Source of the DNA: Mycobacteriales bacterium
GTDB lineage: Bacteria > Actinomycetota > Actinomycetes > JAFAQI01
Direction of reading: 5' to 3'
DNA length: 64,000 bases
Assembly (NCBI GenBank): GCA_035547515.1
Contig: DASZUS010000008.1
Span: 28,257 to 92,256, forward strand
Shown: piece by piece, positions 1-64,000 of the stretch
Numbering within the stretch: position 1 is the first letter of the stretch
Layout of the letters: every line of letters begins with the position of its first letter
Made by a program: the position numbers and the translations under genes
Notes under the pieces: generated by a model
Databases searched by the model: none
Seen by the model: only the letters and a program-made list of their open reading frames with translations
Told to the model about the DNA's origin: nothing

Positions 1-1
1 A

Positions 2-454
2 GCCGGAGCAGTCGTCGTCGGGCCGTCGCAGCGCTGCGGGATCGGGCCGCTGGTCAGCGGCAGCGACGGCAGCGCCGCCGGGTTGATCGGCATGACCGAC
101 CGGCGTCACATCCGCCTCGATGGCCCTGCGGTGTTCCGGTGGGCCACCACGTCGCTCAATGCCACCGCCCGTGACATCTGCGCCGCGGCCGGGGTGGCGC
201 CCGAGGACCTGGCGGCGGTCGTGCTCCACCAGGCCAACCTGCGGATCGTCGACGCGATCGCAGGGTCCCTCGACGCCCCGAACGCGGTCGTCGCGACCGA
301 CATCGTCGACACCGGCAACACCTCCGCCGCCTCGGTGCCGCTCGCGCTGGCCCGACTCCGGCGTGAGGGCCGCATCCCCAGCGGGGGCCTGGCTTTGACC
401 TTGGCGTTCGGCGCGGGCCTGACCTGGGCCGGCTGCGTCATCGAAGTCCCCTGA
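2..454 (+). CDS. fabH: 3-oxoacyl-ACP synthase III (KAS III), C-terminal part; 5' end lies outside the window
   Basis: The frame stays open to the window edge. The translation GAGAVVVGPS...VLHQANLRIVDAIAGSL...DTGNTSAASVPLAL...FGAGLTWAG carries the HQAN and GNTSAAS motifs typical of FabH. The gene lies directly upstream of acpP-kasA. Confidence 0.85.
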   Translation, partial: AGAVVVGPSQRCGIGPLVSGSDGSAAGLIGMTDRRHIRLDGPAVFRWATTSLNATARDICAAAGVAPEDLAAVVLHQANLRIVDAIAGSLDAPNAVVATDIVDTGNTSAASVPLALARLRREGRIPSGGLALTLAFGAGLTWAGCVIEVP

Positions 455-497
455 CCCAGTTCCTGATCACCCGATCCAGCAGACCAGAGGAGAGACC

Positions 498-743
498 ATG
501 TCCGACCAGCTGATCGCCGACCTCGGCGAGATCGTGCAAGAGGCGACCGGGATCCCGGCCTCCCGCGTCGTACCCGGAGTCTCGTTCCGGGACGACCTCG
601 ACATCGACTCGCTGTCGATGGTCGAGATCGCCACCATGGCCGAGGACAAGTTCGGCGTCTCGATCCCCGACGCCGAGCTTGCCGAGCTCAAGACCGTCGA
701 CGACGTCGTGGCGTTCCTGGGCAAGGCGGGCGTCCCCGCGTGA
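498..743 (+). CDS. acpP: acyl carrier protein (AcpM/AcpP type)
   Basis: 81 aa, acidic, with the phosphopantetheine attachment motif LDIDSLSMVEI. It sits between fabH and kasA. Confidence 0.9.
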   Translation: MSDQLIADLGEIVQEATGIPASRVVPGVSFRDDLDIDSLSMVEIATMAEDKFGVSIPDAELAELKTVDDVVAFLGKAGVPA

Positions 744-1981
744 CGGGTACGCCTGCTCGCTCTGTCCTCGTGACCGGGCTCGGCGCGACGACGCCGCTGG
801 GCGGTGACATGCCCGCGACCTGGCGTGCGCTGCTCGATGGCCAGTCCGGCGCCTCGGTGCTGGCAGACGAGTGGGCGGCGGACCTGCCGGTGAGGCTCGC
901 GGCGCGCGCCGCGCACGACCCCGCGGACCTGCTGCCCGCGCCGCGGATGCGCAGTCTCGACCGCAGCCAGCAGTTTGCGATGATCGCGGGGCTCGAGGCG
1001 TGGCGGGACGCCGGTGCTCCTGAGGTGGATCCCGAGCGGCTCGCCGTCGTGGTGTCCAGCGGGATCGGCGGCGTCACCACGCTGCTCGACCAGTACGACG
1101 TGCTGCGCTCGAGCGGCGCACGGCGGGTCTCGCCGTTCACCGTGCCGATGATCATGCCCAACGGACCGGCGGCGACGCTCGCCCTGGAGCTGTCGGCCCG
1201 GGCCGGCGCGCACTCGCCGGTGTCGGCCTGCGCCTCCGGTGCCGAGGCGATCGGCTACGGGCTGCAGATGATCCGTGATGGCCGGGCCGACGTCGTCGTG
1301 TGCGGAGGCGCGGAAGCGGCGATCCACCCGCTTCCGCTGGCCGCCTTCGCGGCGATGCGCGCGCTGTCCTCGCGCCACGAGGAGCCGAAGGCGGCATCGC
1401 GGCCGTTCGACAAGCAACGCGACGGGTTCGTGCTCGCGGAGGGCGCGGCGGTGATCGTGCTGGAGGCGGCGGAGCATGCTCGGGCCCGCGGCGCGTCGAC
1501 ATACGCCGTCCTCGCGGGGGCTGGGATGGCGAACGACGCGCACCATGTGGCGGCACCGGAGCCCGAGGGCCGTGGGGCCGCGGCGGCGATCGCGGCAGCG
1601 GTCGAAGACGCCGGCATCAGCTTCGGCGACATCGCGCACATCAATGCGCATGCCACCTCCACCCCGGCCGGCGACGTCGCGGAGGCCGCCGCGATCCGGC
1701 GCGCCTTCGAAGGCCACGCCGACCGGATCGCCGTGACCTCGACAAAGTCGTGCACCGGCCACCTGCTCGGTGCTGCCGGCGCCCTCGAAGCGGCGATCAC
1801 CTGCCTAACGCTTCGTGACCGCGTTGTCCCGGCGACGGCCAACCTCGACGATCCCGACGACGCGGTCCAGCTCGACCTGGTCCGCATGTCGCCGCGGGAC
1901 CTGGCGCCGGGAGGCGCGGCGCTGTCCAACTCCTTCGGCTTCGGCGGCCACGACGTCGCCCTCGTCTTCACGGAGGCCTAG
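740..1981 (+). CDS. fabF: beta-ketoacyl-ACP synthase II (KasA/FabF)
   Basis: 413 aa with an active-site Cys context (SPVSACASGAEAIG), His motifs (NAHATSTPAGD, KSCTGHLLGAAG) and a C-terminal NSFGFGGHD. The GTG start overlaps the acpP stop (GTGA). Confidence 0.9.
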   Translation: MTGTPARSVLVTGLGATTPLGGDMPATWRALLDGQSGASVLADEWAADLPVRLAARAAHDPADLLPAPRMRSLDRSQQFAMIAGLEAWRDAGAPEVDPERLAVVVSSGIGGVTTLLDQYDVLRSSGARRVSPFTVPMIMPNGPAATLALELSARAGAHSPVSACASGAEAIGYGLQMIRDGRADVVVCGGAEAAIHPLPLAAFAAMRALSSRHEEPKAASRPFDKQRDGFVLAEGAAVIVLEAAEHARARGASTYAVLAGAGMANDAHHVAAPEPEGRGAAAAIAAAVEDAGISFGDIAHINAHATSTPAGDVAEAAAIRRAFEGHADRIAVTSTKSCTGHLLGAAGALEAAITCLTLRDRVVPATANLDDPDDAVQLDLVRMSPRDLAPGGAALSNSFGFGGHDVALVFTEA

Positions 1982-1984
1982 CCG

Positions 1985-3397
1985 ATGACGACGCTCGACC
2001 TGCCGCGCCAGCAGACCGGCGACCGCGCCCTCGAGAGCTCCCGCGACCCGCGTGCGCGGCTGTCGCTGCTCCTCGAGGACTGTGTCGTGCTGCCCGGCGA
2101 CCCCGGCTGCGGCGTGGTCGCGGGCGTCGGTGCGATCGAGAGCCGTCCCGCCGTCGCGTTTGCCAACGACCCGGCGATCCAGGGCGGGGCGATGGGTGCG
2201 GCCGGGTGTGAGGTGATCGTCGAGGCCTATCGCATCGCGCTCGAGCGCGGCGCGCCGATCGTCGGCATCTGGCAGTCGGGGGGCGCCCGGCTGGCCGAGG
2301 GAGTCGCTTCCCTCGACGGCGTCGGGCGGGTGTTCACCGCGATGACCTGCGCCTCCGGCCGCGTGCCGCAGGTCTCCGTCGTACTCGGGCCTGCCGCCGG
2401 GGGCGCGGCCTACGGGCCGGCGCTGACCGATGTCGTCGTGCTCGGCCCCGCCGGGCGGGTCTTCGTCACCGGCCCTGACGTCGTGCGAAGCGTCACCGGC
2501 GAGGACGTCGATATGGCCAGCCTCGGTGGCCCGGAGCCGCACAGCCGTCGCAGCGGGGTCGTGCACATCGTGGCCGAATCGGACCTGGCAGCGCTGCGCG
2601 GGGCCGCGCGGGTGGTCGCGCTGCTGGGCGATCACGAGAGCACGATCCGGCCGGTCGCCGACCGGCCAATGGCTGCGCTGCTTCCCGAGTCGCCGCGGCG
2701 GGCCTACGACGTGCACCCGCTGGTCGAGCGGCTGCTGGACGAACCCGGTGTGGAGCTGCACGCCAAGTGGGCGCCGAACATCGTCACCACCCTCGGTCGG
2801 CTCGGCGGCGGGCCGGTGGGCGTCCTCGCCAACAACCCGCTGCGGCTGGCCGGGTGCCTGGACTCGGCGAGTGCGGAGAAGGCAGCGCGGTTCGTGCGGA
2901 TGTGCGACACGTTCGGGGTGCCACTGGTGGTGCTGGTCGACGTACCCGGCTACCTGCCCGGCGTCGCCCAGGAGTGGGAAGGCGTCGTACGCCGAGGGGC
3001 GAAGCTGCTGCACGCCTTCGCCGAAGCGACCGTGCCGCGCGTGACGGTGGTGACCCGCAAGGCCTACGGCGGTGCCTACATCGCGATGAACTCGCGGTCG
3101 CTGGGCGCCACCCGGGTCTTCGCCTGGCCGGGCGCGGAGCTTGCGGTGATGGGCTCGATCGCGGCGGTTCGCGTGCTGCACCGCAGGACCATCGCAGCGG
3201 CGCCGGAGCACGAGCGGGCCGGCCTCGAGCAGGCGCTGGCGGCCGAGCACGAGATCACGTCGGGCGGCGTGGCGCGCGCGGTGTCGCTCGGACTGGTTGA
3301 CGAGGTGATCGCGGCGGACGCGACCCGCAGCGCGGTGAGCCGGACGCTGGCCGCCGAGCCGCGCCGGGCCGGCGGCCACGGCAACATCCCGCTATGA
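1985..3397 (+). CDS. acyl-CoA carboxylase carboxyltransferase beta subunit (AccD6-like)
   Basis: 470 aa. Carboxyltransferase-like motifs are present (GGARLAEGV, VVLGPAAGGAAYGPAL, VDVPGYLPG, KAYGGAYIAMN). Its position after kasA matches the mycobacterial kas-accD6 arrangement. Confidence 0.8.
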   Translation: MTTLDLPRQQTGDRALESSRDPRARLSLLLEDCVVLPGDPGCGVVAGVGAIESRPAVAFANDPAIQGGAMGAAGCEVIVEAYRIALERGAPIVGIWQSGGARLAEGVASLDGVGRVFTAMTCASGRVPQVSVVLGPAAGGAAYGPALTDVVVLGPAGRVFVTGPDVVRSVTGEDVDMASLGGPEPHSRRSGVVHIVAESDLAALRGAARVVALLGDHESTIRPVADRPMAALLPESPRRAYDVHPLVERLLDEPGVELHAKWAPNIVTTLGRLGGGPVGVLANNPLRLAGCLDSASAEKAARFVRMCDTFGVPLVVLVDVPGYLPGVAQEWEGVVRRGAKLLHAFAEATVPRVTVVTRKAYGGAYIAMNSRSLGATRVFAWPGAELAVMGSIAAVRVLHRRTIAAAPEHERAGLEQALAAEHEITSGGVARAVSLGLVDEVIAADATRSAVSRTLAAEPRRAGGHGNIPL

Positions 3398-4110
3398 CCG
3401 CGACGATCGCGCGTTCGGTGCTCGTCACCGGCGGGAACCAGGGGATCGGGCTCGGCATCGCGCAGCGGCTGGCTGCGGCGGGGCACCGCGTCGCGGTCAC
3501 CCACCACGCCTCGGCTGCCCCGCACGAGCTGCTGTGCGTCAAGTGCGACGTCACCGATCGCGAGTCGGTTGCCGAAGCGGTCGCGGCGGTGGGCGAGCAG
3601 CACGGGCCGGTCGAGGTGCTCGTCTACGCCGCCGGCATCACCCGAGACGGGCTGATGCTGCGCATGGCCGACCGCGACTGGGACGACGTGATCGAGACCG
3701 ACCTCGGCGGGGCGTGGGCGTGCTCGCGCGCGGTGCTGCCCGCGATGGCGCGGGCGCGGCATGGCCGCTTGCTGTTCGTCGGCAGCGTGGTCGGGCTGCT
3801 GGGCTCGGCGGGTCAGGCGAACTACGCCGCGGCCAAGGCCGGGATGGTCGGGCTCGCGCGCTCACTGGCTCGTGAGTACGCCGGCCGCGGCATCACCGCC
3901 AACGTGCTCGCTCCCGGCTTCGTCGAGACCGCGATGACCGCATCGCTGAGCGCGGCGCAGCGGGCGGAGATCGTCGGGCGTACGCCGATGGGCCGCCCGG
4001 CGGCGGTCGAGGAGATCGCCGCGGTGGCGGCGTTCCTCGTCTCCGACGAGGCCTCCTACGTCACCGGTGCGGTCGTGCCGGTCGACGGCGGCCTCGGGAT
4101 GGGGCACTGA
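3394..4110 (+). CDS. fabG: 3-oxoacyl-ACP reductase (MabA/FabG1-like SDR)
   Basis: 238 aa. It aligns nearly collinearly with M. tuberculosis MabA as recalled from memory (SVLVTGGNxGIGLxIAQRLAAxGHxVAVTH, NQANYAAxKAG, PVDGGxGMGH). ATGA overlap with the upstream gene. Confidence 0.9.
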   Translation: MTATIARSVLVTGGNQGIGLGIAQRLAAAGHRVAVTHHASAAPHELLCVKCDVTDRESVAEAVAAVGEQHGPVEVLVYAAGITRDGLMLRMADRDWDDVIETDLGGAWACSRAVLPAMARARHGRLLFVGSVVGLLGSAGQANYAAAKAGMVGLARSLAREYAGRGITANVLAPGFVETAMTASLSAAQRAEIVGRTPMGRPAAVEEIAAVAAFLVSDEASYVTGAVVPVDGGLGMGH

Positions 4111-4880
4111 TGGCGGGGTTGCTCGCGGGCAAGACCGTCCTCGTCACCGGCGTGCTCACCGAGGCCTCGATCGCCTATCGGGTGGCCGAGGCGGCGCAAG
4201 ACGAGGGCGCCGCGGTCGTGCTGACCGGCGCCGGCCGCAGCAAGTCGCTCACCGAGCGGATCGCGCGGCGGCTGCCCGCGCCGGCCCCCGTCGTACCGCT
4301 GGATGTGACGGACGCGAGCGAGCTCGACAACCTCGCCGCAGCGGTCGCCGAGCACGCCGGCCAGCTCGACGGGGTGTTGCACGCGATCGGCTTCGCGCCC
4401 GCCGGCGCGCTCGGCGGGGGCTACCTGCAGACCACATGGCCGGAGGTGTCGACGGCGCTGCACGTCTCGACGTACTCGCTGGTCGCGCTGGCGCGCGCGG
4501 CGCTGCCGCTGCTCGGTCAAGGCGGGTCCATCGTCGGGCTCGACTTCGACGCCAGCCGGGCGTGGCCGGCCTACGACTGGATGGGCGTCGCGAAGGCGGG
4601 CCTGGAGTCCGCCGCGCGCTACCTTGCCCGCGATCTCGGCCCTCGAGGCATCCGGGTCAACCTGGTCGCCGCGGGCCCGCTGCGCACGATGGCGGCGAAG
4701 TCGATCCCCGGCTTCGACGGGTTCGAGCAGGTCTGGAAGGAGCGCGCGCCGCTCGGCTGGGACGTCGAGGACGCGAAGCCGGCGGCGCTGGCCTGCATCG
4801 CGCTGCTGTCGGACCTGTTCCCAGCGACCACCGGATCTGTGGTCCACGTCGACGGCGGCGTGCACGCCGTCGGTGCCTGA
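4110..4880 (+). CDS. inhA: NADH-dependent enoyl-ACP reductase (InhA-type FabI)
   Basis: 256 aa. Strong collinear similarity to M. tuberculosis InhA from memory (GLLxGKxxLVxG, HxIGFxP, GSIVGxDFDxSRAxPAYxWMxVAKxxLES, RxNLVAAGPxRT, LLSDxxPATTG). It immediately follows mabA, as in mycobacteria. Confidence 0.9.
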   Translation: MAGLLAGKTVLVTGVLTEASIAYRVAEAAQDEGAAVVLTGAGRSKSLTERIARRLPAPAPVVPLDVTDASELDNLAAAVAEHAGQLDGVLHAIGFAPAGALGGGYLQTTWPEVSTALHVSTYSLVALARAALPLLGQGGSIVGLDFDASRAWPAYDWMGVAKAGLESAARYLARDLGPRGIRVNLVAAGPLRTMAAKSIPGFDGFEQVWKERAPLGWDVEDAKPAALACIALLSDLFPATTGSVVHVDGGVHAVGA

Positions 4881-4890
4881 CCCGGACCGG

Positions 4891-6621
4891 CTACAGCAGC
4901 TGGAATGCCTGGACTCCGGACAGCGGGGACAGCGGCGACTGGCCGACGGTTCGCTCCAGCGAAGGCGGGATCGCGAGGTTTAGCGCCTTGTACTCCAGGT
5001 CCGTCTCGTTGGTGCCGGTACCGAGATAGACCGACGAGCCGCTGACCACGGCGGTGGACGACGGTGGCCCGATCACTGGGCCGACCCACAGCGGCAAGCC
5101 GGTCTTCAGGTCGACCGCAACCACTGAGCTCGCCACCGTCAACGGCACCAGCGCGATGTCGTTCACGACCGACGCCGAGCCGTACGTCGGGGCGACTAGC
5201 CGGTCGCTCCAGAGCAGCTTCCCAGTGGTGGCATCGAAGCTGTGGATGTCCTCGAGCGCGCCAGCCAGGTTTCCGCCGTCCTTCGGCAGCGGGATCGGGA
5301 TCGCGCTGCCGCCGACGATCTGCGTGGCCACGCCTTGCGCGTTGGAAGCCACGGCCAGCGAACCGATGAAGCCGCCGACCGCGAAGTCCTCGGAGAGGTT
5401 GCCGGGCGAGCCGTCGGCGGTCTGCCACAGCGCCTTGCCGGTCCTCGCGGTCCGGGCGTAGTAGACGAGGCCCTTCGAGCCGTCACCCGCGACGAGCTGG
5501 CCGCGGCCGTCGCGGTAGAGGTTCACCGACGAGCCGAAGTCGTCGTCCTGGTAGGCGGCCTTGATGTCAGCGTCTTTGGAGCCGTGGTGCTGCGAGGGCG
5601 AGTAGCGCCACAGGAACCTCCCGGTCGCCGCGTCGACCGCCATGAGCGACTCGGACCAGTTCTGGTGGTGAGCCATCGCCGTCGGCGGGTGGTCGCAGTT
5701 GCCGACGCCGTACACGAGCAGGTCGGCGGGCCCGTCCACTGCCGGCGAGGACCACACGTCGCCGCAGCCCTGACCTTGCCCCGAGCCGGCGGTGAGCCCC
5801 GCCCGGCCGTAGTAGGTCCGGTCGGTCTCCGCGTCGTTCTTCCAGAGCGGGTCGAACGACCAGTGGCCGTCGGCGTCAGAGGTCAGCCGGAGCGCCACGA
5901 TCCCGGTGCGCCCGACGCCGGCGTCGTTGTGCACGTCGAGACCGACGTAGATCCGCTGCTGCGTGCGGGCGCCGACCTTCACCTCGGCGACGGCCGGGGA
6001 GGACTCGATCTCGACTACCGGCGGGTTCGCCGAGGCCTGCTGCTCCGTGCGCAGCTTCGGGTTGCGGGGGTCAAGGTCGATCGCCGCGAGCAGCTTGCCC
6101 GTGTCGGCGGCGAGCGCCCACAGCGTGGAGCCGCCGCCGAAGACCACGACCTCCTGGGTCTTGCCGGTGTCGCCGATCCGGAACGGCTCGACCGCCGCGC
6201 TGGAGACGATCTGCCCGAATGCCACCGGGTCGGCGCTGCGGATGTCGAACACCCACTGCTCGTGACCCGTTGTGGCGTTCAGGGAGTAGAACTTCCCGTC
6301 CCAGTCGCCGACGTAGACGCTGTTGCCGACGACGGCAGGTGACGCGGTCACCGAGTCCTTGGTGTGGAAGAACCACTTCGGGATCAGGGTGGCGACGTTC
6401 TTCGCGGAGATCGGCGAGCAGCCGGCTGGCACCGCGAAGCTGTGATCGGGGCCGTAGCCGTACTGCCGCCAGTCGGTGCTGGCGCATCCCGCCGCGCCGA
6501 CGCGTGCTGCAGGCGACGGGCGAGGTGCGGCGATTGCCGAGCTGGTCCCCACCAGCGCGACCGCCGCGGTCGCCCACAGCGCGACGCTGCGTCTCACCCT
6601 TGCCGCCCCTTCGGTTCCCAC
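4891..6621 (-). CDS. secreted PQQ-like (BamB-type) beta-propeller repeat protein
   Basis: 576 aa with an N-terminal signal-like segment (RVRRSVALWATAAVALVGTSSAIAAP). Repeated propeller blade motifs are present, such as AVVGNSVYVGDWDGKFYSLNATTGHEQW and ATTGKLLW. The start is uncertain (an alternative GTG lies at 6597). Confidence 0.6.
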   Translation of the reverse strand: MGTEGAARVRRSVALWATAAVALVGTSSAIAAPRPSPAARVGAAGCASTDWRQYGYGPDHSFAVPAGCSPISAKNVATLIPKWFFHTKDSVTASPAVVGNSVYVGDWDGKFYSLNATTGHEQWVFDIRSADPVAFGQIVSSAAVEPFRIGDTGKTQEVVVFGGGSTLWALAADTGKLLAAIDLDPRNPKLRTEQQASANPPVVEIESSPAVAEVKVGARTQQRIYVGLDVHNDAGVGRTGIVALRLTSDADGHWSFDPLWKNDAETDRTYYGRAGLTAGSGQGQGCGDVWSSPAVDGPADLLVYGVGNCDHPPTAMAHHQNWSESLMAVDAATGRFLWRYSPSQHHGSKDADIKAAYQDDDFGSSVNLYRDGRGQLVAGDGSKGLVYYARTARTGKALWQTADGSPGNLSEDFAVGGFIGSLAVASNAQGVATQIVGGSAIPIPLPKDGGNLAGALEDIHSFDATTGKLLWSDRLVAPTYGSASVVNDIALVPLTVASSVVAVDLKTGLPLWVGPVIGPPSSTAVVSGSSVYLGTGTNETDLEYKALNLAIPPSLERTVGQSPLSPLSGVQAFQLL

Positions 6622-6627
6622 CCCGGG

Positions 6628-7734
6628 ATGTCCGGCAACGACTTCGACACCGGGATACTGATCCCTGCGGTGATCAAGTACCTCGGTTCCAAGCGGGCGC
6701 TCGTGCCGGTGCTCGGCGCGCTCGCTTGCGCGGTCGAGGCGCGCACCGCCGTGGACCTGTTCACCGGCACCACGCGGGTCGCGCAGGAGCTCAAGCGCCG
6801 TGGCATCGCGGTCACGGCTGTGGACCTCGCGACGTACTCGGAGGCCCTCTCTCAGTGCTACATCGCGACCGACGGGGCGGCGGTCGACGTCAGCGCGCTG
6901 GACGAGGCGCTCGCGGAGCTGAGCCGTCTCCCGGGTCGCCGCGGTTACTTCACCGAGACCTTCTGCGAGTCGGCGCGCTTCTTCCAGCCGCGCAACGGGA
7001 TGCGGGTGGATGCGATCCGGGACGAGCTCGAGGCGTCATACGCCGGCAGCCCGCTGTTCCCGATCCTGCTGACCGCGCTGATGTTGGCAGCGGACCGGGT
7101 GGACTCGACCACCGGTGTGCAGATGGCCTATCTCAAGGAGTGGGCGCCGCGGGCGCACCGAGACCTCGAGCTGCGCCGGCCCGAGCTGATCCCGGGTTGC
7201 GGGCGTTCGATCCGCGGCGACGCATCAGCGATCGTCGGTGAGCTGCCGCGCGCGGATCTCGCCTACGTGGACCCGCCGTACAACCAGCACCGCTACTTCA
7301 CCAACTACCACGTGTGGGAGACCTTGGTCCGCTGGGATGCGCCGGCGCACTACGGCGTGGCATGCAAGCGCATCGACAGTCGAGACGATGCGACGAAGAG
7401 CGTCTTCAACCGCCGCGCCGAGATGCCGGGCGCGCTGCGCTCCGTGCTGTCGCGGCTGTCGGCGGACGTGGTGGTGGTGTCCTACAACGACGAGGCGTGG
7501 GTGGCGCCGGATGACATCGCGCGATGGCTGCTCGACGCCGGTCACGAAGATGTCGGGATGCTGGCGTTCGACAGCAGGCGGTACGTCGGTGCGCAGATCG
7601 GCATCCACGACCGCTCGGGTCGCAAGGTGGGCCAGGTCTCGCATCTGCGCAACCTCGAGCACCTGGTGATCGCCGGGCCTAACGACAAGGTCGCCGCCGC
7701 GGTCGCTGCCGCCCGCGCTACTTGTGGTGCTTGA
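6628..7734 (+). CDS. site-specific DNA N6-adenine methyltransferase (D12/Dam class), no adjacent restriction gene
   Basis: The ATG at 6628 gives 368 aa. Motifs seen: N-terminal KYLGSKR, an AdoMet motif (VDLFTGTTRV) and the catalytic DPPY (AYVDPPYNQHRYF). The 88-codon upstream extension of the ORF (6364-6627) is Arg-rich junk antisense to the neighbouring gene. Confidence 0.8.
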   Translation: MSGNDFDTGILIPAVIKYLGSKRALVPVLGALACAVEARTAVDLFTGTTRVAQELKRRGIAVTAVDLATYSEALSQCYIATDGAAVDVSALDEALAELSRLPGRRGYFTETFCESARFFQPRNGMRVDAIRDELEASYAGSPLFPILLTALMLAADRVDSTTGVQMAYLKEWAPRAHRDLELRRPELIPGCGRSIRGDASAIVGELPRADLAYVDPPYNQHRYFTNYHVWETLVRWDAPAHYGVACKRIDSRDDATKSVFNRRAEMPGALRSVLSRLSADVVVVSYNDEAWVAPDDIARWLLDAGHEDVGMLAFDSRRYVGAQIGIHDRSGRKVGQVSHLRNLEHLVIAGPNDKVAAAVAAARATCGA

Positions 7735-8956
7735 CGGGCTTCGGCTTGACGTAGGCGATCCCGAGGCCCACCGGCATCGGGCGCTCCTCGCCGTCGGCGG
7801 GATAGGTGCGCAGCTCCAGCGCCTGCTGTGAGGGGAGCTTGGCGAGCAGCTCGGTCGAGCCCGACCCGTCGACGTCCCAGGCGCGGTCGACGCCGAGCTG
7901 GGCCATCAGCCCCGACATCTGGTTCGCGTCGAGGCCATGCACGTCGGTCCCCGGGTGGTCCTCGGCCTCGGCGATGACGAACACCTTGCCGTGGTCGGCG
8001 ACGCCGTACGCCGTACGAGCCGGCTGGACCGTGTTCGCGGTGTCGCACGCCAGGTCGTTGCGGGTCTTGCCGTGGTGCTTGACCACCTCGGCGCCGACGC
8101 CGTATGCCTGCTCGAAGGGCTGCTTCGTGGTCTGCTGGACCTTCGCCGCGATGCCGGCTTTGGACCCCGCGGTCAGCCGGGACAGCCACTCCGACGCGGA
8201 CCCGCCGTCGGCCTCGAGCACGAACCCGTTCTGCGGGACGTAGGCCGCCCGGGACTCGTTGGTGCCCAGCAGGTCGCCGATCACCGCGCGGGCGTCGGAG
8301 CCCCAGGATGACGGGACCGGGCGGCTTCCCCACTTCGCGCTGTAGGCCTGCAGCCCGCCGCCGGTGACGTTGTTGATGCCGCCGATCCCGTAGGAGAGCT
8401 TGCCGTCGAACAGCTTGGCGTCCAGCCGCACGCGGCCGTGCTGAATCTTGCCCTTGGCGGTGAAGCCGAGCACACGCATGTAGTGACTTGCGATGACGAG
8501 CGGCTGGCCGTTCACGATCAGCGGCTGCGTCGGGGCGCCGGTGTTGAAGTCGAAGTACCCGGTGTTGACCGCGGCGACGAGATGTGGGTGGCCCGCCGCG
8601 AGCCGGCTCAGCGGGGAGCGGTTGGCCACTGCGTGCATCAGCGGCACGAACGACACCCCGCGCTGGTCGACGTCGATGCTGAGGACGTGCATCTTCACCA
8701 GGCCGCGACCGTTGTCGTCGGTGCGGTTGCCTTCAGTCAGGGTGATGCCGGGGGCCAGCTTGTGGGTGTGCCAGGTGGTGCCCTTCACCAGCTGCTCCGC
8801 CGACGGGCAGGGCCGGCCCCACAAGGCGGGAGCGGCGTGCGCGGACGGGACCGCTGCCAGACCGGCGGTCAGCGCGGCCACCGCCGAGCCGGCGAGGGCA
8901 CGGGTCGCGAGGCGCAGGTGCTTGTCCGACTTTCGGGGGCGAGGCTGGGCTTCCAC
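7718..8956 (-). CDS. secreted phosphodiester glycosidase family protein (NAGPA/DUF2233-like)
   Basis: 412 aa with a signal peptide (AVAALTAGLAAVPSAHAAP). A central AAVNTGYFDF and a C-terminal DVDGSGST...ELRTYPADGEERPM pattern are typical of this family. The call is from memory of the family consensus. Confidence 0.55.
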   Translation of the reverse strand: MEAQPRPRKSDKHLRLATRALAGSAVAALTAGLAAVPSAHAAPALWGRPCPSAEQLVKGTTWHTHKLAPGITLTEGNRTDDNGRGLVKMHVLSIDVDQRGVSFVPLMHAVANRSPLSRLAAGHPHLVAAVNTGYFDFNTGAPTQPLIVNGQPLVIASHYMRVLGFTAKGKIQHGRVRLDAKLFDGKLSYGIGGINNVTGGGLQAYSAKWGSRPVPSSWGSDARAVIGDLLGTNESRAAYVPQNGFVLEADGGSASEWLSRLTAGSKAGIAAKVQQTTKQPFEQAYGVGAEVVKHHGKTRNDLACDTANTVQPARTAYGVADHGKVFVIAEAEDHPGTDVHGLDANQMSGLMAQLGVDRAWDVDGSGSTELLAKLPSQQALELRTYPADGEERPMPVGLGIAYVKPKPVKHHK

Positions 8957-9101
8957 GACTTATCTATCGACAGTTACAAGCCTCCGATGTGCGCAAAGAT
9001 CAACATTGCCAGCGATTTCACTCCGATGGCGGATGGAGGAATGCCGCATTTGCGGAGGAGATCGGGCGATCCGGCACCGTCTGGTTTGCCACACTTGTCC
9101 C

Positions 9102-9722
9102 GTGTTGGTCTCCGTACTCGCCTTCGTCGGCGCTGCCTCCCTGGTGATCTTGCTGCCCGGCCCGGACACCCTCGTGGTGCTGCGGAGCCTGCTGCGCGAG
9201 GGACCGCGCAGCGCCCGGCGTACCGCGCTCGGGGTCGTGACCGGGCTGAGCATCTGGGCCGGCGCCGCGGTTCTCGGCTTGTCCGCGCTGTTGCGCGCGA
9301 GCCACGACGGCTATGACGCGCTGCGGCTCGTCGGAGCGGTGTATCTCTGCGCCATGGGCGTCCAGGCCCTGCGATCGCGGGGGGCGAGCGCGGAGCTCGA
9401 CGGGTCGCGGCCGAACCGGCGCCCGGCGCTGGGCACCGGCTACTTAGGCGGTCTCGCGACGGACTTGCTCAACCCGAAGGTCGGGGTCTTCTTCGTGACG
9501 TTCCTGCCTGCGTTTGTCCCCCACGGCGAGCCGGTCGGCACGACGACGTTGCTGCTCGGCGCGATCTTCGCCGTCGAGACCGGCCTCTACTTCGTCGTGT
9601 TCCTTCGCTTCGCCCGGCACATCGTGGGCTGGCTGGGCAGGCCGAAGCTGCGCAAGGCCCTCGACCGCGGCACCGGCGCCGTCCTCATCGGCTTCGGCTT
9701 GCGGCTCGCTCTCGAGCCTTAG
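9102..9722 (+). CDS. LysE/RhtB family amino-acid exporter
   Basis: The GTG at 9102 gives 206 aa, starting VLVSVLAFVGAASLVILLPGPDT, with a later DLLNPKVGVFFVTFLP. This is the typical LysE length and motif set. The ORF upstream of 9102 overlaps the neighbouring gene antisense. An alternative ATG is at 9033. Confidence 0.75.
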   Translation: MLVSVLAFVGAASLVILLPGPDTLVVLRSLLREGPRSARRTALGVVTGLSIWAGAAVLGLSALLRASHDGYDALRLVGAVYLCAMGVQALRSRGASAELDGSRPNRRPALGTGYLGGLATDLLNPKVGVFFVTFLPAFVPHGEPVGTTTLLLGAIFAVETGLYFVVFLRFARHIVGWLGRPKLRKALDRGTGAVLIGFGLRLALEP

Positions 9723-12232
9723 GCCGGCGGCCCGAACGGCGTGACGACCGCCGTGGTGATCGGCAGCAGGTAGGACCGCGCCGCGGCGTCGCCCACGTTG
9801 CCGACGCGCGGGGGCAGGACCAGCTGGTTGTCGGCGGCGTCGATCTCGTCGACCGGGACCGTGAGCTCGGCGTTGTCGCTCTCTGCCACCACCAGCATGT
9901 GCAGGCCGTGGGTGGCGACGTCGCCCTGCAGGTAGCGCACGTCGCCCTGCGGTCCGAAGTGCGGGTCAGGTGCTGGGTCCGGCCGCTGCACCGGCTTGGC
10001 AGGGTCGAACGTCGCGGTGCCCGGGATGTTGTACGGCGTACCCGAGGCCGTGTGGTTCCAGCACCGTCTCCGGTAGACCCAGTCCCCCCGGTAGGTCTTG
10101 CCGCCGTCGTGAACCAGCCCGTGGAACCGGTCCGCGACCGCCGGTGCGGGCGTCTGGGCTATGGGCTTGCCGTCGATGTCGGCGAACCCCCATGTGGTCG
10201 GCTCGTCGGGACTGCGGAGCGCGACGTGCGGGCCAGGGTCCTCGCCGGTCCCGTCGTCGAAGCACGAGTCGTCGACGTAGTACGGCTGCGCTACCAGCAG
10301 GCCCTGGACGTCGCCGGGCGAGAGCGGCTGGTTCTGCGATAGCCCCCACTTCTCGACCAGCGTCCCGGCCGGCCCTGTCATCTCCTCCCACGACAGCGCT
10401 TCAGGCACGACGCCGGAGAACGTCGCGTCGGGCAGGTTGAACGAGCCGTAGACGCAGGCATCGGAGGTGCAGGTCGAGTCGTCGGGGTTGCCGATGGTCA
10501 GCGGCTTGCCGCCGGTCAGCCGCTTCTCGATCCGGCCCAGCTTGTCGTTGCTGGACTCTGAGATGCCGTCGGGACCGATGTGGGCATTGATGTCGCCGTA
10601 GAGCACCGGGTTGATGCCTTCGACCGGCACGCCCTTCGGGTTGTACGGGTTGTAGTAACGGGTGATCTGGCCGGCGGCCATGTCCCACTGGGTGTAGATC
10701 CCGTCCAGCGGCGGGATCGGGTGCACCCGCATGCCGTAGTCGTGCACGATCGAGTACGGGTAGAAGATGTCGGTCCGCGTGACGTTGGTCCCCGAGTCCG
10801 ATCCCCAGGTCACCCGGATCGCGCGCACCGGGCCCACCCGGATCCCCATCGTCATCGACGAGCCGCCCCAGTTGTTCTGCTCGTCCTCGTAGCCGCAGCA
10901 CGGCGTCTGACCGGCCGGCGACTGCTGGAAGGCCCGTGCCTTGAAGCGGTCGATGAGACTCGGACCGTAGTCGTACTCGGTGAAGCCGCCGTCGTCCTTC
11001 GACACCTGCAGGTCGTCCATCAGCCAGCGGCCGTCGTAGCGGAACCGGTAACGGGGCGTCGTCACCGTCGCGTTGTCGAGGGTGCGGCGCTGGACGTAGG
11101 TCTTCGGGTCGAGAACCACGTCGTGGTGGCTGTTGTAGCGGAAGCCTTGGCCGATCACCGCCTGGCCGTCCGGCGTGCACGCCGGACCGTACGGCGCGTT
11201 GCCGTAGTCGCCGTACGAGCTCTGCGAGTAGACCATCGTGTCCGCGTCGGCATCGGGGGTGTAGCGGACGTACGGCGAGTTCTTCGCGGTGTAGCGCATC
11301 GGCACTGCCCAGGCGTGGCCGTGGGAGCCGGTCGCCGACTCCATCACGTAGGCGTAGCGCGTCTGGCCCGTGGCGGGGTCCACCACGGTCACCTGGTTCG
11401 CCGAGACGATGCCCTTCGGCAGCGCGGTGCCGGCCGCTGCCGCACCCCGGGCGTCGCGCGCCATGAACGCGAGCTGGTCGGTGTCGATGAGCCCGCGGTT
11501 GGGGTCCGGCGTCGGGTCCGGCAGGCCGTTAGCGGGCTTGGCCCGGCAGACGATGCCCGCTTGCTCGAGCTGGTCGGGGCCCGGCGGGATGCAGCCGGGT
11601 GTCGCAGCGCCATTGCCGGGATCGCAGTCCGCGGGCATCGCCGCGTTCGTCGTGTCGAGGAACGGCTCGTGGTCGAAGGAGTACGTCAGGAACTGGTCGG
11701 TGCCCGAGTACACGCCGAACCCGCTGGCGTTGTTGGAGATGTAGTGCGTCCACATCGGGTCGACCTGGAACGGGATCTGCACGAAGCGGTGGCCGGTCCA
11801 GGCGTACCCGCGCAGGCTCGCCGTGGCGACTCCCGGCAGCAGGGTGCGGACCGGGAGCTGGCTCGGCTGGAAGCAGTTGTGGTCACCGTGGTCGGGGTCG
11901 ACGTAGCCGTTGACGTCGGGCTTGGGGTCGGGTTGGTAGCACGCGCTGCGCAGCTGCTTGGGTAGCCGTGCCTGCGTGTTGGCGACGCCGTAGTAGTTCG
12001 GGACCTGCGGCACCCGGGCAGTGACCTCGGGGCCGCTGGACCAGGTCGGGAAGTCGGCCCCGGTCAGAACCACCGGTTGCGTCGCGAACTCGGAGACGTC
12101 CACCGTCGTCGCCGTCGGTCGCGGCGAAGAGCCGCGCGCGTGGCTGCCGTGGACGCCGGTGGCGCGAAGCGGCACGATGGCCGCGGCCACCCCGACGACG
12201 ACGGCAGTGAACCGGGTGGCCGAGGTGCGCAT
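9719..12232 (-). CDS. large secreted hypothetical protein (837 aa), Cys-containing, no recognised domain
   Basis: A long ORF with sensible, non-Arg-rich composition. It has an N-terminal signal-like segment (FTAVVVGVAAAIVPLRATG) and many Cys, Trp, Tyr and Asp residues. I recognise no catalytic motif. Confidence 0.6.
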   Translation of the reverse strand: MRTSATRFTAVVVGVAAAIVPLRATGVHGSHARGSSPRPTATTVDVSEFATQPVVLTGADFPTWSSGPEVTARVPQVPNYYGVANTQARLPKQLRSACYQPDPKPDVNGYVDPDHGDHNCFQPSQLPVRTLLPGVATASLRGYAWTGHRFVQIPFQVDPMWTHYISNNASGFGVYSGTDQFLTYSFDHEPFLDTTNAAMPADCDPGNGAATPGCIPPGPDQLEQAGIVCRAKPANGLPDPTPDPNRGLIDTDQLAFMARDARGAAAAGTALPKGIVSANQVTVVDPATGQTRYAYVMESATGSHGHAWAVPMRYTAKNSPYVRYTPDADADTMVYSQSSYGDYGNAPYGPACTPDGQAVIGQGFRYNSHHDVVLDPKTYVQRRTLDNATVTTPRYRFRYDGRWLMDDLQVSKDDGGFTEYDYGPSLIDRFKARAFQQSPAGQTPCCGYEDEQNNWGGSSMTMGIRVGPVRAIRVTWGSDSGTNVTRTDIFYPYSIVHDYGMRVHPIPPLDGIYTQWDMAAGQITRYYNPYNPKGVPVEGINPVLYGDINAHIGPDGISESSNDKLGRIEKRLTGGKPLTIGNPDDSTCTSDACVYGSFNLPDATFSGVVPEALSWEEMTGPAGTLVEKWGLSQNQPLSPGDVQGLLVAQPYYVDDSCFDDGTGEDPGPHVALRSPDEPTTWGFADIDGKPIAQTPAPAVADRFHGLVHDGGKTYRGDWVYRRRCWNHTASGTPYNIPGTATFDPAKPVQRPDPAPDPHFGPQGDVRYLQGDVATHGLHMLVVAESDNAELTVPVDEIDAADNQLVLPPRVGNVGDAAARSYLLPITTAVVTPFGPPA

Positions 12233-12274
12233 CGTGGCTGTTTCGCCGCGTCCTGGCCGCCTCCTTCACCCGGG

Positions 12275-13192
12275 TCAGCCGCCGGTGCGGCGGCGCCACA
12301 TCAGAGCGGCTCCGGCAGCGACCACCACGGCGGCCCCGATCGCGATGACCACGTTGCGCGTGCCGTCGCCGGAGGCGGCCCGGCTCGACTCGGCTGCGAC
12401 GGACTGGGCCCGTGCCGGAGGGGTGCTGCTCGCATGCCGTGGGTGAGCCGACGGCGACGCGCTCGGGGTCGCGGAGGGCGCAGGCGAGCTGGTGTGCCTC
12501 GGCTGCCGGCTGGCGGCCGGGGACGGCGTACGCCGAGGGCTCGGCGCGGGCGTGCTCGGTGGCCGGGCACGCGGCGAGCCCCCAACCGGGACGGGGAAGC
12601 TGGGGCGGACCGTGTCGAGGACCGTCACGTCCCGGGCTGTAGGTGCGGCGAACGCAACGGTGAAGGTGGGCGCCACCATCGAGGTCACCGCCGGCACGAG
12701 GACGATGCCAGCAGTCGCGTCGCTGGCGGGGAACTCGATCGTCATCGTCTTGTCGTCGGCGCTGAACGCCCCGACGACAGGCGCGGCCCCGGCCCGGTAA
12801 GCGGGCCGGGCGCTCCAGGGCTGCGGCCCGCCAGTCGGCCAGTCAGCGGTCGCCGGGTAGCCGACGACGGCAGGCGGGTTGAGCTTCGACAGTGCCGAGA
12901 CGTGCAAGGTCAGCCGCACGCTCTTGGACCCGGCTGGCAGCGGGATGCGAACCGCCGCCTCCGCCTGTGCCCCCGTCGGCGCGGACGCAACGTAGAGGCC
13001 CCCGGCGGGCACGCCCGGAACCGGGATCAGCCCGGTGATCGGCTCCGCCACCCACCAGAAGCCCGCTTGCGGGGCGAACGTCGTCGTCGCGGCACCCGCC
13101 AGCGCGGGGTCGGCCGCGACCAGTAGCCCGGCCCAGCCGGCCTGAGCCACGGCTGCGACCACGGCTGCGACCACCGATCGGATCGCGGGCAC
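12275..13192 (-). CDS. surface protein with signal peptide, Pro/Ser-rich linker and C-terminal TM anchor (305 aa)
   Basis: N-terminal hydrophobic signal, a roughly 170-aa beta-rich domain, then a PST-rich linker (PRARPPSTPAPSPRRTPSPAAS...). The C-terminus is NVVIAIGAAVVVAAGAALMWRRRTGG. It lies 42 bp upstream of the 837-aa gene on the same strand. Confidence 0.55.
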   Translation of the reverse strand: MPAIRSVVAAVVAAVAQAGWAGLLVAADPALAGAATTTFAPQAGFWWVAEPITGLIPVPGVPAGGLYVASAPTGAQAEAAVRIPLPAGSKSVRLTLHVSALSKLNPPAVVGYPATADWPTGGPQPWSARPAYRAGAAPVVGAFSADDKTMTIEFPASDATAGIVLVPAVTSMVAPTFTVAFAAPTARDVTVLDTVRPSFPVPVGGSPRARPPSTPAPSPRRTPSPAASRQPRHTSSPAPSATPSASPSAHPRHASSTPPARAQSVAAESSRAASGDGTRNVVIAIGAAVVVAAGAALMWRRRTGG

Positions 13193-13228
13193 GCAGACAG
13201 TGTGGCGGACCCGAGCCCGCCCGTCGCG

Positions 13229-14302
13229 CTACTCCGGGCCGTCGGCGTAGCGGTAGTAGACCTCGTCCGATCCGCCGCCGCCGGCGTCGGCGACGGTTCC
13301 CAGCCGGTCGAACTCCGCGGCCAGTGCCAGCGAGAACGGCTTGAGCGGTGGCCTCGGCTGGTTGTGGCTGGCCGCGACCAGCTGCTCGGCGAGCGCGCGG
13401 ACGTACCACTCGCGGAACACGCGGTGGGACGGCGTTGCGGCAACGGTCAGCAGGCGTGCGGCCCGGGCCTGCCGGTCCGCTTCGTCGAGCGCCATCAAGT
13501 AGTGCAGCCCCGCGTTCGCCGCGGATACCGGAAGGTGCAGCGTCAGGTCGGTGAAGGCGTCGCCGCGGCGGGCTGCATCGACCGCCTGGCGCTTGATCTC
13601 GTTGCGGGCCTCGGAGAAGCGCTCGGTCGCCCGCAGCAGCATGTCGACGGTCTTGGACGGCAGGCCGATCTCCGCGTCGGCCCCTGCCCGGATCAGCTCG
13701 AGCTCTCGAACGATGTTGTCGATGTGCGCCTTCGCGGCGACCAGCAGCTCGGTCGGGACGAAACCGAGATGCACCTCGTAGCGGCGGGTCGTGTCCTGGG
13801 CCGACCATGCGACGCGGATCGCGTCCGGGCCGTCGGCGCTCGCACGGGCCACGCGGCGGCGCGGCTTGCCGAGCTCGGCCCAGACCAGCTTGCCGTTGCC
13901 GGACTGCTCGACGCCCCATGCCGTGGACAGCGACTCGACGACCGCGATGCCGCGTCCGGTCATACCTTCCTGGCTGCGCTGCAATCGAAGCGGTACGTCG
14001 CGGCCGCAGTCGCGTACCTCGATCCGCACCCGGTCTCGCCGGCCACTGACCCGCACCGAGATCGGGGGAGCGGCGTGCAGCATCGCGTTGGTCACCAGCT
14101 CGGTGACGACGATCTCCGCGTCGGCGACGAGCTCGGCGGGCAGCTTGCGCAAGGCATCGCTGACCAGCCGGCGCGCAGCGCGGGCGCCGTCGGCACCGGG
14201 GCCGACCTCGAGCTCCGCCCTCGCCACTGGCTGTCCATGCCCCAGGATCTGTTTTGCTAAGCACTGCCCCGGGCCCGCCGACGTCAACCCTTCGGGCGGC
14301 AT
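13229..14302 (-). CDS. RsbW/SpoIIAB-like HATPase (anti-sigma-factor-type Ser kinase) with an uncharacterised ~210-aa C-terminal domain
   Basis: N-terminal EIVVTELVTNAMLHA ... RIEVRDCG ... GRGIAVVESLSTAWGV matches the HATPase_c N- and G-boxes of anti-sigma kinases. I do not recognise the C-terminal helical region. An alternative GTG start is at 14227. Confidence 0.6.
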   Translation of the reverse strand: MPPEGLTSAGPGQCLAKQILGHGQPVARAELEVGPGADGARAARRLVSDALRKLPAELVADAEIVVTELVTNAMLHAAPPISVRVSGRRDRVRIEVRDCGRDVPLRLQRSQEGMTGRGIAVVESLSTAWGVEQSGNGKLVWAELGKPRRRVARASADGPDAIRVAWSAQDTTRRYEVHLGFVPTELLVAAKAHIDNIVRELELIRAGADAEIGLPSKTVDMLLRATERFSEARNEIKRQAVDAARRGDAFTDLTLHLPVSAANAGLHYLMALDEADRQARAARLLTVAATPSHRVFREWYVRALAEQLVAASHNQPRPPLKPFSLALAAEFDRLGTVADAGGGGSDEVYYRYADGPE

Positions 14303-14357
14303 TCCGCACTTTTAGCGCCCAAACCGGAGGTCTCGCCGGAGCGGCACTCACGGACCT

Positions 14358-15287
14358 GTGGAGCGCGCGACGCGCCTGAGCGCTCGAAGCGCCAATCTCC
14401 TGGTCGTGTCGAAGCCGGCTGAGGTCCCCGCGGTCTTGTTGGGCCGACCTTTCACTACCGGTGAAGCCCGCGCCGCGGGCATCAGCAGCTCCGCTCTTCG
14501 AGGGCGGGCATGGCGCCACGTCTTCCGTGACGTGTGGACCCATGTGTCCACCGAAGACTGCCTCGCAACGCGGGTCGCCGCTGCGCGCCTCGTACTGGGC
14601 ACGGAGGGCTTTCTGTGCGGACTGACTGCGGCCTGGGTGTATGGAGCCGAAGCGCAGGACGACCGAGCCCAACTCGTCTGGATCGGACGCCCGACCGGCA
14701 GCTGGCGGAAGGCTCGGTCGGGTTGCTTGGTGCGCCAGATCACGGTCGCCCCCTCCGATCTCATCACCGTGGAGGGTGCGCTGATCACGACCCCGCTGCG
14801 AACGGCCTTCGACTGCGCCCGGTGGCTCACCCGCACCGAGGCGGTCGTCGTCGCCGACGCGATGGCGCGGGAGCACTTCGTCGACGGGTGCCACCTAGCT
14901 GCCTACGTCGAGGCGCACCGCGGTCTGCGCGGGGTGCGTAATGCGGCCCACGTCGCGACGATGGTGGATGCGCTGAGCGAGTCGCCTATGGAGTCGCGCA
15001 TGCGGGTCCTACTAGTGAGTTCGGGCTTCGAGGGCCACGTGTTGCAGCACGAGATCCGCGACGGACACGGTCGGTTCGTCGCCCGAGTCGATCTCGCCTA
15101 TCCAGAACGGCGAATCGCCGTCGAGTACGACGGCTCCTTCCACTGGCGGCAGCGCCGTGACGACGACCGCCGGCGCGACAAGCTGCGTGCGCTCGGATGG
15201 CAGGTCTTCGTCATGAGCGCTAGCGACTACTACCGGCCCGAAGGGTTCGTGGCCGAACTGCGCCGGGCTTTTGCGGCTCCGACGTGA
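14358..15287 (+). CDS. DUF559 / Vsr-like endonuclease-fold domain protein
   Basis: 309 aa. The C-terminal ESPMESRMRVLLV...VDLAYPERRIAVEYDGSFHW...D..RRDKLRALGWQVF is the typical DUF559 (PD-(D/E)xK-like) signature common in actinobacteria. Confidence 0.7.
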   Translation: MERATRLSARSANLLVVSKPAEVPAVLLGRPFTTGEARAAGISSSALRGRAWRHVFRDVWTHVSTEDCLATRVAAARLVLGTEGFLCGLTAAWVYGAEAQDDRAQLVWIGRPTGSWRKARSGCLVRQITVAPSDLITVEGALITTPLRTAFDCARWLTRTEAVVVADAMAREHFVDGCHLAAYVEAHRGLRGVRNAAHVATMVDALSESPMESRMRVLLVSSGFEGHVLQHEIRDGHGRFVARVDLAYPERRIAVEYDGSFHWRQRRDDDRRRDKLRALGWQVFVMSASDYYRPEGFVAELRRAFAAPT

Positions 15288-15387
15288 CCGAGATCAACCG
15301 TCTGGGCGGTATTCGGCGCTTTTCGTGCCCACAGGGTTGGTCTCGGCGGAGCAGAAGGTGCGGCATCTCGCGCCGGATTGCGCCAAT

Positions 15388-15861
15388 ATGTCCGCCATGG
15401 CAGACAAGCAGGTCGAAGTCTCGGCTGACATCAAGTGCGACGCGGGGACCCTCTACGACATGGTCAGCGACCTGTCGAAGATGGGCCAGTGGAGTCCCGA
15501 GGCCAAGGGCGGTCGCTGGCTGGGCGGCGCGTCGGGTCCGACGACAGGCGCACGGTTCCTCGGCCACAACAGCAAGGGGTGGCGGCGGTGGTCGACCGTC
15601 GCGACCGTGACAGCTGCCGAGCGCGGCAAGCGCTTCGCCTTCCACGTGTCGTTTGGGCCGCTGAAGATCGCCGACTGGAGTTATGAGTTCACGCCCACCG
15701 GCGATACGACCAAGGTGACCGAGCGATGGGAGGACCGGCGGACCGCCTGGATGGAGCGGCTGTCGGCCCCGATGATGGGCGTGCCTGACAGGCCCGGACA
15801 CAACCGCAAGAACATGGAGGCCACTCTCGCCGCCCTCAAGCGCGGAGCCGAGGCGAAGTAG
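15388..15861 (+). CDS. SRPBCC (START/polyketide cyclase-like) family protein
   Basis: The ATG at 15388 gives 157 aa. The pattern VEVSADIKCDAGTLYDMVSDLSKMGQWSPE...RFAFHV...W.YEF.P.GD.T.VTE is typical of SRPBCC ligand-binding proteins. Confidence 0.7.
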   Translation: MSAMADKQVEVSADIKCDAGTLYDMVSDLSKMGQWSPEAKGGRWLGGASGPTTGARFLGHNSKGWRRWSTVATVTAAERGKRFAFHVSFGPLKIADWSYEFTPTGDTTKVTERWEDRRTAWMERLSAPMMGVPDRPGHNRKNMEATLAALKRGAEAK

Positions 15862-15866
15862 CGCAC

Positions 15867-16685
15867 TTGGCGAGTACCCGCGGCTTCGACCGGGCCGCCC
15901 TCGCGGGGTACGCCGGTGCCGGCCTCGGCGCGGCGGGTGATCTCTACGCCCTGGCCGGGGACACGATCCTCGCCGGCCTGCAGGGAGTCGCGCGGCGGAC
16001 CTTCCCGTGGCAGGAGGCAGTCTCGCAGGCCTGGTTCATCGCGAGCGTCTGCATGCTGCCGGCGATCCTGGTCGCCATCCCGTTCGGCATTCTCGTCGCC
16101 GTCGAGGTCGGCTCGGTCGCGCACCAGATCGGTGCCGACTCCTACACCGGCGCGGTCGACGCGCTCACCATCGTTCGCGAGGCGGCGCCGCTGGTCACTG
16201 CGCTGATGATCGCCGGCGTCGGGGGCTCGGCGATCTGCGCCGACCTCGGCGCCCGCAAGATCCGCGACGAGATCGACGCGCTCGAGGTCATGGGGATCTC
16301 GCCGATCGAGCGGCTGGTCGCGCCGCGCCTCGCCGCCGCAGTGATCGTCACGATCCTGCTCAACGGGATCGTGCTCTTCGTCGGGGTCACCGGCGGCTAC
16401 CTCTACGAGGTCTGGGTCGGTCACGGTACGCCGGGCAGCTTCCTTCGTACCTTCACCGAGTTCACCTCGTTCAGCGACATCGTGGTCGGAGAGATCAAGG
16501 CCGCGGTGTTCGGCGTGATCGCCGCGCTCGTTGCCGGCTACAAGGGCCTGACGGTCAAGGGGGGACCCAAGGGAGTCGGCGAGGCGGTCAACCAGTCGGT
16601 GGTCATCAGCTTCCTGCTGGTCTTCGTCGCCAACACCGTCATCTCGCAGATCTACCTCATCCTCGTTCCGCCCCACGGCCCATGA
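15867..16685 (+). CDS. yrbEA: Mce-system ABC permease YrbEA (MlaE family)
   Basis: 272 aa from a TTG start. MlaE motifs are present (REAAPLVTALMIAGVGGSAICADLGARKIRDEIDALEVMGISP). It is the first of two tandem permeases preceding six mce genes. Confidence 0.85.
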   Translation: MASTRGFDRAALAGYAGAGLGAAGDLYALAGDTILAGLQGVARRTFPWQEAVSQAWFIASVCMLPAILVAIPFGILVAVEVGSVAHQIGADSYTGAVDALTIVREAAPLVTALMIAGVGGSAICADLGARKIRDEIDALEVMGISPIERLVAPRLAAAVIVTILLNGIVLFVGVTGGYLYEVWVGHGTPGSFLRTFTEFTSFSDIVVGEIKAAVFGVIAALVAGYKGLTVKGGPKGVGEAVNQSVVISFLLVFVANTVISQIYLILVPPHGP

Positions 16686-17557
16686 CCTCGACCACCAACC
16701 CGCTGGCGGGCCTGGCGCCGCCGCGCCCGGTGCGACTCGTCGTGCGCGGCACGACGCGGCTCGTCGACGCGCTCGAGGACCTGGGCAACCAGCTTCGCTT
16801 CTACGTCAGCGCGCTGGTGTGGCTCCCGAGGGCAGCGAAGCGCTACTGGCGCGAGGTGCTGCGCCTGGTCGCCGAGATCAGCCTCGGCTCCGGCGCGCTG
16901 CTGGTCGGTGGCGGCACAGTCGCGGTGATCTTCGCCCTGTCGTTCTTCTCCGGCAGCGAGCTCGGCCTGCAGGGCTTCAAAGGTCTGCAGATCATCGGCC
17001 TCGCTCCGCTGTCCGGCGTCATCTCGGCGTACGCCAACACCCGCGAGATCGCGCCGATCGTCGCAGGAGTCGGGCTTGCCGCACAGGTCGGCTGCGGGTT
17101 CACCGCGCAGCTCGGGGCGATGCGGATCTCCGAGGAGGTCGACGCGCTCGAGGTGATGGCGATCCCGTCGCTGCCCTACCTCGTCACCACCCGGATCCTC
17201 GCCGCGTTCACCGCGGTGGTGCCGCTGTACCTGGTCGGCCTGTTCGCGTCGTACGTCGCCACCGAGGTCGAGGTGGTCTACCTCAACCACCAGTCGAAAG
17301 GCACGTACCTCTACTACTTCCACCGCTTCCTGCCGGTCGACGAGCTGTTCTACTCGCTGCTCAAGGCGGTTGTCTTCGCGATCATCGTCACGCTGGTGCA
17401 CTGCTACTACGGCTACACCGCCTCCGGCGGTCCGGAGGGTGTCGGGCGGGCAGCCGGGCGGGCGTTGCGCACCAGCATCGTCGCGATCGTGGTCTTCGAT
17501 CTCGTGCTGACCTTCGTGCTGTACGGCGCGAACCCGTCGGTCAGGATCTCGGGATGA
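16682..17557 (+). CDS. yrbEB: Mce-system ABC permease YrbEB (MlaE family)
   Basis: 291 aa. ATGA overlap with yrbEA. Motif: REIAPIVAGVGLAAQVGCGFTAQLGAMRISEEVDALEVMAIPS. Confidence 0.85.
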   Translation: MTSTTNPLAGLAPPRPVRLVVRGTTRLVDALEDLGNQLRFYVSALVWLPRAAKRYWREVLRLVAEISLGSGALLVGGGTVAVIFALSFFSGSELGLQGFKGLQIIGLAPLSGVISAYANTREIAPIVAGVGLAAQVGCGFTAQLGAMRISEEVDALEVMAIPSLPYLVTTRILAAFTAVVPLYLVGLFASYVATEVEVVYLNHQSKGTYLYYFHRFLPVDELFYSLLKAVVFAIIVTLVHCYYGYTASGGPEGVGRAAGRALRTSIVAIVVFDLVLTFVLYGANPSVRISG

Positions 17558-18672
17558 GCCGCGCTCGCGCGGCGATCGCCGGGCTGCTGTTCATCGTGCT
17601 GGTCGTGGGCCTGTCGGTCGTCGGAGTCGCGTACGGCTTCGGCGCGTTCTCCTCGTCCAAGACGGTCACCGCCACCCTGCCCGAAGCCGGACCGGCGCTC
17701 GGGCCAGGCGCCGAGGTGGAGTACCGCGGCGTGCTCGTCGGGTCGGTCGCCAGCGTGCACCGGACACTGCACGACGCAGTCCTCACCCTTCACATCGACC
17801 CGTCGCAGCTGTCGAAGATCCCGGCAGGTGCGACCGTGCGGCTCGTCCCGCGCAGCGTCTTCGGCGACCTGTACGTCGACCTCGTGCCGCCCGCCGTCGC
17901 AAGCGGGCAGCTTCAGCCGGACGCGCATCTCGTCGCCGACACCTCGTCGCCGACCGTCGAGCTCGACCAGGCCCTCGACGCCGGCTACCAGCTGCTGACT
18001 GCCGTGCGTCCGGACAAGCTCAGCGCGACGCTGACCGCGATCGCGACCGCGTTGTCCGGCCGCGGCGCGGAGCTCGGGTCACTCGTCGACAACCTGCAGC
18101 GCTACGCCAAGCAAGTCGCACCCCACACCGGTGAGCTGATCCACGACCTGAGCACCCTGGGCACTGTCGGCGACGAGCTCGGCCGCGACGCGCCCGACCT
18201 GCTGAAGACCCTCGACAACGCGATCGCGACGTCGCAGACCGTGGCAGGCAGCCAGGCGCAGATCCAGGAGCTGCTTGCCCAGGGTCCCGGTGTAGCCGAC
18301 CGCACCCGCCACCTCCTCGCGCTCAACCGGCACAAGCTGCACGAGCTCGTCGGGCTGCTGCATCCAGTGGTGTCCGTGCTCGAGGGCCGTCAGCGCAACC
18401 TGGTGCACGGCGTGCAGCAGCTGCGGCTGTTCCTGCTCGGGGCGGCGCGGGCGCTCGGGCACGGGCCTTGGCTGCAGGTCGCGGTGGCCCCGGACCTCAA
18501 CCCGCTCGACACCCAGGGCTACACCGCCGCGCAGTGCCCGAGGTACGCCGGAGAGCCGGGCAAGAACTGCCCCGCCGCGCCGCGAGCGCGGGCGCGGGAG
18601 CGGCCGATGACCTGGCTGCAGCTGGTCGCAGACCCGATTCTCGCTCTGCTCTCGCTACTGGTGTCGCCGTGA
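17554..18672 (+). CDS. mceA: Mce family substrate-binding protein MceA
   Basis: 372 aa. An N-terminal TM helix is followed by an MlaD/Mce domain (VEYRGVLVGSVASV...VRLVPRSVFGDLYVDL) and a helical C-terminal region. ATGA overlap with yrbEB. Confidence 0.85.
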   Translation: MSRARAAIAGLLFIVLVVGLSVVGVAYGFGAFSSSKTVTATLPEAGPALGPGAEVEYRGVLVGSVASVHRTLHDAVLTLHIDPSQLSKIPAGATVRLVPRSVFGDLYVDLVPPAVASGQLQPDAHLVADTSSPTVELDQALDAGYQLLTAVRPDKLSATLTAIATALSGRGAELGSLVDNLQRYAKQVAPHTGELIHDLSTLGTVGDELGRDAPDLLKTLDNAIATSQTVAGSQAQIQELLAQGPGVADRTRHLLALNRHKLHELVGLLHPVVSVLEGRQRNLVHGVQQLRLFLLGAARALGHGPWLQVAVAPDLNPLDTQGYTAAQCPRYAGEPGKNCPAAPRARARERPMTWLQLVADPILALLSLLVSP

Positions 18673-19721
18673 GCCGCCTGAGCGGTAGCCCGCGCGGCGC
18701 GGCGATCAAGCTCGCATTGTTCGTCGCGGTGTCGCTGGTGCTGACGCTGATCGTGGCCAACACGGTCACGCGGCCGCTTGGCCACTCGACGTACACCTAC
18801 CACGCGCTGTTCACCGATGCCTCCGGGCTGCGGCCCGGTGACGACGTCGACATCGCCGGGGTCCGGGTCGGCAAGGTGACCGGCGAGCGGCTGTCCGGCG
18901 ACGACGCGCTGGTCACCTTCGAAGTCGAGCGCTCGCAGCGGTTCACGACCAACGCGCGCGCCGTGATCCGCTACGAGGACCTGCTCGGTGCGCGGTTCCT
19001 GTCGCTGGAGCAGGGACGGCCGGGCGGCGCCACCATGGCCCCGAACGCGGTGTTCGACCTCCAGCACACGACGCCGGCGCTCTCGCTGACCGCGCTGTTC
19101 GACGGCTTCAAGCCGCTGTTCTCCGCACTGACCCCGGCTCAGGCAAACCAGCTGGCGGCGGACATCGTCGCCGACTTCCAGGGCGAGGGCGGCAGCATCA
19201 CTGCGCTCCTCGGCAACGTCGCGAAGCTGACCACCAACCTGGGACAGCGCGACGCGGTGATCGGCCAGGTGGTGAGCAACCTCGACGTGGTGCTGAGCGA
19301 GGTGGCCGACCACGACGGCGACCTGGCTGCGCTGATCGAGCAGCTCGAGTCGCTGACGCATGGGCTGTCCTCGGATCGGCACCAGATCGCGGGGGCGCTG
19401 CACGGCATCGATGCGGTAGCGGCGTCGATCGCTGGGCTGGTCGACCGCGGCGAGCCGGTTCTGCACCACGACATCGGTGATCTGTTCCTCGTCGCCGGCA
19501 CGTTGGTCCGCAACGAGAAGATCCTCGCGCAGGCGGTCCAGGCCTTGCCGCTGGGTGCCGCGGCCTTCACGCGCAGCCTCGGCTACGGGACCTGGCTCAA
19601 CGGCTACGTCTGCTCGGTGGCGATCCGCAGTGGCGCCCTCGTCGTACCGGTACGGGTCAACGGGCGCGTCGTGCACTCCGCGGTCTGCCGGACCGCGGCC
19701 GAGGGCGGGGGTGCGCAGTGA
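18669..19721 (+). CDS. mceB: Mce family protein MceB
   Basis: 350 aa. N-terminal TM helix and Mce domain (DVDIAGVRVGKVTGERL...IRYEDLLGARFLSLE). GTGA overlap. Confidence 0.85.
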   Translation: MSRLSGSPRGAAIKLALFVAVSLVLTLIVANTVTRPLGHSTYTYHALFTDASGLRPGDDVDIAGVRVGKVTGERLSGDDALVTFEVERSQRFTTNARAVIRYEDLLGARFLSLEQGRPGGATMAPNAVFDLQHTTPALSLTALFDGFKPLFSALTPAQANQLAADIVADFQGEGGSITALLGNVAKLTTNLGQRDAVIGQVVSNLDVVLSEVADHDGDLAALIEQLESLTHGLSSDRHQIAGALHGIDAVAASIAGLVDRGEPVLHHDIGDLFLVAGTLVRNEKILAQAVQALPLGAAAFTRSLGYGTWLNGYVCSVAIRSGALVVPVRVNGRVVHSAVCRTAAEGGGAQ

Positions 19722-20710
19722 GGCCGTTGCGCTCACGCAACCCGGTGCTCGTCGGGCTGATCGGAACGGCGGCTCTGATCGGCGTTCTCGCCGCCGTGGT
19801 CTTCCTGCCCAAGGTGCCGGCGTTGTCCTCGAAGCGGTCGTACTCCGCGGACTTCGCCGAGGCGGCGGGCCTGTCCAGCGGCGACGACGTCCGCGTGGCC
19901 GGCATCCCCGAAGGGACGGTGACCGGAGTCCACCTCGACAACGCGGTCATCCGGGTCGACTTCACGCTGTCCGACAGCGTCCACCTCGGGTCCGAGACGT
20001 CGGCGTCGATCGAGGTCGCGACGTTGCTCGGCACGAAGTACGTCGAGATCACGCCATCCGGCACCGGCACGCTCGCCGCGTCCACGCCGATCCCGCTGTC
20101 CGGGACGCAGGTGCCGTTCGATCTCGCGGAGGTGACGAACGGCCTGTCCGCGACGGTCGGGGGGCTCGACATCCCGACGCTGCGCAAGGCACTGGCAACC
20201 GTCAGTACGACGTTCGCCCACACGCCGACGGTGACCCGGCAGCTGCTGCACGGCCTGGCCGGGATCTCGAAGGTCGTCGTCTCCCGGCGGTCGCAGCTCC
20301 AGCAGCTGGTCCGCAGCACCCGGTCGGTGACCGCCACGCTGGTGTCGCAACGTGGCTCGCTCGATGCGCTGTTCCTCGATGCCGACCAGGTGCTCGCCAC
20401 GTTGCACGCCCGTCGTGTCATCATCCACGAGCTGCTCGTCGACGCGACCCGCCTCGGTGACGAGCTCGCGCGGCTGGTCGACCGCAACGCGGCCACGCTC
20501 GGCCCGCTGCTCGACCGGCTCCACCTGGTCGCGGCGCTGCTGCGCAAGGACGACCACGTGCTCGCTCACTCGGTCGATCTGCTCGCGCCCGCGAGCCGCG
20601 GCCTCGCCAACGCGACCGGCGACGGCCCCTACATCGACATCAACCTGCCGTACCTGCTCCTGCCGGACAACGTGCTGTGCGCCTTCTCCGTTGCCAAGGA
20701 CTGCCAGTGA
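19718..20710 (+). CDS. mceC: Mce family protein MceC
   Basis: 330 aa. N-terminal TM helix and Mce domain (DVRVAGIPEGTVTGVHL...IEVATLLGTKYVEI). GTGA overlap. Confidence 0.85.
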   Translation: MRPLRSRNPVLVGLIGTAALIGVLAAVVFLPKVPALSSKRSYSADFAEAAGLSSGDDVRVAGIPEGTVTGVHLDNAVIRVDFTLSDSVHLGSETSASIEVATLLGTKYVEITPSGTGTLAASTPIPLSGTQVPFDLAEVTNGLSATVGGLDIPTLRKALATVSTTFAHTPTVTRQLLHGLAGISKVVVSRRSQLQQLVRSTRSVTATLVSQRGSLDALFLDADQVLATLHARRVIIHELLVDATRLGDELARLVDRNAATLGPLLDRLHLVAALLRKDDHVLAHSVDLLAPASRGLANATGDGPYIDINLPYLLLPDNVLCAFSVAKDCQ

Positions 20711-21756
20711 GGCGTCGCGGAGCCGCCGGCGTGATCGCGGCGCTCGCGACGGTCGTGATTGTGGCGGGCCTGGTGGTCGTCGCGGTTCATGCAGTGACCG
20801 GCGGGAAGCGCCTGCACATCACGGCGTACTTCACCGAGAGCAACGGCATCTATCCCGGAAACCACGTCGACATCCTTGGCCTGCCGGTCGGCGACGTCTC
20901 GTCGGTCACGCCCGAACCGGGCGATGTCAAGGTCGTGCTGAGCCTGCCGGCCGGCACCAAGATCCCCCTGGACGCGCAGGCATACATCGTGCCGCCGTCG
21001 GTGATCAGCGACCGGTACGTCGGGCTGAGCCCCGCATACGACGGGACCGGCCCGACCATGCCCGACGGCTACGTGCTCCCGGTCGCCAAGACCCACGAGC
21101 CGGCGGAGTTCGACCAGCTCGTCGGCTCCCTGACCACGCTGTTCGACGCCCTCGGTCCGAAGCAGGCTGGGGCAAAGGGCGCGGTCGGCAGGCTGATCGC
21201 CGTGCTCTCGAACAACCTCGCCGGCAACGGGGCGGCGCTGCACGAGAGCATCGAAGGGCTCTCGACCGCGACCGGCGCGCTCGCCGAGGACCGCGGAGCA
21301 TTCGCCGGGGTCATCACGAACCTCGATGCGCTGAGCAGCAATCTCGCCAAGCGGGTCGGGCTGATCTCCTCATTCGAGTCCGACCTCGCTGCCGCGTCCT
21401 CGGAGCTCGCAAGCGAGCGCGGTCAGATCAGCGAGGTGGTCGACAGCCTCTCGACCGGCCTGCTGTCACTCGCCACGTTCCTGAAGTCGCACCGCGCGGC
21501 GCTGCATGGCGACCTGCACGACCTCGTGGTCACGACGAACGTGCTGCTGCGTCACCAGCGCGCCCTGATCGAGACCCTCGACAACCTGCCGCTCGCCGCG
21601 CAGAACCTCGCCCGGGTCAACCACGGCGGAGCGATCCTCACCCGGCACGCGGACCTCGGCCAGAACGAGTTCTTCAACTCGATCGTCCACCAGGTCTGCG
21701 CCCACCTCGGCCCGGTCTGCGAGATCCTCACCGGCGAGGGCGGGGTCGCGCGATGA
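20707..21756 (+). CDS. mceD: Mce family protein MceD
   Basis: A GTG at 20707 in a GTGA overlap gives 349 aa (an ATG alternative is at 20677). N-terminal TM helix and Mce domain (HVDILGLPVGDVSSV...SVISDRYVGL). Confidence 0.8.
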   Translation: MRRRGAAGVIAALATVVIVAGLVVVAVHAVTGGKRLHITAYFTESNGIYPGNHVDILGLPVGDVSSVTPEPGDVKVVLSLPAGTKIPLDAQAYIVPPSVISDRYVGLSPAYDGTGPTMPDGYVLPVAKTHEPAEFDQLVGSLTTLFDALGPKQAGAKGAVGRLIAVLSNNLAGNGAALHESIEGLSTATGALAEDRGAFAGVITNLDALSSNLAKRVGLISSFESDLAAASSELASERGQISEVVDSLSTGLLSLATFLKSHRAALHGDLHDLVVTTNVLLRHQRALIETLDNLPLAAQNLARVNHGGAILTRHADLGQNEFFNSIVHQVCAHLGPVCEILTGEGGVAR

Positions 21757-22736
21757 GCCGCTGTGCGGTGAAGCGGCGGAGCGCAGCGATCGCCTCAGCC
21801 CTCGCGGTGGCGGCAGCCGCCACCGGCTGCGGGCCGGGGTTGCAGAGCTTCTCGGTGGGTCGCGGCGTCAGCGGGCCGTCGTACCGGCTGACCGCGGTGT
21901 TCGACGACGCCTCCGGGCTTCCCGTGGGCGGCCGGGTCGAGTTGCACGACGTGACCGTCGGGCGGGTCGACTCGCTCACCACGTCGGGCTTTCACGCCGA
22001 CGCGCACCTGGTGATCGAGAAGTCCGCGAGGTTGCCGGTCGGCACCCGTGCCTCGCTTGCGCTCACCACACCGCTAGGCGAGGAGTACGTCGATCTCCTG
22101 CCGCCCGCGACTGGCGAAGCGGCTGGGTTCATCCCGCCGGGCGGCGAGATCGCCGCGACGGCGACCAACCGCGCACCCGACGTCGAGAACCTGCTGTCGG
22201 CGTTCTCTGCCGTGCTCAACGGGGGCGGGCTCGGCCAGATCTCGACGATCGTCCGCCAGCTCGACGTCGCACTCGACGGTCGAGCGAAGACCGGACGCGC
22301 GCTGATCGCCGAGCTCAATGACGTGCTGTCGCAGCTGGACGCGCACACCGGCGAGATCGACGGCACGCTCACTGCGGTCGCACGGCTGTCGAAACAGCTC
22401 GCCGCGCAGCACACCTTGCTGGTCCGGGGCCTCACCGAGCTCCGCCCGGGCATCGCGGACCTGCACGCCGACACCGCCGGCTTCACCAGGCTGCTGACCC
22501 GGATATCGCTGCTCGGGCACACCGCCACCCAGGTCCTCGACTCGGTGCAGGGCACCCTGCTGACCGACCTCGACGACCTGGCGCCGACGCTGGACACGCT
22601 GGTGTCGTTGCGCGGCCGGCTCGGCTCGACGCTGCTCGGGCTGCGCAAGTTCGCGGTCCTGCTCGACCGCGCCATCCCGGGCGACTATCTCAACCTGGTC
22701 GGCACGGTCGTCGCGCCGAGGGGGTCGGCGCCGTGA
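21753..22736 (+). CDS. mceE: Mce family lipoprotein MceE (LprK-like)
   Basis: 327 aa with the lipobox ALAVAAAATGC and an Mce domain (RVELHDVTVGRVDSL...TPLGEEYVDLLPP). ATGA overlap. The fifth Mce gene is the lipoprotein in characterised mce operons. Confidence 0.85.
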   Translation: MSRCAVKRRSAAIASALAVAAAATGCGPGLQSFSVGRGVSGPSYRLTAVFDDASGLPVGGRVELHDVTVGRVDSLTTSGFHADAHLVIEKSARLPVGTRASLALTTPLGEEYVDLLPPATGEAAGFIPPGGEIAATATNRAPDVENLLSAFSAVLNGGGLGQISTIVRQLDVALDGRAKTGRALIAELNDVLSQLDAHTGEIDGTLTAVARLSKQLAAQHTLLVRGLTELRPGIADLHADTAGFTRLLTRISLLGHTATQVLDSVQGTLLTDLDDLAPTLDTLVSLRGRLGSTLLGLRKFAVLLDRAIPGDYLNLVGTVVAPRGSAP

Positions 22737-23854
22737 GCCGGCTTCCCCTGGGCAAGCTCGCGGTCTTCGCCGCCGTCGGGCTGCTCGCGCTCGGCTACCT
22801 GGTGGTCAGCGTCGTGGGTCAGAAGACCATCGAGGGCAGCTATCGGGTGACGGTCGACATGCCGGAGACCGGGGGTCTGTTCCCCGGCAGCCAGGTCACC
22901 TATCGTGGCGTGCCGATCGGCACCGTCTCCTCGATCGAGATCACCCCGACCGGCGTCGCTGCCCATCTCGCGATCCACGACTCGGTGCAGATCCCGAGCG
23001 CGACCCGGGCGGTTGTCGCCGACCGTTCACCTGCAGGTGAGCAGTACATCGACATGGAGCCGACCGGGACCGGCCCGCCGTACCTCGCCGACGGCTCGGT
23101 GATCGCGCCGGCGAACACCGCGCGTCCGCCGTCTCTCGCAGCGCTCCTGAACAGCATCGCGTCGTTCTCGGGATCGGTGGACCTCCGCCAGCTGCGCACG
23201 GTGGTCGACCAGCTCGATGTCGCCTTCGCCGGGACCGGCCCGCAGCTCGGCGCGATCCTCGACCACGGCGCGAAGCTCATTGCATCTCTCGCGAAGGTCG
23301 AGCCGCAGACCGTCGACCTGCTCCACAAGGCGGGCGTGCTGCTCGACGCCCAGGCCTCGCACGACGGGGACCTTCATACGTTCGCAGTCTCCCTACGCAA
23401 GCTGTCGGACACGATTCGCAACGACGACCCGCGGACCGCCGCGCTGGTCGCCGCAGCGCTGCAGACCACGCAGCAGGTCGCGCCGCTGCTGGTGCGGGAC
23501 TCGCATGACGTCGGGGTGTTGCTGGCCAACCTGGTGACCACCGGCCGCATCGCCGTCGCACGGCTGCCGGGACTGAAGGCGCTGCTGTTCTCGCTGCCCG
23601 CGGGGCTGCACGCGCTTGCCTCTGCCGTCCACGGCGGGCGCGTCGAGTTCCTGCTGAGCCCGCAGCCCGGCACGTTCTGCTCGTACCCGGGCACCCGGCG
23701 CCGGGCGCCGTTCAATCCGCACCGGGGTCCACCGATCACCAACGGCTACTGTCTGCACCCGCTGCCGATCCAGGACCAGCGCGGCGCGGTGTACGAGCCC
23801 CGGCCCGCCGGTGACGACACGTGGCGCGGCGTCTACACGACAGGAGCGAAGTGA
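22733..23854 (+). CDS. mceF: Mce family protein MceF
   Basis: 373 aa. N-terminal TM helix and Mce domain (QVTYRGVPIGTVSSIEI...VADRSPAGEQYIDMEP). GTGA overlap. Confidence 0.85.
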   Translation: MSRLPLGKLAVFAAVGLLALGYLVVSVVGQKTIEGSYRVTVDMPETGGLFPGSQVTYRGVPIGTVSSIEITPTGVAAHLAIHDSVQIPSATRAVVADRSPAGEQYIDMEPTGTGPPYLADGSVIAPANTARPPSLAALLNSIASFSGSVDLRQLRTVVDQLDVAFAGTGPQLGAILDHGAKLIASLAKVEPQTVDLLHKAGVLLDAQASHDGDLHTFAVSLRKLSDTIRNDDPRTAALVAAALQTTQQVAPLLVRDSHDVGVLLANLVTTGRIAVARLPGLKALLFSLPAGLHALASAVHGGRVEFLLSPQPGTFCSYPGTRRRAPFNPHRGPPITNGYCLHPLPIQDQRGAVYEPRPAGDDTWRGVYTTGAK

Positions 23855-24375
23855 GCGAGGAGAGCAGGCCGGGCGCGTCGCGCCGGTCCCGAAGCCGCGC
23901 CCTGCTCACCGCGGCGGCAGCGACGCTGGTCGTCGCCGACCTCCTGGTCGCGGCGGTGCGGAGCCATGACGTGGCAGCCTCGCGGTCGCGGTTGGAGCAT
24001 TCACTGCCGCCCAGTGCGCGTAGCGCCATGCAGGCGGCGGAGATCTACGCCATCGACTTCGCGACGTACACCTATGGCGACCTGGACGCGGCGTTCGCCA
24101 AGACGGAGGCGCACTCGATCGACCCGTTCCTGTCGCAGTACCGCAAGGAGACCGCGCAGCTTCGCGCGACGCTGGTGCAGGCGAAGGCAAGCTCGACGGC
24201 GACGGTCGTGAGCGAGGGCGTCGCGTCGCTCACCGCGGACTCAGCGGTGGTGGACCTGTTCCTGAACCAGACCGTCAAGAACACCGGTGGCACTCACGTC
24301 GACGCTCAGCGCGTGGAGATGACGCTGCAGTGGCGCAACCACACCTGGCTGATCAGCGAGGTGGTCCTCCCGTAG
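23851..24375 (+). CDS. Mce-associated membrane protein (Mas-like)
   Basis: A GTG at 23851 in a GTGA overlap with mceF gives 174 aa. It has a single TM helix (LLTAAAATLVVADLLVAAV) followed by an NTF2-like domain ending QWRNHTWLISEV. The position directly after mceF is typical of Mas proteins. Confidence 0.65.
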   Translation: MSEESRPGASRRSRSRALLTAAAATLVVADLLVAAVRSHDVAASRSRLEHSLPPSARSAMQAAEIYAIDFATYTYGDLDAAFAKTEAHSIDPFLSQYRKETAQLRATLVQAKASSTATVVSEGVASLTADSAVVDLFLNQTVKNTGGTHVDAQRVEMTLQWRNHTWLISEVVLP

Positions 24376-24934
24376 CCGAGGCGGTCACCTCGCCGGCCAT
24401 GCTCTGCACCAGGGGCATCAGGTCGATCGTCTCGAATGCGGAGACCTCGGTCTCCAGCAGCTCGCGCACGTAGCGGGCGATGTGCTTGCGCAGGTCGCGC
24501 TCGACCATCCCGGACCGGGCGAGCACGCGGGCCTGGATCCCTTTGGGGTGTACGACGACATCGACGTTCTCGTACGTCGGGCGCTCCGCGACGACCGCCA
24601 GCGACAGCGGCGCGAGGAGCGTCACCGTGAGTGCGAGCCGCACGGTCGCCTCGACGTCGAAGTGGTGCTTCGCACCCGCCGCCGTGACGTCGACGTCGAG
24701 CATCGCCGGCAGGGTGAGCCGGTAGGTGAGCGGGTCCTCGCCGGTCACGTCGACGATCGGATCGCCGATGTGCCCGACGGCATTGGCGGTGGCCATCCCG
24801 GCGGGACCGGCATGCATCGGCCCGACGCGCACCCCGCCCTCAGTGAGGCCGGCGATGACCGCGCAGATCCGCTGCGGGCTCACTGCCGCATGCACGAACG
24901 CTTTGCCGAACTCGGCGTACGACAGCTCCGTCAC
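24353..24934 (-). CDS. hypothetical protein (193 aa)
   Basis: An ORF of normal composition, head-to-head with ephD (31 bp apart). Its 3' end overlaps the mas gene by 23 bp. No domain recognised. Confidence 0.45.
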   Translation of the reverse strand: MTELSYAEFGKAFVHAAVSPQRICAVIAGLTEGGVRVGPMHAGPAGMATANAVGHIGDPIVDVTGEDPLTYRLTLPAMLDVDVTAAGAKHHFDVEATVRLALTVTLLAPLSLAVVAERPTYENVDVVVHPKGIQARVLARSGMVERDLRKHIARYVRELLETEVSAFETIDLMPLVQSMAGEVTASATGGPPR

Positions 24935-24965
24935 GATCCTCCGAGGTTAGATTCGCAGGCTACGG

Positions 24966-26777
24966 GTGAAGCAACCGAATGGGGTGAGCGGCGTGGCCGG
25001 CTTCTTCGTCGAGTCCGGCGGGGTGAAGCTCGCGGTCAACGAGAGCGGTCCCCGCGACGCGCCGACCGTGATCCTGGTCCACGGCTATCCCGACACCTCC
25101 GCGACGTGGGGCCCGGTGGTCGACGAGCTGTCCGGGCGCTTCCACGTCGTCAGCTACGACGTGCGCGGCGCGGGTGCCTCCGACGCGCCGCGCCGGAAGG
25201 CGGCGTACCGGCTCGAGGTGCTTGCCGCCGACCTGCGCGCCGTCGCAGATGCCGTCTCACCGCACCAGCCGGTGCATCTGGTCGGGCACGACTGGGGCTC
25301 GGTGCAGGCTTGGGAGGCGGTCACCGATCCGGACTCGCAGAGCCGCTTCGCGTCGTTCACCTCGATCTCCGGGCCTTCGCTGGACCACGTGGCGTTCTGG
25401 CTGCGCGACCGGCTCACCGCGCGGCCCGCCTCGCTTGCGGCAGTCCTCGGCCAGGCCATGCGGTCGTGGTACATCGGCGCGATCTACGTGCCGTTGCTCG
25501 TCCCGCTGATGTGGCGGCTGTTCCTGCACCGCAGCTTCGGTCCGGTGGTCGGCAAGACCGAGGGCTTCGCGACCCGCGGCTCCTGGCCCGCGGCGACGCT
25601 GAAGAAGGACGGGGTTCGCGGGGTGAACCTCTACCGTGCGAACGTCCTCCGGGTGCTGCGCGCGCCCACGCAACGGCGTACGGCGGTCCCGGTGCAGGTG
25701 GTCGTGCCGACCCGCGACCGCTACCTGTCCCCGTCCGTGGTCTCCGACGACGTGCCGCGGTGGGCCGACAAGCTCTGGGTACGGCGGGTGCGCTCGGGTC
25801 ACTGGCTCCAGCAGAAGTCACCCGCGGCTCTCGCGAACGCGGTGACGGAGCTGGTGGCGCACGTCGAAGGCCAGCCCGAGCCCCGGACTCTGGCGAGGCT
25901 GCGCGTCAGTGCACCCGAGCAAGCAGTCAGCCCGCGGCGCCGCGGCCGCCGCCGGCGGAGCGAGCGGGGCTTCGCCGACCAGCTGGTCGTCGTCACGGGC
26001 GCCGGCAGCGGCATCGGACGTGAGACCGCGCTGGCCTTCTCCCGGGTGGGCGCGGAGGTCGTGATCGCCGAGCTGCACGCCGAGGCGGGGGAGCGCACCG
26101 CGGGTGAGATCCGCGCGAGCGGCGCGGCCGCTCACTCCTACGCCGTCGACGTGTCCGACGTCGCGGCGATGGAGGACTTCGCGAAGCGAGTCGTCACCGA
26201 CCACGGGGTGCCTGACATCGTGGTCAACAACGCCGGGATCGGGGTAACGGGAAGCTTCCTCGACACCTCTGCGGAGGACTGGCGGCGCATCGTCGATGTG
26301 AACCTGATGGGCGTCGTCAACGGCTGCCGGGTGTTCGGGTCCGCGATGGCGGAGCGACTCGAGGGCGGCCACATCGTCAACGTCGCGTCGGCCGCGGCGT
26401 ACACGCCGAGCAAGATGCTGAGTGCCTACGTCGCTACCAAGGCGGCCGTGCTGATGCTCAGCGAGTCACTCGGCGCCGAGTTCGCGGAGTACGGCATCGG
26501 CGTCTCCGCGATCTGCCCCGGCATCGTCAACACCCCGATCACCACCGCAACCCGCTACGTCGGGCTGTCCGAGGCCGAGCAGGCCGAGCGAGCCAGGACC
26601 ATCAGCAAGCAGTACGCGCGGCGCAACTACCCGCCGTCGAAGGTTGCCGACGCGATCGTGAAAGCGGTCCGGCAGGGCACCCCCGTCGTCCCGGTCACCC
26701 CGGAGGCGGTCGGCGGGCGGCTGATGTCGCGGCTCTCGCCCGCGGTCATGCGCCGCCTCGCCAGGGTGCAGCTCTAG
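24966..26777 (+). CDS. ephD: bifunctional alpha/beta-hydrolase (epoxide hydrolase-like) / short-chain dehydrogenase, EphD-like
   Basis: 603 aa. The N-terminal half has a hydrolase-fold pattern (VILVHGYPDTS...VHLVGHDWGS). The C-terminal half is an SDR (VVVTGAGSGIGRETALAF...VVNNAGIG...SAYVATKAAV). Strong collinear similarity to Rv2214c EphD as recalled from memory. Confidence 0.8.
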   Translation: MKQPNGVSGVAGFFVESGGVKLAVNESGPRDAPTVILVHGYPDTSATWGPVVDELSGRFHVVSYDVRGAGASDAPRRKAAYRLEVLAADLRAVADAVSPHQPVHLVGHDWGSVQAWEAVTDPDSQSRFASFTSISGPSLDHVAFWLRDRLTARPASLAAVLGQAMRSWYIGAIYVPLLVPLMWRLFLHRSFGPVVGKTEGFATRGSWPAATLKKDGVRGVNLYRANVLRVLRAPTQRRTAVPVQVVVPTRDRYLSPSVVSDDVPRWADKLWVRRVRSGHWLQQKSPAALANAVTELVAHVEGQPEPRTLARLRVSAPEQAVSPRRRGRRRRSERGFADQLVVVTGAGSGIGRETALAFSRVGAEVVIAELHAEAGERTAGEIRASGAAAHSYAVDVSDVAAMEDFAKRVVTDHGVPDIVVNNAGIGVTGSFLDTSAEDWRRIVDVNLMGVVNGCRVFGSAMAERLEGGHIVNVASAAAYTPSKMLSAYVATKAAVLMLSESLGAEFAEYGIGVSAICPGIVNTPITTATRYVGLSEAEQAERARTISKQYARRNYPPSKVADAIVKAVRQGTPVVPVTPEAVGGRLMSRLSPAVMRRLARVQL

Positions 26778-26807
26778 CGGGCCACCCGCTCGTGGCAGGC
26801 TCGAGGG

Positions 26808-27200
26808 GTGGAGGGCGAGCTGAACGTGCTGGGCGAGCCGCTGCAGCCATGCGGCCTCGACCCCGTCACCGGCTTCTACCGCGACGGCTGCTGCAGCTCC
26901 GGCCCTGAGGACGTCGGCAGCCACACCGTCTGTGCCGTGGTGACGCGTGAGTTCCTCGCCCACCAGGTCTCGGTCGGCAACGACCTCGTGACTCCCCGGC
27001 CGGAGTGGCACTTCCCCGGGCTGGTGCCAGGCGACCGGTGGTGCGTCGTTGCGGCCCGCTGGCTGCAGGCTCACCTCGACGGGATGGCCTCGCCCGTCGT
27101 CCTTGCCTCGACGAACCAGCGCGCGCTGGAGATCGTCCCGCTCGAGATCCTCGAGCAGTACGCGGCGGACGTGCCTTCCGATCCGAGCGAGCTGCTGTGA
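26808..27200 (+). CDS. DUF2237 family protein
   Basis: 130 aa. The pattern NVLGEPLQPCG.DPVTGFYRDGCC..GPEDVGSHTVCAVVT.EFL is the DUF2237 signature as I recall it. Confidence 0.7.
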   Translation: MEGELNVLGEPLQPCGLDPVTGFYRDGCCSSGPEDVGSHTVCAVVTREFLAHQVSVGNDLVTPRPEWHFPGLVPGDRWCVVAARWLQAHLDGMASPVVLASTNQRALEIVPLEILEQYAADVPSDPSELL

Positions 27201-27568
27201 ACCGGCCGCTGCTCGCGTGGGGCTGCGCTCTCGGCCCGGCATGGGTCGCCTCGACCATGGCGTCGTACGAGCTCATGGGTCGTTACGCCACCGGCAAGAC
27301 GCCACCGCGGAGCAAGTACCACCGCTTCTATCCGGCGTGGGCGCTGCTCGGCGTGCCCTTCGGCCTGGTGTCCGCCGGGTTCTCGACGGTCTGGCCGGAC
27401 CTGCTGTTCACGGCGTACGTCGTGCTGTCCGTGGTCATCCCACTCGTCGCACTGCCGTCGCTGCGGCGAACGATCGCGGCGGCGCCCGGCGCGTGCCACA
27501 CCGGCGGCGCCTGCGCGTCGTGCCCGATCGCGTGCGACCGCCGAGAGAGCGCCGCCGTCAGGTCGTGA
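27197..27568 (+). CDS. small membrane protein with Cys-rich C-terminus (hypothetical)
   Basis: A GTG at 27197 in a GTGA overlap with the DUF2237 gene gives 123 aa (an alternative ATG is at 27257). Two predicted TM helices and a C-terminal CHTGGACASCPIAC motif. The 3' end overlaps the convergent hemerythrin gene by 11 bp. Confidence 0.4.
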   Translation: MNRPLLAWGCALGPAWVASTMASYELMGRYATGKTPPRSKYHRFYPAWALLGVPFGLVSAGFSTVWPDLLFTAYVVLSVVIPLVALPSLRRTIAAAPGACHTGGACASCPIACDRRESAAVRS

Positions 27569-28217
27569 CGCCGCGCAGCTGCCCGGCGAACTCGGTGAAG
27601 CTGCGCTGTCCCATGCCCTCCCACATCTCCTTCACCGGAGGCGGCATGTGCGCGTCCATGTTGGCGATCTGCTGGGCCGTCATCTGCTCGCGGATCAGCC
27701 CCATGATCAGCCACAGCTTGTCGCCGGCGTAGGTGCGCATGCCGTGCGACGGCAGCTCGCCCCACTCCGGCGCCGTCAGATACCGGCCGGCGATCGGGAG
27801 AACCACCGCCTCCTCTTCGTCGAGGTGAGGGGTCAGGCCGTCGTTCAGGGCGATGACAGAGGCAGCGGCGTGATCCGCCCTGGCCGGCGACGGATCGGAC
27901 TCCCATGCGCTGAGGGCCTGGTGGGCCGCGTCGATCAGGGCGATCACCGGCTCGTGCTGGGCGGCGATGCGCTCGACGTCGGCGACCTCGGAGGCGCTCG
28001 CGCGGTCCTTCAGGCGTGGTGTGACGATCTCGTCCTCACCCTCGTGGTGCGACCTCAGCAGGCTCAGCACGTTGGTGAGGTAGCTCGCGACGAGCGCAGT
28101 GCGCTCCGCGGTGTCGGCAGTGCGGATCAGATCGGGTCCGTCGGCGCCGGCGTTCCGGAACACCCGGTGCAGTCCGATCATGTCGCTGGTGTCAGCAAGG
28201 GGTGGTGCGTCGTTCAT
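27558..28217 (-). CDS. hemerythrin (HHE cation-binding) domain protein
   Basis: 219 aa. Two hemerythrin-like half-sites are present: LHRVFRN...HHEGEDEIVTP and LTPHLDEEEAVVLP. Confidence 0.7.
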   Translation of the reverse strand: MNDAPPLADTSDMIGLHRVFRNAGADGPDLIRTADTAERTALVASYLTNVLSLLRSHHEGEDEIVTPRLKDRASASEVADVERIAAQHEPVIALIDAAHQALSAWESDPSPARADHAAASVIALNDGLTPHLDEEEAVVLPIAGRYLTAPEWGELPSHGMRTYAGDKLWLIMGLIREQMTAQQIANMDAHMPPPVKEMWEGMGQRSFTEFAGQLRGVTT

Positions 28218-28289
28218 GCCGCCACGTTAACGAATGTCGTGGCCCTGCGTGCCGCGGTTGGTCTCGCCGGCGGAGGGCAGATTGCAGGT

Positions 28290-29150
28290 ATGACGACCGC
28301 CGCGGCCTCGCGCCGCCGGCGCACCAGCAGCAGCAGTCGCGGTCGCCGGGGCAGCCGCGCCGCCGGTCGCGTCGAGACCGCGGCACGTGGCGCGGCTCGG
28401 TTCGGTCTGGTCGCCCGGGGCTGCTTCTACCTGCTGCTTGCCGGCCTCGTCGTCAACCTCGCGGTGACCGGCCGTCACGCCCGGCAAGCCAACGCCAACG
28501 GCGCGTTGTCAACCATCGCCTCGGACCCTTTGGGCGAGGTCGCCATCGTGGCCGTCGCGATCGGCTTCCTCAGCTTCGGTGTCACCAGGCTGTGGAGCGC
28601 ATGGTCCGACCGTCGCGGTTCGGCTTGGCGTCGCGTCACGACCGGGCTGCAGGGCGCGTTCTACCTGGCGCTGACCTGGATCCCGCTCGGCTACGTGCTC
28701 GGCGACCACTCGGCGGGAAGCAACCAGTCGCAGCACCGTACGGCGGGAGACCTGCTGCGGTTGCCGCTCGGCCGCGAGTTCGTCGTCGTACTCGGACTCG
28801 TCGTCATCGGCGTGTGCGTGAACCAGATCCGCACCGCCGTCACTGAGCAGTACGCCGACGGCCTCGACGTGAAGCAGTCGCCGCGGTGGGTCCGTCGGCT
28901 CGTCGACGCTGCGGCGACGGTCGGCATCCCGGCACGGGCGGTGGTCTTCCTACCGGTCGGGGTCTTCCTGATCGTCGCCGCCGTGCAGTCAAACCCGTCA
29001 CACGCCGACGGCCTCGACCAGGTGCTTGCCCGGCTCACCGGTCACTGGTGGGGCGACGTGCTGCTCGCCGCGGTCGCCGCTGGTCTGCTGGTCTTCGCGG
29101 CCTACAGCTTTCTGGAGGCCCGCTACCGCAAGGTCACCCGGGCCCAGTAG
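28290..29150 (+). CDS. DUF1206 domain membrane protein
   Basis: The ATG at 28290 gives 286 aa. An Arg/Ser-rich N-terminus is followed by three repeats of paired TM helices (ARGCFYLLLAGLVV..., GAFYLALTWIPL..., ARAVVFLPVGVFLIV...), which is typical DUF1206 architecture. The upstream part of the ORF is antisense to the hemerythrin gene. Confidence 0.6.
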   Translation: MTTAAASRRRRTSSSSRGRRGSRAAGRVETAARGAARFGLVARGCFYLLLAGLVVNLAVTGRHARQANANGALSTIASDPLGEVAIVAVAIGFLSFGVTRLWSAWSDRRGSAWRRVTTGLQGAFYLALTWIPLGYVLGDHSAGSNQSQHRTAGDLLRLPLGREFVVVLGLVVIGVCVNQIRTAVTEQYADGLDVKQSPRWVRRLVDAAATVGIPARAVVFLPVGVFLIVAAVQSNPSHADGLDQVLARLTGHWWGDVLLAAVAAGLLVFAAYSFLEARYRKVTRAQ

Positions 29151-30408
29151 CGCGCTTGCCGCTCTCGGAAGCGGCCCAGGCGAACACGCCTTTGGCCATC
29201 GTCGAGGCTTCACGCTCCGCGCGCGCGCCGAAGACCTCGGCCCTCACGCGGTGTACGCCGGCGTCGTCCGGTGCGGCAAGTGCGGCGAGCTCGGCGAGGT
29301 GTCCGGCCAGGCGAAGCGACTCGTCGTCGCCCTCGGCCGCCAGCGCAGCCGCGCGCGACGCCAGCGCCGGTGCGCCACCGGCAAGCTCCGCGAGCTCCGA
29401 GGCCACCGCGGCATCTGGCGCGGGCTTCAGCGAGGCCGGATTGCCGTCGTACCAGCCGCCGTAGAGCCGCCAGACGTTGCGTACGACGAACTCCGGCTCG
29501 TCGTAGACCGGCCGCAGGTAGGGCTTGTCGAGCAGCTCCGCCGGCGCCTTGACGGTGTGGATGATGTCGTCGAGCCGCGCGCCCTCGTTCATCATCGCGA
29601 CGGTCTGTTCGTGTAGCGACTCGAGCAGGGCAGCGGTGTCGAGCAGCGCCGTCTTGATCCGCTCGGCTCCTACCACCGGCACGCCGTGTCCCGGAAGCAG
29701 GAACTCCGCGCCGAGCCCTGCCATCGTCCGAAGCGCCCGTGCCCACTCGATCGGGTACCGCTGCACCTTCTGCGGGTTGCCGGCGTTGGGGGAGGCCCAG
29801 ATGAACAGGTCACCCGAGCACAGCACCTTCTTGTCCGGCACCCAGGTCCAGGTGTGGTCGTCGGTCTCCCCGCGCGCATGGTGCAGCTCGATGGTCAGGC
29901 CGCCGACGACCAGCGTCATCGAGTCGCGGTAGGTGATGTCCGGGTAGCGGTAGTTCATCGGCCACTTCAGGTTCTCCACCTGGAACTGGCGCTTGTTGAT
30001 GATCTCGTTGTAGCCCGCGGTCAGCTTGTAGCGGTCGAACCGGTGCGGCAGCGCCTCGTGCGCGACGACCTGCGGCGCCCGCCAGCCCTTCTCCGCGGCT
30101 TCCGCCGCGAAGACCGGTACGCCGAAGATGTGGTCGACGTGGCCGTGCGAGTAGACCGCCGTGTGCAACGGCTGGTCCGACCAGGCGCGGATCTGGCCGT
30201 GGATGATCGAGGCCATCATCTCCGCACCGGTGTCGACCAGGAACAGCCCGTCGCCGGTCGAGAACGCCGACACGTTGGCGAACGTCGGCAGGAACGCGAC
30301 GCCGTCGGTGCACTCCTCGAGCGGCAGGCCGGCAAAGAGCTGGTGGCCGCTGGTGATCTCGTCCTCGCCGCGCCACAGCCGGTCGGCGTAGTCGAGCGTC
30401 TCGCCCAT
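29134..30408 (-). CDS. MBL-fold hydrolase with alkyl-sulfatase dimerisation domain (SdsA1/BDS1-like, apparently lacking the SCP2 tail)
   Basis: The ATG at 30408, preceded by AGGAGA, gives 424 aa. Motifs: the MBL motif YSHGHVDHIFG, a later HHARGETDDH, and the dimerisation-domain motif RNVWRLYGGWYDGNPASL. Confidence 0.7.
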   Translation of the reverse strand: MGETLDYADRLWRGEDEITSGHQLFAGLPLEECTDGVAFLPTFANVSAFSTGDGLFLVDTGAEMMASIIHGQIRAWSDQPLHTAVYSHGHVDHIFGVPVFAAEAAEKGWRAPQVVAHEALPHRFDRYKLTAGYNEIINKRQFQVENLKWPMNYRYPDITYRDSMTLVVGGLTIELHHARGETDDHTWTWVPDKKVLCSGDLFIWASPNAGNPQKVQRYPIEWARALRTMAGLGAEFLLPGHGVPVVGAERIKTALLDTAALLESLHEQTVAMMNEGARLDDIIHTVKAPAELLDKPYLRPVYDEPEFVVRNVWRLYGGWYDGNPASLKPAPDAAVASELAELAGGAPALASRAAALAAEGDDESLRLAGHLAELAALAAPDDAGVHRVRAEVFGARAEREASTMAKGVFAWAASESGKRATGPG

Positions 30409-30419
30409 TCGATCTCTCC

Positions 30420-31307
30420 TTAGCCGGGCTCGCGGCGGTGCCGCGCAGCAGGCATCCACTCGGTGCCGGCAGTCTCGTCGATACGTGCCAGGAGCCGGTC
30501 GCCGACCGGTTCGACCAGCGCCAGGAACTGCGAGGTGAGCGGAGCGCCGAGCAACCGCCACGCGCGTTCGCAAAGCTGATCGGTGCGCTGCTCGATCCGC
30601 TCACGCAGATCGAGGCCCGCCGCGTTGACCGAGCCACCGCTCGCAAGACCGCGCGACTCGAGCGCGGCGTAGGCCGCCGCGATGTCGTCGTCCCCGGCGC
30701 CGCGACTGCGCGGGATCCAGTCCTTCGGGTAGTTCAGGTAGGCGTTGTGCAGCAGGCCGGCCTGGGTCCCGGAGATGTCCTCCGCGGCCAGCACCGCGAA
30801 GTGCGTGTCGCCGCGCCACTCGCGAATGCAGTTCAGCGCGAGCCACGCGGACAGCAACCGGGCCTCCGCTGACTCGGCCGACGGCCGGGCGGCCTGCCGG
30901 TGCGCGGCGAACATCACCCGTCCGGAGACCGGCAAGGCGTCGACCGCGGCCCACAGCGCCGGAGCGAGTGACGCGAGCGAATCGCAGATCTCGGGGACGA
31001 AGCGGCGCAGGCCGTCGACGACCGCGTCGTTGCGCGCTTCGGTGAGGGCGGCGTACGTCGTCCGCTCCTCGGCGATGGCGAGCGAGGCGGCGATGAACTC
31101 TGGGCTGATGGAGTAGAAGGCGGCCGCGACCACCTGGGCGCCTGCCGGCGCCATCGGCGCCGCTCGGCTGGCGATGTAGGAGACGCCGCCGATGTCGACG
31201 CCGAGCGCGGCGTAGCGCTCGAGGGCTCCCGGGTCCCAGTAGATCCAGCCGATCAGTCGGTGGGAGGCGAAGGACGCGCGCGCCGACAGCTGCGTCCAGT
31301 CCGTCAC
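30420..31307 (-). CDS. conserved actinobacterial hypothetical protein (possibly SCO6745 family)
   Basis: The GTG at 31307 gives 295 aa of helical composition. The pattern IGWIYWDPGALERYAALG...SRAAPMAPAG...AAFYSISPEFI resembles the SCO6745 family as recalled from memory (tentative). The ORF upstream of 31307 is an Arg-rich artefact. Confidence 0.45.
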   Translation of the reverse strand: MTDWTQLSARASFASHRLIGWIYWDPGALERYAALGVDIGGVSYIASRAAPMAPAGAQVVAAAFYSISPEFIAASLAIAEERTTYAALTEARNDAVVDGLRRFVPEICDSLASLAPALWAAVDALPVSGRVMFAAHRQAARPSAESAEARLLSAWLALNCIREWRGDTHFAVLAAEDISGTQAGLLHNAYLNYPKDWIPRSRGAGDDDIAAAYAALESRGLASGGSVNAAGLDLRERIEQRTDQLCERAWRLLGAPLTSQFLALVEPVGDRLLARIDETAGTEWMPAARHRREPG

Positions 31308-31325
31308 GAGCCGGTTCCTATCATC

Positions 31326-31342
31326 TGTCAGTTGTAATGACA
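31326..31342. promoter_or_regulatory. AT-rich inverted repeat TGTCA-N7-TGACA in a divergent intergenic region (candidate operator/promoter)
   Basis: TGTCAgttgtaaTGACA lies in the only AT-rich stretch (ctatcatctgtcagttgtaatgacaatagaag) of the 104-bp gap between the divergently transcribed 30420-31307 gene and the desaturase gene. An outer CTAT/ATAG pair extends the symmetry. Confidence 0.3.
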
Positions 31343-31411
31343 ATAGAAGTCGGGCGTGCGACGGGCGTGCGGCGGGCCCTCGCCGATGCTTGCCGTTGCT
31401 AGCCTCTGCGG

Positions 31412-32386
31412 GTGGCAATGCCGGCTGAGAAACCGACCGTCGCCGCCCCCGAGTCGATCCCCGCACCGCGCGAAGCGCGTGAGGCCGGCGACGTCTCGCT
31501 GCGGCGCGACTTCCACGACCTTCGAGTCGAGCGCTCCGACGAGCTGTGGAATGCCGCCTACCTCGGGCTGTCGTGGGCCGCGGTCGCCGGCTCGGTCGCG
31601 CTGTTCTGGAAGAAGCGGACGCCGCTTGCCGCCGGTGCCGCCATCGCGGTGATCGCCAGCCGCCAGCAGGCGCTGTTGAACGTCGAGCACGACGCGATCC
31701 ACCGGTCGCTGTTCCGCAACCGCCGGCTGAACGACGCGGTCGGCCTCGTGGCCGCTGCCGCACCGTGCGGTTCCGGGTTCCGTTCGACGCGAGCCCAGCA
31801 CCTCCGCCACCACCGGCTGCTCAACACCCCTGACGACCCGGATGGCTACCTGCACGAGGGCCCGCACCTCGAGACCCGCAAGGGCCTGCTGCGCCACCTG
31901 GTCGAGGCCTTCACCGGCATCTACGCGGTCAAGCTGCTCAAGCGCCGCGAGGACTGGACCTGGGTCGACCCGGGCAACGCGGGCAAGGACAAGCGGGATC
32001 TCGTGCTGGTTCAGCTCGGCCTGTGGGCGCTGTTCGCGAAGCTCACGCGGTGGTGGACCTACCCGCTGCTGTGGCTCGCGCCGCTGGTGACCATCACCTC
32101 CGGGGTCGTGGTGGCGCGCAACTACGTCGACCACGCGCTGGTCGGCGAGGAGCTCGAGGCCTACCCCGACCGGCGGGTGTCGGTCGACGCCCACCCGGTC
32201 GAGGGGGCGAACTTCTCGCCGTACAACATGAACTGGCACGCCGAGCACCACCTGTTCCCGTGGATCCCCGCGAGGAGACTGCCGGAGGCGTCACGTCGTC
32301 TTGCGGCGCGGACGGATGCGCCCGACCGGCTGGTGCACAAGAGCTACCTCGGCGCACTGCTGAAGCACCTCAAGACGCTGCCCTAG
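31412..32386 (+). CDS. membrane fatty-acid desaturase family protein
   Basis: 324 aa. All three His boxes are present: HDAIHRS (HxxxH), HLRHHRLLN (HxxHH) and HAEHHLFPWIP (HxxHH). TM segments lie between them. Confidence 0.8.
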   Translation: MAMPAEKPTVAAPESIPAPREAREAGDVSLRRDFHDLRVERSDELWNAAYLGLSWAAVAGSVALFWKKRTPLAAGAAIAVIASRQQALLNVEHDAIHRSLFRNRRLNDAVGLVAAAAPCGSGFRSTRAQHLRHHRLLNTPDDPDGYLHEGPHLETRKGLLRHLVEAFTGIYAVKLLKRREDWTWVDPGNAGKDKRDLVLVQLGLWALFAKLTRWWTYPLLWLAPLVTITSGVVVARNYVDHALVGEELEAYPDRRVSVDAHPVEGANFSPYNMNWHAEHHLFPWIPARRLPEASRRLAARTDAPDRLVHKSYLGALLKHLKTLP

Positions 32387-32395
32387 GGTGCAGGC

Positions 32396-33421
32396 GTGAC
32401 GCCAGCTGGAGCCAGCGAGCCGATCCGGACGGTACGGCGGCCCTGCGCGCTGTGCGGCGAGACCGATGCGGTCGTGCTCTGGAGCGGTCACGAGCACGAG
32501 TACCCCGAGACCACCGACGCGACGTTCTCGGTGGTCAAGTGCAAGAGCTGCGGTCTCGGACGGCTCGACCCGTGTCCCGACGTGAGTGAGCTCGACCGGA
32601 TCTACCCGCCGACGTACTACAGCTACAACATGGTCAACGACCGCCGTCCCGATGGCTCGCTGAGCGCCAAGGAAAAGGTGTCGTTGAAGTACACCGGCCA
32701 GGTGCTGACCAAGGCGATGCGCCGCGCCGACGTACCCGCCGGGGCCAAGGTGAAACTGCTCGATGTCGGCTGCGGCGACGGCCGGATCCTCGACTACTAC
32801 CGCGCCAGCCGGCCCGAGGGCATGGTCGAGACCTGGGGCCTCGACATCAACGGCGACGCACTCGCGATTGCGGCAAAGGCCGGGCACAAGACCGTGCAAG
32901 GCGCATTCGAGGACCAGCACGGCGGGGAGCTCCCGAAGGGGTACTTCGACATCGTCGTCGCGCGTCACGTCATCGAGCACGTCGAGGACCCGGTGGTCTT
33001 CACTCGTAACGCGGCCGAGCTGTTGCGGCCGGGTGGCGTGTTTCTCGCGGCTACCCCGGACTTCGGGTCCAAGGACGCCCAGAGGTTCGGCGGCCATTGG
33101 GGCGGCAACCACTTTCCGCGGCACTGGTGGTTCTTCGACGCGGACTCGATGCGCAAGGTCGCCGAGCACGTCGGTCTCGACTGCGTTGCCGTGGAGTACG
33201 AGCTCAACCCGGTCTTCTGGACGTGGACCATGCACTCCGCGCTGCGCGACCGCTTCCCCGAGGCGAAGTGGGTGGACGCGGTCTTCCCGCCGGTGTCGAT
33301 CTTCTACGGCGGCCCGCGCAGCTTCCTGCTACAAGGTGCCTTCACCGTGGTCGACTCGGTCATGCGCCGTACCACGGGCATGACCGGCAGCATGATCGCC
33401 ACCCTCCGCAAGCCCGCGTGA
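32396..33421 (+). CDS. class I SAM-dependent methyltransferase with N-terminal Cys4 zinc-ribbon-like motif
   Basis: 341 aa. Features: CALCG...CKSCG near the N-terminus, the SAM motif I LLDVGCGDGRIL, and FDIVVARHVIEHVEDP. It starts 10 bp after the desaturase. Confidence 0.75.
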   Translation: MTPAGASEPIRTVRRPCALCGETDAVVLWSGHEHEYPETTDATFSVVKCKSCGLGRLDPCPDVSELDRIYPPTYYSYNMVNDRRPDGSLSAKEKVSLKYTGQVLTKAMRRADVPAGAKVKLLDVGCGDGRILDYYRASRPEGMVETWGLDINGDALAIAAKAGHKTVQGAFEDQHGGELPKGYFDIVVARHVIEHVEDPVVFTRNAAELLRPGGVFLAATPDFGSKDAQRFGGHWGGNHFPRHWWFFDADSMRKVAEHVGLDCVAVEYELNPVFWTWTMHSALRDRFPEAKWVDAVFPPVSIFYGGPRSFLLQGAFTVVDSVMRRTTGMTGSMIATLRKPA

Positions 33422-33462
33422 GCCTGCTTGCGCCGCCAGGCGGGAGTGACTTATTCCACTTG

Positions 33463-33489
33463 CAGGCAGGCTTGCCTGTTTGTTTTTTT
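33463..33489 (+). terminator. intrinsic terminator-like hairpin plus T-tract downstream of the methyltransferase gene
   Basis: CAGGCA-ggct-TGCCTG (6-bp stem, 4-nt loop) is followed by TTTGTTTTTTT. A T7 run is very unusual in this roughly 70% GC sequence. It lies 42 nt after the stop at 33421 and 20 nt before the tetR start. Confidence 0.6.
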
Positions 33490-33508
33490 GCGCGTACCGT
33501 CCGAAGGC

Positions 33509-34129
33509 ATGGAGCGGCGATCGCAGGCTGAGCGCACCGAGGCGATGCGTGCTCGCCTGCTCAACGCCACCATCGACTGCCTGGCGCACTCCGGCTACGG
33601 CCGGATGTCGACCAACGACGTCGTGCGGCGGGCCCACGTCTCCCGCGGCGCGCTCGCTCACCACTTCCCGACCAAGGCCGACCTCGTCACCGCGGCCGCC
33701 GAGCAGCTGGTCGAGTCGCGGGGCAAGGAGTTCCGCGAGCAGCTGTCCGCGCTCGATCCCGCGCGGCGTACCCCGGACGAGGCGCTGGCGGTCCTCTGGT
33801 CGTTCTACGACGACCCGACCGGCCTCGCGCTGATCGAGCTCACCGTCGCGTCACGCGCCTATCCCGAGCTGAAGCCGGTGCTGGCGCGCATGGAGGACCA
33901 GATCGCCGCGATCACCGCGGAGATGGTCCTGGAGTACTTCCCCGATCTCGCGAAGCTGCCCTACATCGAAGAGGCGCTGCGCTCGCTGCACGCGCTCTAC
34001 GCCGGGCTCGCGCTCGGTGCGATGGCAGGGGAGCACGCGAAGGGCCAGGCCCGGAAGGTTCGCGAGTTCCTCGGGGTACTCGCACTGAACATGCAGGTCG
34101 CCACCAATCCCGTCAGGAGCAAGTCATGA
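33509..34129 (+). CDS. TetR/AcrR family transcriptional regulator
   Basis: The ATG at 33509 gives 206 aa. The N-terminal HTH region is RARLLNATIDCLAHSGYGRMSTNDVVRRAHVSRGALAHHFPTKADLV. Confidence 0.85.
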   Translation: MERRSQAERTEAMRARLLNATIDCLAHSGYGRMSTNDVVRRAHVSRGALAHHFPTKADLVTAAAEQLVESRGKEFREQLSALDPARRTPDEALAVLWSFYDDPTGLALIELTVASRAYPELKPVLARMEDQIAAITAEMVLEYFPDLAKLPYIEEALRSLHALYAGLALGAMAGEHAKGQARKVREFLGVLALNMQVATNPVRSKS

Positions 34130-34989
34130 GCGTGATGTCCGTACCGGCAGCGCCGAAGCGAGTGGTGAAGACCCGTCGGGTGAAGTTCGAGTACACGCCC
34201 GCCACGGTCAAGCGGCACTATGCCGGCGGCGACCTCATCATGAGCCACATCGTCGCGATCCTGTCGGCGATGTTTCCCGAGGGCGAGGACTTCTTCGTCC
34301 GATCGGTTCGCTACTACGCCGACGAGATCACCGACCCGGACCTCAAGGCGGCGGTCGCCGGCTTCACGGGCCAGGAGACGATGCACGGCCGCGAGCACCG
34401 GGCGCTCAACGAGCGGCTGCAGGAGCTCGGCTACCCGACGCGGCGGGTCGACCGGCTGGTGAAGGCGGACCTGGCCCGGGTCGAGCGGAAGGCGCCGCAC
34501 AAGGTGCAGCTCGCCATCACGGCGGCACTCGAGCACTACACGGCGACCCTGGCCGAGCGGCTGCTCACCAGCGAGCGCGCGCGCGAGATGCTCGGCGACG
34601 GCGAGGTGCGCAAGGTCCTGCTCTGGCACGCCCTCGAGGAGTCCGAGCACAAGGCCGTCGCGTTCGACGTCTACCGCGCGGTCGGCGGCACCGAGAAGAT
34701 GCGGATCCGGGTCATGCGGCTGATGACGTGGTCGTTCCTGTTCGGTACGGCGCTGCACACCGTGCTGTCGATGCTCGCGGACCGCTCGACGTACAACCCG
34801 ATCCGGCTGGCGAAGAGCCTCGCGGCGCTGCGGACCTCGCCGTTCCTCGGCAAGGAGATGGTCGCCGCGATCAAGGACTACAACCGCGTCGGGTTCCACC
34901 CCAACGACCACGACAACAGTGAGTTGCTCGAGCGCTGGACGAAGGAGCTGTTCGGCGAGCAAGGCCAGCTGGCCGGGAACCTCAAGTGA
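34126..34989 (+). CDS. predicted metal-dependent hydrolase (PF10118-like)
   Basis: 287 aa. Motifs typical of this family: GQETMHGREH, ALEHYTA and LEESEHKAVAFDVY. ATGA overlap with tetR. Confidence 0.6.
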   Translation: MSVMSVPAAPKRVVKTRRVKFEYTPATVKRHYAGGDLIMSHIVAILSAMFPEGEDFFVRSVRYYADEITDPDLKAAVAGFTGQETMHGREHRALNERLQELGYPTRRVDRLVKADLARVERKAPHKVQLAITAALEHYTATLAERLLTSERAREMLGDGEVRKVLLWHALEESEHKAVAFDVYRAVGGTEKMRIRVMRLMTWSFLFGTALHTVLSMLADRSTYNPIRLAKSLAALRTSPFLGKEMVAAIKDYNRVGFHPNDHDNSELLERWTKELFGEQGQLAGNLK

Positions 34990-36476
34990 CCGCCCGCGCG
35001 CCCGACCACGAGGTCGTCGTCGTCGGCGCCGGCTTCGGCGGCATGGGCGCGGCGATCGAGCTGAAGCGGCAGGGCTTCGAGGACATCCTGATCGTCGACC
35101 GCGAGTCCGACCTCGGCGGCACGTGGCACGTGAACCACTATCCCGGGCTCGCCGTCGACATCCCGTCGGTGACGTACTCCTACTCCTTCGAGCCGAACCC
35201 GTACTGGTCGCGGCTGTTCGCGCCGGGCTCGGAGCTCAAGCGGTACGCCGTGCACGTCGCCGACAAGTACGACCTGCATCGCCACATGCGCTTCAACACC
35301 TCGGTCGAAGGGGCGCGCTGGGACGAGGACGACCAGGTGTGGGTGGTGAGCCTCGCCGGCGGCGAGACCGTCACCGCGAGGTTCCTCATCACCGCGACCG
35401 GCTACCTGTCGCAGCCCTACCGCCCGGAGATCCCCGGGATCGACTCCTACACAGGCACGGTCATTCACACCTCGGACTGGGACGACGACGCCGACCTCGA
35501 CGGCAAGCGGATCGCGGTCATCGGCACCGGCGCGACCGGCGTACAGGTCATCCCCGAGCTCGCGAAGGTGGCCGGCGAGCTCACCGTCTACCAGCGCACC
35601 GCGATCTACGTCACCGCCAAGACCGACTTCCCGATCCCGAAGCAGGTGCAGCGGCTGTTCGCCCGGGTTCCAGCGACGCAGAAGGCGGCCCGGTTCGTCA
35701 GCACGTCGCTGCTCGAGATGCTGATGGTGCTCGGTGTGCTCCGCTACCGGCAGTTCCGGCGGCTGAACGAGCGCGCCGCCAGCATGGCGATGCGCAACAT
35801 GGGCCGCACGATCAAGGATCCCGAACTGCGAAAGAAGCTCACACCGAACTACTCGTTCGGGTGCAAGCGTCCGACGTTCTCCAACACCTACTTCGAGGCG
35901 TTCACCAAGCCCAACGTCCGCCTCGAGACGACCTCGATCGACCACTTCGAGCCCGATGGCATCGTCACTGTCGACGGCAACAAGACCCAGATCGACGTCC
36001 TGGTGCTCGCCACCGGCTTCAACCTGTGGGACGTCAACTTCCCGGCCTTCGAGGTGATCGGGCGGGAGGGCCGCAACCTGGGCAAGTGGTGGCGCGACAA
36101 CCGGTTCTGCGCCTACGAGGGCGTCTCGATCCCGCTCTTCCCTAACTTCTTGAACCTCGCGAGCCCGTACTCCTACAGCGGGCTTTCGTACTTCACGACG
36201 ATCGAGTACCAGATGACGCATATGGGCCGGGTCTTCAGCGAGCTCGAGCGACGGGGCAAGAAGACCTTCGAGGTCACCGAAGCCGCGAACTCGAAGTTCC
36301 TTGACCGGATGACCGACCTGCTCGGCGACTCGGTCTTCTACAACGGCAGCTGCTCGACCGCGCGCAGCTACTACTTCAACCCGAAGGGGGAGGCGGCGAT
36401 CCTGCGGCCGACCTCGACGCTGAACACCCGACGCGAGGCACGGCGGTTCCCGCTCAGCGACTACTCCTTCGCATAA
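34986..36476 (+). CDS. flavin-dependent (Baeyer-Villiger type) monooxygenase
   Basis: 496 aa. Features: an FAD GxGxxG (VVVGAGFGGMGAA), DLGGTW, a BVMO-like fingerprint (YTGTVIHTSDWDDD) and a second Rossmann fold (IAVIGTGATGVQ). GTGA overlap with the hydrolase gene. Confidence 0.8.
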   Translation: MTARAPDHEVVVVGAGFGGMGAAIELKRQGFEDILIVDRESDLGGTWHVNHYPGLAVDIPSVTYSYSFEPNPYWSRLFAPGSELKRYAVHVADKYDLHRHMRFNTSVEGARWDEDDQVWVVSLAGGETVTARFLITATGYLSQPYRPEIPGIDSYTGTVIHTSDWDDDADLDGKRIAVIGTGATGVQVIPELAKVAGELTVYQRTAIYVTAKTDFPIPKQVQRLFARVPATQKAARFVSTSLLEMLMVLGVLRYRQFRRLNERAASMAMRNMGRTIKDPELRKKLTPNYSFGCKRPTFSNTYFEAFTKPNVRLETTSIDHFEPDGIVTVDGNKTQIDVLVLATGFNLWDVNFPAFEVIGREGRNLGKWWRDNRFCAYEGVSIPLFPNFLNLASPYSYSGLSYFTTIEYQMTHMGRVFSELERRGKKTFEVTEAANSKFLDRMTDLLGDSVFYNGSCSTARSYYFNPKGEAAILRPTSTLNTRREARRFPLSDYSFA

Positions 36477-36488
36477 GCGCTCGTTGCG

Positions 36489-36500
36489 AGTCGGGCTACG
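36489..36500. repeat. left copy of a short direct repeat flanking the DUF222/HNH gene (AGTCGGGCTACG)
   Basis: AGTCG-GGCTACG at 36489-36500 matches AGTCGcaGGCTACG at 37891-37904 (12/12 identities with a 2-nt insertion). The left copy overlaps the gene's stop codon and a small hairpin (TCGGGC-tacg-GCCCGA, 36491-36506). Confidence 0.35.
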
Positions 36501-37878
36501 GCCCGAGCCGGTAGTCGTGCGGGTAGACAGTCTCGGTGAGCCCGGTCGGTGAGGTCCACGTGACCGAGTCGTCCCTGTTCTTCACGTACGACCAGCCGGC
36601 GTGGGTCTTCGTGCGATGCCATCGACGGTCGATCGGGGTGTTGTTGCGCGCATCGGTGCCGCCGCCGCGCTGGTGGGGAATGTTGTGCTCCATGTCGCAG
36701 TCCGCGGCGGGGACGTTCGAGTGCGGACCGGCGCTGGTGCCGTAAAGCGCGATCAGGAAGTCGGCGAGGGGCGGCGGCACCAGGTAGGTGCTTGTCCCGT
36801 AGTCCAGCAGGCGCCCGTCGGCCTCGTCGATGATCAGCCGGCGCAGCGGGGAGCCGTTGGACAACAGCTCGAACGCCGCCTCCGCCGGAACCATCCCGTA
36901 CCCGGGGATCTCGGCTGGGTGCCGGGCGAGCCCGAACAGCGTCGGCGCGTCGAAGGTGACGTTGAGCCCGAATGCGCGGCCGTGCCGGCGGGGTGCTGCG
37001 GGTGAGGTCAGGTAGTCCTCGGCCCACTGCACGAGGGCGGCGAGCTTGCGGTTGGCTGCGGCACCGCCGAGAGCCGGCTTCGTCGCTTTCGCATACGCGC
37101 GCATCGCGAGGTCGATGATCGCCGTACGCTCCAGCGGGCCGCGGATCAGCAGCTCGCCGACGCCGTCGCCAAGATCGTGGTGCTCGACAATGACCTCCGC
37201 GCGCGCCGCCTTGCTCCGGGTCACGAAGTTGGGGTCGAGCCTGGCGAGCCAGCGCCGCAGCGACGCCTTGAACTTCGTGAGGTCCTGGCGATGGGCGAAC
37301 TTGAGCAGCCGGCTCTCGATCTCCTGTGCGACGTCGTCGGGAAGATGGGCCACGCCCTCGCTCAAGGCACGGGCCTGCCCGAGGGTGCACCGGCCCTCGC
37401 TCATCGCCGCGCGGGTCGCCGTGAGCCGGCTAGCGAGATCACGCGCGAACGCGACCTGCCGGTCTGCCGAGTAGATGCTCGACCGGGTCGCGGCGGCGAC
37501 GTCGTAGGGCCCCCAATCCTCGCGACGGTCTGCCGGCGTCGGCCCGGCCAGTGAGGCGGTGAGCTCCGCGCAGAACGCTTCGAGGTGGCTGATCAGATCC
37601 CGGGTTCGTTTGAGCGCCCAGGCCTTCGCGGTCGATGACATCTCATCGACCGGCGTCATCTTCAGCAGCGGATAGGTGTGCTGCCCGAGTGGCAGGCGGC
37701 ACGCGTCGTCGACCGGCTGATCCGAGAAGGCGAGCCCGCCGTCCATCCAGTCCGGGGCGGTGCGCTCGATCTCTTCCCACACTTCTTGTGGGATCGGCTC
37801 CCAGTCACCGAGGTCCGGCGGATCGGGCTCGTCCCACCACGGAGGCGTCAGGAGCACGGCGCCTCGAGCATCGAACAC
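36496..37878 (-). CDS. DUF222 domain / HNH endonuclease protein (REP13E12-type)
   Basis: 460 aa. The DUF222-like helical body is followed by a C-terminal HNH nuclease motif (CDMEHNIPHQRGGGTDARNNTPIDRRWHRTKTH). This architecture is typical of the actinobacterial 13E12 repeat family. Confidence 0.75.
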   Translation of the reverse strand: MFDARGAVLLTPPWWDEPDPPDLGDWEPIPQEVWEEIERTAPDWMDGGLAFSDQPVDDACRLPLGQHTYPLLKMTPVDEMSSTAKAWALKRTRDLISHLEAFCAELTASLAGPTPADRREDWGPYDVAAATRSSIYSADRQVAFARDLASRLTATRAAMSEGRCTLGQARALSEGVAHLPDDVAQEIESRLLKFAHRQDLTKFKASLRRWLARLDPNFVTRSKAARAEVIVEHHDLGDGVGELLIRGPLERTAIIDLAMRAYAKATKPALGGAAANRKLAALVQWAEDYLTSPAAPRRHGRAFGLNVTFDAPTLFGLARHPAEIPGYGMVPAEAAFELLSNGSPLRRLIIDEADGRLLDYGTSTYLVPPPLADFLIALYGTSAGPHSNVPAADCDMEHNIPHQRGGGTDARNNTPIDRRWHRTKTHAGWSYVKNRDDSVTWTSPTGLTETVYPHDYRLGP

Positions 37879-37890
37879 GCGTTCGAACCT

Positions 37891-37904
37891 AGTCGCAGGC
37901 TACG
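37891..37904. repeat. right copy of the direct repeat flanking the DUF222/HNH gene (AGTCGCAGGCTACG)
   Basis: See the left copy. This copy lies 13 nt upstream of the GTG start at 37878. Confidence 0.35.
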
Positions 37905-37926
37905 ACAGTTTCAAGGGTCGAGCGGA

Positions 37927-40011
37927 TCAGGTTCGTTGAACCGCCAGGAGGGCGACGTCATCGGCCCGGGTCGCGCCGGACAGCGCGGTCAAGATGTGGT
38001 CGAGCAGCACATCAGGAGTTCGTGTCGCTGCGCCGACGGCGGCGCGGATCAGCCGGCCGGTCCCTTCGTCGATGTCACGGTGGCGGTCCTCGACCAGGCC
38101 GTCGGTATAGAGCACAAGGCCGGCGCCCACCGGGAGCTCGCCCTCCCACAACACCGGTCGCTCCGCGCCGGGAACGCCGAGCGGCGCAGCGGGATCGAGG
38201 GTTGGGAACCAAGCCCGGTCCGGTTCCACGATCAGGGGCGGCAGGTGTCCGGCGGAGGCGATCGTCAGCTTGCCGTTCGTCGGGTCGAGCCGCGCGAACA
38301 GCGCCGTGGCCATCCGGTCCAGGCCGAGGTGGTCCCAGTTCGTGTGCAAGAGGTTGATCAGCTCGTCCGGGCTGTTGGCTTGCGACCGCAGCGCCCGGCA
38401 GGCGCTGCGCAGCTGCGCCATCGTTGCGGCGGCGGTGATGTCGTGGCCGGCGACGTCCCCGATGGCCAGGGCTACCTCGCCGCTGCCCGTGACCATGACG
38501 TCCCAGAAGTCACCGCCGACTTCTGCATCGGTGGTGCCGGGCAGGTAGCGCACCGCGAACTGCAAGGTCTCGACGGTTGGGAGCTCGGAAGGGAGCAGGT
38601 TCGTCTGCAAGGTGTGCGAGAGGTTGCGCTCGACGTCGTAGTGACGTTCCTTCGCGATCACCAGTGCCACCCGGCTGGCGAGCTCCTCGGCCAATGACAC
38701 GTCGTCGGGACCGAACCTGCGCCCGGAGCCCGCGGACAGCAGGGTGACGGTGCCGAGCACCGCGTCGTTGGCGATCAAGGGGATCGTCATGAAGCTGCTG
38801 CACCCGAGCTGTTTGGCGATGCGGAAGTGCTCGTCGTTTCGGGTCACGGAGCGCAGGAACTCGTCGCTCATGTCGGCTGACCACCGTGACCGCCGGACTC
38901 GCATGGCCTCGATGCTCGGATGCGTGCCGGTCGCTACCGGTGCGTACCTCGTCCGCAGCACGTCGACCAGGGCTTGGTGGGCGGGGTCGGCGTGTACGGC
39001 GGCGACGCGGCGGGGCCGGCCCGCCGCGTCGACCACGTCGATCAAGCAGATGTCGCCGAGCTGCGGCACGGCCACCGACGCCAGAGCCTGCAGCGTCTCG
39101 GTGAAGCCGCTGACGTGCGCGAGAACGTTGGAAGCGTCGAGGAGAAACCGTTGCGACCGTTGCGCTTCACGCAGCTGCACGACCAGGGCCGTGCGCTGCG
39201 CATCCGCCGCTCGGCGCTCGGTGTCGTCGTGGACGTACCAGACCCGGCCGATGATCACGTCCGCGTCGTCGGTGATCGGGGCTGCGTACCCTTCGACGAT
39301 GCGGCCGTCGTGAAGGCTGAGGGTCGACGACCGGCTCTGTGAGGCATCGCCGCCCCGCGCGCCGATCGTCTGCAGCAGCGGCGTCTGGTCGGCCAGCTGG
39401 GCTTGGCAAAGCGCCAGCACGGCCTCCGCGTTCCCCCCGACTGGAATGTCGGAGGTCTCGAGGCCCCACAGCTCGCAGAACGTGCGATTCACGGCGAGGA
39501 CGCGTCCGTCGGACGCCCACGCGAGCACGCCGTCGCGGGCGGCGTCGACTGTTGCCTGCAGGTAGCGCGACAGCAAGGCCTGCCGTTCCAGGTCCACGCG
39601 GCGCGAGACATCCCTGATCGTTGCCACCACTGCGAACTGCGGGTCATCCGGCTCTCCGACGACCGCGAGCGTCAGCTCGACGGGCAGCTCGGAGCCGTCT
39701 GCGCGGAGCGCCGCAACCTGGACCGGGCCACCGCCCACCAGCCGACCGTGTCCGGTCCGCACGAAGTTGCCGAAGCCCGCCTGATGGGCGCTGCGGAAGC
39801 GTTGCGGGACCAGCTCGACGAGCGGCAGCCCGACCTGGACCCGCCGGCCGAACAGCGCCTCGGCGGCCGGGTTTGCGCCCGCGACCATGCCGCGGCGATC
39901 CGCGACGACCACGGCGTCGGCCAGCACGCGAAGTACGGCGGACTCGTCGATCGTCGGCGGGTGCTCCGGCCAGGGCGTGGCTGCTCGGCCAGCACCCGTG
40001 TCGGCTGACAT
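37927..40011 (-). CDS. PAS-PAS-GAF-PP2C (SpoIIE family) protein phosphatase
   Basis: 694 aa. There are two PAS-like segments (VVVADRRGMVAGANPAAEALFG; VLAWASDGRVLAVNRTFCELWG). These are followed by a GAF-like region and a C-terminal PP2C/SpoIIE region (EVGGDFWDV...IGDVAGHD...ASAGHLPP...LYTDGLVE). Confidence 0.8.
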   Translation of the reverse strand: MSADTGAGRAATPWPEHPPTIDESAVLRVLADAVVVADRRGMVAGANPAAEALFGRRVQVGLPLVELVPQRFRSAHQAGFGNFVRTGHGRLVGGGPVQVAALRADGSELPVELTLAVVGEPDDPQFAVVATIRDVSRRVDLERQALLSRYLQATVDAARDGVLAWASDGRVLAVNRTFCELWGLETSDIPVGGNAEAVLALCQAQLADQTPLLQTIGARGGDASQSRSSTLSLHDGRIVEGYAAPITDDADVIIGRVWYVHDDTERRAADAQRTALVVQLREAQRSQRFLLDASNVLAHVSGFTETLQALASVAVPQLGDICLIDVVDAAGRPRRVAAVHADPAHQALVDVLRTRYAPVATGTHPSIEAMRVRRSRWSADMSDEFLRSVTRNDEHFRIAKQLGCSSFMTIPLIANDAVLGTVTLLSAGSGRRFGPDDVSLAEELASRVALVIAKERHYDVERNLSHTLQTNLLPSELPTVETLQFAVRYLPGTTDAEVGGDFWDVMVTGSGEVALAIGDVAGHDITAAATMAQLRSACRALRSQANSPDELINLLHTNWDHLGLDRMATALFARLDPTNGKLTIASAGHLPPLIVEPDRAWFPTLDPAAPLGVPGAERPVLWEGELPVGAGLVLYTDGLVEDRHRDIDEGTGRLIRAAVGAATRTPDVLLDHILTALSGATRADDVALLAVQRT

Positions 40012-40041
40012 GAGCCCACGCTAACCGCGTACCCTCGAAGG

Positions 40042-41016
40042 GTGGCCACGGAAGTTCAGGAGGTCGCTCCGCAGGCGCACACCGTCAGTTTCTACGACGA
40101 CGACCGCCACCTCGTCGCTGATGTCGCCCGTTTCGTCGCGGACGGGCTGACCCACGGCGAGCGGGTCGTGGTCGTGGCAACCGCCGAGCACCGCGCCGCG
40201 ATCGACGACGTCCTCGTGCAGTTCGGGACAGACGCGATGCGTGCCCACATCCACGGCCGGTTCATCGCGCTGGACGCCGGTGAGCTGCTGCGCACCTTCA
40301 TGGTGGACGGCGCACCTGACCCTGCAAGGTTCGTCGCACACGTCGGTTCGGTCATCGACGCTGCGGCCGAAGATGGCTGCGGTGTTCGAGTGTTCGGCGA
40401 GATGGTGGCCCTGCTCTGGCAGGCCGGCGGCGAACCTGAGGCGATCGCGCTCGAAGCGTTGTGGAACGAGCTTGCGCAAAGCCGCCGGTTCTCGCTGCTC
40501 TGCGCATACCCCACCCAGGTCTTCAGCGAGACCGCACTGCCCGGGATCAACCGCGTCTGCGAGCTGCACTCAGAGGTCATGGCGCCGCGCAGCTACACCG
40601 CCGCAGCCTTCGACACCACACCTGCCGACCCTCCCGTTGTGGCGCGAACCTCGCAGCTGTTCGTGCCGGTGCCCTCGGCAGTCAGGGCTGCCCGGCTGTT
40701 CGCGGGCGACGTGCTGCGGAGCTGGGGCGAGGACGCCGTCCTCGGCGATGCGCGCGCCATCGTCTCCGAGCTCGCCACGAACGCGGTCGCGCACGCCTCG
40801 TCGGCATTTCAGATTCGCCTTGCCCGAGCGGACCAGGTCCTCCGCATCTCGGTCGAGGACGTCGGCCCGGCGCAACCGCAACGACGCGAGCCGTCGCCTG
40901 AGGATCTCAACGGCCGGGGAATGCTGCTCGTCGAGTCGCTCGCGCTGCGGTGGGGGTGCGAGGCCACGGCTGCCGGCAAGTCGGTGTGGGCGGAGCTCCC
41001 CTCGCGTCCCGGCTAG
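40042..41016 (+). CDS. MEDS sensory domain fused to RsbW-like HATPase (anti-sigma regulatory kinase)
   Basis: 324 aa from a GTG start. The N-terminus (HTVSFYDDDRHLVADVARFVADGL..GERVVVV...FGEMVALLW) matches the MEDS domain pattern. The C-terminus (IVSELATNAVAHA...LRISVEDVG...GRGMLLVESLALRWG) is HATPase_c of the anti-sigma kinase type. Confidence 0.7.
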   Translation: MATEVQEVAPQAHTVSFYDDDRHLVADVARFVADGLTHGERVVVVATAEHRAAIDDVLVQFGTDAMRAHIHGRFIALDAGELLRTFMVDGAPDPARFVAHVGSVIDAAAEDGCGVRVFGEMVALLWQAGGEPEAIALEALWNELAQSRRFSLLCAYPTQVFSETALPGINRVCELHSEVMAPRSYTAAAFDTTPADPPVVARTSQLFVPVPSAVRAARLFAGDVLRSWGEDAVLGDARAIVSELATNAVAHASSAFQIRLARADQVLRISVEDVGPAQPQRREPSPEDLNGRGMLLVESLALRWGCEATAAGKSVWAELPSRPG

Positions 41017-41765
41017 CCCTTGAGCAGGCCTCCGATGAGGCCACCGACCGCGCCGCCCGCTCCCGCGTTGCCTGCCTCGGCGGTCGGCAGGTAGGGCATC
41101 AAGTCCTGCGCGAGCCCCTGCAAGGTCAGCGACTGCAGCCAGACCTTGCCCGGGCCGGTGAGCTTCACCAGGAAGAACTCGCCTCCGAAGAACTTGTTCT
41201 TCAGGCCCTTGATCGTCGTGATGCCGAACTGCGTGCCGTCGGTGAACATGCCGATGTGCGCGGGGTGCACGAAGAGGTTCTGCCCGGGCTGCAGGTCGTA
41301 GGTGACGATCTCGCCCTGCAGCTGGATCCAGGCGTCGCACTGGCCGCCGACGCGCTGCAGGATGAAACCCTCGCCACCGAACAGCGCACCGCCCAACGAC
41401 TGCTGGAATGCCGCTGAGAGCTGTACGCCGTTCGTCGCCGCCAGGAAGCCGTGGCGGTGAACGATGTAGTCGTGTCCCGGGGAGACGCTCACCGGCAGGA
41501 TCTGGCCCGGGATCGTGGTCGAGAACGCGACGAGGCCGCCAGCCGCACCGGCGGTGTAGCTGCTCGTGAACAGTGTGCCGCCACCGGCCATCCGCTTGAT
41601 GGCGCCCATGAATCCGCCGCTGCCGCCGGCGTACGACGTGGAGGTCGCCATCGTCACGTCCTCGGACATCCACGACATGCGGCCGGCCTCGCCGATGACC
41701 GCCTCGCCGGCGCTGAGCACGCACTCGAGGACCGGAAGCGTGGTGCCGAGAATCTTGGTCTGCAT
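41013..41765 (-). CDS. AIM24/TIGR00266 (DUF124) family protein
   Basis: 250 aa. The pattern L..GE....E.G.M.wM...v.m.T...GG......KR...GE and later GEGF.LQ...G.G..wlq..G, with a Gly-rich tail, matches the family consensus from memory. Confidence 0.65.
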   Translation of the reverse strand: MQTKILGTTLPVLECVLSAGEAVIGEAGRMSWMSEDVTMATSTSYAGGSGGFMGAIKRMAGGGTLFTSSYTAGAAGGLVAFSTTIPGQILPVSVSPGHDYIVHRHGFLAATNGVQLSAAFQQSLGGALFGGEGFILQRVGGQCDAWIQLQGEIVTYDLQPGQNLFVHPAHIGMFTDGTQFGITTIKGLKNKFFGGEFFLVKLTGPGKVWLQSLTLQGLAQDLMPYLPTAEAGNAGAGGAVGGLIGGLLKG

Positions 41766-41828
41766 GGAACCCCCTCGATCGCTGACGGCCGCAGCGCCGT
41801 CGACGGATGAACGATAGAGCGCCGAGCG

Positions 41829-44800
41829 CTAGCCCGCGACGCCCAGGTAGGACTCGATGACGCGGTCGTTCTCGAGCACGTCGCCCGGCGCCCCCTCCGC
41901 GATGACCTGTCCGAGCTCGAGGGCGACGAGGCGGTCACACAGCGAGGTCAGCAAGGGCATGTCGTGGTCGATGACGAGCATCGTCGCGCCGGTCTCGTCG
42001 CGCACTCTGCGCAGCAACGGGCCAAGCGCTTCGGTCTCCTTCTGCGCCACGCCGGCAGTCGGCTCGTCGAGGAGTACGACGGCGGGCCGCTGAGCCATGA
42101 TGCAGGCCAGCTCGACGATGCGCCGGGTGCCCGTGGACAGCTCGCCGATCATCGTGTCTGCGTAGCGGACCAACCCGAGCTGGGCCAGCAGATCCTGCAC
42201 CCGCTCGGCGACGGCAGCCTCGGACAGGGTCGAGGCCGGCAGCCGGAGCGCCGCGGCGACGACATCCCGGGAGTCGACGTGGCGCTCGAGTGCGACGGCA
42301 ACCGTCTCCGCCACGGTGAGCCCGGGGAAGAGCCGGGCTTCCTGGAACGAGCGGCCCAGCCCGATCACTGCTCGGTCCGACGCGCCGAACGACGTCACGT
42401 CGGAGCCACCGAGAAAGACCTTGCCGCCGTCGGTCGGCAGGAAGCCGCAGATGACGTCGAACAGCGTCGTCTTGCCGGCGCCGTTGTGCCCGATGAGGCC
42501 GACGATCTCACCCTTGTGAACCGTCATGCCGATGTCGTTGAGCACCTTGACGCCGCCGAACGACTTGCCGACGTTGACGCACTCCAGCACTGCCGGCCGG
42601 GCGATCAGCTCGGCGAGCTCCCGCTGCCGCGTGGCGGCGCTCTTCTTGCGCGGGCGCTTCCCGCCGTTCGAGGCGTTCGCGCCGTTCGCGGTGGTCGCGG
42701 GCGCGGCGCCGCCGATGAAGACGGAGCGGAGCACGTCGGTCCTGGCCAGCAGGTCCTTGGTCTCACCCGAGAACCGCGCCGTACCGCGCTCGAGGAAGAC
42801 CGCGCGCCTCGCCACCTCGAGCGCCACGCTGACCGACTGCTCGACGATGACGATCGTGACGCCGCCTGCGGCGAGCTCGCGGACCACCTCGAGCAAGCGT
42901 GCGACCACCGAGGGGGCCAGCCCGAGGGAGAGCTCGTCGATGAGCATGACCCTCGGCTCGGTCTGCAGCGCCATCGCCAGCGAGAGCATCTGCTGCTGGC
43001 CGCCGGACATCGTCCCGGCGAGCTGTCGCTGGCGGTCCGCGAGCTGCGGGAAGAGCTCGACGGCCTTACGCCTGCCTTGCTCCAGCTTCGCTCGATCCCG
43101 GCGAACCAGCCATCCCGCGACCCGGAGGTTCTCCGCCACGCTCAGCGACGGGAAGATCGACTTGGCGGGGACGAGACACAGCCCGCGTGCCGCTCGTTGG
43201 GCCGGGCTCGTCGAGGTGATGTCGACGCCGTCGAACCACACCCTTCCGGGCGCCGCCGACAGCAGCCCGGCAACGGCCTTGAGCATCGTGGACTTGCCTG
43301 CTCCGTTCGTGCCGAGCAGCGCGACGATCTCCTGGTCGGCGACATCGAGGTCGACGCCGAACAGCACCTGCATCGGGCCGTAGCTGGCCTGGATGCCGTC
43401 GCAGCGGAGCAGCGCCGTCGAGGGCTCGACGGCCTGCGCTCCTGCGCGCTCGCTCGCCTCGACTGGTGGCGCGCTGACGGCGCCGTCGGCGGCCGCCGTG
43501 AGGTCGATTTCGCGGCGCCGTGCCACGAGGTCGAGCAAGCGATCCCGTACGCCGAAGAAGACGGACGCCAGTCCGGCCGGCAGGACCAGCAGGACGATCA
43601 GCAGCCCGGAGCCGGTGATCAGCAGCTGGTACTGCGGGTAGTAGTGGACGGCCGCTTGCACAGCGATCACGCCGAGCAGGGCGCCGACGATCGAGTCCGC
43701 GCCGCCGATGATCAGCATCGAGAAGACGAGGAAGCTGTCCGCCGGCGGGTAGGTCTCGAACCCGACGCTTTGCAGGATGGTCGAGTGCAGCCCGCCGGCG
43801 ATGCCGGCGATCGCTCCGGACAGGACGAAGCCGAGCAGCTTGACCCGCATGGTCGGCACAGCCATGGCGGCCGCGGCGCGCGGGTTGTCGCGCGTCGCGA
43901 GCATCACCCGGCCGGGTCGCGCGCGGCGCAGTCCCTGGACGATGACGATGGTCAGGATGAGCAGGCCGAGGCCGACGTAGTAGAGAGCGCGCTCGGAGGT
44001 GAGGTTGAACCGCTTCCACAGCACCGGGCGGGTGATCGACGACGGAAGCAACGAGTTGAAGTCGGTGGGGTTGAAGAAGTAGCTGTCGGCCGCGACCGCC
44101 AGCGCCATGGTCGTGACGGCCAGGTCGAGGCCCTGGATGCGCAGCGCCGGGAGCCCGACCAGGACCGCGAGCAGCGCGCCCGCGGCTCCGGCGGCGATCA
44201 GGCAGACGAAGAAGTCGAGGTTCCAGTGCGTCATCAGGTCGCCGACGAGGATCCCGCCGAGGCCGACGAAGGCGTACTGGCCGAAGCTGACCTGGCCCGA
44301 CCAGCCGACCAGGACCACGAGAGACACCGCGACGATCGCGAAGACCGCAGTCACGCTGAAGATCCGGATCGTGCTGGGACTGCAAGCAAGCGGTACGAAG
44401 ACCGCCAGCGCGAGCAGTGCGACCCGGCCGGCACTCTGCGCCGCCAGGACCTCGGGCAGCCGGCGCAGCGGGGCCGGGATGTCGCGGGCGCGGTCGCCGC
44501 TCGACAGCGAGGTCTCCTCAGCGCCGTCGCGCCCTTGGCCCCGGCGCGGCAGCAGCAGCGCCAGCAGGATGACCGCGAGGAACGCGACGTCGGTGAGCCC
44601 CGGCTGTGAGGTGAAGTTCCACGAGACCAGGGCGCTCAGGATGCCCAGCCCGATGCCGGCGAACATCGCGATGGGCAAGGACTCCTTGCGCGCGAGCACG
44701 GCGGCGGCGAGGGCTGGTAGCAGCAACGTCGGGCCGGCTCCGGCCGCGATCGTGACGCCTTGGTCGGGGGCGGGAAGGATGACCGCCGCCGCGGCGAGCA

Positions 44801-45503
44801 CACCGCCGACCGTCCAGACGATGGTGGCGAGCCGGCGTACCGGGACTCCGAGCAGCAGCGCCCGGTCGCGGTTGTCGGCGATCGCACGCACCGCGATGCC
44901 CGAGTCGGTCCGCAGCAGGTACCAGCCGAGCGCGACGATCGCGACGGGCACCGCGATGACCACGATGAGGTCGTTGCCGGTGAACAGCACCGGGCCGATG
45001 TTCAGCCCGTGCTTGGTGAGGGCGGTCGAGAAGCCGCCAACGAGCGACGGCCCGCCGATCCACTTCGGCAACAGCAGCTGGATGCCGCCGAGCACCTGCG
45101 CGAGCCCGAGGGTCGCGACGGTGAGGGTCAGCCGGCTGGCGTTGGCGAAGCGCCGGATGACGAGGAGCTCGGTGAGCGCGCCGACGAGCGCGCCGGTCAG
45201 CAGGCCGGCGATCACCGCGAGCGGCCACGACCAGTGCTGCCCGAGGTAGAGCAGGACCCCGACGGTGCCGCCGACGCCGCCCATCGAGCCGTACGCGAAG
45301 TTGACGATGCGATCCGACCGGTAGGTCAGGACCAGACCCAGCGCGAACAGCCCGTTGACCGATCCGAATAGCGCGCCTTGCAGGATGATGCCGAACGGCG
45401 CCTTGCCCGGCGCGGCCAGATGGGTGACCAGCAACGCCAGTACGACGCCGACTCCCGCGGACAGTGCGCGGTGGCGGTTCAACGTGTCGGAGATCGCGGT
45501 CAC
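41829..45503 (-). CDS. single-polypeptide branched-chain-amino-acid-type ABC importer: LivH-like + LivM-like permeases + LivF-like + LivG-like ATPases
   Basis: One uninterrupted 1224-aa ORF. Residues ~1-330 resemble LivH (LVLTYRSDRIVNFAYGS). Residues ~340-650 resemble LivM (VSFGQYAFVGLGG). Next is NBD1 with Walker A GTNGAGKST and signature SGGQQQML (LivF-like). Last is NBD2 with Walker A GHNGAGKTT and signature LSTGTRR (LivG-like). Confidence 0.8.
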   Translation of the reverse strand: MTAISDTLNRHRALSAGVGVVLALLVTHLAAPGKAPFGIILQGALFGSVNGLFALGLVLTYRSDRIVNFAYGSMGGVGGTVGVLLYLGQHWSWPLAVIAGLLTGALVGALTELLVIRRFANASRLTLTVATLGLAQVLGGIQLLLPKWIGGPSLVGGFSTALTKHGLNIGPVLFTGNDLIVVIAVPVAIVALGWYLLRTDSGIAVRAIADNRDRALLLGVPVRRLATIVWTVGGVLAAAAVILPAPDQGVTIAAGAGPTLLLPALAAAVLARKESLPIAMFAGIGLGILSALVSWNFTSQPGLTDVAFLAVILLALLLPRRGQGRDGAEETSLSSGDRARDIPAPLRRLPEVLAAQSAGRVALLALAVFVPLACSPSTIRIFSVTAVFAIVAVSLVVLVGWSGQVSFGQYAFVGLGGILVGDLMTHWNLDFFVCLIAAGAAGALLAVLVGLPALRIQGLDLAVTTMALAVAADSYFFNPTDFNSLLPSSITRPVLWKRFNLTSERALYYVGLGLLILTIVIVQGLRRARPGRVMLATRDNPRAAAAMAVPTMRVKLLGFVLSGAIAGIAGGLHSTILQSVGFETYPPADSFLVFSMLIIGGADSIVGALLGVIAVQAAVHYYPQYQLLITGSGLLIVLLVLPAGLASVFFGVRDRLLDLVARRREIDLTAAADGAVSAPPVEASERAGAQAVEPSTALLRCDGIQASYGPMQVLFGVDLDVADQEIVALLGTNGAGKSTMLKAVAGLLSAAPGRVWFDGVDITSTSPAQRAARGLCLVPAKSIFPSLSVAENLRVAGWLVRRDRAKLEQGRRKAVELFPQLADRQRQLAGTMSGGQQQMLSLAMALQTEPRVMLIDELSLGLAPSVVARLLEVVRELAAGGVTIVIVEQSVSVALEVARRAVFLERGTARFSGETKDLLARTDVLRSVFIGGAAPATTANGANASNGGKRPRKKSAATRQRELAELIARPAVLECVNVGKSFGGVKVLNDIGMTVHKGEIVGLIGHNGAGKTTLFDVICGFLPTDGGKVFLGGSDVTSFGASDRAVIGLGRSFQEARLFPGLTVAETVAVALERHVDSRDVVAAALRLPASTLSEAAVAERVQDLLAQLGLVRYADTMIGELSTGTRRIVELACIMAQRPAVVLLDEPTAGVAQKETEALGPLLRRVRDETGATMLVIDHDMPLLTSLCDRLVALELGQVIAEGAPGDVLENDRVIESYLGVAG

Positions 45504-45513
45504 GCGACGGGCC

Positions 45514-47160
45514 CTACTTGCCCTTGTACGGCGTGTGCGGGAAGTTGCCCTTCGGCCACGCCTGCAGGGTGTAGCGCCGGCTGGCGAAGACGTAGGCGCC
45601 CTTGCGCTGGTTGTATGCCGAGACCTTGTTCGGGTCCCAGTAGATCTCCGCGCCGTCGAGTGTCGGGGTGAAGTCGCCCGGTGGGAACCCCCACGTGCCG
45701 AACTCGCCGGTGCCGCCGCGGTAGGAGCGCATGCCCGTCTCGAAGCTCTGCGGGGTGAGGTCCGGGCCGGCCTCCTGGATGCCGAGGGCGAGCATGTACA
45801 TCTGGGCGTAGATCAGGTTGACGAAGGTCGACGGCTCCGAGCTCGGATCCGCCTGCTTGTACGCCGCGTAGCCCAGCGTCGCCTGGTAGGGAAGCGTCGG
45901 TCCCTGGTAGGTCACCCCGAAGGCATGCGCCCACTCGGACTGGTCGAACAGCTGGCCGACGATGTCCTCGTCGGTGAGCGCGACGCCGACCACTGCCCAC
46001 TCCGGGTAGTAGTCCTGCTCGGCGGCGCGCTGCGTCAGGTAGACCGGGATGATCGGGTCGCAGCCGCACACGACGGTGGTGATGTTGTTGGCCTTGAGCT
46101 TGGAGATGATCCCGTCGGCCTGGTTGGCCAGCGTCGCCAGGTTGAGCTGGTAGGGGATGTTCATCGGCGCCTTCTGGCCGGCCGAGGTGAAGATGCGGGC
46201 ACCGTTGGCAACGCACTGCTGGTACCACGGGTTGTCGGGTGCGAGGGTGGCGAACGTCCTGGTGTGACTGGCAAGGGCCGGCCCCGCGAAACTCGCCTTC
46301 TTCCCGGCGAGCTCCCGGACGCCGACCTCGGCCACCGCTTCGCTGACGCCGGTGCAGTCGGTTGCCACGCTCCACGAGTACGGCGCGCGTTGCGCGAACC
46401 ACTGCTTCGACATGTACGGCACGCCGAAGTTGACGACTTTGTCGCGCGACAGCGCGTCGGCGTACGGCTCGGTCACCGCACTCATGTCGCCGAACGCCTT
46501 GATGCTGGTGGCGACCTTCAGCGCATCGTCGCTTGCCTGCTGCTGCCCGCCGCCGAGCAGCTCGTTGGTCTGCGAGCCCTGGCCCTTGTAGAAGACGAAC
46601 TTGAGCTTGCGGCCGTAGAACTGGAAGTGGCTGTTGAAGTAGTCGGCCAGGCCCTGGATCGTGCGGTCGGTGTCGGCCTGGGTGTCGGAGAACTGGGCGC
46701 CGCCGATCGCGGCCAGGGTCTGCTGGAAGCTCGGGTCCGAGGTGATCCGGTAGGCGATCGTGATCGTCGAGCCGGTGACCCCCCGGCTGGTCGCGCCGCC
46801 ATTGTTTCCGGAGAAGCTCACGCAGGCAGGGGAGTACGGGTCTCCGGGGACCTGTGCGCCCTGGCACCCCTTCGGGGCGGAGATCGGCTTGCCGTTGGCG
46901 CTGGTCGTCGGCTGCCCCGCGCCCGGGACGCCGCCCTTCCCGGTGGGCAGGGTGCTGCTGCCCGCGGCACTCGTTCCGGGGCCCGTGGCTCCCGGCACGC
47001 CCGTCCCGGTCGCCGCGGTCGCGCCGGTCCCGGCCCCGGCTGTGGTCACGGTGACCTGCTGGGGCGCGTCGGTCGGTACGAACGCAGCCATCAGCACGAA
47101 GGCCACGAGGAGCACCGCGAGCGGTCCGTAACCGCGCAGGAAGGGACTCGGGTTGGTCAT
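45514..47160 (-). CDS. membrane-anchored ABC substrate-binding protein (type 1 PBP, LivJ-like) with Gly/Thr/Ala-rich N-terminal linker
   Basis: 548 aa. An N-terminal TM helix (LAVLLVAFVLMAAFV) is followed by a low-complexity linker (TTAGAGTGATAATGTGVPGATGPGTSAAG...). A PBP1-like body follows. It lies 10 bp upstream of the fused transporter gene. Confidence 0.65.
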   Translation of the reverse strand: MTNPSPFLRGYGPLAVLLVAFVLMAAFVPTDAPQQVTVTTAGAGTGATAATGTGVPGATGPGTSAAGSSTLPTGKGGVPGAGQPTTSANGKPISAPKGCQGAQVPGDPYSPACVSFSGNNGGATSRGVTGSTITIAYRITSDPSFQQTLAAIGGAQFSDTQADTDRTIQGLADYFNSHFQFYGRKLKFVFYKGQGSQTNELLGGGQQQASDDALKVATSIKAFGDMSAVTEPYADALSRDKVVNFGVPYMSKQWFAQRAPYSWSVATDCTGVSEAVAEVGVRELAGKKASFAGPALASHTRTFATLAPDNPWYQQCVANGARIFTSAGQKAPMNIPYQLNLATLANQADGIISKLKANNITTVVCGCDPIIPVYLTQRAAEQDYYPEWAVVGVALTDEDIVGQLFDQSEWAHAFGVTYQGPTLPYQATLGYAAYKQADPSSEPSTFVNLIYAQMYMLALGIQEAGPDLTPQSFETGMRSYRGGTGEFGTWGFPPGDFTPTLDGAEIYWDPNKVSAYNQRKGAYVFASRRYTLQAWPKGNFPHTPYKGK

Positions 47161-48617
47161 GAGTCGATTGCCAATGCTGCGAGCCTTCTCCGTCGTCGGC
47201 TTACCAGGACGTCAGCGGCGGCGACGCCGCCGAGGGTTGCGAGAGCGATCAGCCCGACCGCGAGGCCTGCGCCGCGGCTGCAGGACGGCCGGCCCGCCGC
47301 ACTCATCGTCGAGCAGCTCGAGCTGACGATCCGGGTGCCCGCGATCACCGGCGACTGGCCGCCCTGCGGCACCGTCGACGTCTGCGGCAGTGTCGGCGGC
47401 GCCCCGCCGCCGAGGCCAGGCCCGGTCGCTGGAGAGGCGCCGCCGGGGCTCGGGCTTGCCGGCGGCAGTGTCGGCGGCGTGCCGTTGCCGAACGGGTTGG
47501 CGTACGACGTGTCGCTGGTGGTGGCGGTGGCGCCGCCGAGCTCGGCGTCGACCGCGCCCACTCCGGTGAGCGCCGTCAGCAGCAGATTGAGAGAGGTGTA
47601 GACGCTGCCGACCTGGCAGATCGCGTTGGTGATCGCCGACATGACCGGGTCGGTGAGCGTGTGCAGCAGGTTCAGGATCGGCACGAACACCGCGGCGCCG
47701 ATCCGGGAGTTGTCGATCCCGATGGACAGGGGGCTGATCCCGTAGACGCCGCTGGACAGCGTCGGTCGCGGGAGGGTGATGTGGAGCCCCGTCGCGGCGA
47801 CCGCCTTGTTGACCGCCGCGAGGGTCGAGGCGAGCGCGTTCGGCAGCGTCGGCAGCTTGACGCCGGCGAGGGTCGCGGAGCCGATGCTGAACGAGCGCGA
47901 CATCGAGGGGTGCGTGCCGCTGCGTACCGAGATCTGCCAGTGCAGGCCGTCGAGTGCGATCTTGCCGCCGAGCAGGTCCAGCTTTGCGATGTCCGCGGTG
48001 GCGGTGGAGATCCGGGCCTGGCCGTTGATCAGTCGCGCGTTGGCGGAGCTGGACAGACCGGAGATGTCGAGCAGGCCGGGGATCTCGATGCGCTCGCCGT
48101 CGAAGCTGCTGGCTGCCGCTTCGTTCGGTTGCGGGGAGACTGAGACCGCCTCGCGCCCGGTTGCGACCTTGGCGGTCTTGGTGTCGGGTCCGGCAGCCGC
48201 CTTGTCGACGCTGGCGGCGCCGGTGTCGGACTCCGCGGTGAGCGCCTTGGGGAGATCTCCGGCAGATACCGGAGGCGGAAGTGAGCTGCACTGGACCGTC
48301 AGGGTCGAGCCGACCAGGCCGAGGTCGAGAGCCTGGCTGGAGGCCTGCGCCAGCGTGTCGCGGTAGTCGGCGATCGACTGCCCGACGGTCACCGTCGCGG
48401 CCAGCCCGGCGTCGCGCGGGGAGAGCATGAAGGCCTGCGAGGTCCCCGCTGCGGAGCCTGCCACGAACTCCGTCGCCGTGGCGGTGGGCATCGGCGACGG
48501 TTCGGGACTCGCCGATGTCGTGGTCGAGCTGATCGCGAAGGCCGGGAGCTGGGTCGCGACGACCGCGGTCGCGACGCCGGTATAGAGGAGCACCCGAAAG
48601 CTGCTCCTGGCGTCCAC
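47157..48617 (-). CDS. secreted surface protein with Pro-rich linker and C-terminal TM anchor (486 aa, hypothetical)
   Basis: Signal-like N-terminus (LLYTGVATAVVATQLPAFA), a Ser/Thr/Ala/Leu-rich body, then a Pro-rich linker (PPTLPPASPSPGGASPATGPG). The C-terminus is GLAVGLIALATLGGVAAADVLVSRRRRR. ATGA overlap with the SBP gene places it first in the transporter operon. Confidence 0.55.
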   Translation of the reverse strand: MDARSSFRVLLYTGVATAVVATQLPAFAISSTTTSASPEPSPMPTATATEFVAGSAAGTSQAFMLSPRDAGLAATVTVGQSIADYRDTLAQASSQALDLGLVGSTLTVQCSSLPPPVSAGDLPKALTAESDTGAASVDKAAAGPDTKTAKVATGREAVSVSPQPNEAAASSFDGERIEIPGLLDISGLSSSANARLINGQARISTATADIAKLDLLGGKIALDGLHWQISVRSGTHPSMSRSFSIGSATLAGVKLPTLPNALASTLAAVNKAVAATGLHITLPRPTLSSGVYGISPLSIGIDNSRIGAAVFVPILNLLHTLTDPVMSAITNAICQVGSVYTSLNLLLTALTGVGAVDAELGGATATTSDTSYANPFGNGTPPTLPPASPSPGGASPATGPGLGGGAPPTLPQTSTVPQGGQSPVIAGTRIVSSSCSTMSAAGRPSCSRGAGLAVGLIALATLGGVAAADVLVSRRRRRLAALAIDS

Positions 48618-48692
48618 GGACGGACCATAGGAGGGCCGGACACGCCGGGCAAGGGTGGTGCAAACCGGGCCGCCGGGCGTACGCTAACTACT

Positions 48693-51371
48693 GTGACCCC
48701 ACCAACACAACAAAGTAAGACTAGTTTTGTGGTGGTCGGCGGCGGTGCGGCAGGCACCCTCGTCGCGACGCGCCTGCTCGACGAGTCGGCGCGGCGCCAT
48801 CTCTCGATGACAGTCACGGTCGTCGAGCCCCGCGCGGCGCTCGGCCGCGGGATCGCGTACTCCGCGGCGGACCGCCGCCACGTCCTCAACGTGCCCGCGC
48901 TGAAGATGACCGCGTATCCGGAGGACGGCGAGCACTTCCTGCGGTGGCTCGCGCGTCACGGCCGCGAGGTCGCGGAGGCCGACTTCGTCCCGCGGGCGTG
49001 GTACGGCCAGTACCTCGACGACGTGCTCCGGGCCGCGGCGCGCCGCGCGAACCTTGCCGAGCTGCGCGTTGTGCGCGCCCGGGCGACAGGTCTCGAGCGG
49101 GTGGGCACGCGGGCTCGCGTCATGCTCGACACCGGCGAGGACCTGCCGCCGGCCGACGGTGTCGTGCTCGCGCTGGGGCACCTCGGCGTCGAGACCGGCT
49201 GGGCGCCGCCGGCCCTTCGCGAGTCGAAGCGCTTCATCGCCGACCCCTGGGCAGCCGGCGCCCTCGACGGCGTACCGGAGGACGCCGACGTGATGTTCGT
49301 CGGCTCGGGGCTGACGATGGTCGACGCGGCCCTCCAGCTCGACCGGCCGGGCCGGACGCTGCGGGTGGTCTCGCGCCACGGCCTGCTGCCGCGGCGGCAC
49401 GTGCGCGACCTGCTTCCCGCGATGGAGGCGCCGCAGTTCTCGTGCGAGGCGCCGACGCTGGCGGAGCTGCGCAGGGTGATGTCGGCGCACATCGACAAGG
49501 CGCAGCGGCGGTACGGCGACTGGCGTCCGGCGATCGACAGCATTCGCGCCCTGACCCCCAAGCTGTGGGCCGGCCTCGACCCGGCCGACCGTGCCGAGTT
49601 CGTGCGCACCGACGCTCGCGCGTGGGACGCGGTGCGGCATCGCATCCCGCCCGACAGCGCGGAGCTCATCCACCAGATGCGCGGGGCGGGCCGGCTCGTG
49701 CTCACTCCCGGCGAGGTGGCGGCGGTGGTCGAGAGCGACGCTGGCCTCGCCGTACGTCTCTCGGACGGCTCGTCGGCCATGGTCGGGGCAGTGGTCAACT
49801 GCACGGGACCCTGCGATCGGCCGGAGCGCAGCCGCGACCCGTTCGTCCAGTCGCTGCTGGCGGCGGACCTCGCGCGAAGCGGGCCGCTCGGGATCGGGTT
49901 CGACACGCGCCCGGACGGCCGCCTCATCGGGCGTGACGGCAGTGACGACTTGCCGCTGTTCACCCTCGCGGCGCTTCGCAAGGGCTCGCTGTGGGAGTCG
50001 ACGGCGATGCCCGAGATCCGGGTGCAGGCCGCCCACGTCGCGCGATGTCTCGTCGGGCCGGCCCGCCACGAGCCGGTGCGCCCGACCGACCAGTACGGGC
50101 TGGCCGTATCGACCACCGCCGAGGCGGCGGAGCTGTGGCGGCAGGCGCTGGACCGGATCCGCCGGGTGCAGGCGGGGGCGCCGGAGCTGATCGCGGCAGC
50201 CCTCGAGATCGACCCAGCCTTTGCCCTCGGGCACGCCGCTCTCGCGTTGCTGGCGCGCGAGTGCGAGGCCGACGTCGACGCGGCGGCGTCGCTGTCGTGT
50301 GCGATCGACGCGATGCGGCTGCGGGCGGACGCCCGGGAGATCAGCTTCATCCGCATGGTCGAGGCGCGGCTGGTCGAAGAGCCCGCCACCGCGGACGAGC
50401 AGCTGCTGCGGCACATCAAGCAGCATCCGATCGACTGCCTCGCGGTGAGCGCGGCGCTGCCGACGATCGCCTTCAGCGGGGTGGCGCAGCCGATCGAGCA
50501 GGCATGGGCGCTGGTCGACTCGCTCGCACCCGAGTACGGCGACGACTGGTGGTTTCGCAGTCTCGCGGCCTTCACCCGCCAGGAGCAGGAGCGCTTTGCC
50601 GAGGCCGAGGAGCTGGCCGAGCAGGCGCTCGCCTTCGAGCCGGCTGCCGGGCACGCCGTGCATGCCCGCGCACACATCACCTATGAGACCGGCGACCACC
50701 TCGCGGGTCTGGCCTGGCTGGATCGATGGATCGACGAGCACGGCGGGGACACCAACCACCGCGCGCACTTCGTGTGGCACGCGGCGTTGCACGAGATCGC
50801 GATGGGTGACTTCGACGCGGCGCTGCGGCGCTACCACGAGCAGCTCGCGCCGCCGCGGGTCACCGGGGCGCGGGCGCTGGTCGACTCGGCGTCGCTGTTG
50901 TGGCGGCTGCGGATGCTCGGCGTGTCGATCGGGTGTGCCGAGATGCTGCCGACCCTGGCAGCGGTGGACCAGTGCGTCTTCGACCGCCCGGCGACGACCT
51001 TCACCGCGCTTCATGCGGCCATCGGACTGGCCGGTGCAGGCGACCTCGCCGCTCTCGCCGCTCTGGAGTCCTACGCCGCCGAGCATCCCAACCGCTCGTT
51101 CGCGGTAGCCGTCGTACCGCTGTGCCGCGGGCTCGCGGCGGTGGCCGATAGCCGGCCGGCCGACGCGGTCGGCCCGCTCACCGCCCTGCGCACCATGGGG
51201 CTGCGCCGCTTCGGGGGGAGCGCGGCCCAGCAGGAGGTCGTGGAGGAGACGCTGCTGCACGCACTCGTCGCATCGGGCCGTCGGGCTGAGGCCGCGACCT
51301 TGCTGGACGAGCGGCACCAGCGACGGCGGTCCCCGGGCGACCAGCGCCGCCTGGAGGCTCTCCTCAGCTGA
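48693..51371 (+). CDS. FAD/NAD(P)-binding domain protein fused to a TPR (TTC38-like) domain
   Basis: 892 aa from a GTG start. The N-terminal Rossmann motif is FVVVGGGAAGTLVATRLL, with a second dinucleotide motif at MFVGSGLTMVDAAL. The C-terminal ~400 aa are helical repeats (HFVWHAALHEIAMGDFDAALRRY), resembling TTC38-type TPR proteins. The longer antisense ORF is an Arg-rich artefact. Confidence 0.6.
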   Translation: MTPPTQQSKTSFVVVGGGAAGTLVATRLLDESARRHLSMTVTVVEPRAALGRGIAYSAADRRHVLNVPALKMTAYPEDGEHFLRWLARHGREVAEADFVPRAWYGQYLDDVLRAAARRANLAELRVVRARATGLERVGTRARVMLDTGEDLPPADGVVLALGHLGVETGWAPPALRESKRFIADPWAAGALDGVPEDADVMFVGSGLTMVDAALQLDRPGRTLRVVSRHGLLPRRHVRDLLPAMEAPQFSCEAPTLAELRRVMSAHIDKAQRRYGDWRPAIDSIRALTPKLWAGLDPADRAEFVRTDARAWDAVRHRIPPDSAELIHQMRGAGRLVLTPGEVAAVVESDAGLAVRLSDGSSAMVGAVVNCTGPCDRPERSRDPFVQSLLAADLARSGPLGIGFDTRPDGRLIGRDGSDDLPLFTLAALRKGSLWESTAMPEIRVQAAHVARCLVGPARHEPVRPTDQYGLAVSTTAEAAELWRQALDRIRRVQAGAPELIAAALEIDPAFALGHAALALLARECEADVDAAASLSCAIDAMRLRADAREISFIRMVEARLVEEPATADEQLLRHIKQHPIDCLAVSAALPTIAFSGVAQPIEQAWALVDSLAPEYGDDWWFRSLAAFTRQEQERFAEAEELAEQALAFEPAAGHAVHARAHITYETGDHLAGLAWLDRWIDEHGGDTNHRAHFVWHAALHEIAMGDFDAALRRYHEQLAPPRVTGARALVDSASLLWRLRMLGVSIGCAEMLPTLAAVDQCVFDRPATTFTALHAAIGLAGAGDLAALAALESYAAEHPNRSFAVAVVPLCRGLAAVADSRPADAVGPLTALRTMGLRRFGGSAAQQEVVEETLLHALVASGRRAEAATLLDERHQRRRSPGDQRRLEALLS

Positions 51372-51391
51372 ACTTGCGCGGGGGCAGCTAC

Positions 51392-51439
51392 CGCGAGCGC
51401 CGCCTGACGGTGCTAGAAGACAGCCAGGCGGCGCTCGCG
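51392..51439. terminator. perfect 15-bp inverted repeat (18-nt loop) between convergent genes; candidate bidirectional terminator
   Basis: CGCGAGCGCCGCCTG (51392-51406) pairs perfectly with CAGGCGGCGCTCGCG (51425-51439). It lies in the 76-bp gap between the stop codons at 51371 (+) and 51448 (-). There is no U-tract. Confidence 0.45.
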
Positions 51440-51447
51440 CGCTGCAA

Positions 51448-51828
51448 CTAGTCGTTGACGGTCGGAAGGCCTTCGGCGCGCCAGGCGCGGTAGCCGCCGA
51501 TCAGGTCCGTTGCACGCCGGATGCCCAGGTTGCGCAGGCTGTCGGCGGCGAGGCTCGAGGCGTAGCCCTCGTTGCAGCACAGCACCACCCACGCGTCGTA
51601 CGACGCGAACGGCAGTCGTGCCTCGGAGGCCGGGTCGAGCCGCCACTCGAGGACGTTGCGGTCAATCACCACCGCGCCGGGGATCTCGCCTTCGATGACC
51701 CGGTTCACCTCGGGGCGGATGTCGATGATGAGCGCGCCTTCTGCCTGCGCGGCGAATGCTTCCTTCGGGGTCAGCCGCGACAGCCGCGACCTGGCATTGG
51801 CCAGTGCCTGGCTGATCGTCATCGTCAT
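51448..51828 (-). CDS. single-domain rhodanese-like sulfurtransferase
   Basis: The ATG at 51828 gives 126 aa. The rhodanese pattern is LIIDIRPE...GEIPGAVVIDRN..EW...VVLCCNEGYASSLAA..L...G...DLIGGYRAW. ATGA overlap with the upstream cysteine dioxygenase gene. Confidence 0.75.
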   Translation of the reverse strand: MTMTISQALANARSRLSRLTPKEAFAAQAEGALIIDIRPEVNRVIEGEIPGAVVIDRNVLEWRLDPASEARLPFASYDAWVVLCCNEGYASSLAADSLRNLGIRRATDLIGGYRAWRAEGLPTVND

Positions 51829-52337
51829 GCCGGCACCGCGCTCGGTGCCCGCCGGCCGATGGCAGCCTCGCGGTCCTCTCGGGTCGAGACGGTGCGCACT
51901 CGCGCGAGCCCGCTCGGGTGCTGGGCGTAGAACGACATCTCCGACAGCGGTGGGGAGTAGGCATGCAGGCTCACCGCTGCCGCGGGTCCGGCGTTGTAGA
52001 CGTCGTGGACCGTCGTCGGGGAGATCGCCACGGACTTGCCCGCCGTGACAACCGTCGTACGGGTCTCCAGCGCCTCGGGCATTGCGCGGACCTCGGTCAG
52101 CGCGCCCTGGACGACGAGGAACGCGCCCGACGAACCGCCGTGGTCGTGCAGCTCGGTGCCTTGGCCGGTCAACCAGGTGAGCAACCAGATGTCCGCACAG
52201 TCGTTGCCTTGCAGCCGCCGCCACCAGCGGCCGGAGGCGTCGAATCGCGCCAGGCTGCGCCACTGCGAGGCGCGGTCGGCGAGCCGCTCGAGGACGGCTA
52301 CTAGCTGCGTTGCGTCGAGTGTCTGGAGGGAAGCCAT
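51825..52337 (-). CDS. cysteine dioxygenase type I family (cupin) protein
   Basis: The ATG at 52337 gives 170 aa (an alternative GTG is at 52358). The cupin metal motif is WLTGQGTELHDHGGSSGAFLVVQGALTE, with a later HDVYN...VSLHAYSPPL. Confidence 0.7.
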   Translation of the reverse strand: MASLQTLDATQLVAVLERLADRASQWRSLARFDASGRWWRRLQGNDCADIWLLTWLTGQGTELHDHGGSSGAFLVVQGALTEVRAMPEALETRTTVVTAGKSVAISPTTVHDVYNAGPAAAVSLHAYSPPLSEMSFYAQHPSGLARVRTVSTREDREAAIGRRAPSAVPA

Positions 52338-52355
52338 AGAGCAACTGTAGCAGAC

Positions 52356-52367
52356 CACTCAAGTAAC
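52356..52367. promoter_or_regulatory. conserved AT-rich motif CACTCAAGTAAC, copy 1, in the cdo leader
   Basis: It lies in the 34-bp gap between the stop of the PDO-rhodanese gene (52372) and the cdo ATG (52337). It matches 53831-53842 at 11 of 12 positions, with a 9-nt identical core CACTCAAGT. Confidence 0.4.
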
Positions 52368-52371
52368 TACA

Positions 52372-53748
52372 TTAAGACACGCTTAACGGCTCGACCAGGT
52401 CGTGCTCGCGCGCAGAGGCGAAGCTGTCGTCGACGAGCACGACCTGGTGGCCCGCACGGTCGAGCAGCGACGCGGCGATCGTGGCGCGGAAGCCGCTCGC
52501 GCAGTGCACCCACCAGCTGTGCTTCGGCAGCTCGGGTAGCCGCGCCATGAGCTCCGGCAGCGGCAGGTGCGTCGCGCCGGGGATGGCGCCGTCGCGGTCG
52601 CGCTCGTCATGGCGTCGCACGTCGAGCACCGTGGCGCCGCCCCGGCTCGCGTGGTCGAGCTCGGCGAAGGTCGCCCGGCGGAAGCTTCGGCGGGGCAGCG
52701 CCGGTGCGATCGAGTCGAGTGGGCCGTGCGCGACGGCTGTGGGCCGGTCGATGCCGATCCGGGCGAGCTGGCGTTGCGCCGCCGCGATCTGCTCGGCGCT
52801 CTCGCCGAGCAGGGTGAGCGGCTCGCCGTACGGGAAGATCCACCCGAGGTAGGTCGCGAACTGCGTGCCGAGCTCGACGGCGATCGACCCCGCCAGGTGG
52901 TCGGCGGCAAACTCGCGGCGGCTGCGGATGTCGACCACCCACTCGCCGGCGGCCAACCGCCGTGCGATCTCCTCGGCGTCCGCGGCGCGCGCCTCGCTGA
53001 GGTCGGCCGCGGTGACTCCCGCGGCGTTTCTCGGCGCCATGTGGGCGTAGTAGGCGGGGTACGGCGTGAAGCCCGCGACCACGGTGTGCACGAACTCGGC
53101 CTCGTCGGGCGCAGTGAGTGCGAGGTTGTTGCGGCGCTCGTCGCCGATGGTGCCACCGGCCGATGCGCTCGGGCTCGGGGGACCGGAGGAGCAGAAGCTG
53201 CCGAAGCCGTGGGTGGGGTAGAGCGCGGCGTCGTCAGGCAGCGAGTCGGCCAGCCGGCGTACCGAGCGGTACTGCGCGAGGGCGAGCGGGTGCGTGAGGT
53301 CGGGGCTGATCAAGTCGGTACGGCCCACTGCGCCGTAGAGCAAGGACCCGCCGCTGAACACCGCCGTCGCGCCGCCGGCATCCGTCACCACGTAGCTCAG
53401 GTGTCCGGGAGTGTGACCGGGCGTCGCGACGACGCGGACGCTGAGGTCGCCCACGAACAGCGTCGTGTCGTCGCCGACCGGAGTGCGCGGGAAGCCCACC
53501 TTCTCGCTGCCAGCCACCAGGTAGTCGACCTTCGCCGAGCGGGCGAGCGCCAGGCCGCCGGTCAGGTAGTCGTTGTGGATGTGCGTCTCGGCCACCGCGG
53601 CGAGCTCGAGGCCTAGCCGGTCGAGCACCTCGCTGATTCGGTCGATGTCGCGCTGCGGGTCGACCACCAATGCATACGACCCGTCGTGCACCACATAGCT
53701 ACGGTCGCCGAGCTCCTCGGTCGGAACTGTCTCAACCTGCACGTGCAT
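52372..53748 (-). CDS. persulfide dioxygenase (MBL fold) fused to two rhodanese domains (CstB-like)
   Basis: 458 aa from the ATG at 53748 (or 472 aa from the GTG at 53790). MBL motifs: ETHIHNDYLTGG and ATPGHTPGH. A middle rhodanese-like domain is followed by a C-terminal rhodanese with the active-site loop VHCASGFRAT (CX5R-type). Confidence 0.75.
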   Translation of the reverse strand: MHVQVETVPTEELGDRSYVVHDGSYALVVDPQRDIDRISEVLDRLGLELAAVAETHIHNDYLTGGLALARSAKVDYLVAGSEKVGFPRTPVGDDTTLFVGDLSVRVVATPGHTPGHLSYVVTDAGGATAVFSGGSLLYGAVGRTDLISPDLTHPLALAQYRSVRRLADSLPDDAALYPTHGFGSFCSSGPPSPSASAGGTIGDERRNNLALTAPDEAEFVHTVVAGFTPYPAYYAHMAPRNAAGVTAADLSEARAADAEEIARRLAAGEWVVDIRSRREFAADHLAGSIAVELGTQFATYLGWIFPYGEPLTLLGESAEQIAAAQRQLARIGIDRPTAVAHGPLDSIAPALPRRSFRRATFAELDHASRGGATVLDVRRHDERDRDGAIPGATHLPLPELMARLPELPKHSWWVHCASGFRATIAASLLDRAGHQVVLVDDSFASAREHDLVEPLSVS

Positions 53749-53830
53749 CCCGTCTCTCGAAGTTGTGACGTGTGTCACTGCGCCGCTCACGTCGCGTTCC
53801 CGTACCGGTCGTGCTATATCTATCTCAACT

Positions 53831-53842
53831 CACTCAAGTTAC
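53831..53842. promoter_or_regulatory. conserved AT-rich motif CACTCAAGTTAC, copy 2, in the divergent promoter region
   Basis: It lies in the AT-rich core (gtgctatatctatctcaactCACTCAAGTTACgcgggttagtcatcaatcta) of the intergenic region between the PDO-rhodanese gene (-) and the SBP56-like operon (+). A GGAGG ribosome-binding site is at 53876-53880. Confidence 0.4.
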
Positions 53843-53884
53843 GCGGGTTAGTCATCAATCTAGCGCCGACGCACGGAGGCAGGA

Positions 53885-56257
53885 ATGCGGTTCCGGTTGA
53901 GCAGTTCAAGACTTGTGGCGGTGGGTGCAGCGCTCGCCGTCGCGTCCGGAGGAGGGGTGGCAGCCGCGTCGACGGGAACGTCGGCCGCGAGCGGCTCGAG
54001 CTCCTTGCTTCCGACGATCACCCGCACCGTCGACACGATCAAAGCCGCGGGCAAAACGGTGGTCGGCAGCGTCAACTACACGGTCAACGAGCCGACCGAG
54101 TCGCGCGCGAGCGCGACCGACACCTACGGCAACCCGCTCGAGGGCCTCTCGCTCAAGGGCCTGCCGAGCCTGCCGGGCGTGGGGGAGGGCCTCCCGTTCG
54201 AGACCGGCAACAACCCGGGGCTGGACAACGAGCCGTCGAGTGAGAACACCGGCAAGTGCCCGCCGCCCGGCAACGGTCACGAGTACCTCATCGTGTGGGC
54301 CGGCAAGATGAACGCCGCCGACCTCACCGGTACCGACATCCTCGACCTGATCAACGGCGGTGCGGTCAACCCCGAGGGTCTGGCCTCCCAGATCCCGATC
54401 GAGTTCCTCGAGACCGGGTCGGACATGATGGCCACGATCGACGCCGAGCCGGGTTGCGCGACGTACGGCAAGGTCGTCAACGTCTCAGTCGTCAGCGGCC
54501 CGGATGGCGTGGAGAACGAGCCGCATCACATGCAGTACACGTGGTACCCCGGCCAGACGGTCTGGGCGGGCGGCCTGTTCACCTCGCGGCTGTTCACCTA
54601 CGACTTGTCCGACCTGCCGCAGGTCAAGCTGACCCGGATCGACGAGCCGTGGTCGACGCCCAGCGGCAGCATCTGGGACGCGTTCGCGACGCTCCCCAAC
54701 GGAGACGCGTACGGCACGCTCATGGGCGGTCCGCTCTACGCCTACGGCACCACGCCGGGCGCGGTCGTCGAGATCGCCGGCAACAACCACCCCGGCGCGC
54801 AGCCCGGCCAGATCCTCGGCGAGTGGCCGGCGTCCGGGTCGGAGGACCTGCTGAACTCGGCGAACACCAACGGCAGCGTGGGCGGCGCTCTCCTGTCGTC
54901 GGTCGGCTCGACGCTGGGGAGCCTGCCTGGTCTGGTGAGCAAGGGCAACGACGACGCGGGCATCAGCACGGCGAACGGTCACATCAAGTGCCCGGACTTC
55001 GGCAGCTGCGCCAACCCGCACGGCATCCAGATCCGAGCCGACCTCCACACGATGGTGACCTCGGACTACGCCGAGCCCGCCCAGATCATCGAGGACCCGG
55101 TCAAGCCGACCAACCCGTACTACTTCCGTCGTACGGTGCGCATCTGGAGCTTCGACGACAAGGGCTGCTCCGGCAACCCGACGCCGGGCGCCACGATCAA
55201 CAACCCGAAGATCTGCGCCATCGACGTGATGCCGCTCGGGCCGCGTGACGACTCGAACCCGGCCCACGGCGAGAACCTCGGGATCATGGAGAACGGCGCG
55301 ACCTGGGACTACCCGCTGCCTGACGGCAACGTGCCCAAGGGCTGGTTCTCCGAGTCGATGTGCGGTGGCGCGGTCTTCTACACGCCGGACATCACCGACA
55401 CCAAGGACCACCCGTGGCACGAGGTCTTCGACTCGACCGCGGCGGTGGCCGCACTGAAGTCCAATGGCGCAGGCAGGGTGCCCGGCGGTGGCGACCTGAA
55501 GAACGAACCGGCCGGCTGCGACGGCGCGGCGTGGGACGTCGTGAGCCCTGACAACCGGTTCCTCGGTCACGCGGTCAGCGGGCGCTACATCCTGCAGGAC
55601 GACTACGACGACGCCGGTACGCCGAAGATGGTCTACACCCTGAGCATCACCAAGCTGCTCGAGGCCGGCGACCACTACAAGTGCAACCTCGCGAACAACA
55701 TCCGCGCGCTCGCCGACCCGACGCTGGGCGGCAAGGACTGCCCGACGGTGGCCGGTGTGGTCCCGATCAACGACCCGACCTCGGGTGGCCCGCACTGGGC
55801 GGAGTTCGACAACTTCCGCCTGGCCGCGGTCAAGATCAAGGACCCGAAGACCGGCAAGACGGTGATCGACTACCACGCCCCGACCCGGATCGCGGAGGCG
55901 AACTACTTCGTCGCCCGGACCGGCGTCGACGGCAACCACACCGTCTGCATGATCAACATGAACCCGACCACGGGCTCGCTCTCGCTCGACACCAGCTTCA
56001 TCGACGAGACCGAAGGCACGCCCTGCGTCCAGTTCAACCGACGGGACTGGCCGGACCCGAACATCAAGGGGTTCTACAAGCCGCACTCGATGCTGTTCGT
56101 CGAGAACGACCCGCCGGCAACCGGTCTGACCCCGTACGGGCACAACTACGGCCCGAACTGCGAGTTCGGCAAGGTCGTGGACGGTCAGTGCCGCGGCTAC
56201 TGGGGCGAGCCGATCGACATGGGCGCTGATACCGCCGGCTTGAAGTACGAAGAGTGA
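53885..56257 (+). CDS. large secreted SBP56 (selenium-binding protein / methanethiol oxidase)-like protein, 790 aa
   Basis: Signal peptide [21 protein letters not shown]. The motif order is collinear with SELENBP1 as recalled from memory. [17 protein letters not shown] matches CGPGY..[29 protein letters not shown]...ENEPHHMQY matches [20 protein letters not shown]...[31 protein letters not shown] matches [45 protein letters not shown] matches [23 protein letters not shown]. The family assignment is not verified by any search. Confidence 0.55.
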   Translation: [790 protein letters not shown]

Positions 56258-59013
56258 GCGGCCGCCGCTGGCCGCGCCGGGGCAGGAACCTGCTCCGGCG
56301 CGGCGGCGGCGTCGCGCTGCTGACCGTCCTCATCGGACTCGTGACGGCAGCTCCCGCCGCCGCCCACCCGTACCTGCTCAGCAGCAACCCGGCGAACGGC
56401 GCCATCCTCGCGTCCGCCCCCGCCACGATCGACATCAGCTACACCGAGGGCCTCGACCGCCCGTACTGCTCGGTGGTGCTGGTCGCCCCAGACGGCACGC
56501 ACGTCGACACGCACCAGGTTGCCGCGTCCGCTCCGACCGAGCTGGCAGTGGCGCCGGACGCGTCCCTGTCCGAGCAGGGCACCTACGCCGTCAACTGGAC
56601 CGCGGTCGGCGACGACGGCCACACGGTCATCGGCAGCTTCGGCTTCAGCGTCGGCCACCCGAGCGCCAACGCGGCAGTCCAATCCGGCGGCACCGCCGTG
56701 TCGGGAACCGGGTCGAGCTCCGGCGGGGCTCGCCGGGTGCTCGGCGCGGTCCTGCCGTTCGCCGTCATCGTCCTCGCGGGACTGGTCCTGCTGTCGCGGA
56801 CCTTGGCCGCCGCCGGGGCCCGCGCGACTCGGCTGATCCGGGTGGCGTTCGCTGCCTCCGGCGCGCTCGAGCTTGCGCTGGCCGGGATCGCGATCTCCGA
56901 CCACGGGCTGTCGGCGTTCGGCTCGTCGGCGACCGGTCGCCGGCTGATCGCCGAGATCGCGTTGACAGCGGCGGCGGGCCTTGCCGGGCTCGCCCGGACC
57001 TCTCGCCGGCGGACCTGGCTCGGCGGGCTCGCCGCACTGGCACTGCTCGTCGTCCTTGCCGACTCCGGCCACGCGGCATCGCAACCGTCGTCGCGACGCG
57101 ACCTCGTCCTCGCCGTGTACTCCCTGCACCTGCTCGCGGTCAGCATCTGGATCGCTGCGATCGCCGCCGTCCTGCTCCGGCTTCGCACGAGGACAGATGA
57201 CGACCTTGCACCCGACCTGCATCGCTCGCTGCGCACCCTTGTCGCCGTGTCGCTTGTTGCGGTGCTCGCGACAGGCGTTGCGACGACGGACTGGGGCCTG
57301 CGCACCCTGAGCGATCTTCCGCACACCACCTATGGCCGGCTGGCGCTGACGCTTGCCGGCCTCTTCGTGGTCATGGTGTGCCTGGGCATTGCGGCGTCGG
57401 CGTCGCGTCGGATGATCGTGGTGGAAGCCGTCGTCGCGGCTGGCGCGCTCGTGGTGGGCGGCGTGATCAGCCAGTCGTCCCTGCCGCTCGACGAGCCCTA
57501 CGCGTCGCAGACATTTGCCGCCTCGACCGGTGTTGCGATGTCCGTGGCACCGGTCGGTGACGACGGCCTGGACATCGCCACGCTGGCGCCGGGCATCGTG
57601 GGCCGCAACACCCTGGTCCTCGAGGTCGGGCACGCCGACGAGGAGGACTTCCTGAGCCCGCAGTCAAGCGTGAGGGCGGTCACCGCGACCGTGTCCTGCG
57701 GCGGCTGCGGAGCGCCGGACCAGCACCTGACGTTGCAGCCGACCGGGGCGGGAGCGGAGTGGACGGCAGACGTCACGTTGCCGCGAGCCGCTTCGTGGCT
57801 GGTCACGGCGGCGGTACGGCGCGCTGGTGCCGCGGCGGAGGTCTCGCGGTTCTCCGAGCGCGTCACGCCCGCGGACCTTCCCGACCAGGTCGTCATCGGC
57901 GTCCCTGCGGCGTTGTCCGGACCTAGCGGATCGACCTGCCGTGACCAGCTGCTCGGGCTCCAGGTCGCGCTGCAGGATCTCAACGCGCAGGCAGCCGACC
58001 ACGGCGACCTCATGCGCGTCGTCGCAGTGGACCTGCACGACGGCGTCACGCAAGCGATGGCACGGCTGCACTCCCTCGGTGCGCGGCTGATCGCCATGCC
58101 GTGCGGCACCGCGGACCAGGTCGACCGAGCCACCTCCCTGGCCCGCGCCGCCGGGCTGCCGGTGGTGGCGGGGGAGGGCTCGGTGACCGACCGGCAGGCC
58201 GGGGTCTGGTCGACCCAGCCGTCGTGGCAGGCCGAAGGCGCCGCGATCGCCAACCAGGCGCTGCGCCAGGACGCTAAGAGCGTCGTCGCCGTTGCGGGGA
58301 CGACCGCGGTGGACCAGGCCGAGCTCGCCGGGTTGCGGCAAGGTCTCGCCGGGCATGCGGTGGCGCTGCGCGTGACGGGCTTTCCGGCGAGGCCGCGGAG
58401 CTTCGTCGGCGGTCTCTACCGTGCCGACACCGACGTGGTCGTGCTGCTCGGCGACCGCACGGAGGCCGATCCCACAGTGCACTCGTTCTCCGCCGTGAAC
58501 GCGGACACCGGATGGGCGCCGACGCACGGCATCCTTGCGTCGGCCCAGCTGATGAGCACGGACTTCATCAACGGCGCCGGCAACATCACCCGGGTCGGGG
58601 GGATCGAGTTCGCGAGCGACATCAACCCGTTCGACCCGATCGCCCAGTACTACGCCAGCCGGCTGCGCGCGCTCGCCCCCGGCGTACGCCCGACCTTCGA
58701 TGGCGTGCACGGTTACGACGCCGGTCTGCTGGTGGCGGAGGCGTTGCGTGACGGCGGCGGCCGGCCGTCGCCGTCGTCGCTCGCGAAGCTGCTCGGCTCG
58801 CACTTCACCGACTTCACGGTCGGCAGCTACCAACTCGACTGGCAGCCCGACGGCGGTACGTCGACGTCGCTGGCGTTCTTCCGCTCCACGTACGTCAACC
58901 CGATGGCGATGCCGTCGTTCGCGCCGGGCGGCGCCGCGGCCCTTGCCCACGAAGGAACATTTCTCAATGCCGGCGGCTTCGAACAAGTCGCCCCGTTTAG
59001 GAGGTTGTCGTGA
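56254..59013 (+). CDS. CopC - CopD - (YtkA-like?) - type 1 periplasmic-binding-protein fusion, 919 aa
   Basis: GTGA overlap with the upstream gene. A signal/TM segment is followed by a CopC domain that begins with the predicted mature N-terminal His. The CopC sequence is AAAHPYLLSSNPANGAIL...TIDISYTE...GTYAVNWTAVGDDGHTVIGSFGFSV. About 8 TM helices follow, consistent with CopD. Next is a roughly 120-aa beta-rich region containing SCGGCG. The C-terminal ~330 aa resemble LivJ-type PBP1 (VVIGVPAALSGPSG...AMPCGTAD...VVAVAGTTAVDQAE...FDGVHGYDAGLLVAEAL). Confidence 0.65.
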   Translation: MSGRRWPRRGRNLLRRGGGVALLTVLIGLVTAAPAAAHPYLLSSNPANGAILASAPATIDISYTEGLDRPYCSVVLVAPDGTHVDTHQVAASAPTELAVAPDASLSEQGTYAVNWTAVGDDGHTVIGSFGFSVGHPSANAAVQSGGTAVSGTGSSSGGARRVLGAVLPFAVIVLAGLVLLSRTLAAAGARATRLIRVAFAASGALELALAGIAISDHGLSAFGSSATGRRLIAEIALTAAAGLAGLARTSRRRTWLGGLAALALLVVLADSGHAASQPSSRRDLVLAVYSLHLLAVSIWIAAIAAVLLRLRTRTDDDLAPDLHRSLRTLVAVSLVAVLATGVATTDWGLRTLSDLPHTTYGRLALTLAGLFVVMVCLGIAASASRRMIVVEAVVAAGALVVGGVISQSSLPLDEPYASQTFAASTGVAMSVAPVGDDGLDIATLAPGIVGRNTLVLEVGHADEEDFLSPQSSVRAVTATVSCGGCGAPDQHLTLQPTGAGAEWTADVTLPRAASWLVTAAVRRAGAAAEVSRFSERVTPADLPDQVVIGVPAALSGPSGSTCRDQLLGLQVALQDLNAQAADHGDLMRVVAVDLHDGVTQAMARLHSLGARLIAMPCGTADQVDRATSLARAAGLPVVAGEGSVTDRQAGVWSTQPSWQAEGAAIANQALRQDAKSVVAVAGTTAVDQAELAGLRQGLAGHAVALRVTGFPARPRSFVGGLYRADTDVVVLLGDRTEADPTVHSFSAVNADTGWAPTHGILASAQLMSTDFINGAGNITRVGGIEFASDINPFDPIAQYYASRLRALAPGVRPTFDGVHGYDAGLLVAEALRDGGGRPSPSSLAKLLGSHFTDFTVGSYQLDWQPDGGTSTSLAFFRSTYVNPMAMPSFAPGGAAALAHEGTFLNAGGFEQVAPFRRLS

Positions 59014-59651
59014 AGCTCGCTCAGCTCGGCGGTGTCGCCGCGGGAGCGACAGCGGTTCTGCTGGTCTCCGGGTGCGGCGGCGGTTCGACCCCAAGCCCGT
59101 CGTCGCACCCGGTCACGGCGAGGCCCGCCGCGGCAGTGGCGCCGGTGACGACCGGCTGCACCGGGGCGATGCTGCCGAAGGGCTTCACGGTCGACGCCGC
59201 GCACACCGGCAAGCTCACGGCACACAACTACAGCGCGACGGCCGATGTGCAGGCGGCGCTGGAGTACGACCAGATGACCGACGGCGGCCGCGACGTATGG
59301 CTGAAGCGAGCGAAGTCGGGACGGATCACTCAGGTGGCCAGCTGCATCGCGATGCCGTTCCCGTCGGCGCACATCGCCAACCGGTTCTTCATGTCCTACC
59401 GGCAGCTGCGCACGGACGCGGGATCCATCGTGCATCGCATCGCGCTGCCGAAGCCGGTCGCCGGTCTGGCGGGCGTCACGGCGTACCTCGAGACGCAGCA
59501 GTCGTTCCGCGGGTACCACATCGCCTCGACGAACGTGATCGAGGCGGCGGGCCGGGACGGCTCACGGCTCGACATCGTGTCGGTAGCGGGCTCCTCGCCG
59601 TCAGCCGCGCTCGCGCAACGGCTGCTGGCCGCGATGGCGGGTGCCGCATGA
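59010..59651 (+). CDS. lipoprotein, hypothetical (213 aa)
   Basis: Lipobox AVLLVSGCGG. GTGA overlap with the upstream gene. No domain recognised. Confidence 0.55.
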   Translation: MKLAQLGGVAAGATAVLLVSGCGGGSTPSPSSHPVTARPAAAVAPVTTGCTGAMLPKGFTVDAAHTGKLTAHNYSATADVQAALEYDQMTDGGRDVWLKRAKSGRITQVASCIAMPFPSAHIANRFFMSYRQLRTDAGSIVHRIALPKPVAGLAGVTAYLETQQSFRGYHIASTNVIEAAGRDGSRLDIVSVAGSSPSAALAQRLLAAMAGAA

Positions 59652-60298
59652 GCGCGCGTCGCAGCGCTGTGGCCCTCGCCCTGGCAGCGCTCGGCTTCGC
59701 CGTGGCGGGCTGCAGCAGTGGCTCCTCGCCGTCCGCGAGCCCCTCCAGTCCGGCTGTCGCGTCGAGCCCGTCGACCGTGCAGACGGTCCCGCCCGGACCC
59801 GTCGTACCGAGCTCGCCTTCGCTGTCGCTGGCCGACATCGCCGATCCTGGGCTCGCATCCCACATCGGCGACGGCAAGCTGACCGTCGCCCAGGTCAGGC
59901 AGCTCATGCAGTTCTTCGAGAACAAGGTCAGCGCCGCGTATGCCCACGGCGACGCGGACGCCCTCGACCACTACCTCGCGGGGCCGATGCTGTCGGGCAA
60001 CCGGGCAACGATCAACCTGCTCAACAGCCAGAACAAGCTCAACGTCTACCGGATCAGGGTTGGCAAGGTGACGATCGAGACGAACGAGAAGACCAGCGTG
60101 ATCTTCGACATGACCGGCGACATGGTTCTCGACTACTTCCTCGACTCGAAGACGCACAAGGTCCTCGAGCACGGATTGCCCGGGCCGAGCCAGGTGCAGT
60201 TCGCGGTGTTCTTCAACGAGAACCCGAAGAACCACACGTGGTACTGGACCGGTGAGAAGTCCGAGACCGCTAGCGACTCGTCGGGGGCAGGCCAGTGA
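59648..60298 (+). CDS. lipoprotein, hypothetical, possibly NTF2-like fold (216 aa)
   Basis: Lipobox LGFAVAGCSS, then a Ser/Pro linker, then a ~140-aa domain (VAQVRQLMQFFENKVSAAYAHGDADALDHYL...VIFDM.GDMVLDYF). ATGA overlap with the upstream gene. Confidence 0.55.
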   Translation: MSARRSAVALALAALGFAVAGCSSGSSPSASPSSPAVASSPSTVQTVPPGPVVPSSPSLSLADIADPGLASHIGDGKLTVAQVRQLMQFFENKVSAAYAHGDADALDHYLAGPMLSGNRATINLLNSQNKLNVYRIRVGKVTIETNEKTSVIFDMTGDMVLDYFLDSKTHKVLEHGLPGPSQVQFAVFFNENPKNHTWYWTGEKSETASDSSGAGQ

Positions 60299-61296
60299 GG
60301 CGGGCGAGGCTCGCGGCCGCTCTCGCCGGTCTGGTGGCGGCGGCGGTCGCGGCGCCGGCCGCCGCCGCGTCCGCTGGGGCGCGCTCTGCCGGGCACCCCG
60401 GGATCCTGCGGTTGTCCGGCGTGCTGCGGCTGGCGAGCGGGAGCTGCGCCGGCGGAACGCCCAGCGGGAGCTATCTGTCCGTCACGTTCGGAACGCGCGC
60501 GATCGACAACCCGGCGTCGGACTGCGAAGGCGGCGCGGTGACGCTGCTCTCGCCAGGACGTGAGGGCCTATCGACGACGTCGTTCTCCCCGGCTTCGGAG
60601 GACGGATTCGACGGTCGCGGCAATGCCGTGGCCCAGTCGATCACCCGCCCGGTCGCCTTCGGCAAGCACCTGCTCGGCCTCGTCAGCTCGGCCCAGGACT
60701 TGCAGGACGCGCCAACCGGGCCTGGCTTGTTCTCGCTGCCGCACATCTACGTGACAGGGGACAAGGTCCTGGCCGACGTCCGGTCGGTGCAGGTGCTCTA
60801 CGGCGGGCAGGCCGACACCACCTGTGCGTCCGGAGCCGGAGCCGGGTGCTGGCTGATCGGCGCGGAGCGAGCCACGGGGACCTACGACGCGGCGACCCGC
60901 CACATCACGCTGTCGTGGTTTTCCGGGCAGTCGTTCGTGCCGCAGTCGGCGGGGACCGCAGTGCATCTGTCCGGCACCTTCGTGGGAGCCGAGCCGAAGC
61001 CCGTGAGCACGCACGGCGTGGTCGAGCTCGGCACGTCGAGCTTCAGCGCCGCTTCGCCGCCACCCGCAGTCGTCGCCGCGATCCGGCACAGCTCGCCACC
61101 TCCCGCTCGGGCGGCGAAGCGCCGCGCGGTGGCAGCTTCCGGCCCGGCCTCCGAGCGGTCGGCGCTCACCGGCGGGGAGGACTCGCCGCTGTGGCGCGTG
61201 CTCGGTTCGCCATTGGCGCTCGCCGTCGCGACGTTGCTGATCGGGGTCGACGGGCTGCTGCTGGCCGGCGCAGTGGGGCGAAGGCGGACGCGGTGA
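60295..61296 (+). CDS. secreted protein of uncharacterised paralog family (member 1) with C-terminal TM anchor (333 aa)
   Basis: Signal peptide (LAGLVAAAVAAPAAAAS). The ~200-aa core is shared with the 61293-62006 and 62613-63326 products: GTPSGSYLSV, FDGRGN, ATGTYDAATRHITLSWFSG, HLSGTF. An Ala/Pro-rich linker follows, then LALAVATLLIGVDGLLLAGAVGRRRTR. GTGA overlap with the upstream gene. Confidence 0.6.
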   Translation: MRRARLAAALAGLVAAAVAAPAAAASAGARSAGHPGILRLSGVLRLASGSCAGGTPSGSYLSVTFGTRAIDNPASDCEGGAVTLLSPGREGLSTTSFSPASEDGFDGRGNAVAQSITRPVAFGKHLLGLVSSAQDLQDAPTGPGLFSLPHIYVTGDKVLADVRSVQVLYGGQADTTCASGAGAGCWLIGAERATGTYDAATRHITLSWFSGQSFVPQSAGTAVHLSGTFVGAEPKPVSTHGVVELGTSSFSAASPPPAVVAAIRHSSPPPARAAKRRAVAASGPASERSALTGGEDSPLWRVLGSPLALAVATLLIGVDGLLLAGAVGRRRTR

Positions 61297-62006
61297 TCGC
61301 CCACCGTGGCCGCCGGGCACTGGCCGCCCTGACGGCGGGCGCTGCGCTCGTCCTCGCGGCGGGCTGCAGCGGCACGCACCAGACCACGCCGGACGCGACG
61401 CACCTCGACGGGCTGTTCCGCATCGCTCCCGGCGCCTGCCCGGCGGCCTCCGGCCTGCCTACCGGCAGCTACCTCGTCGTGCTCTCGGCCGCGTCGGGCG
61501 GCACCGTCGGCAACCCGCACGGCGGGTGCAAGAACCCGGCGTACACCCTGCTCGACCCTGGCACCGACGGCGGGCTGGTGACCGGAGAGTTCCAGCAGGT
61601 CTCGGGACCGACGTTCGACCGCCACGGCAACTCGCGCGACGGGCGGATCATCGCGCCGGTGCGCTTCGGCAAGCTCGACGTCGGCTTCGGCACGAGCTCG
61701 CGGGACGAGCAGGACGCGCCTGCCGGAGCGCCCGCCTTCCCGGTCCCGTCCGCAATCGTCCGGGGCAGCGCGCTGTCGGTGGACCTGCGCTCGTTGGTGG
61801 TGAGCTACGCGGGCGACGCGGACACGAGCTGCAAGACGACGTACGGCGTCGGCTGCTGGGAGCTCGGCTCGGAGAACGCCACTGGCACCTACGACGCAGC
61901 GACCGGCCACTACAGCATCCAGTGGTTCTCCGGTGCGTCGTTCACGCCGAAGGGCGACTCGATCGAGGTCCATCTCGAAGGCACGTTCGTCCCGTCCTCC
62001 TCGTGA
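61293..62006 (+). CDS. lipoprotein of the same uncharacterised paralog family (member 2, 237 aa)
   Basis: Lipobox ALVLAAGCSG. Core motifs: GLPTGSYLVV, LDPGTDGGLVTGEFQ, FDRHGNS, ATGTYDAATGHYSIQWFSG, HLEGTFVPSS at the end. GTGA overlap with the upstream gene. Confidence 0.6.
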   Translation: MIAHRGRRALAALTAGAALVLAAGCSGTHQTTPDATHLDGLFRIAPGACPAASGLPTGSYLVVLSAASGGTVGNPHGGCKNPAYTLLDPGTDGGLVTGEFQQVSGPTFDRHGNSRDGRIIAPVRFGKLDVGFGTSSRDEQDAPAGAPAFPVPSAIVRGSALSVDLRSLVVSYAGDADTSCKTTYGVGCWELGSENATGTYDAATGHYSIQWFSGASFTPKGDSIEVHLEGTFVPSSS

Positions 62007-62599
62007 GCCGGCGAGCGTCGCTGGCCATCGGCACCGCGATCCTCGTGGTGCTCGGCTGCGGAGCGGGCGTTGCGGCTGGCCGGGGTGGTGGGGACGCGTC
62101 GGCCAGCGCGGACCTGATCGCGCCGTTGTCGACGGCCGACCGGTCGGCGCTTGCCGCTGATCACCAGCTGGTCGAGAGCCTGCCGGGCGCCCTTGCCGAG
62201 GTGCCCCGCGCCGCGGCGGATGCGGCACGCGTCGACGCCGCGACGGCGAGGTCGGAGCTCGCCGGCAATGCCGCGCTGCACGACCTTGCTGAGGCCGCCG
62301 AAGGGCGCTCGGCGGCCGTGTCGCTGCTGGTCTCGGACTACCGGGAGCTGCTCGCCGGCCGCCCGTTGCACGACGTCGCCGCGATGCCGCAGGCGTTGGC
62401 ATCGCTGCAGGCAATTGAGGGCGACATCGTGCCGGCGGTGCGGGTGGTCGCCTTCACACACGGCCGGCGGCTGACGGCCACAGCGGCGTACGAGGCGGTC
62501 GCGGGCGACCACCGGGCGCCGGAGCTTGCCCGGCTGCTGGCCGACTGGTCGCAGGCCTACGGCGTGCTTGTGCTGATGGAGCAGAAGGCGCTCGGCTGA
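62003..62599 (+). CDS. lipoprotein, Ala-rich helical, hypothetical (198 aa)
   Basis: Lipobox-like AILVVLGCGA. GTGA overlap with the upstream gene. It is the last gene of the + strand operon. Confidence 0.5.
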   Translation: MSRRASLAIGTAILVVLGCGAGVAAGRGGGDASASADLIAPLSTADRSALAADHQLVESLPGALAEVPRAAADAARVDAATARSELAGNAALHDLAEAAEGRSAAVSLLVSDYRELLAGRPLHDVAAMPQALASLQAIEGDIVPAVRVVAFTHGRRLTATAAYEAVAGDHRAPELARLLADWSQAYGVLVLMEQKALG

Positions 62600-62612
62600 G
62601 CCGGGATCGCTG

Positions 62613-63326
62613 CTAGCTCGACGGGGTGAAGTGCCCCTGCAGGTGCCAGTAGCCGGAGAACCCGTTGAACGGCCCGCCGACGATCGAGCTGGTCCAGGTG
62701 AGGACGAAGGCGCCCGTCGCCGCGTTGTAGGTGCCGGTCACGGGCGAGGTGATGCCGGGAGAGGTGCCCCCCGGCTTCGGCGAGCCCTGGTTGAAGTACT
62801 GGTTGTTCCAGGACGCCGACCACGCCTCGAGCTGGCCGGAGAGCTTGCCGTCGTTGTCGAAGATCTGCGGCGCGGGAACCTTGATGTGGCTCTGGGGGTC
62901 GACCTGCTCGGTCTGGATCCCGAACTCGATGGCGGTGAACGTCCCCGGCTTGGTGATCCGGTCGGCGAGGGAGTTGCCGTGGGCGTCGAACGCCTTCGCC
63001 GGCGGCGGCTGGAAGGTGCCGGTGACCAGCCCGCCGTCGGTGCCGGGCAGCTCGGGGGAGTAGGACTTGTCGGTGCAGACCGAGTCCGGGTTCTGGAAGT
63101 ACGGGCCGTTGGCGAGGCTGCCGTTGGCGTCGATCATCCGGAAGTAGCTGCCGGTCGGGGTCCCGCTGCCCTTGCAGGAGCCCGGCGTCAGGTGGAATGT
63201 GCCGACGAGTGCTTTCGCGCCCTGCGGGGCCGTGGTGCCGCCTCCTGACGAGCCGCCTCCGCACGCGGCGCCGGCGACCGCGAGCGACGCGGCCGTGAGG
63301 GCGAGACGAGCGGTACGGCGGTTCAT
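62613..63326 (-). CDS. lipoprotein of the same uncharacterised paralog family (member 3, 237 aa)
   Basis: The ATG at 63326 gives the lipobox SLAVAGAACGG. Core motifs: GTPTGSYFRM, LPGTDGGLVTGTFQ, FDAHGNS, VTGTYNAATGAFVLTWTSS, HLQGHFTPSS at the end. It is convergent with the operon, 13 bp from its end. Confidence 0.6.
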   Translation of the reverse strand: MNRRTARLALTAASLAVAGAACGGGSSGGGTTAPQGAKALVGTFHLTPGSCKGSGTPTGSYFRMIDANGSLANGPYFQNPDSVCTDKSYSPELPGTDGGLVTGTFQPPPAKAFDAHGNSLADRITKPGTFTAIEFGIQTEQVDPQSHIKVPAPQIFDNDGKLSGQLEAWSASWNNQYFNQGSPKPGGTSPGITSPVTGTYNAATGAFVLTWTSSIVGGPFNGFSGYWHLQGHFTPSS

Positions 63327-63334
63327 GGCACTCC

Positions 63335-64000
63335 TCATGCGGCGACGGGATCGGTGGCGACCGAGGCTTCGGCCGGGGTGTCGGGACGGCGTTGCGGCGG
63401 TGCGCCGGCTGCGATCGCGGCGAAGAAGACCAACGCGCCCGGTACGACGAAGAACCAGGGGAACAGCATGAACGAGGGCAGCGACGAGATCGCCTGGAAG
63501 CGCGGCAGGCTGTCGCTCATCGCGCCGATCATCGGTGTCATGTCGTTGAGGATGTGCACCCAGTCGGCGTCGAGGGCGGTGATTGACGGGTAGTCGGCCG
63601 CGAGAGCGGCCTGGCTGACCCCGGAGGAGCGCAACGCCGGGACGATGTCGTTGCGGATCGCACCTTGTCCGACCGCCATCGTCGAGAAGTACTGCTGGAT
63701 CTGCCCGATCTTCTGAGGCGTCTCGATCTGCTTGAAGGTGCTCATCATGTCGGCGCCCTTCGGCGCCCGGTCGAACATCTGCGTCGCAACCGGGGCGAGG
63801 ATCAGCGCGATCCCGATCACGGCCAGGCCGATCCGGGTGGGCTGGGGCGGCAGCGCCCCGAGCAGGCCCGCGATGGCGAGCGCTGCCATGAGAACGCCGG
63901 GGATGACGAAGAACCACGGGAACAGCCGGAAGCTGGGCAGTGCGGCCATCGCCTGGTAGTTGCCGAGGTTGTCCTGCACCTTGTCGAGCAGGTCGGTCAT
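63335..64000 (-). CDS. membrane protein with internally duplicated TM module (at least 221 aa; start coincides with the window edge)
   Basis: An ATG sits exactly at 63998-64000, so the gene may extend beyond the window. Two copies of a module are present: YQAMAALPSFRLFPWFFVIPGVLMAALAIAG and FQAISSLPSFMLFPWFFVVPGALVFFAAIAAG. A ~110-aa soluble region separates them. The stop lies 8 bp upstream of paralog 3's start. Confidence 0.5.
   Translation of the reverse strand: MTDLLDKVQDNLGNYQAMAALPSFRLFPWFFVIPGVLMAALAIAGLLGALPPQPTRIGLAVIGIALILAPVATQMFDRAPKGADMMSTFKQIETPQKIGQIQQYFSTMAVGQGAIRNDIVPALRSSGVSQAALAADYPSITALDADWVHILNDMTPMIGAMSDSLPRFQAISSLPSFMLFPWFFVVPGALVFFAAIAAGAPPQRRPDTPAEASVATDPVAA

Follow-up and report, generated by a model that had tools for sequence, protein, structure and literature searches.

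A CopC-CopD-Ig fusion with a periplasmic-binding-protein fold, encoded directly behind a secreted SBP56-like protein in a Mycobacteriales bacterium

Organization of the locus

The window analyzed here is a stretch of 64,000 nucleotides from a Mycobacteriales bacterium (contig DASZUS010000008.1). In it, an ORF encoding, in order, a signal peptide, a CopC domain, an 8-TM CopD domain, an Ig-like domain, a type-1 periplasmic-binding-protein (PBP) fold and a conserved tail lies directly behind the gene for a secreted SBP56-like protein. The two genes are translationally coupled: the GTG start of the fusion overlaps the TGA of the SBP56-like gene by 4 nt (GTGA). The stop of the fusion overlaps the GTG of the next gene, and the AGGAGG Shine-Dalgarno sequence of that next gene is located within the last codons of the tail. 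The features are listed below by position in the window.

51825..52358, minus strand: cysteine dioxygenase type I (Pfam CDO_I, E = 4e-22), conserved in loci L006, L007 and L047
52372..53790, minus strand: divergently oriented MBL-fold (persulfide-dioxygenase-like) and rhodanese protein (Pfam Lactamase_B and Rhodanese)
53885..56257, plus strand: secreted SBP56-like (methanethiol-oxidase-like) beta-propeller of 790 aa, the conserved upstream operon partner of the fusion
56254..59013, plus strand: whole four-module fusion ORF (GTG start, 919 aa)
56254..56364, plus strand: signal peptide, aa 1-37, predicted cleavage AAA/H, hydrophobic core at residues 17-39
56365..56658, plus strand: CopC domain of the C0-1 type by sequence, aa 38-135 (Pfam PF04234), with a predicted His brace of H38 and D121-x-H123 and no Met
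56725..57483, plus strand: CopD-type membrane domain, aa 158-410, 8 TM helices (AF2 helices, PF05425 matches of homologs, invariant H273/H292/W299)
57529..57873, plus strand: Ig-like beta-sandwich, YtkA/FixH-like, aa 426-540 (AF2 strands at 428-538, invariant C482-x(1,2)-C485)
57880..58893, plus strand: divergent type-1 PBP fold of the LivJ/HAAT cluster, aa 543-880 (fold search and domain profile; C562 and P616-C617-G618 invariant at the pocket)
58894..59010, plus strand: conserved C-terminal tail, aa 881-919, ...AHEGTFLNAGGFEQVAPFRRLS, predicted to be disordered (pLDDT <50 for residues 880-919)
59010..59651, plus strand: lipoprotein LP1, 213 aa, lipobox LVSGC, conserved downstream of the fusion in three phyla
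59648..60298, plus strand: lipoprotein LP2, 216 aa, lipobox VAGC, conserved downstream in three phyla
60295..62599, plus strand: three overlapping genes for small secreted proteins or lipoproteins (g4, 60295-61296; g5, 61293-62006; g6, 62003-62599)

A scan for promoters and terminators found no promoter, and the number of terminator-like sites did not exceed the shuffle expectation.

Architecture of the fusion protein

The frame of the fusion ORF is uninterrupted, its GC3 of 0.88 is gene-like, and every module is folded in the AF2 model. A database protein from a Mycobacteriales MAG, annotated as 'copper resistance protein CopC', is 100% identical, and colinear full-length homologs (28-76% identity, 19 of them aligned) were recovered from many independent contigs and assemblies of Actinomycetota, Chloroflexota and Ca. 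Dormiibacterota, with 14 complete fusions in GTDB genomes of the three phyla. The four-module anatomy of the original prediction (CopC-CopD-Ig-PBP) was borne out by Pfam, homolog profiles and the AF2 model. The attachment of a PBP-type domain to CopC-CopD, which the same prediction had called unusual, is rare (54 matches in 1.84 billion representative proteins), and no description of CopC/CopD fused to a PBP, or of CopC/CopD with SBP56, was found in the literature searched.

Residues 38-133 of the CopC domain match PF04234 (E = 5e-17; 63 bits against a cut-off of 23.3), and the CopC profile found CopC 6nfq (3e-16) and the CopC domain of YcnJ 9c14 (7e-15) in the PDB. A His directly after the predicted signal cleavage site (AAA/HP) had already been pointed out, and in the alignment A35, A37 and H38 are invariant together with D121-G-H123 in 19/19 homologs. 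The count of Met at positions 38-135 is 0. By the sequence criteria for class C0-1 (a mature N-terminal His brace plus DxH, and no Met-rich Cu(I) site; PMC12362106), the CopC domain belongs to this class, with both the Cu(II) site and the cleavage being predicted.

The CopD region of the window protein matched PF05425 below threshold (E = 0.038; 14.8 bits against a cut-off of 32.1) and NCBIfam CopD (NF033808) with E = 2e-12 and 47 bits, which is under the equivalog cut-off of 195; PF05425 was matched by 13 of the 19 fusion homologs at E<=0.01. Eight long helices are present in this region of the AF2 model, and H273, H292 and W299 are invariant in the homolog alignment. The charges of the loops follow the positive-inside rule, with six K+R inside and one outside; from this 8-TM topology CopC and the C-terminal domains are predicted to lie outside the cell, so that all soluble modules of the fusion would face outward.

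Behind CopD, all 19 aligned sequences keep both cysteines of C482-x(1,2)-C485 in the Ig-like domain. A domain HMM matched the C-terminal domain that follows CopD in ordinary CopC/CopD (YcnJ-like) proteins (E from 1e-6 to 4e-5), the best target being P0027, typed by Pfam as YtkA/FixH (E = 1e-6), followed by P0039, P0049 and P0059 (about 3e-6 to 5e-6), whereas Pfam YtkA was matched by the Ig-like domain of neither the window sequence nor the 19 homologs. The region named Ig-like in the original prediction is thus a beta-sandwich in the AF2 model, probably of the YtkA/FixH type already known from YcnJ-type proteins.

Recognition of the PBP fold required family profiles and a structure model, single-sequence searches being insufficient. 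The PBP domain of the window alone gave no Pfam match even at E<=10, and a single-sequence PDB search with its C-terminal 360-380 aa returned only E = 0.14. Peripla_BP_6 (PF13458) was matched by 6 of the 19 fusion homologs (best 1e-15), and the domain profile found 3lop (2e-11) and E. coli LivJ 1z15 (3e-9) in the PDB. With the AF2 model of the domain (pLDDT 80-94), Foldseek returned 3hut (E = 2.5e-13, target TM 0.75) and hundreds of LivJ-type matches; AmiC was also among the fold matches. The C-terminal type 1 PBP-like domain of about 330 aa that had been predicted is consequently upheld by homolog profiles and fold search, though not by Pfam with the window sequence alone.

The strongest conservation in this domain clusters at the inter-lobe pocket, which is flanked by two invariant cysteines, C562 and C617. 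In the profile alignment C617 corresponds to LivJ C78 and G618 to LivJ S79. We take Ser79 and Ala100-Thr102 of LivJ to be the residues that contact the amino-acid backbone; the position of Ser79 is an invariant Gly (G618) in the fusion family, and the Ala100-Thr102 segment aligns to a variable, non-conserved stretch. LivJ Tyr202 and Glu226 lie beyond the confidently aligned part. Judged by this alignment, the pocket is unlike that of an amino-acid receptor, and inspection of the ligand pocket, as had been suggested, thus showed the canonical amino-acid contacts to be lost. Because LivJ has a C53-C78 disulfide, the C562/C617 pair may, by analogy, be merely a relocated structural disulfide. The PBP module forms a small, distinct clade sharply apart from canonical binding proteins, and it occurs almost only in the context of the fusion or of SBP56-like genes.

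In the tail, G901 and G907 are invariant, as is H899 save for a Tyr in Solirubrobacterales. The tail HMM matched 12 fusion loci and locus L011.

The SBP56-like protein

The N-terminus of the upstream protein is of the Sec type, with no twin-Arg motif. The window protein has no Pfam match, and its match to NCBIfam MtoX is partial (E = 9e-9 over 87 residues, far under the cut-off); PF05694 was matched by 9 of 20 family members (best 1.8e-6). By sequence, the family profile reached 2ece in the PDB at no better than E = 0.049, and a fold search was needed for the link. The AF2 model (pTM 0.75) gave SBP56 2ece as the top PDB match (E = 3e-14, target TM 0.65), the next-best propeller being about six orders worse (7e-8). 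The HH motif H214/H215 is invariant in 20 SBP56-like sequences and aligns to the HH of 2ece. The kinship with SBP56 is distant. The copper ligands of SELENBP1 are HxxH, Asp and Glu. In methanethiol oxidases (MTOs), the HH motif is essential to activity, and Cu content fell only in HxxH, Asp189 and Glu252 mutants (PMC10362175).

Conservation of the gene pair

There are 315 SBP56-like relatives in GTDB species genomes, and the SBP56-like genes upstream of the fusion in other loci encode proteins of 54-92% identity. Among the genomic loci with sequence downstream of the SBP56-like gene, a homologous partner follows it in 71 of 74. Of these partners, 19 are four-module fusions, 1 has the Ig-PBP part only, and 51 are CopC-less proteins, which we call 'partner B' (a name defined in this analysis alone). 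The pair of SBP56-like gene and fusion is kept even where the identity of the fusion is only 33%. The original prediction did not contain this coupling, which is the decisive context.

Partner B proteins, of about 580-650 aa, follow SBP56-like genes in Pseudonocardia, Kutzneria, Saccharopolyspora, Lentzea and Carbonactinospora. When the fusion was compared by BLASTP with the genes that come after the SBP56-like gene in Carbonactinospora and Sporichthya, no similarity was detected, and two inspected members of partner B had no Pfam match; profile methods then showed homology (hhalign of fusion against partner B, 99.5% probability, E = 4e-23, residues 148-925). Like the fusion, partner B has a CopD-like TM region, an Ig domain, a PBP-like domain and a tail, and it is encoded directly 3' of the SBP56-like gene. 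Unlike the fusion, it has no CopC, its CopD histidines are not conserved, the segment of the PBP N-lobe that matches residues ~575-640 is deleted, and a YeeE-like sulfur transporter is often encoded directly after it. A similar Cys pair ('PEC', 'SCP') is kept at 70-86% conservation.

At locus L011, Ig-PBP-tail stands beside the SBP56-like gene with neither CopC nor CopD. Taken with partner B, which lacks CopC and the conserved CopD histidines, this locus indicates that copper delivery is not a universal role of the Ig-PBP unit. As Ig-PBP-tail stays with the SBP56-like gene where working CopC/CopD is missing, the PBP-like module appears to be tied to the enzyme and not to the gating of copper import.

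Neighboring genes

Orthologs of LP1, with conserved residues C50, C112, D62 and H65, directly follow the fusion in loci L002, L007-L011, L015-L017, L019 and L048, and orthologs of LP2 are present in 10 fusion loci, including those of Chloroflexota and Dormiibacterota. Inspection of the conserved residues of LP1 and LP2 revealed no recognizable copper motif. The genes g4-g6 are conserved only among actinobacterial fusion loci; g4 is paralogous to g5 (45% identity, E = 4e-51). No Pfam or NCBIfam match was obtained for LP1, LP2 or g4-g6.

Sulfur-related genes (MBL-rhodanese, cysteine dioxygenase and YeeE-like transporter) recur near the pair of SBP56-like gene and partner. The MBL-rhodanese gene, which has weak NCBIfam matches to GloB and Blh, is found in 10 loci (L006-L010, L048, L023, L024, L027 and L047). 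Thirty partner-B loci contain a YeeE-like Sulf_transp gene, which in L004 comes directly 3' of partner B; none was found near the four-module fusions.

Comparison with known systems

As in the comparison made by the original prediction, the first three modules stand in the same order as in B. subtilis YcnJ (CopC-CopD-YtkA). Both proteins have a signal peptide followed by the C0-1 CopC His brace (H38 and DxH in the fusion, by sequence), an 8-TM CopD with conserved His, and past the last TM helix an extracytoplasmic beta-sandwich, that of the fusion being homologous to the YcnJ-like C-terminal domain. Since modules 1-3 correspond to those of YcnJ, only the PBP domain and the tail are added, that is, about 340 aa of LivJ fold and 39 aa of conserved tail. 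Further differences are the invariant C-x(1,2)-C of the Ig domain, the operon with an SBP56-like enzyme and two lipoproteins instead of YcnK and YcnI, and the hosts, which are uncultured soil Actinomycetota, Chloroflexota and Dormiibacterota. In YcnJ, the C-terminal YtkA domain assists the metallation of an external cuproenzyme, and fusions of CtaG to CopD are known as well (PMC13344008). In CtaG-CopD of Corynebacterium glutamicum and in CopC-CopD-cytochrome c proteins, CopD is joined, as here, to an extracytoplasmic module for a particular cuproenzyme or redox partner; cytochrome c domains are present in P0048. The present fusion differs from these in that the added module is a PBP fold, which is unreported for CopD in the literature searched.

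MtoX is a periplasmic Cu enzyme encoded beside the copper chaperone SCO1/SenC (PMC5739008). The mtoX-SCO1/senC-mauG operons of Hyphomicrobium sp. VS and Ruegeria pomeroyi resemble the present locus in combining an exported SBP56-family enzyme, with conserved HH metal motif, with a membrane-anchored copper handler thought to mature it. They differ from it in that the Sco chaperone has a thioredoxin fold, unrelated to CopC-CopD-Ig-PBP, and the locus has no MauG gene. The SBP56-like proteins, for their part, are 600-860 residues long, contain large insertions and resemble SBP56 in sequence only at the limit of detection.

With LivJ/LivK-type proteins (Peripla_BP_6, HAAT) the PBP domain shares the two-lobe type-1 fold (target TM ~0.75 to several members), the 'LSGP' beta1 loop and the Cys at the position of LivJ C78. 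In contrast to LivJ, the partner of this Cys has moved to the beta1-alpha1 loop, the amino-acid contacts are not kept (Ser79 to Gly and the non-conserved 100-102 segment), and the domain is covalently tethered to a membrane protein in an operon without a cognate ABC transporter.

Discussion

Because the fusion almost always directly follows the SBP56-like gene, it is likely to be the copper-supply partner of the encoded enzyme. By analogy with the mtoX-SCO1 operons, we propose, at about even odds, that the fusion serves an SBP56-like thiol oxidase as a dedicated partner for copper supply and assembly. The copper dependence of the SBP56-like partner is assumed here, and its activity would probably be that of a thiol oxidase. 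The proposal starts from the anatomy, topology logic, Cu-ligand conservation and gene coupling described above; beyond these, copper would be transferred to the SBP56-like enzyme, and the PBP-like domain would serve for docking. Cu(II) would be captured by CopC and handed to an outward-facing His site of CopD, from which it would go, directly or after reduction/import, to the tethered Ig(CxxC)-PBP unit. At the membrane, this unit would dock the SBP56-like enzyme just after its export and metallate or mature it. Such a role would be functionally analogous to that of the chaperone SCO1/SenC of the proteobacterial mtoX operons and to that of YcnJ's YtkA domain during CuA assembly. Current models of YcnJ count against the proposal, as in them CopD imports Cu into the cytoplasm, and import alone does not load an external enzyme.

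A wider interpretation is put forward only tentatively. Ig-PBP-tail could represent a previously unrecognized class of modules for assembly or hand-off, tethered to the membrane, with a PBP fold as scaffold and specific to the large, unannotated clade of secreted SBP56-like enzymes, with which it would form a widespread two-component system for extracytoplasmic thiol/sulfur oxidation in soil Actinomycetota, Chloroflexota and Dormiibacterota. The four-module form would provide Cu entry via CopC/CopD, and the Cys pair of the pocket would bind Cu(I) or sulfane sulfur and not an organic nutrient.

A role in sulfur handling, which we consider unlikely but the most serious of the alternatives, would leave to CopC/CopD the supply of Cu only; the pocket cysteines would bind the thiol substrate, or capture the sulfide or sulfane-sulfur product as a persulfide for relay to a YeeE-type transporter or a cytoplasmic persulfide dioxygenase. 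The constant partner of the SBP56-like gene is indeed the Ig-PBP unit and not CopC/CopD, the pocket-flanking cysteines are invariant with a similar pair in partner B, and Sulf_transp and MBL-rhodanese genes accompany many of the loci. Against this stand the four-module fusions, which have no nearby Sulf_transp gene, and the Cys pair, which could be a plain disulfide; we also know of no PBP-fold persulfide carrier. Release of sulfane sulfur instead of H2S by some MTOs (PMC10936201) would suit such a relay.

The original prediction had favored either ligand-gated copper transfer or a tethered small-molecule receptor. An importer of this kind, in which recognition of a free small molecule (an amino acid, for instance) by the PBP domain would switch CopD-mediated Cu uptake for general cellular use on or off, is quite improbable. 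It draws on the genuine LivJ-type two-lobe fold with its high pLDDT, on the placement of the most conserved residues at the inter-lobe pocket and on the frequent use of PBP folds as sensors, for example AmiC. Both forms of the idea are nevertheless unsupported in view of the lost alpha-amino-acid contacts and the persistence of Ig-PBP-tail where functional copper modules are missing, and the strict coupling to one secreted enzyme (71/74 loci) speaks against a general importer.

It is very improbable that the PBP domain is the tethered binding protein of a HAAT/Liv ABC importer, delivering solute to the fused LivHMGF-like transporter of 1,327 aa encoded 8 kb upstream of the pair (41829-45812, minus strand). 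Loci L016, L017 and L019 likewise carry genes for Liv-type permeases ~7 kb upstream of the pair, but a proximity of 7-8 kb is weak evidence because HAAT systems are abundant, and no ABC genes occur within the conserved operon. This reading was set aside because the Liv transporters are adjoined by binding proteins of their own (Peripla_BP_6 in L016 and L017, and in the window a distant relative at 45514-47211, E = 2e-5). An artefact in which two or three genes were joined by assembly error or frameshift, as envisaged with the original prediction, is of negligible probability and was rejected, since the failure of the window sequence alone in Pfam for CopD and PBP is its only possible hint, whereas the frame is unbroken, all modules fold in the AF2 model, and the fusion recurs colinearly in independent assemblies of three phyla.

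The proposal of a dedicated copper partner bears on a family of wider interest. SBP56-family methanethiol oxidases are copper enzymes relevant to the sulfur cycle, human halitosis and cancer biology, and to our knowledge their copper acquisition is known only by inference from proteobacterial SCO1 neighbors. The present locus points to a different, dedicated copper route in monoderm soil bacteria, and it reveals a large, essentially unannotated family of secreted SBP56-like proteins with a conserved membrane partner. Two questions are made testable by it, namely how a propeller enzyme receives its metal after export from the cell, and whether a LivJ-type fold that once bound nutrients now serves in the maturation of a protein or in the hand-off of metal or sulfur. 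In copper biology, the locus adds to the pattern of CopD fused to modules aimed at one client enzyme, as with YtkA and CtaG.

Domain organization of the fusion protein

The open reading frame at 56254-59013 (+) begins with GTG and encodes 919 aa, in agreement with the original prediction of a CopC-CopD-Ig-PBP (periplasmic binding protein) fusion; its composition is gene-like (GC3, 0.88), and a public protein of identical sequence, from a Mycobacteriales MAG, is listed as 'copper resistance protein CopC'. Colinear full-length homologs (28-76% identity) were obtained from many independent contigs, including 14 complete copies in GTDB genomes, and an assembly or frameshift artefact joining two genes was therefore rejected. 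The architecture is real and rare. Three COG domains have already been labelled on some homologs by public annotation pipelines, and no description of a CopC/CopD-PBP fusion was found in the literature search.

The CopC module is unambiguous (residues 38-133; Pfam, E=5e-17), and the family profile matched CopC crystal structures, among them YcnJ's CopC domain (9c14). The histidine noted directly after the predicted signal cleavage site was present, A35-x-A37 followed by H38 being invariant in 19 homologs; D121-G-H123 was likewise invariant, and the domain contains no methionine. The published C0-1 definition consists of an N-terminal His brace and a DxH motif without a Cu(I) site (PMC12362106), which the CopC domain of the fusion matches in its predicted N-terminal His brace, DxH motif and lack of Met. 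The CopD region of the window sequence alone scored only below threshold; PF05425 was matched by 13 of the 19 homologs, eight long helices were present in the AF2 model, H273, H292 and W299 were invariant in the homolog alignment, and the loop charges conformed to the positive-inside rule, which together support the assignment to CopD. With eight helices, the C-terminal domains would face outward, on the same side as CopC. The Ig-like region was recovered as a beta-sandwich at residues 428-538 of the model.

The LivJ-type PBP domain was the weakest of the predicted modules, yet it proved correct. Its own sequence gave no Pfam match even at E<=10 and only E=0.14 as the best value against PDB; Peripla_BP_6 was matched by 6 of the 19 homologs, a domain-only profile matched 3lop (2e-11) and E. 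coli LivJ (3e-9), and the modelled region (pLDDT 80-94) matched LivJ-type proteins with a TM of about 0.75.

The added PBP-fold module

An HMM of the Ig domain matched the domain that comes after CopD at the C-terminus of ordinary CopC/CopD proteins, one of them Pfam-typed as YtkA/FixH, and the first three modules thus probably correspond to a YcnJ-type protein, compared with which the fusion has only two additions, the PBP fold and a 39-residue tail. A search of 1.84 billion representative proteins with the PBP and tail gave 54 matches, mostly at the C-terminus of proteins of about 900-1100 aa, and canonical LivJ-type proteins appeared only at E>=5e-5; judged by this search, the module is rare and distinct.

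The invariant P616-C617-G618 aligned to L77-C78-S79 of LivJ, whose ligand contacts we take to include the backbone-binding Ser79 and Ala100-Thr102. Since G618 occupies the position of S79, the serine that binds the ligand backbone is lost in the fusion; the segment aligned to Ala100-Thr102 is variable in the family, and C562 adjoins the position of LivJ Tyr18. Six cysteines are present in the fusion, of which C482, C485, C562 and C617 are invariant and extracytoplasmic.

The fusion stop codon overlaps the GTG of the downstream lipoprotein gene, whose ribosome-binding site AGGAGG lies within the last fusion codons (58995-59013; F-R-R-L-S encoded by TTT AGG AGG TTG TCG TGA). Conservation of the C-terminal 'FRRL' may partly reflect this constraint of translational coupling, not protein function.

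The upstream SBP56-like gene

The GTG of the fusion also overlaps the TGA of the upstream gene (GTGA; 53885-56257, +), which encodes a 790-aa protein with a Sec-type signal peptide and no match in the Pfam search. Most members of its large family are annotated as 'hypothetical', and distant members match PF05694 or bear the name of selenium-binding family proteins. A shared motif with an invariant HH pair aligned to the SBP56 structure 2ece. The AF2 model (pTM 0.75) also matched 2ece, with E=3e-14, and any other propeller fell short of this by about six orders of magnitude. From the family matches, motif alignment and predicted fold, the protein is most probably a distant relative of SBP56. 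Members of the SBP56 group are methanethiol/thiol oxidases that depend on copper. In bacteria the enzyme is periplasmic and shares its operon with the SCO1/SenC copper chaperone (PMC5739008); the HH motif is needed for activity (PMC10362175). No link between SBP56 and CopC/CopD was found in the literature search.

Enzyme-partner pairing across genomes

A scan of GTDB species genomes gave 315 SBP56-like relatives, and 80 loci were retrieved, 74 of them with downstream sequence. Partners were called using domain HMMs of the fusion family together with another HMM, derived from the gene after the SBP56-like gene in cultured actinomycetes.

Partners downstream of the SBP56-like gene (74 loci)
Complete four-module fusion: 14
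Fusion cut by the contig end: 5
Ig-PBP-tail form anchored by one TM helix (L011): 1
Partner B, about 600 aa: 51
Without a partner: 3

The fusion was found in Mycobacteriales, Frankiaceae, Acidimicrobiia, Solirubrobacterales, Chloroflexota and Ca. Dormiibacterota. Homology between partner B and the fusion spans everything from the CopD region to the tail (hhalign, 99.5% probability, E=4e-23). Partner B has neither CopC nor the conserved histidines of CopD, and a portion of its PBP N-lobe is missing. Its cultured carriers include Kutzneria, Saccharopolyspora and Pseudonocardia sulfidoxydans. From the tally and this homology, the constant companion of the SBP56-like protein is a membrane-tethered Ig-PBP-like unit. 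On the sequence evidence, CopD is usually present with the SBP56-like gene, and the four-module clade is distinguished by CopC with its copper ligands intact.

Three SBP56-like copies were present in the Ca. Dormiibacterota MAG SMAG_U5500, one followed by the fusion (L017), one with no partner within 8 kb (L018) and one at a contig edge (L026), a pattern that suggests expansion of paralogs sharing one partner. In the fusion homolog that diverges most (P0023 in L001, 28% identity), the called ORF starts with an N-terminal stretch (5398-5530) resembling the C-terminus of the SBP56-like protein, and an SBP56-like gene lies convergently downstream (9206-10042, -); this arrangement looks like the fossil of a rearranged gene pair.

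Other genes around the pair

In each of the three phyla the fusion is followed by two lipoprotein genes (LP1 and LP2), and MBL-rhodanese, cysteine dioxygenase and YeeE-like transporter genes are recurrent sulfur-metabolism neighbours. The following were observed in the window.

37927-40020 (-): sensor protein of PAS-PAS-GAF-SpoIIE (PP2C phosphatase) architecture, upstream of the ABC transporter
41013-41828 (-): AIM24-family protein, upstream of the ABC transporter
41829-45812 (-): 1,327-aa ABC transporter protein, two BPD_transp_2 permease and two ABC ATPase domains
45514-47211 (-): adjacent 565-aa protein, no Pfam match, remotely related to Peripla_BP_6 (E=2e-5 against a canonical SBP)
48285-51371 (+): 1,028-aa protein, FAD/NAD(P)-binding domain (NAD_binding_9, E=3e-39) with a long, uncharacterised region at the C-terminus
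60295-61296 (+), 61293-62006 (+) and 62613-63917 (-): paralogous secreted/lipoprotein family, domain of about 200 aa, motif 'GTYDAATGH..W.SG'

In 8 loci, some of them with partner B, the 1,028-aa protein is retained upstream of the SBP56-like gene and its partner. The first two paralogs share 45% identity (E=4e-51), and the second matches the C-terminus of the third (434 aa) at E=5e-26; the family gave no match in Pfam or NCBIfam and is conserved beside the fusion in actinobacterial loci only. No link of the sensor and AIM24-family genes to the fusion was seen. By its domains, the 1,327-aa protein amounts to a complete LivH-LivM-LivG-LivF-type transporter in one gene. That the PBP domain is a tethered binding protein for this transporter is very improbable and was set aside, because nearby Liv-type transporters have their own binding proteins.

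Possible role of the fusion

We class the fusion as a YcnJ-type copper protein to which a PBP-fold module has been added, and which is probably dedicated to an SBP56-like enzyme. The best-supported reading, held with moderate confidence, is that it serves as a dedicated copper-supply and assembly partner of the secreted SBP56-like enzyme. Cu(II) would be captured by CopC and handed to CopD; docking and maturation of the enzyme, at the surface of the membrane, would then fall to the tethered Ig(CxxC)-PBP unit. Known parallels are the mtoX-SCO1 operons and YcnJ, whose YtkA domain supports CuA assembly, together with the CtaG-CopD fusions that exist (PMC13344008). The analysis itself establishes the module anatomy, the logic of the topology, the conserved ligands and the coupled genes; the transfer of copper, the docking and the activity of the enzyme are inferred.

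The main weakness of the copper-partner reading is that partner B and the L011 protein lack functional copper modules, so that the Ig-PBP unit must do more than handle copper. The chief rival, which we consider unlikely, is that the PBP domain relays sulfur or thiols by way of its pocket cysteines. Still less probable is the ligand-gated copper importer of the original prediction, as both the changes in the PBP pocket and the strict coupling to one enzyme stand against ligand-gated copper transfer.

Pseudonocardia sulfidoxydans, whose isolation was based on the degradation of methylated sulfur compounds, carries an SBP56-like gene and a partner-B gene (NBRC 16205; L063). This history would make it a possible cultured model for thiol-oxidase activity. 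The module of enzyme and partner, being conserved, offers a concrete lead that can be tested.

Follow-up and report, generated by a model that had tools for sequence, protein, structure and literature searches.

PAR, a secreted membrane-tethered domain of no described family, marks a proposed new cell-envelope module of actinobacteria

Results

Gene content of the locus

The window, the whole stretch of 64,000 nucleotides analysed from a Mycobacteriales bacterium (contig DASZUS010000008.1), contains a seven-gene operon that opens with a secreted SBP56-like protein and a CopC-CopD fusion and continues with two lipoproteins, the paralogs M1 and M2, and a 198-aa protein (Table 1). Each of the last three genes overlaps the preceding stop by 4 nt at its start. 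Facing the operon, M3 ends 13 bp, stop to stop, from the last operon gene, which confirms the convergent arrangement first described, and memDup, a likewise undescribed protein that spans the membrane four times and is internally duplicated, lies upstream of M3. The operon with M1/M2 is shared by loci L001, L109, L110 and L111, and a Peripla_BP_6 domain is recorded on the L001 ortholog of the CopC-CopD fusion. For the 216-aa lipoprotein, matches in Pfam and NCBIfam are weak and sub-threshold only, the best being Tim44-like (E=0.046). The 198-aa protein matches no family in Pfam or NCBIfam, and its gene, conserved in the same four loci, always stands behind an M2-type gene. Homology of this protein to memDup was tested and is unsupported.

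Table 1. Genes of the operon, the facing PAR-memDup genes and the paralog beyond the window end
Feature	Position	Strand	Remarks
Secreted SBP56/methanethiol-oxidase-like protein, 790 aa	53885..56257	+	First operon gene; weak NCBIfam MtoX match
CopC-CopD fusion with C-terminal periplasmic-binding-like domain, 919 aa	56254..59013	+	Pfam CopC 5.4e-17; NCBIfam CopC, CopD
213-aa lipoprotein	59010..59651	+	Operon gene 3; no family; conserved in L001, L109, L110, L111, L033
216-aa lipoprotein	59648..60298	+	Operon gene 4; conserved in L001, L109, L110, L111, L033, like gene 3
M1, PAR paralog, 333 aa	60295..61296	+	ORF translation; orthologs at equivalent operon position in L001, L109, L110, L111
M2, PAR paralog, 237 aa, probable lipoprotein (LAAGC)	61293..62006	+	ORF translation, BLASTP, AlphaFold
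198-aa protein, N-terminal TM/signal segment and helical ectodomain	62003..62599	+	Last operon gene
M3, PAR paralog, 237 aa, probable lipoprotein	62613..63326	-	ORF translation; directly downstream of memDup
memDup, 323 aa in full	63335..64000, cut by window end; full to window-equivalent 64306	-	Constant PAR partner
M4, PAR paralog, 362 aa, C-terminal TM anchor	G000:C8:92599-93687 (window-equivalent 64343-65431)		Just outside window end

Four paralogs in two pairs

The original prediction held M1, M2 and M3 to be a family of three paralogs. Their relationship is firmly supported by pairwise BLASTP, with 45% identity across 201 aa for M1/M2 (E=4e-51), 37% for M2/M3 (E=1e-27) and 30% for M1/M3 (E=6e-15), where E>0.01 was to count against paralogy. 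The number of members needs correction, as a fourth, M4, is 50% identical to M3 and lies just past the window end. All four carry one common domain of ~200 aa, termed PAR. Rather than the triplication proposed, the tree resolves two pairs with separate histories: the divergent M1/M2, which form a long-branch clade of their own with 99% support, and the generic M3/M4, which flank memDup. M3 belongs to a clade with good support, whose 47 rows are all of the short-tether type.

The anchors are as first described. M2 and M3, equal in length, have lipobox-like signal peptides (..LAAGC and ..GAAC, respectively) and end in PSS. M1, anchored by a C-terminal TM segment instead of a lipid, consists of a plain signal peptide, the ~200-aa PAR domain, a 70-aa low-complexity stalk and a hydrophobic C-terminal segment with RRRTR after it. 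The motif PGTDGGLVTG.FQ, taken to be invariant, is seen in M2 and M3 only, as is the PSS ending; M1 reads PGREGLSTTSFS and ..FVGAE at these places. Conserved cysteines were likewise claimed for all three proteins, and one pair is indeed common to them, while a second (SC..GCW), giving M2 its two pairs, is confined to M1 and M2. Family-conserved positions are kept at 24/36 in M1, 27/36 in M2 and 35/36 in M3, making M1 the most degenerate member.

The PAR domain

PAR is a secreted, membrane-tethered domain of no described family. It finds no match in Pfam, NCBIfam or PDB sequence profiles, and its AlphaFold model (M2; pLDDT 88.8, pTM 0.82), which is all-beta, finds no significant Foldseek match in PDB or BFVD (all E>=0.38, TM<=0.2); the earlier statement that no known domain can be assigned therefore stands. 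The polar residues conserved across the family are N74, Q101, T134, D138, Q140, Y200, D201, T204 and H227, the last at only 85%. The cysteine pairs are absent from distant members.

Distribution and anchoring of the family

The family comprises 528 representative clusters (E<=1e-3), nearly all from Actinomycetota, and at least 356 genome loci, chiefly in Acidimicrobiales, Nocardioidaceae, Mycobacteriales and Thermoleophilia. Carriers are few, at 5 of the 401 genomes sampled from the phylum, with 2-5 copies in each. PAR proteins are tethered as lipoproteins, by a C-terminal TM anchor, in a few cases through LAxTG-like sorting signals, or in tandem-domain forms. A PAR pair typically joins a short N-terminal tether, lipid-anchored or free, to a copy with a long Ala/Gly/Thr/Ser/Pro stalk (median ~60 aa, 82% of these residues) and a C-terminal TM helix; two pairs of this kind are present in the window. 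The differing anchoring modes noted at the outset prove to be a conserved family trait, for the commonest combination among ~50 multi-copy loci is the C-terminally TM-anchored form with a lipoprotein (24 loci) or a secreted form (7 loci). On a 143-leaf tree the anchor type changes about 8-9 times, versus 42 with shuffled labels.

Conserved neighbours and gene fusions

Among 80 species-level PAR loci, memDup adjoins a PAR gene in 63, an association that spans orders of Actinomycetota; the other 17 comprise eight at contig ends and nine with long flanks. DUF4395, with four invariant cysteines (CxxC-x16-CxxC), is found in 37 loci, a TM-anchored helical protein bearing an 'APAFGPF' motif in 27 and an ABC ATPase in 24. 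The four TM helices of memDup belong to two [TM - helical ectodomain - TM] units. Conservation extends to nine of its Met residues and to none of its His or Cys. The conserved Met may be purely structural.

Three MAGs encode PAR-memDup-DUF4395 in one ORF (812-829 aa), and the representatives include further fusions (memDup-PAR, PAR-memDup, PAR-PAR tandems and PAR-TIG-APAFGPF). Their topology is self-consistent, with PAR outside, a TM helix crossing inward and the memDup N-terminus inside. Errors of assembly or reading frame could in principle produce such ORFs in MAGs, an explanation disfavoured by their recurrence in three MAGs and several independent protein clusters. The fusions of PAR with itself, with memDup and with memDup-DUF4395 argue for a single physical module. 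Together with the conserved synteny, they fit the heteromeric envelope assembly that was suggested for the paralogs.

SBP56-like and CopCD genes, raised at the outset as neighbours to check for, are not constant in the family: they occur in just 7/80 and 6/80 loci, respectively (the SBP56-like gene also in L026), the constant partner being memDup. It is the M1/M2 clade that always lies within the SBP56-like/CopCD operon, in 4/4 outside contexts and in the window. Independent links of the generic module to these genes are seen in L026, L033, L047, L056, L071 and L090; in Nocardioides sp. Root682 the codirectional order is memDup, PAR, SBP56-like, CopCD and DUF4395, the DUF4395 start overlapping the CopCD stop. 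Because 73/80 loci are without CopCD or SBP56-like genes, the general job of the module need not involve copper.

Discussion

The reading preferred here, at roughly even confidence as a whole, is that M1-M4, tethered to the membrane on its extracytoplasmic side, belong as subunits to a conserved, undescribed actinobacterial envelope module, in which they would act as adaptors or relays. Its core would be the PAR protein or proteins with memDup, often joined by the Cys4 membrane protein DUF4395 and the APAFGPF protein. memDup has two pseudo-symmetric ectodomains, to which the two PARs of a pair may bind; the PARs would serve as adaptors, or as a short relay, from this membrane dock to extracytoplasmic clients. 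In the window, the clients of M1/M2 would be the secreted SBP56-like enzyme and CopCD, its partner. Counting against the overall reading are the nine long-flank loci in which a PAR gene has no memDup beside it and the lack of a conserved copper-ligand set in PAR. The best guess for PAR is a tethered adaptor or relay subunit linked to copper or sulfur handling. Copper or copper-sulfur species are the first-ranked, though tentative, guess for the cargo because the Met clusters of memDup lie outside and the Cys4 site of DUF4395 inside, as is usual in copper trafficking. Reduced sulfur species, a lipid-like hydrophobic molecule and a pure scaffold without cargo are each rather doubtful, and something else is improbable.

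Close organisational parallels are the Gram-positive ligand relays built from paralogous beta domains, namely the Isd NEAT-domain proteins of Staphylococcus and the HtaA/HtaB CR-domain proteins with HmuTUV of Corynebacterium. As in these systems, PAR loci encode several paralogs of one secreted beta-rich domain with varied tethering, beside membrane proteins and, in some lineages, an ABC transporter. PAR is unrelated to them in sequence and fold (Pfam gives neither a NEAT nor an HtaA match; a meaningless Foldseek match to HtaA CR2, E=0.79, TM 0.16), no heme-uptake genes lie nearby, and the partner is a duplicated four-pass membrane protein instead of a binding-protein-dependent importer.

The nature of this partner bears on an alternative in which the PARs are carriers of lipids or other hydrophobic ligands, like mycobacterial LprG/LppX, at memDup as a TTYH-like dock, fed by an ABC-2 exporter in some lineages and with only incidental copper and sulfur neighbours. 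The AlphaFold model of the L001 memDup ortholog (pLDDT 95.3) has TTYH1-3 as all its top 11 PDB matches by Foldseek, both sharing two [TM - long helical hairpin - TM] units and a membrane four-helix bundle extended into an extracellular helical bundle. TTYH proteins are described as docks for lipid interaction and transfer, with a hydrophobic cavity open to the membrane, and pass lipid to a soluble carrier (PMC8361169, PMC12328215); in lipid transfer, TTYH2 acts with soluble APOE (PMC12328215), an arrangement similar to that of memDup and PAR. An ABC ATPase and ABC-2 permease within the cluster in Gordonia and several Acidimicrobiia also favour a carrier, as does the enrichment of hydrophobic-ligand beta proteins (LprG, Ups1/PRELI, PYL, dirigent proteins) among the non-significant PAR matches. 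However, every one of those matches is insignificant, and the resemblance to TTYH is weak and one of architecture only (E from 1.9e-3 up, TM-score 0.2-0.3; no sequence similarity, no Pfam Tweety match). memDup is bacterial, has four TM helices versus five, carries conserved Met clusters and lacks the disulfide-stabilised flap. PAR resembles LprG/LppX as a beta-rich envelope lipoprotein working with a membrane transporter, but has no Pfam LppX_LprAFG match, and LprG itself scores E=1.7 and TM 0.11. Lipid-biosynthesis genes do not recur in PAR neighbourhoods; sulfur and copper genes recur instead. A lipid carrier is accordingly unlikely.

Very unlikely is that the PAR domain itself captures copper and loads the secreted SBP56-like enzyme or CopCD with it, as an extracytoplasmic chaperone functionally analogous to YcnI (DUF1775), PCuAC or CopC. 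Those proteins are membrane-tethered or periplasmic copper chaperones encoded beside CopC/CopD-type genes, e.g. in the B. subtilis ycnKJI operon. M1/M2 likewise always share an operon with CopC-CopD and a protein related to a copper enzyme, PAR shares the YcnI-like layout of signal peptide, beta domain and C-terminal TM anchor (in M1 and M4), certain distant homologs carry fused repeats of the Pfam Cu-binding_MopE motif, and the partner proteins offer the Met clusters and Cys4 site. PAR nevertheless lacks any conserved set of His, Met or Cys suited to bind copper, and not a single His is conserved in the M2-type clade, the one found in the copper operon. There is no homology to these chaperones, no profile similarity to CopC and no cupredoxin-like or Ig-like Foldseek match, and most members lie away from copper genes.

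Less probable again is a catalytic domain acting on envelope or sulfur compounds, with degenerate copies such as M1 as inactive partners. The polar loop residues N74, D138-x-Q140, Y200-D201 and H227 are conserved family-wide, and deletions in M1 orthologs of two lineages take out exactly the DxQ region, a kind of loss common in pseudo-enzyme partners. Against this, no enzyme family or fold is matched, and tandem repeats with four different anchoring modes are more typical of binding modules. Least probable is that the paralogs act independently, as binding proteins diversified by substrate and clustered through tandem duplication only: genomes hold anywhere from 1 to 5 copies, a single copy is visible in 35/80 loci and the copies diverge widely, but the conserved pairing of both anchor types, the constant memDup neighbour and the PAR-PAR, PAR-memDup and triple fusions speak against it.

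In conclusion, PAR and memDup mark a proposed new cell-envelope module in soil actinobacteria, and the window also carries a second PAR pair, M1/M2, inside a copper/sulfur enzyme operon.

Copies of PAR and their neighbours

Four copies of PAR, a secreted domain of ~200 aa, lie in and just beyond the window. The coordinates and lengths of the three ORFs in the original prediction (M1, M2 and M3) were confirmed, and their paralogy is unambiguous, with pairwise identities of 45% for M1/M2 (E=4e-51), 37% for M2/M3 (E=1e-27) and 30% for M1/M3 (E=6e-15). A fourth copy, M4, is 50% identical to M3 and starts 343 bp beyond the window end, so the family is not the triplet that had been proposed. Among the sequence blocks listed as invariant, some are restricted to M2 and M3, and among the conserved cysteines the second pair is specific to M1 and M2. 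The first cysteine pair is missing from distant family members and is therefore most likely a structural disulfide.

The starts of M1, M2 and the 198-aa gene each overlap the preceding stop by 4 nt. M3 is convergent with the 198-aa gene across a gap of 13 bp, and no convincing terminator site was found between the two at 62599/62613 (fold z-score -0.4). M3 also lies 8 bp downstream of memDup, a membrane protein composed of two homologous units, each consisting of a transmembrane helix, a helical ectodomain and a second transmembrane helix. M4 is transcribed away from memDup; next come a 249-aa transmembrane-anchored helical protein, named APAFGPF after a motif, and then DUF4395, a membrane protein with four cysteines.

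Coordinates of PAR copies, module components and associated loci (window positions unless a locus or contig prefix is given)
Feature	Coordinates	Strand	Description
216-aa operon lipoprotein	59648-60298	+	
M1	60295-61296	+	333 aa; plain signal peptide, low-complexity stalk, C-terminal hydrophobic helix followed by RRRTR
M2	61293-62006	+	237 aa; lipoprotein-type signal peptide
198-aa gene	62003-62599		last gene of the operon
M3	62613-63326	-	237 aa; lipoprotein-type signal peptide
memDup	63335-64000	-	cut by window end; full gene 323 aa
memDup ortholog	L001:12045-12989	-	
M4	G000:C8:92599-93687 = L009:1800-2888 = window-equivalent 64343-65431		362 aa; long Ala/Gly stalk, C-terminal transmembrane anchor
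Module-linked DUF4395 (examples)	L009:3588-4148; L001:14847-15371		
PAR + stalk + transmembrane helix + memDup + DUF4395 in one ORF	L076:4069-6507; L069:9935-12424; L083:9884-12322		uninterrupted, 812-829 aa; three MAGs
M1-type orthologs	L109:9159-10004; L111:4676-5521		shortened
Flavoprotein/persulfide dioxygenase-rhodanese sites	L057:13105-15921; L109:1-1451; window 48693-53790		near the module
ABC variant of the module	L003:10001-15424		Gordonia sp. ABSL1-1
Module with SBP56-like and CopCD genes	L047:9081-16553		Nocardioides sp. Root682

Gene order and domain fusions of the module

In tblastn searches of 80 species-level PAR loci, memDup stands beside PAR in 63, and 8 of the 17 loci without it lie at contig ends. 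The typical gene order is PAR, memDup, PAR. DUF4395 is near PAR in 37 of the 80 loci and the APAFGPF protein in 27; the other neighbours are an ABC ATPase (24, with an ABC-2 permease in 7), a persulfide dioxygenase-rhodanese (9), an SBP56-like protein (7) and CopC-CopD (6). De novo clustering of neighbours identified an NAD_binding_9 flavoprotein in 14 PAR loci, often followed by the persulfide dioxygenase-rhodanese in the same reading frame, and a SufS-type class-V aminotransferase in 7. At the L057 site, the flavoprotein and the persulfide dioxygenase-rhodanese lie within one stop-free reading frame. In Gordonia sp. ABSL1-1, the ABC ATPase and an ABC-2-type permease are placed between a lipoprotein PAR and the APAFGPF protein, and the same variant occurs at L061, L064, L068, L084, L091 and L107. 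The closest models to the ATPase are of the lantibiotic-protection, NodI, GldA and DrrA types, all below their cutoffs.

Several parts of the module are also found joined in single polypeptides. Three MAGs encode PAR, stalk, transmembrane helix, memDup and DUF4395 in one ORF, and the representative proteins include memDup-PAR fusions (P0075, P0094, P0095 and P0167), PAR-memDup fusions (P0081 and P0085), a PAR-TIG-APAFGPF fusion (P0091) and at least ten PAR-PAR tandems (P0065-P0073 and P0096). Topologically, the successive membrane spans of the fusions agree, placing PAR and the memDup ectodomains outside and the Cys-rich C-terminal end of DUF4395 inside. A rival reading is that PARs are independent binders that form no complex; the fusions, as Rosetta-stone cases, are the strongest evidence for the parts working as a single physical unit.

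Predicted structure of memDup and conserved residues of the membrane components

The model of the L001 memDup ortholog (56 sequences; pLDDT 95.3, pTM 0.85) is all-helical with four transmembrane helices. Its best 11 PDB matches in Foldseek are all TTYH1-3, with probability up to 1.00, weak E (1.9e-3 to 4.5e-2) and TM 0.19-0.30. No match to the Tweety family was obtained in Pfam, and a PDB sequence search returned no TTYH match. The resemblance, at these weak scores, would lie in an architecture of two units, each of a transmembrane segment, a helical hairpin and a second transmembrane segment, forming a membrane bundle and an extracellular helical bundle; TTYH proteins, however, have five transmembrane helices, whereas the memDup model has four. 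From the model, the bacterial memDup seems to be a look-alike of the TTYH proteins, which transfer lipid in eukaryotes. The transmembrane helices of TTYH proteins are prolonged outside the cell as a helical bundle, and their hydrophobic cavity opens to the membrane (PMC8361169); TTYH2 hands lipid to a soluble carrier (PMC12328215). PAR itself could be a lipid carrier, a rival reading for which no profile match to LppX_LprAFG was found, Foldseek giving LprG at E=1.7 and TM 0.11. Truncated memDup also gave a weak match to the 'hemophore-related' family TIGR04529 (E=0.0038); this match was not repeated with the full-length L001 ortholog and was rejected.

Nine methionines are strongly conserved in the memDup ectodomains (M35, M45, M53, M112, M186, M196, M265, M268 and M272), the last three within D-M-x-P-M-I-G-A-M-S-D, and no His or Cys is conserved in the protein. 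The module-linked DUF4395 (36 copies) carries four invariant cysteines, CxxC-x16-CxxC, which by the fusion topology would sit at the cytoplasmic face. A literature search found no paper on DUF4395 function. Copper(I) trafficking usually relies on methionine outside and cysteine inside, as in Ctr1, CusF/CusA, CopZ and CopA, and by analogy the placement of the memDup methionines and the DUF4395 cysteines would point to such trafficking. The sulfur-oxidation neighbours (persulfide dioxygenase-rhodanese, NAD_binding_9 flavoprotein, SufS-like and SBP56-like proteins) point equally to reduced sulfur species.

Comparison of PAR with described families

PAR could not be assigned to any known domain, as the original prediction had stated. 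In profile-HMM searches of Pfam-A 2025 and NCBIfam 20.0, read as matches at or near the gathering threshold, M1, M2, M3 and M4 matched zero families at E<=0.1, and 38 members of the family alignment A2 gave only stray single matches, such as DUF7015 at E=0.035 in one member. A few large multi-domain PAR relatives have a sub-threshold match to DUF7015 over a 23-residue stretch, scoring 22 bits where the cutoff is 35. Only that one of the 38 A2 members matches it; DUF7015 is a weak lead and membership was not accepted. A PDB sequence-profile search with alignments A1 and A2 returned nothing beyond one chance match (E=1.1). The AlphaFold2 model of M2 (38-sequence alignment; pLDDT 88.8, pTM 0.82) is all-beta with about 13 strands, and its best Foldseek matches reach E 0.38 with TM<=0.2 in the PDB and E 0.064 in BFVD, none significant. 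PAR seems to be without any solved structural relative, and the model provisionally suggests a new fold.

A profile search of 1.84 billion representative proteins recovered 528 clusters with E<=1e-3, of which 210 reach E<=1e-30. The source names are all 'hypothetical protein' except for two automatic labels, 'ABC-type amino acid transport substrate-binding protein', given by JGI to P0022 and P0024. These two have no precomputed Pfam domain, and the label was rejected because the M2 model is all-beta, whereas ABC-type substrate-binding proteins are alpha/beta. In each of three large representative proteins, P0097, P0161 and P0172, Pfam Cu-binding_MopE motifs and thrombospondin type 3 repeats are scattered among 2-3 truncated PAR domains (profile positions about 82-228).

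Family-wide conservation falls mostly on Gly, Pro and aromatic residues, to which is added a polar set concentrated in long loops: N74, T85, Q101, T134, D138, Q140, Y200, D201, T204, W211 and H227 (M2 numbering). An enzyme is one rival reading of such a domain and a copper chaperone another; the family alignment contains no conserved His/Met/Cys ligand set. A single His reaches 85% conservation over the whole family, and M2-type members do not conserve it. YcnI/DUF1775, PCuAC and CopC gave no Pfam or NCBIfam match to PAR, and an hhalign comparison of A2 with the CopC domain encoded in the operon showed no similarity (probability 0.1%). PAR resembles these proteins in being extracytoplasmic, membrane-tethered and, for M1 and M2, encoded beside CopC/CopD, a proximity confined to the 6 of 80 family loci that carry CopCD; they, however, have copper ligands (a His brace or H/M motifs), whereas PAR lacks a conserved Met/Cys ligand set. 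NEAT and HtaA likewise gave no Pfam match, Foldseek placed HtaA CR2 at E=0.79 and TM 0.16, and no heme transporter genes were found in PAR loci. What is shared with NEAT/HtaA is the use of paralogous domains with varied anchors (lipoprotein, secreted, C-terminal transmembrane, LAxTG-like) and tandem forms, an analogy only. Every homology-based test of PAR membership was thus negative, and the closest parallels in layout would be the Gram-positive relays of Isd NEAT proteins and of HtaA/HtaB, and the tethered copper chaperones YcnI and PCuAC.

Anchoring and pairing of PAR copies

Among the short-tailed PARs, 49 are lipoproteins and 46 are plain secreted proteins, and at least 47 long-tailed PARs end in a C-terminal transmembrane helix. 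In a few copies the tail has a LAxTG-like sorting signal in its place, or an additional Ig-type domain is present. Paralogs at L024 (domain start 10087, G033:C10) and L100 (at 483) show a LAFTG- or LASTG-type motif followed by a hydrophobic segment and basic residues; these tails look like class E sortase (LAxTG) signals and would represent a fourth anchoring mode.

At multi-copy loci, the commonest sets are a C-terminal transmembrane copy with a lipoprotein (24) or with a secreted copy (7). The anchor type changes about 8-9 times on the 143-domain tree, compared with 42 times when labels are shuffled. In this tree the clades that contain M3 (47 rows, every one of the short type) and M4 (10 rows, every one of the C-terminal transmembrane type) are both well supported. 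The stalk has a median length of about 60 residues, 82% of them Ala/Gly/Thr/Ser/Pro, compared with a lipoprotein tether of 13-18 residues in M2 and M3. From the anchor sets, the clades and the stalk and tether lengths, the normal state of the family is therefore a pair, with one copy kept at the surface of the membrane and the other carried on a long, flexible stalk.

The M1/M2 pair in the SBP56-like/CopCD operon

M1 and M2 make up a separate clade on a long branch (99% support). Of 36 positions conserved at >=85% in the rest of the family, M1 keeps 24 and M2 27, and M3 and M4 keep 35 and 34. Every M2-type homolog with readable context (L001, L109, L110 and L111) lies in the same seven-gene operon, which begins with the SBP56-like gene and continues with CopC-CopD joined to a binding domain, two lipoproteins, the M1-type and M2-type copies and the 198-aa protein, and the operon is kept with or without an adjacent generic module. 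In L109 and L111 the M1-type orthologs are shorter by about 40 residues, and both the family-wide DxQ loop and the SC..GCW cysteine pair are gone with them; these deletions suggest that M1 is a degenerate or relaxed, scaffold-like partner. A literature search found no paper on an actinobacterial SBP56/CopC operon with these genes.

The generic module also occurs, independently, right beside SBP56-like/CopCD genes in other orders (L026, L033, L047, L056, L071 and L090), so that its functional link with this enzyme system recurs. In Nocardioides sp. Root682 the codirectional, tightly packed order is memDup, PAR, SBP56-like, CopCD and DUF4395, with the DUF4395 start overlapping the CopCD stop. 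In the lineage of the window, the link is fixed by a dedicated PAR pair.

Two further operon products were compared. The 198-aa protein matched memDup by BLASTP (E=0.006 over 46 aa), yet hhalign of the two alignments gave a probability of 1%, and its reading as a half-memDup was rejected; it has no similarity to the APAFGPF protein. The 216-aa lipoprotein has a weak sub-threshold Pfam match to the Tim44-like family of NTF2-like fold (E=0.046).

Distribution

The PAR family is rare and patchy, being present in 5 of 401 evenly sampled genomes of the phylum, with 2-5 copies in each of the five. A scan of species-representative genomes located at least 356 PAR loci; its query was the generic-clade alignment A3, the whole-family alignment A2 having no stretch conserved enough. 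The main carriers are Acidimicrobiales/Acidimicrobiaceae MAGs of peat and soil, Nocardioides, Marmoricola, Aeromicrobium, Solirubrobacteraceae, Gaiellales, Miltoncostaeaceae, Nitriliruptorales and uncultured Mycobacteriales. Cultured carriers are few: Nocardioides sp. Root682 and Root240, Gordonia sp. ABSL1-1 and Conexibacter sp. CPCC 206217.

Proposed arrangement and implications

In the best-supported reading, PARs would be extracytoplasmic subunits on tethers, and each ectodomain repeat of memDup would receive one of them. From this membrane dock they would reach extracytoplasmic clients, either as adaptors or as a relay of two steps, with M1 and M2 as a pair dedicated to the SBP56-like/CopCD system. 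The analysis shows the paralogy, the synteny, the fusions, the pairing of anchors and the clade-specific membership of the operon; in this arrangement, to which we give an even chance, we infer direct PAR-memDup binding, its stoichiometry and any cargo. A more specific version, which we hold to be rather unlikely, is that PAR, memDup and DUF4395 constitute a new trans-envelope trafficking machine of Actinomycetota. Its TTYH-like dock, with methionines outside and joined to a Cys4 protein inside, would exchange copper, copper-sulfur or hydrophobic sulfur species with a two-step tethered relay of PARs of new fold, one at the surface and one on a long stalk, serving secreted enzymes such as the SBP56-like protein. 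Since cultured carriers exist, these hypotheses are directly testable.

In conclusion, a conserved envelope module of several genes is defined here, with PAR and memDup as core parts that lie outside all described families, in soil and peat Actinomycetota (Acidimicrobiia, Nocardioidaceae, Thermoleophilia and uncultured Mycobacteriales) that are abundant and whose envelopes are poorly understood. Its repeated link with SBP56-like/methanethiol-oxidase-type enzymes, CopC-CopD, persulfide dioxygenase-rhodanese and DUF4395 provides a handle on two questions, namely how secreted copper/sulfur enzymes are maintained and supplied in monoderm or mycolate bacteria, and what role DUF4395 plays.
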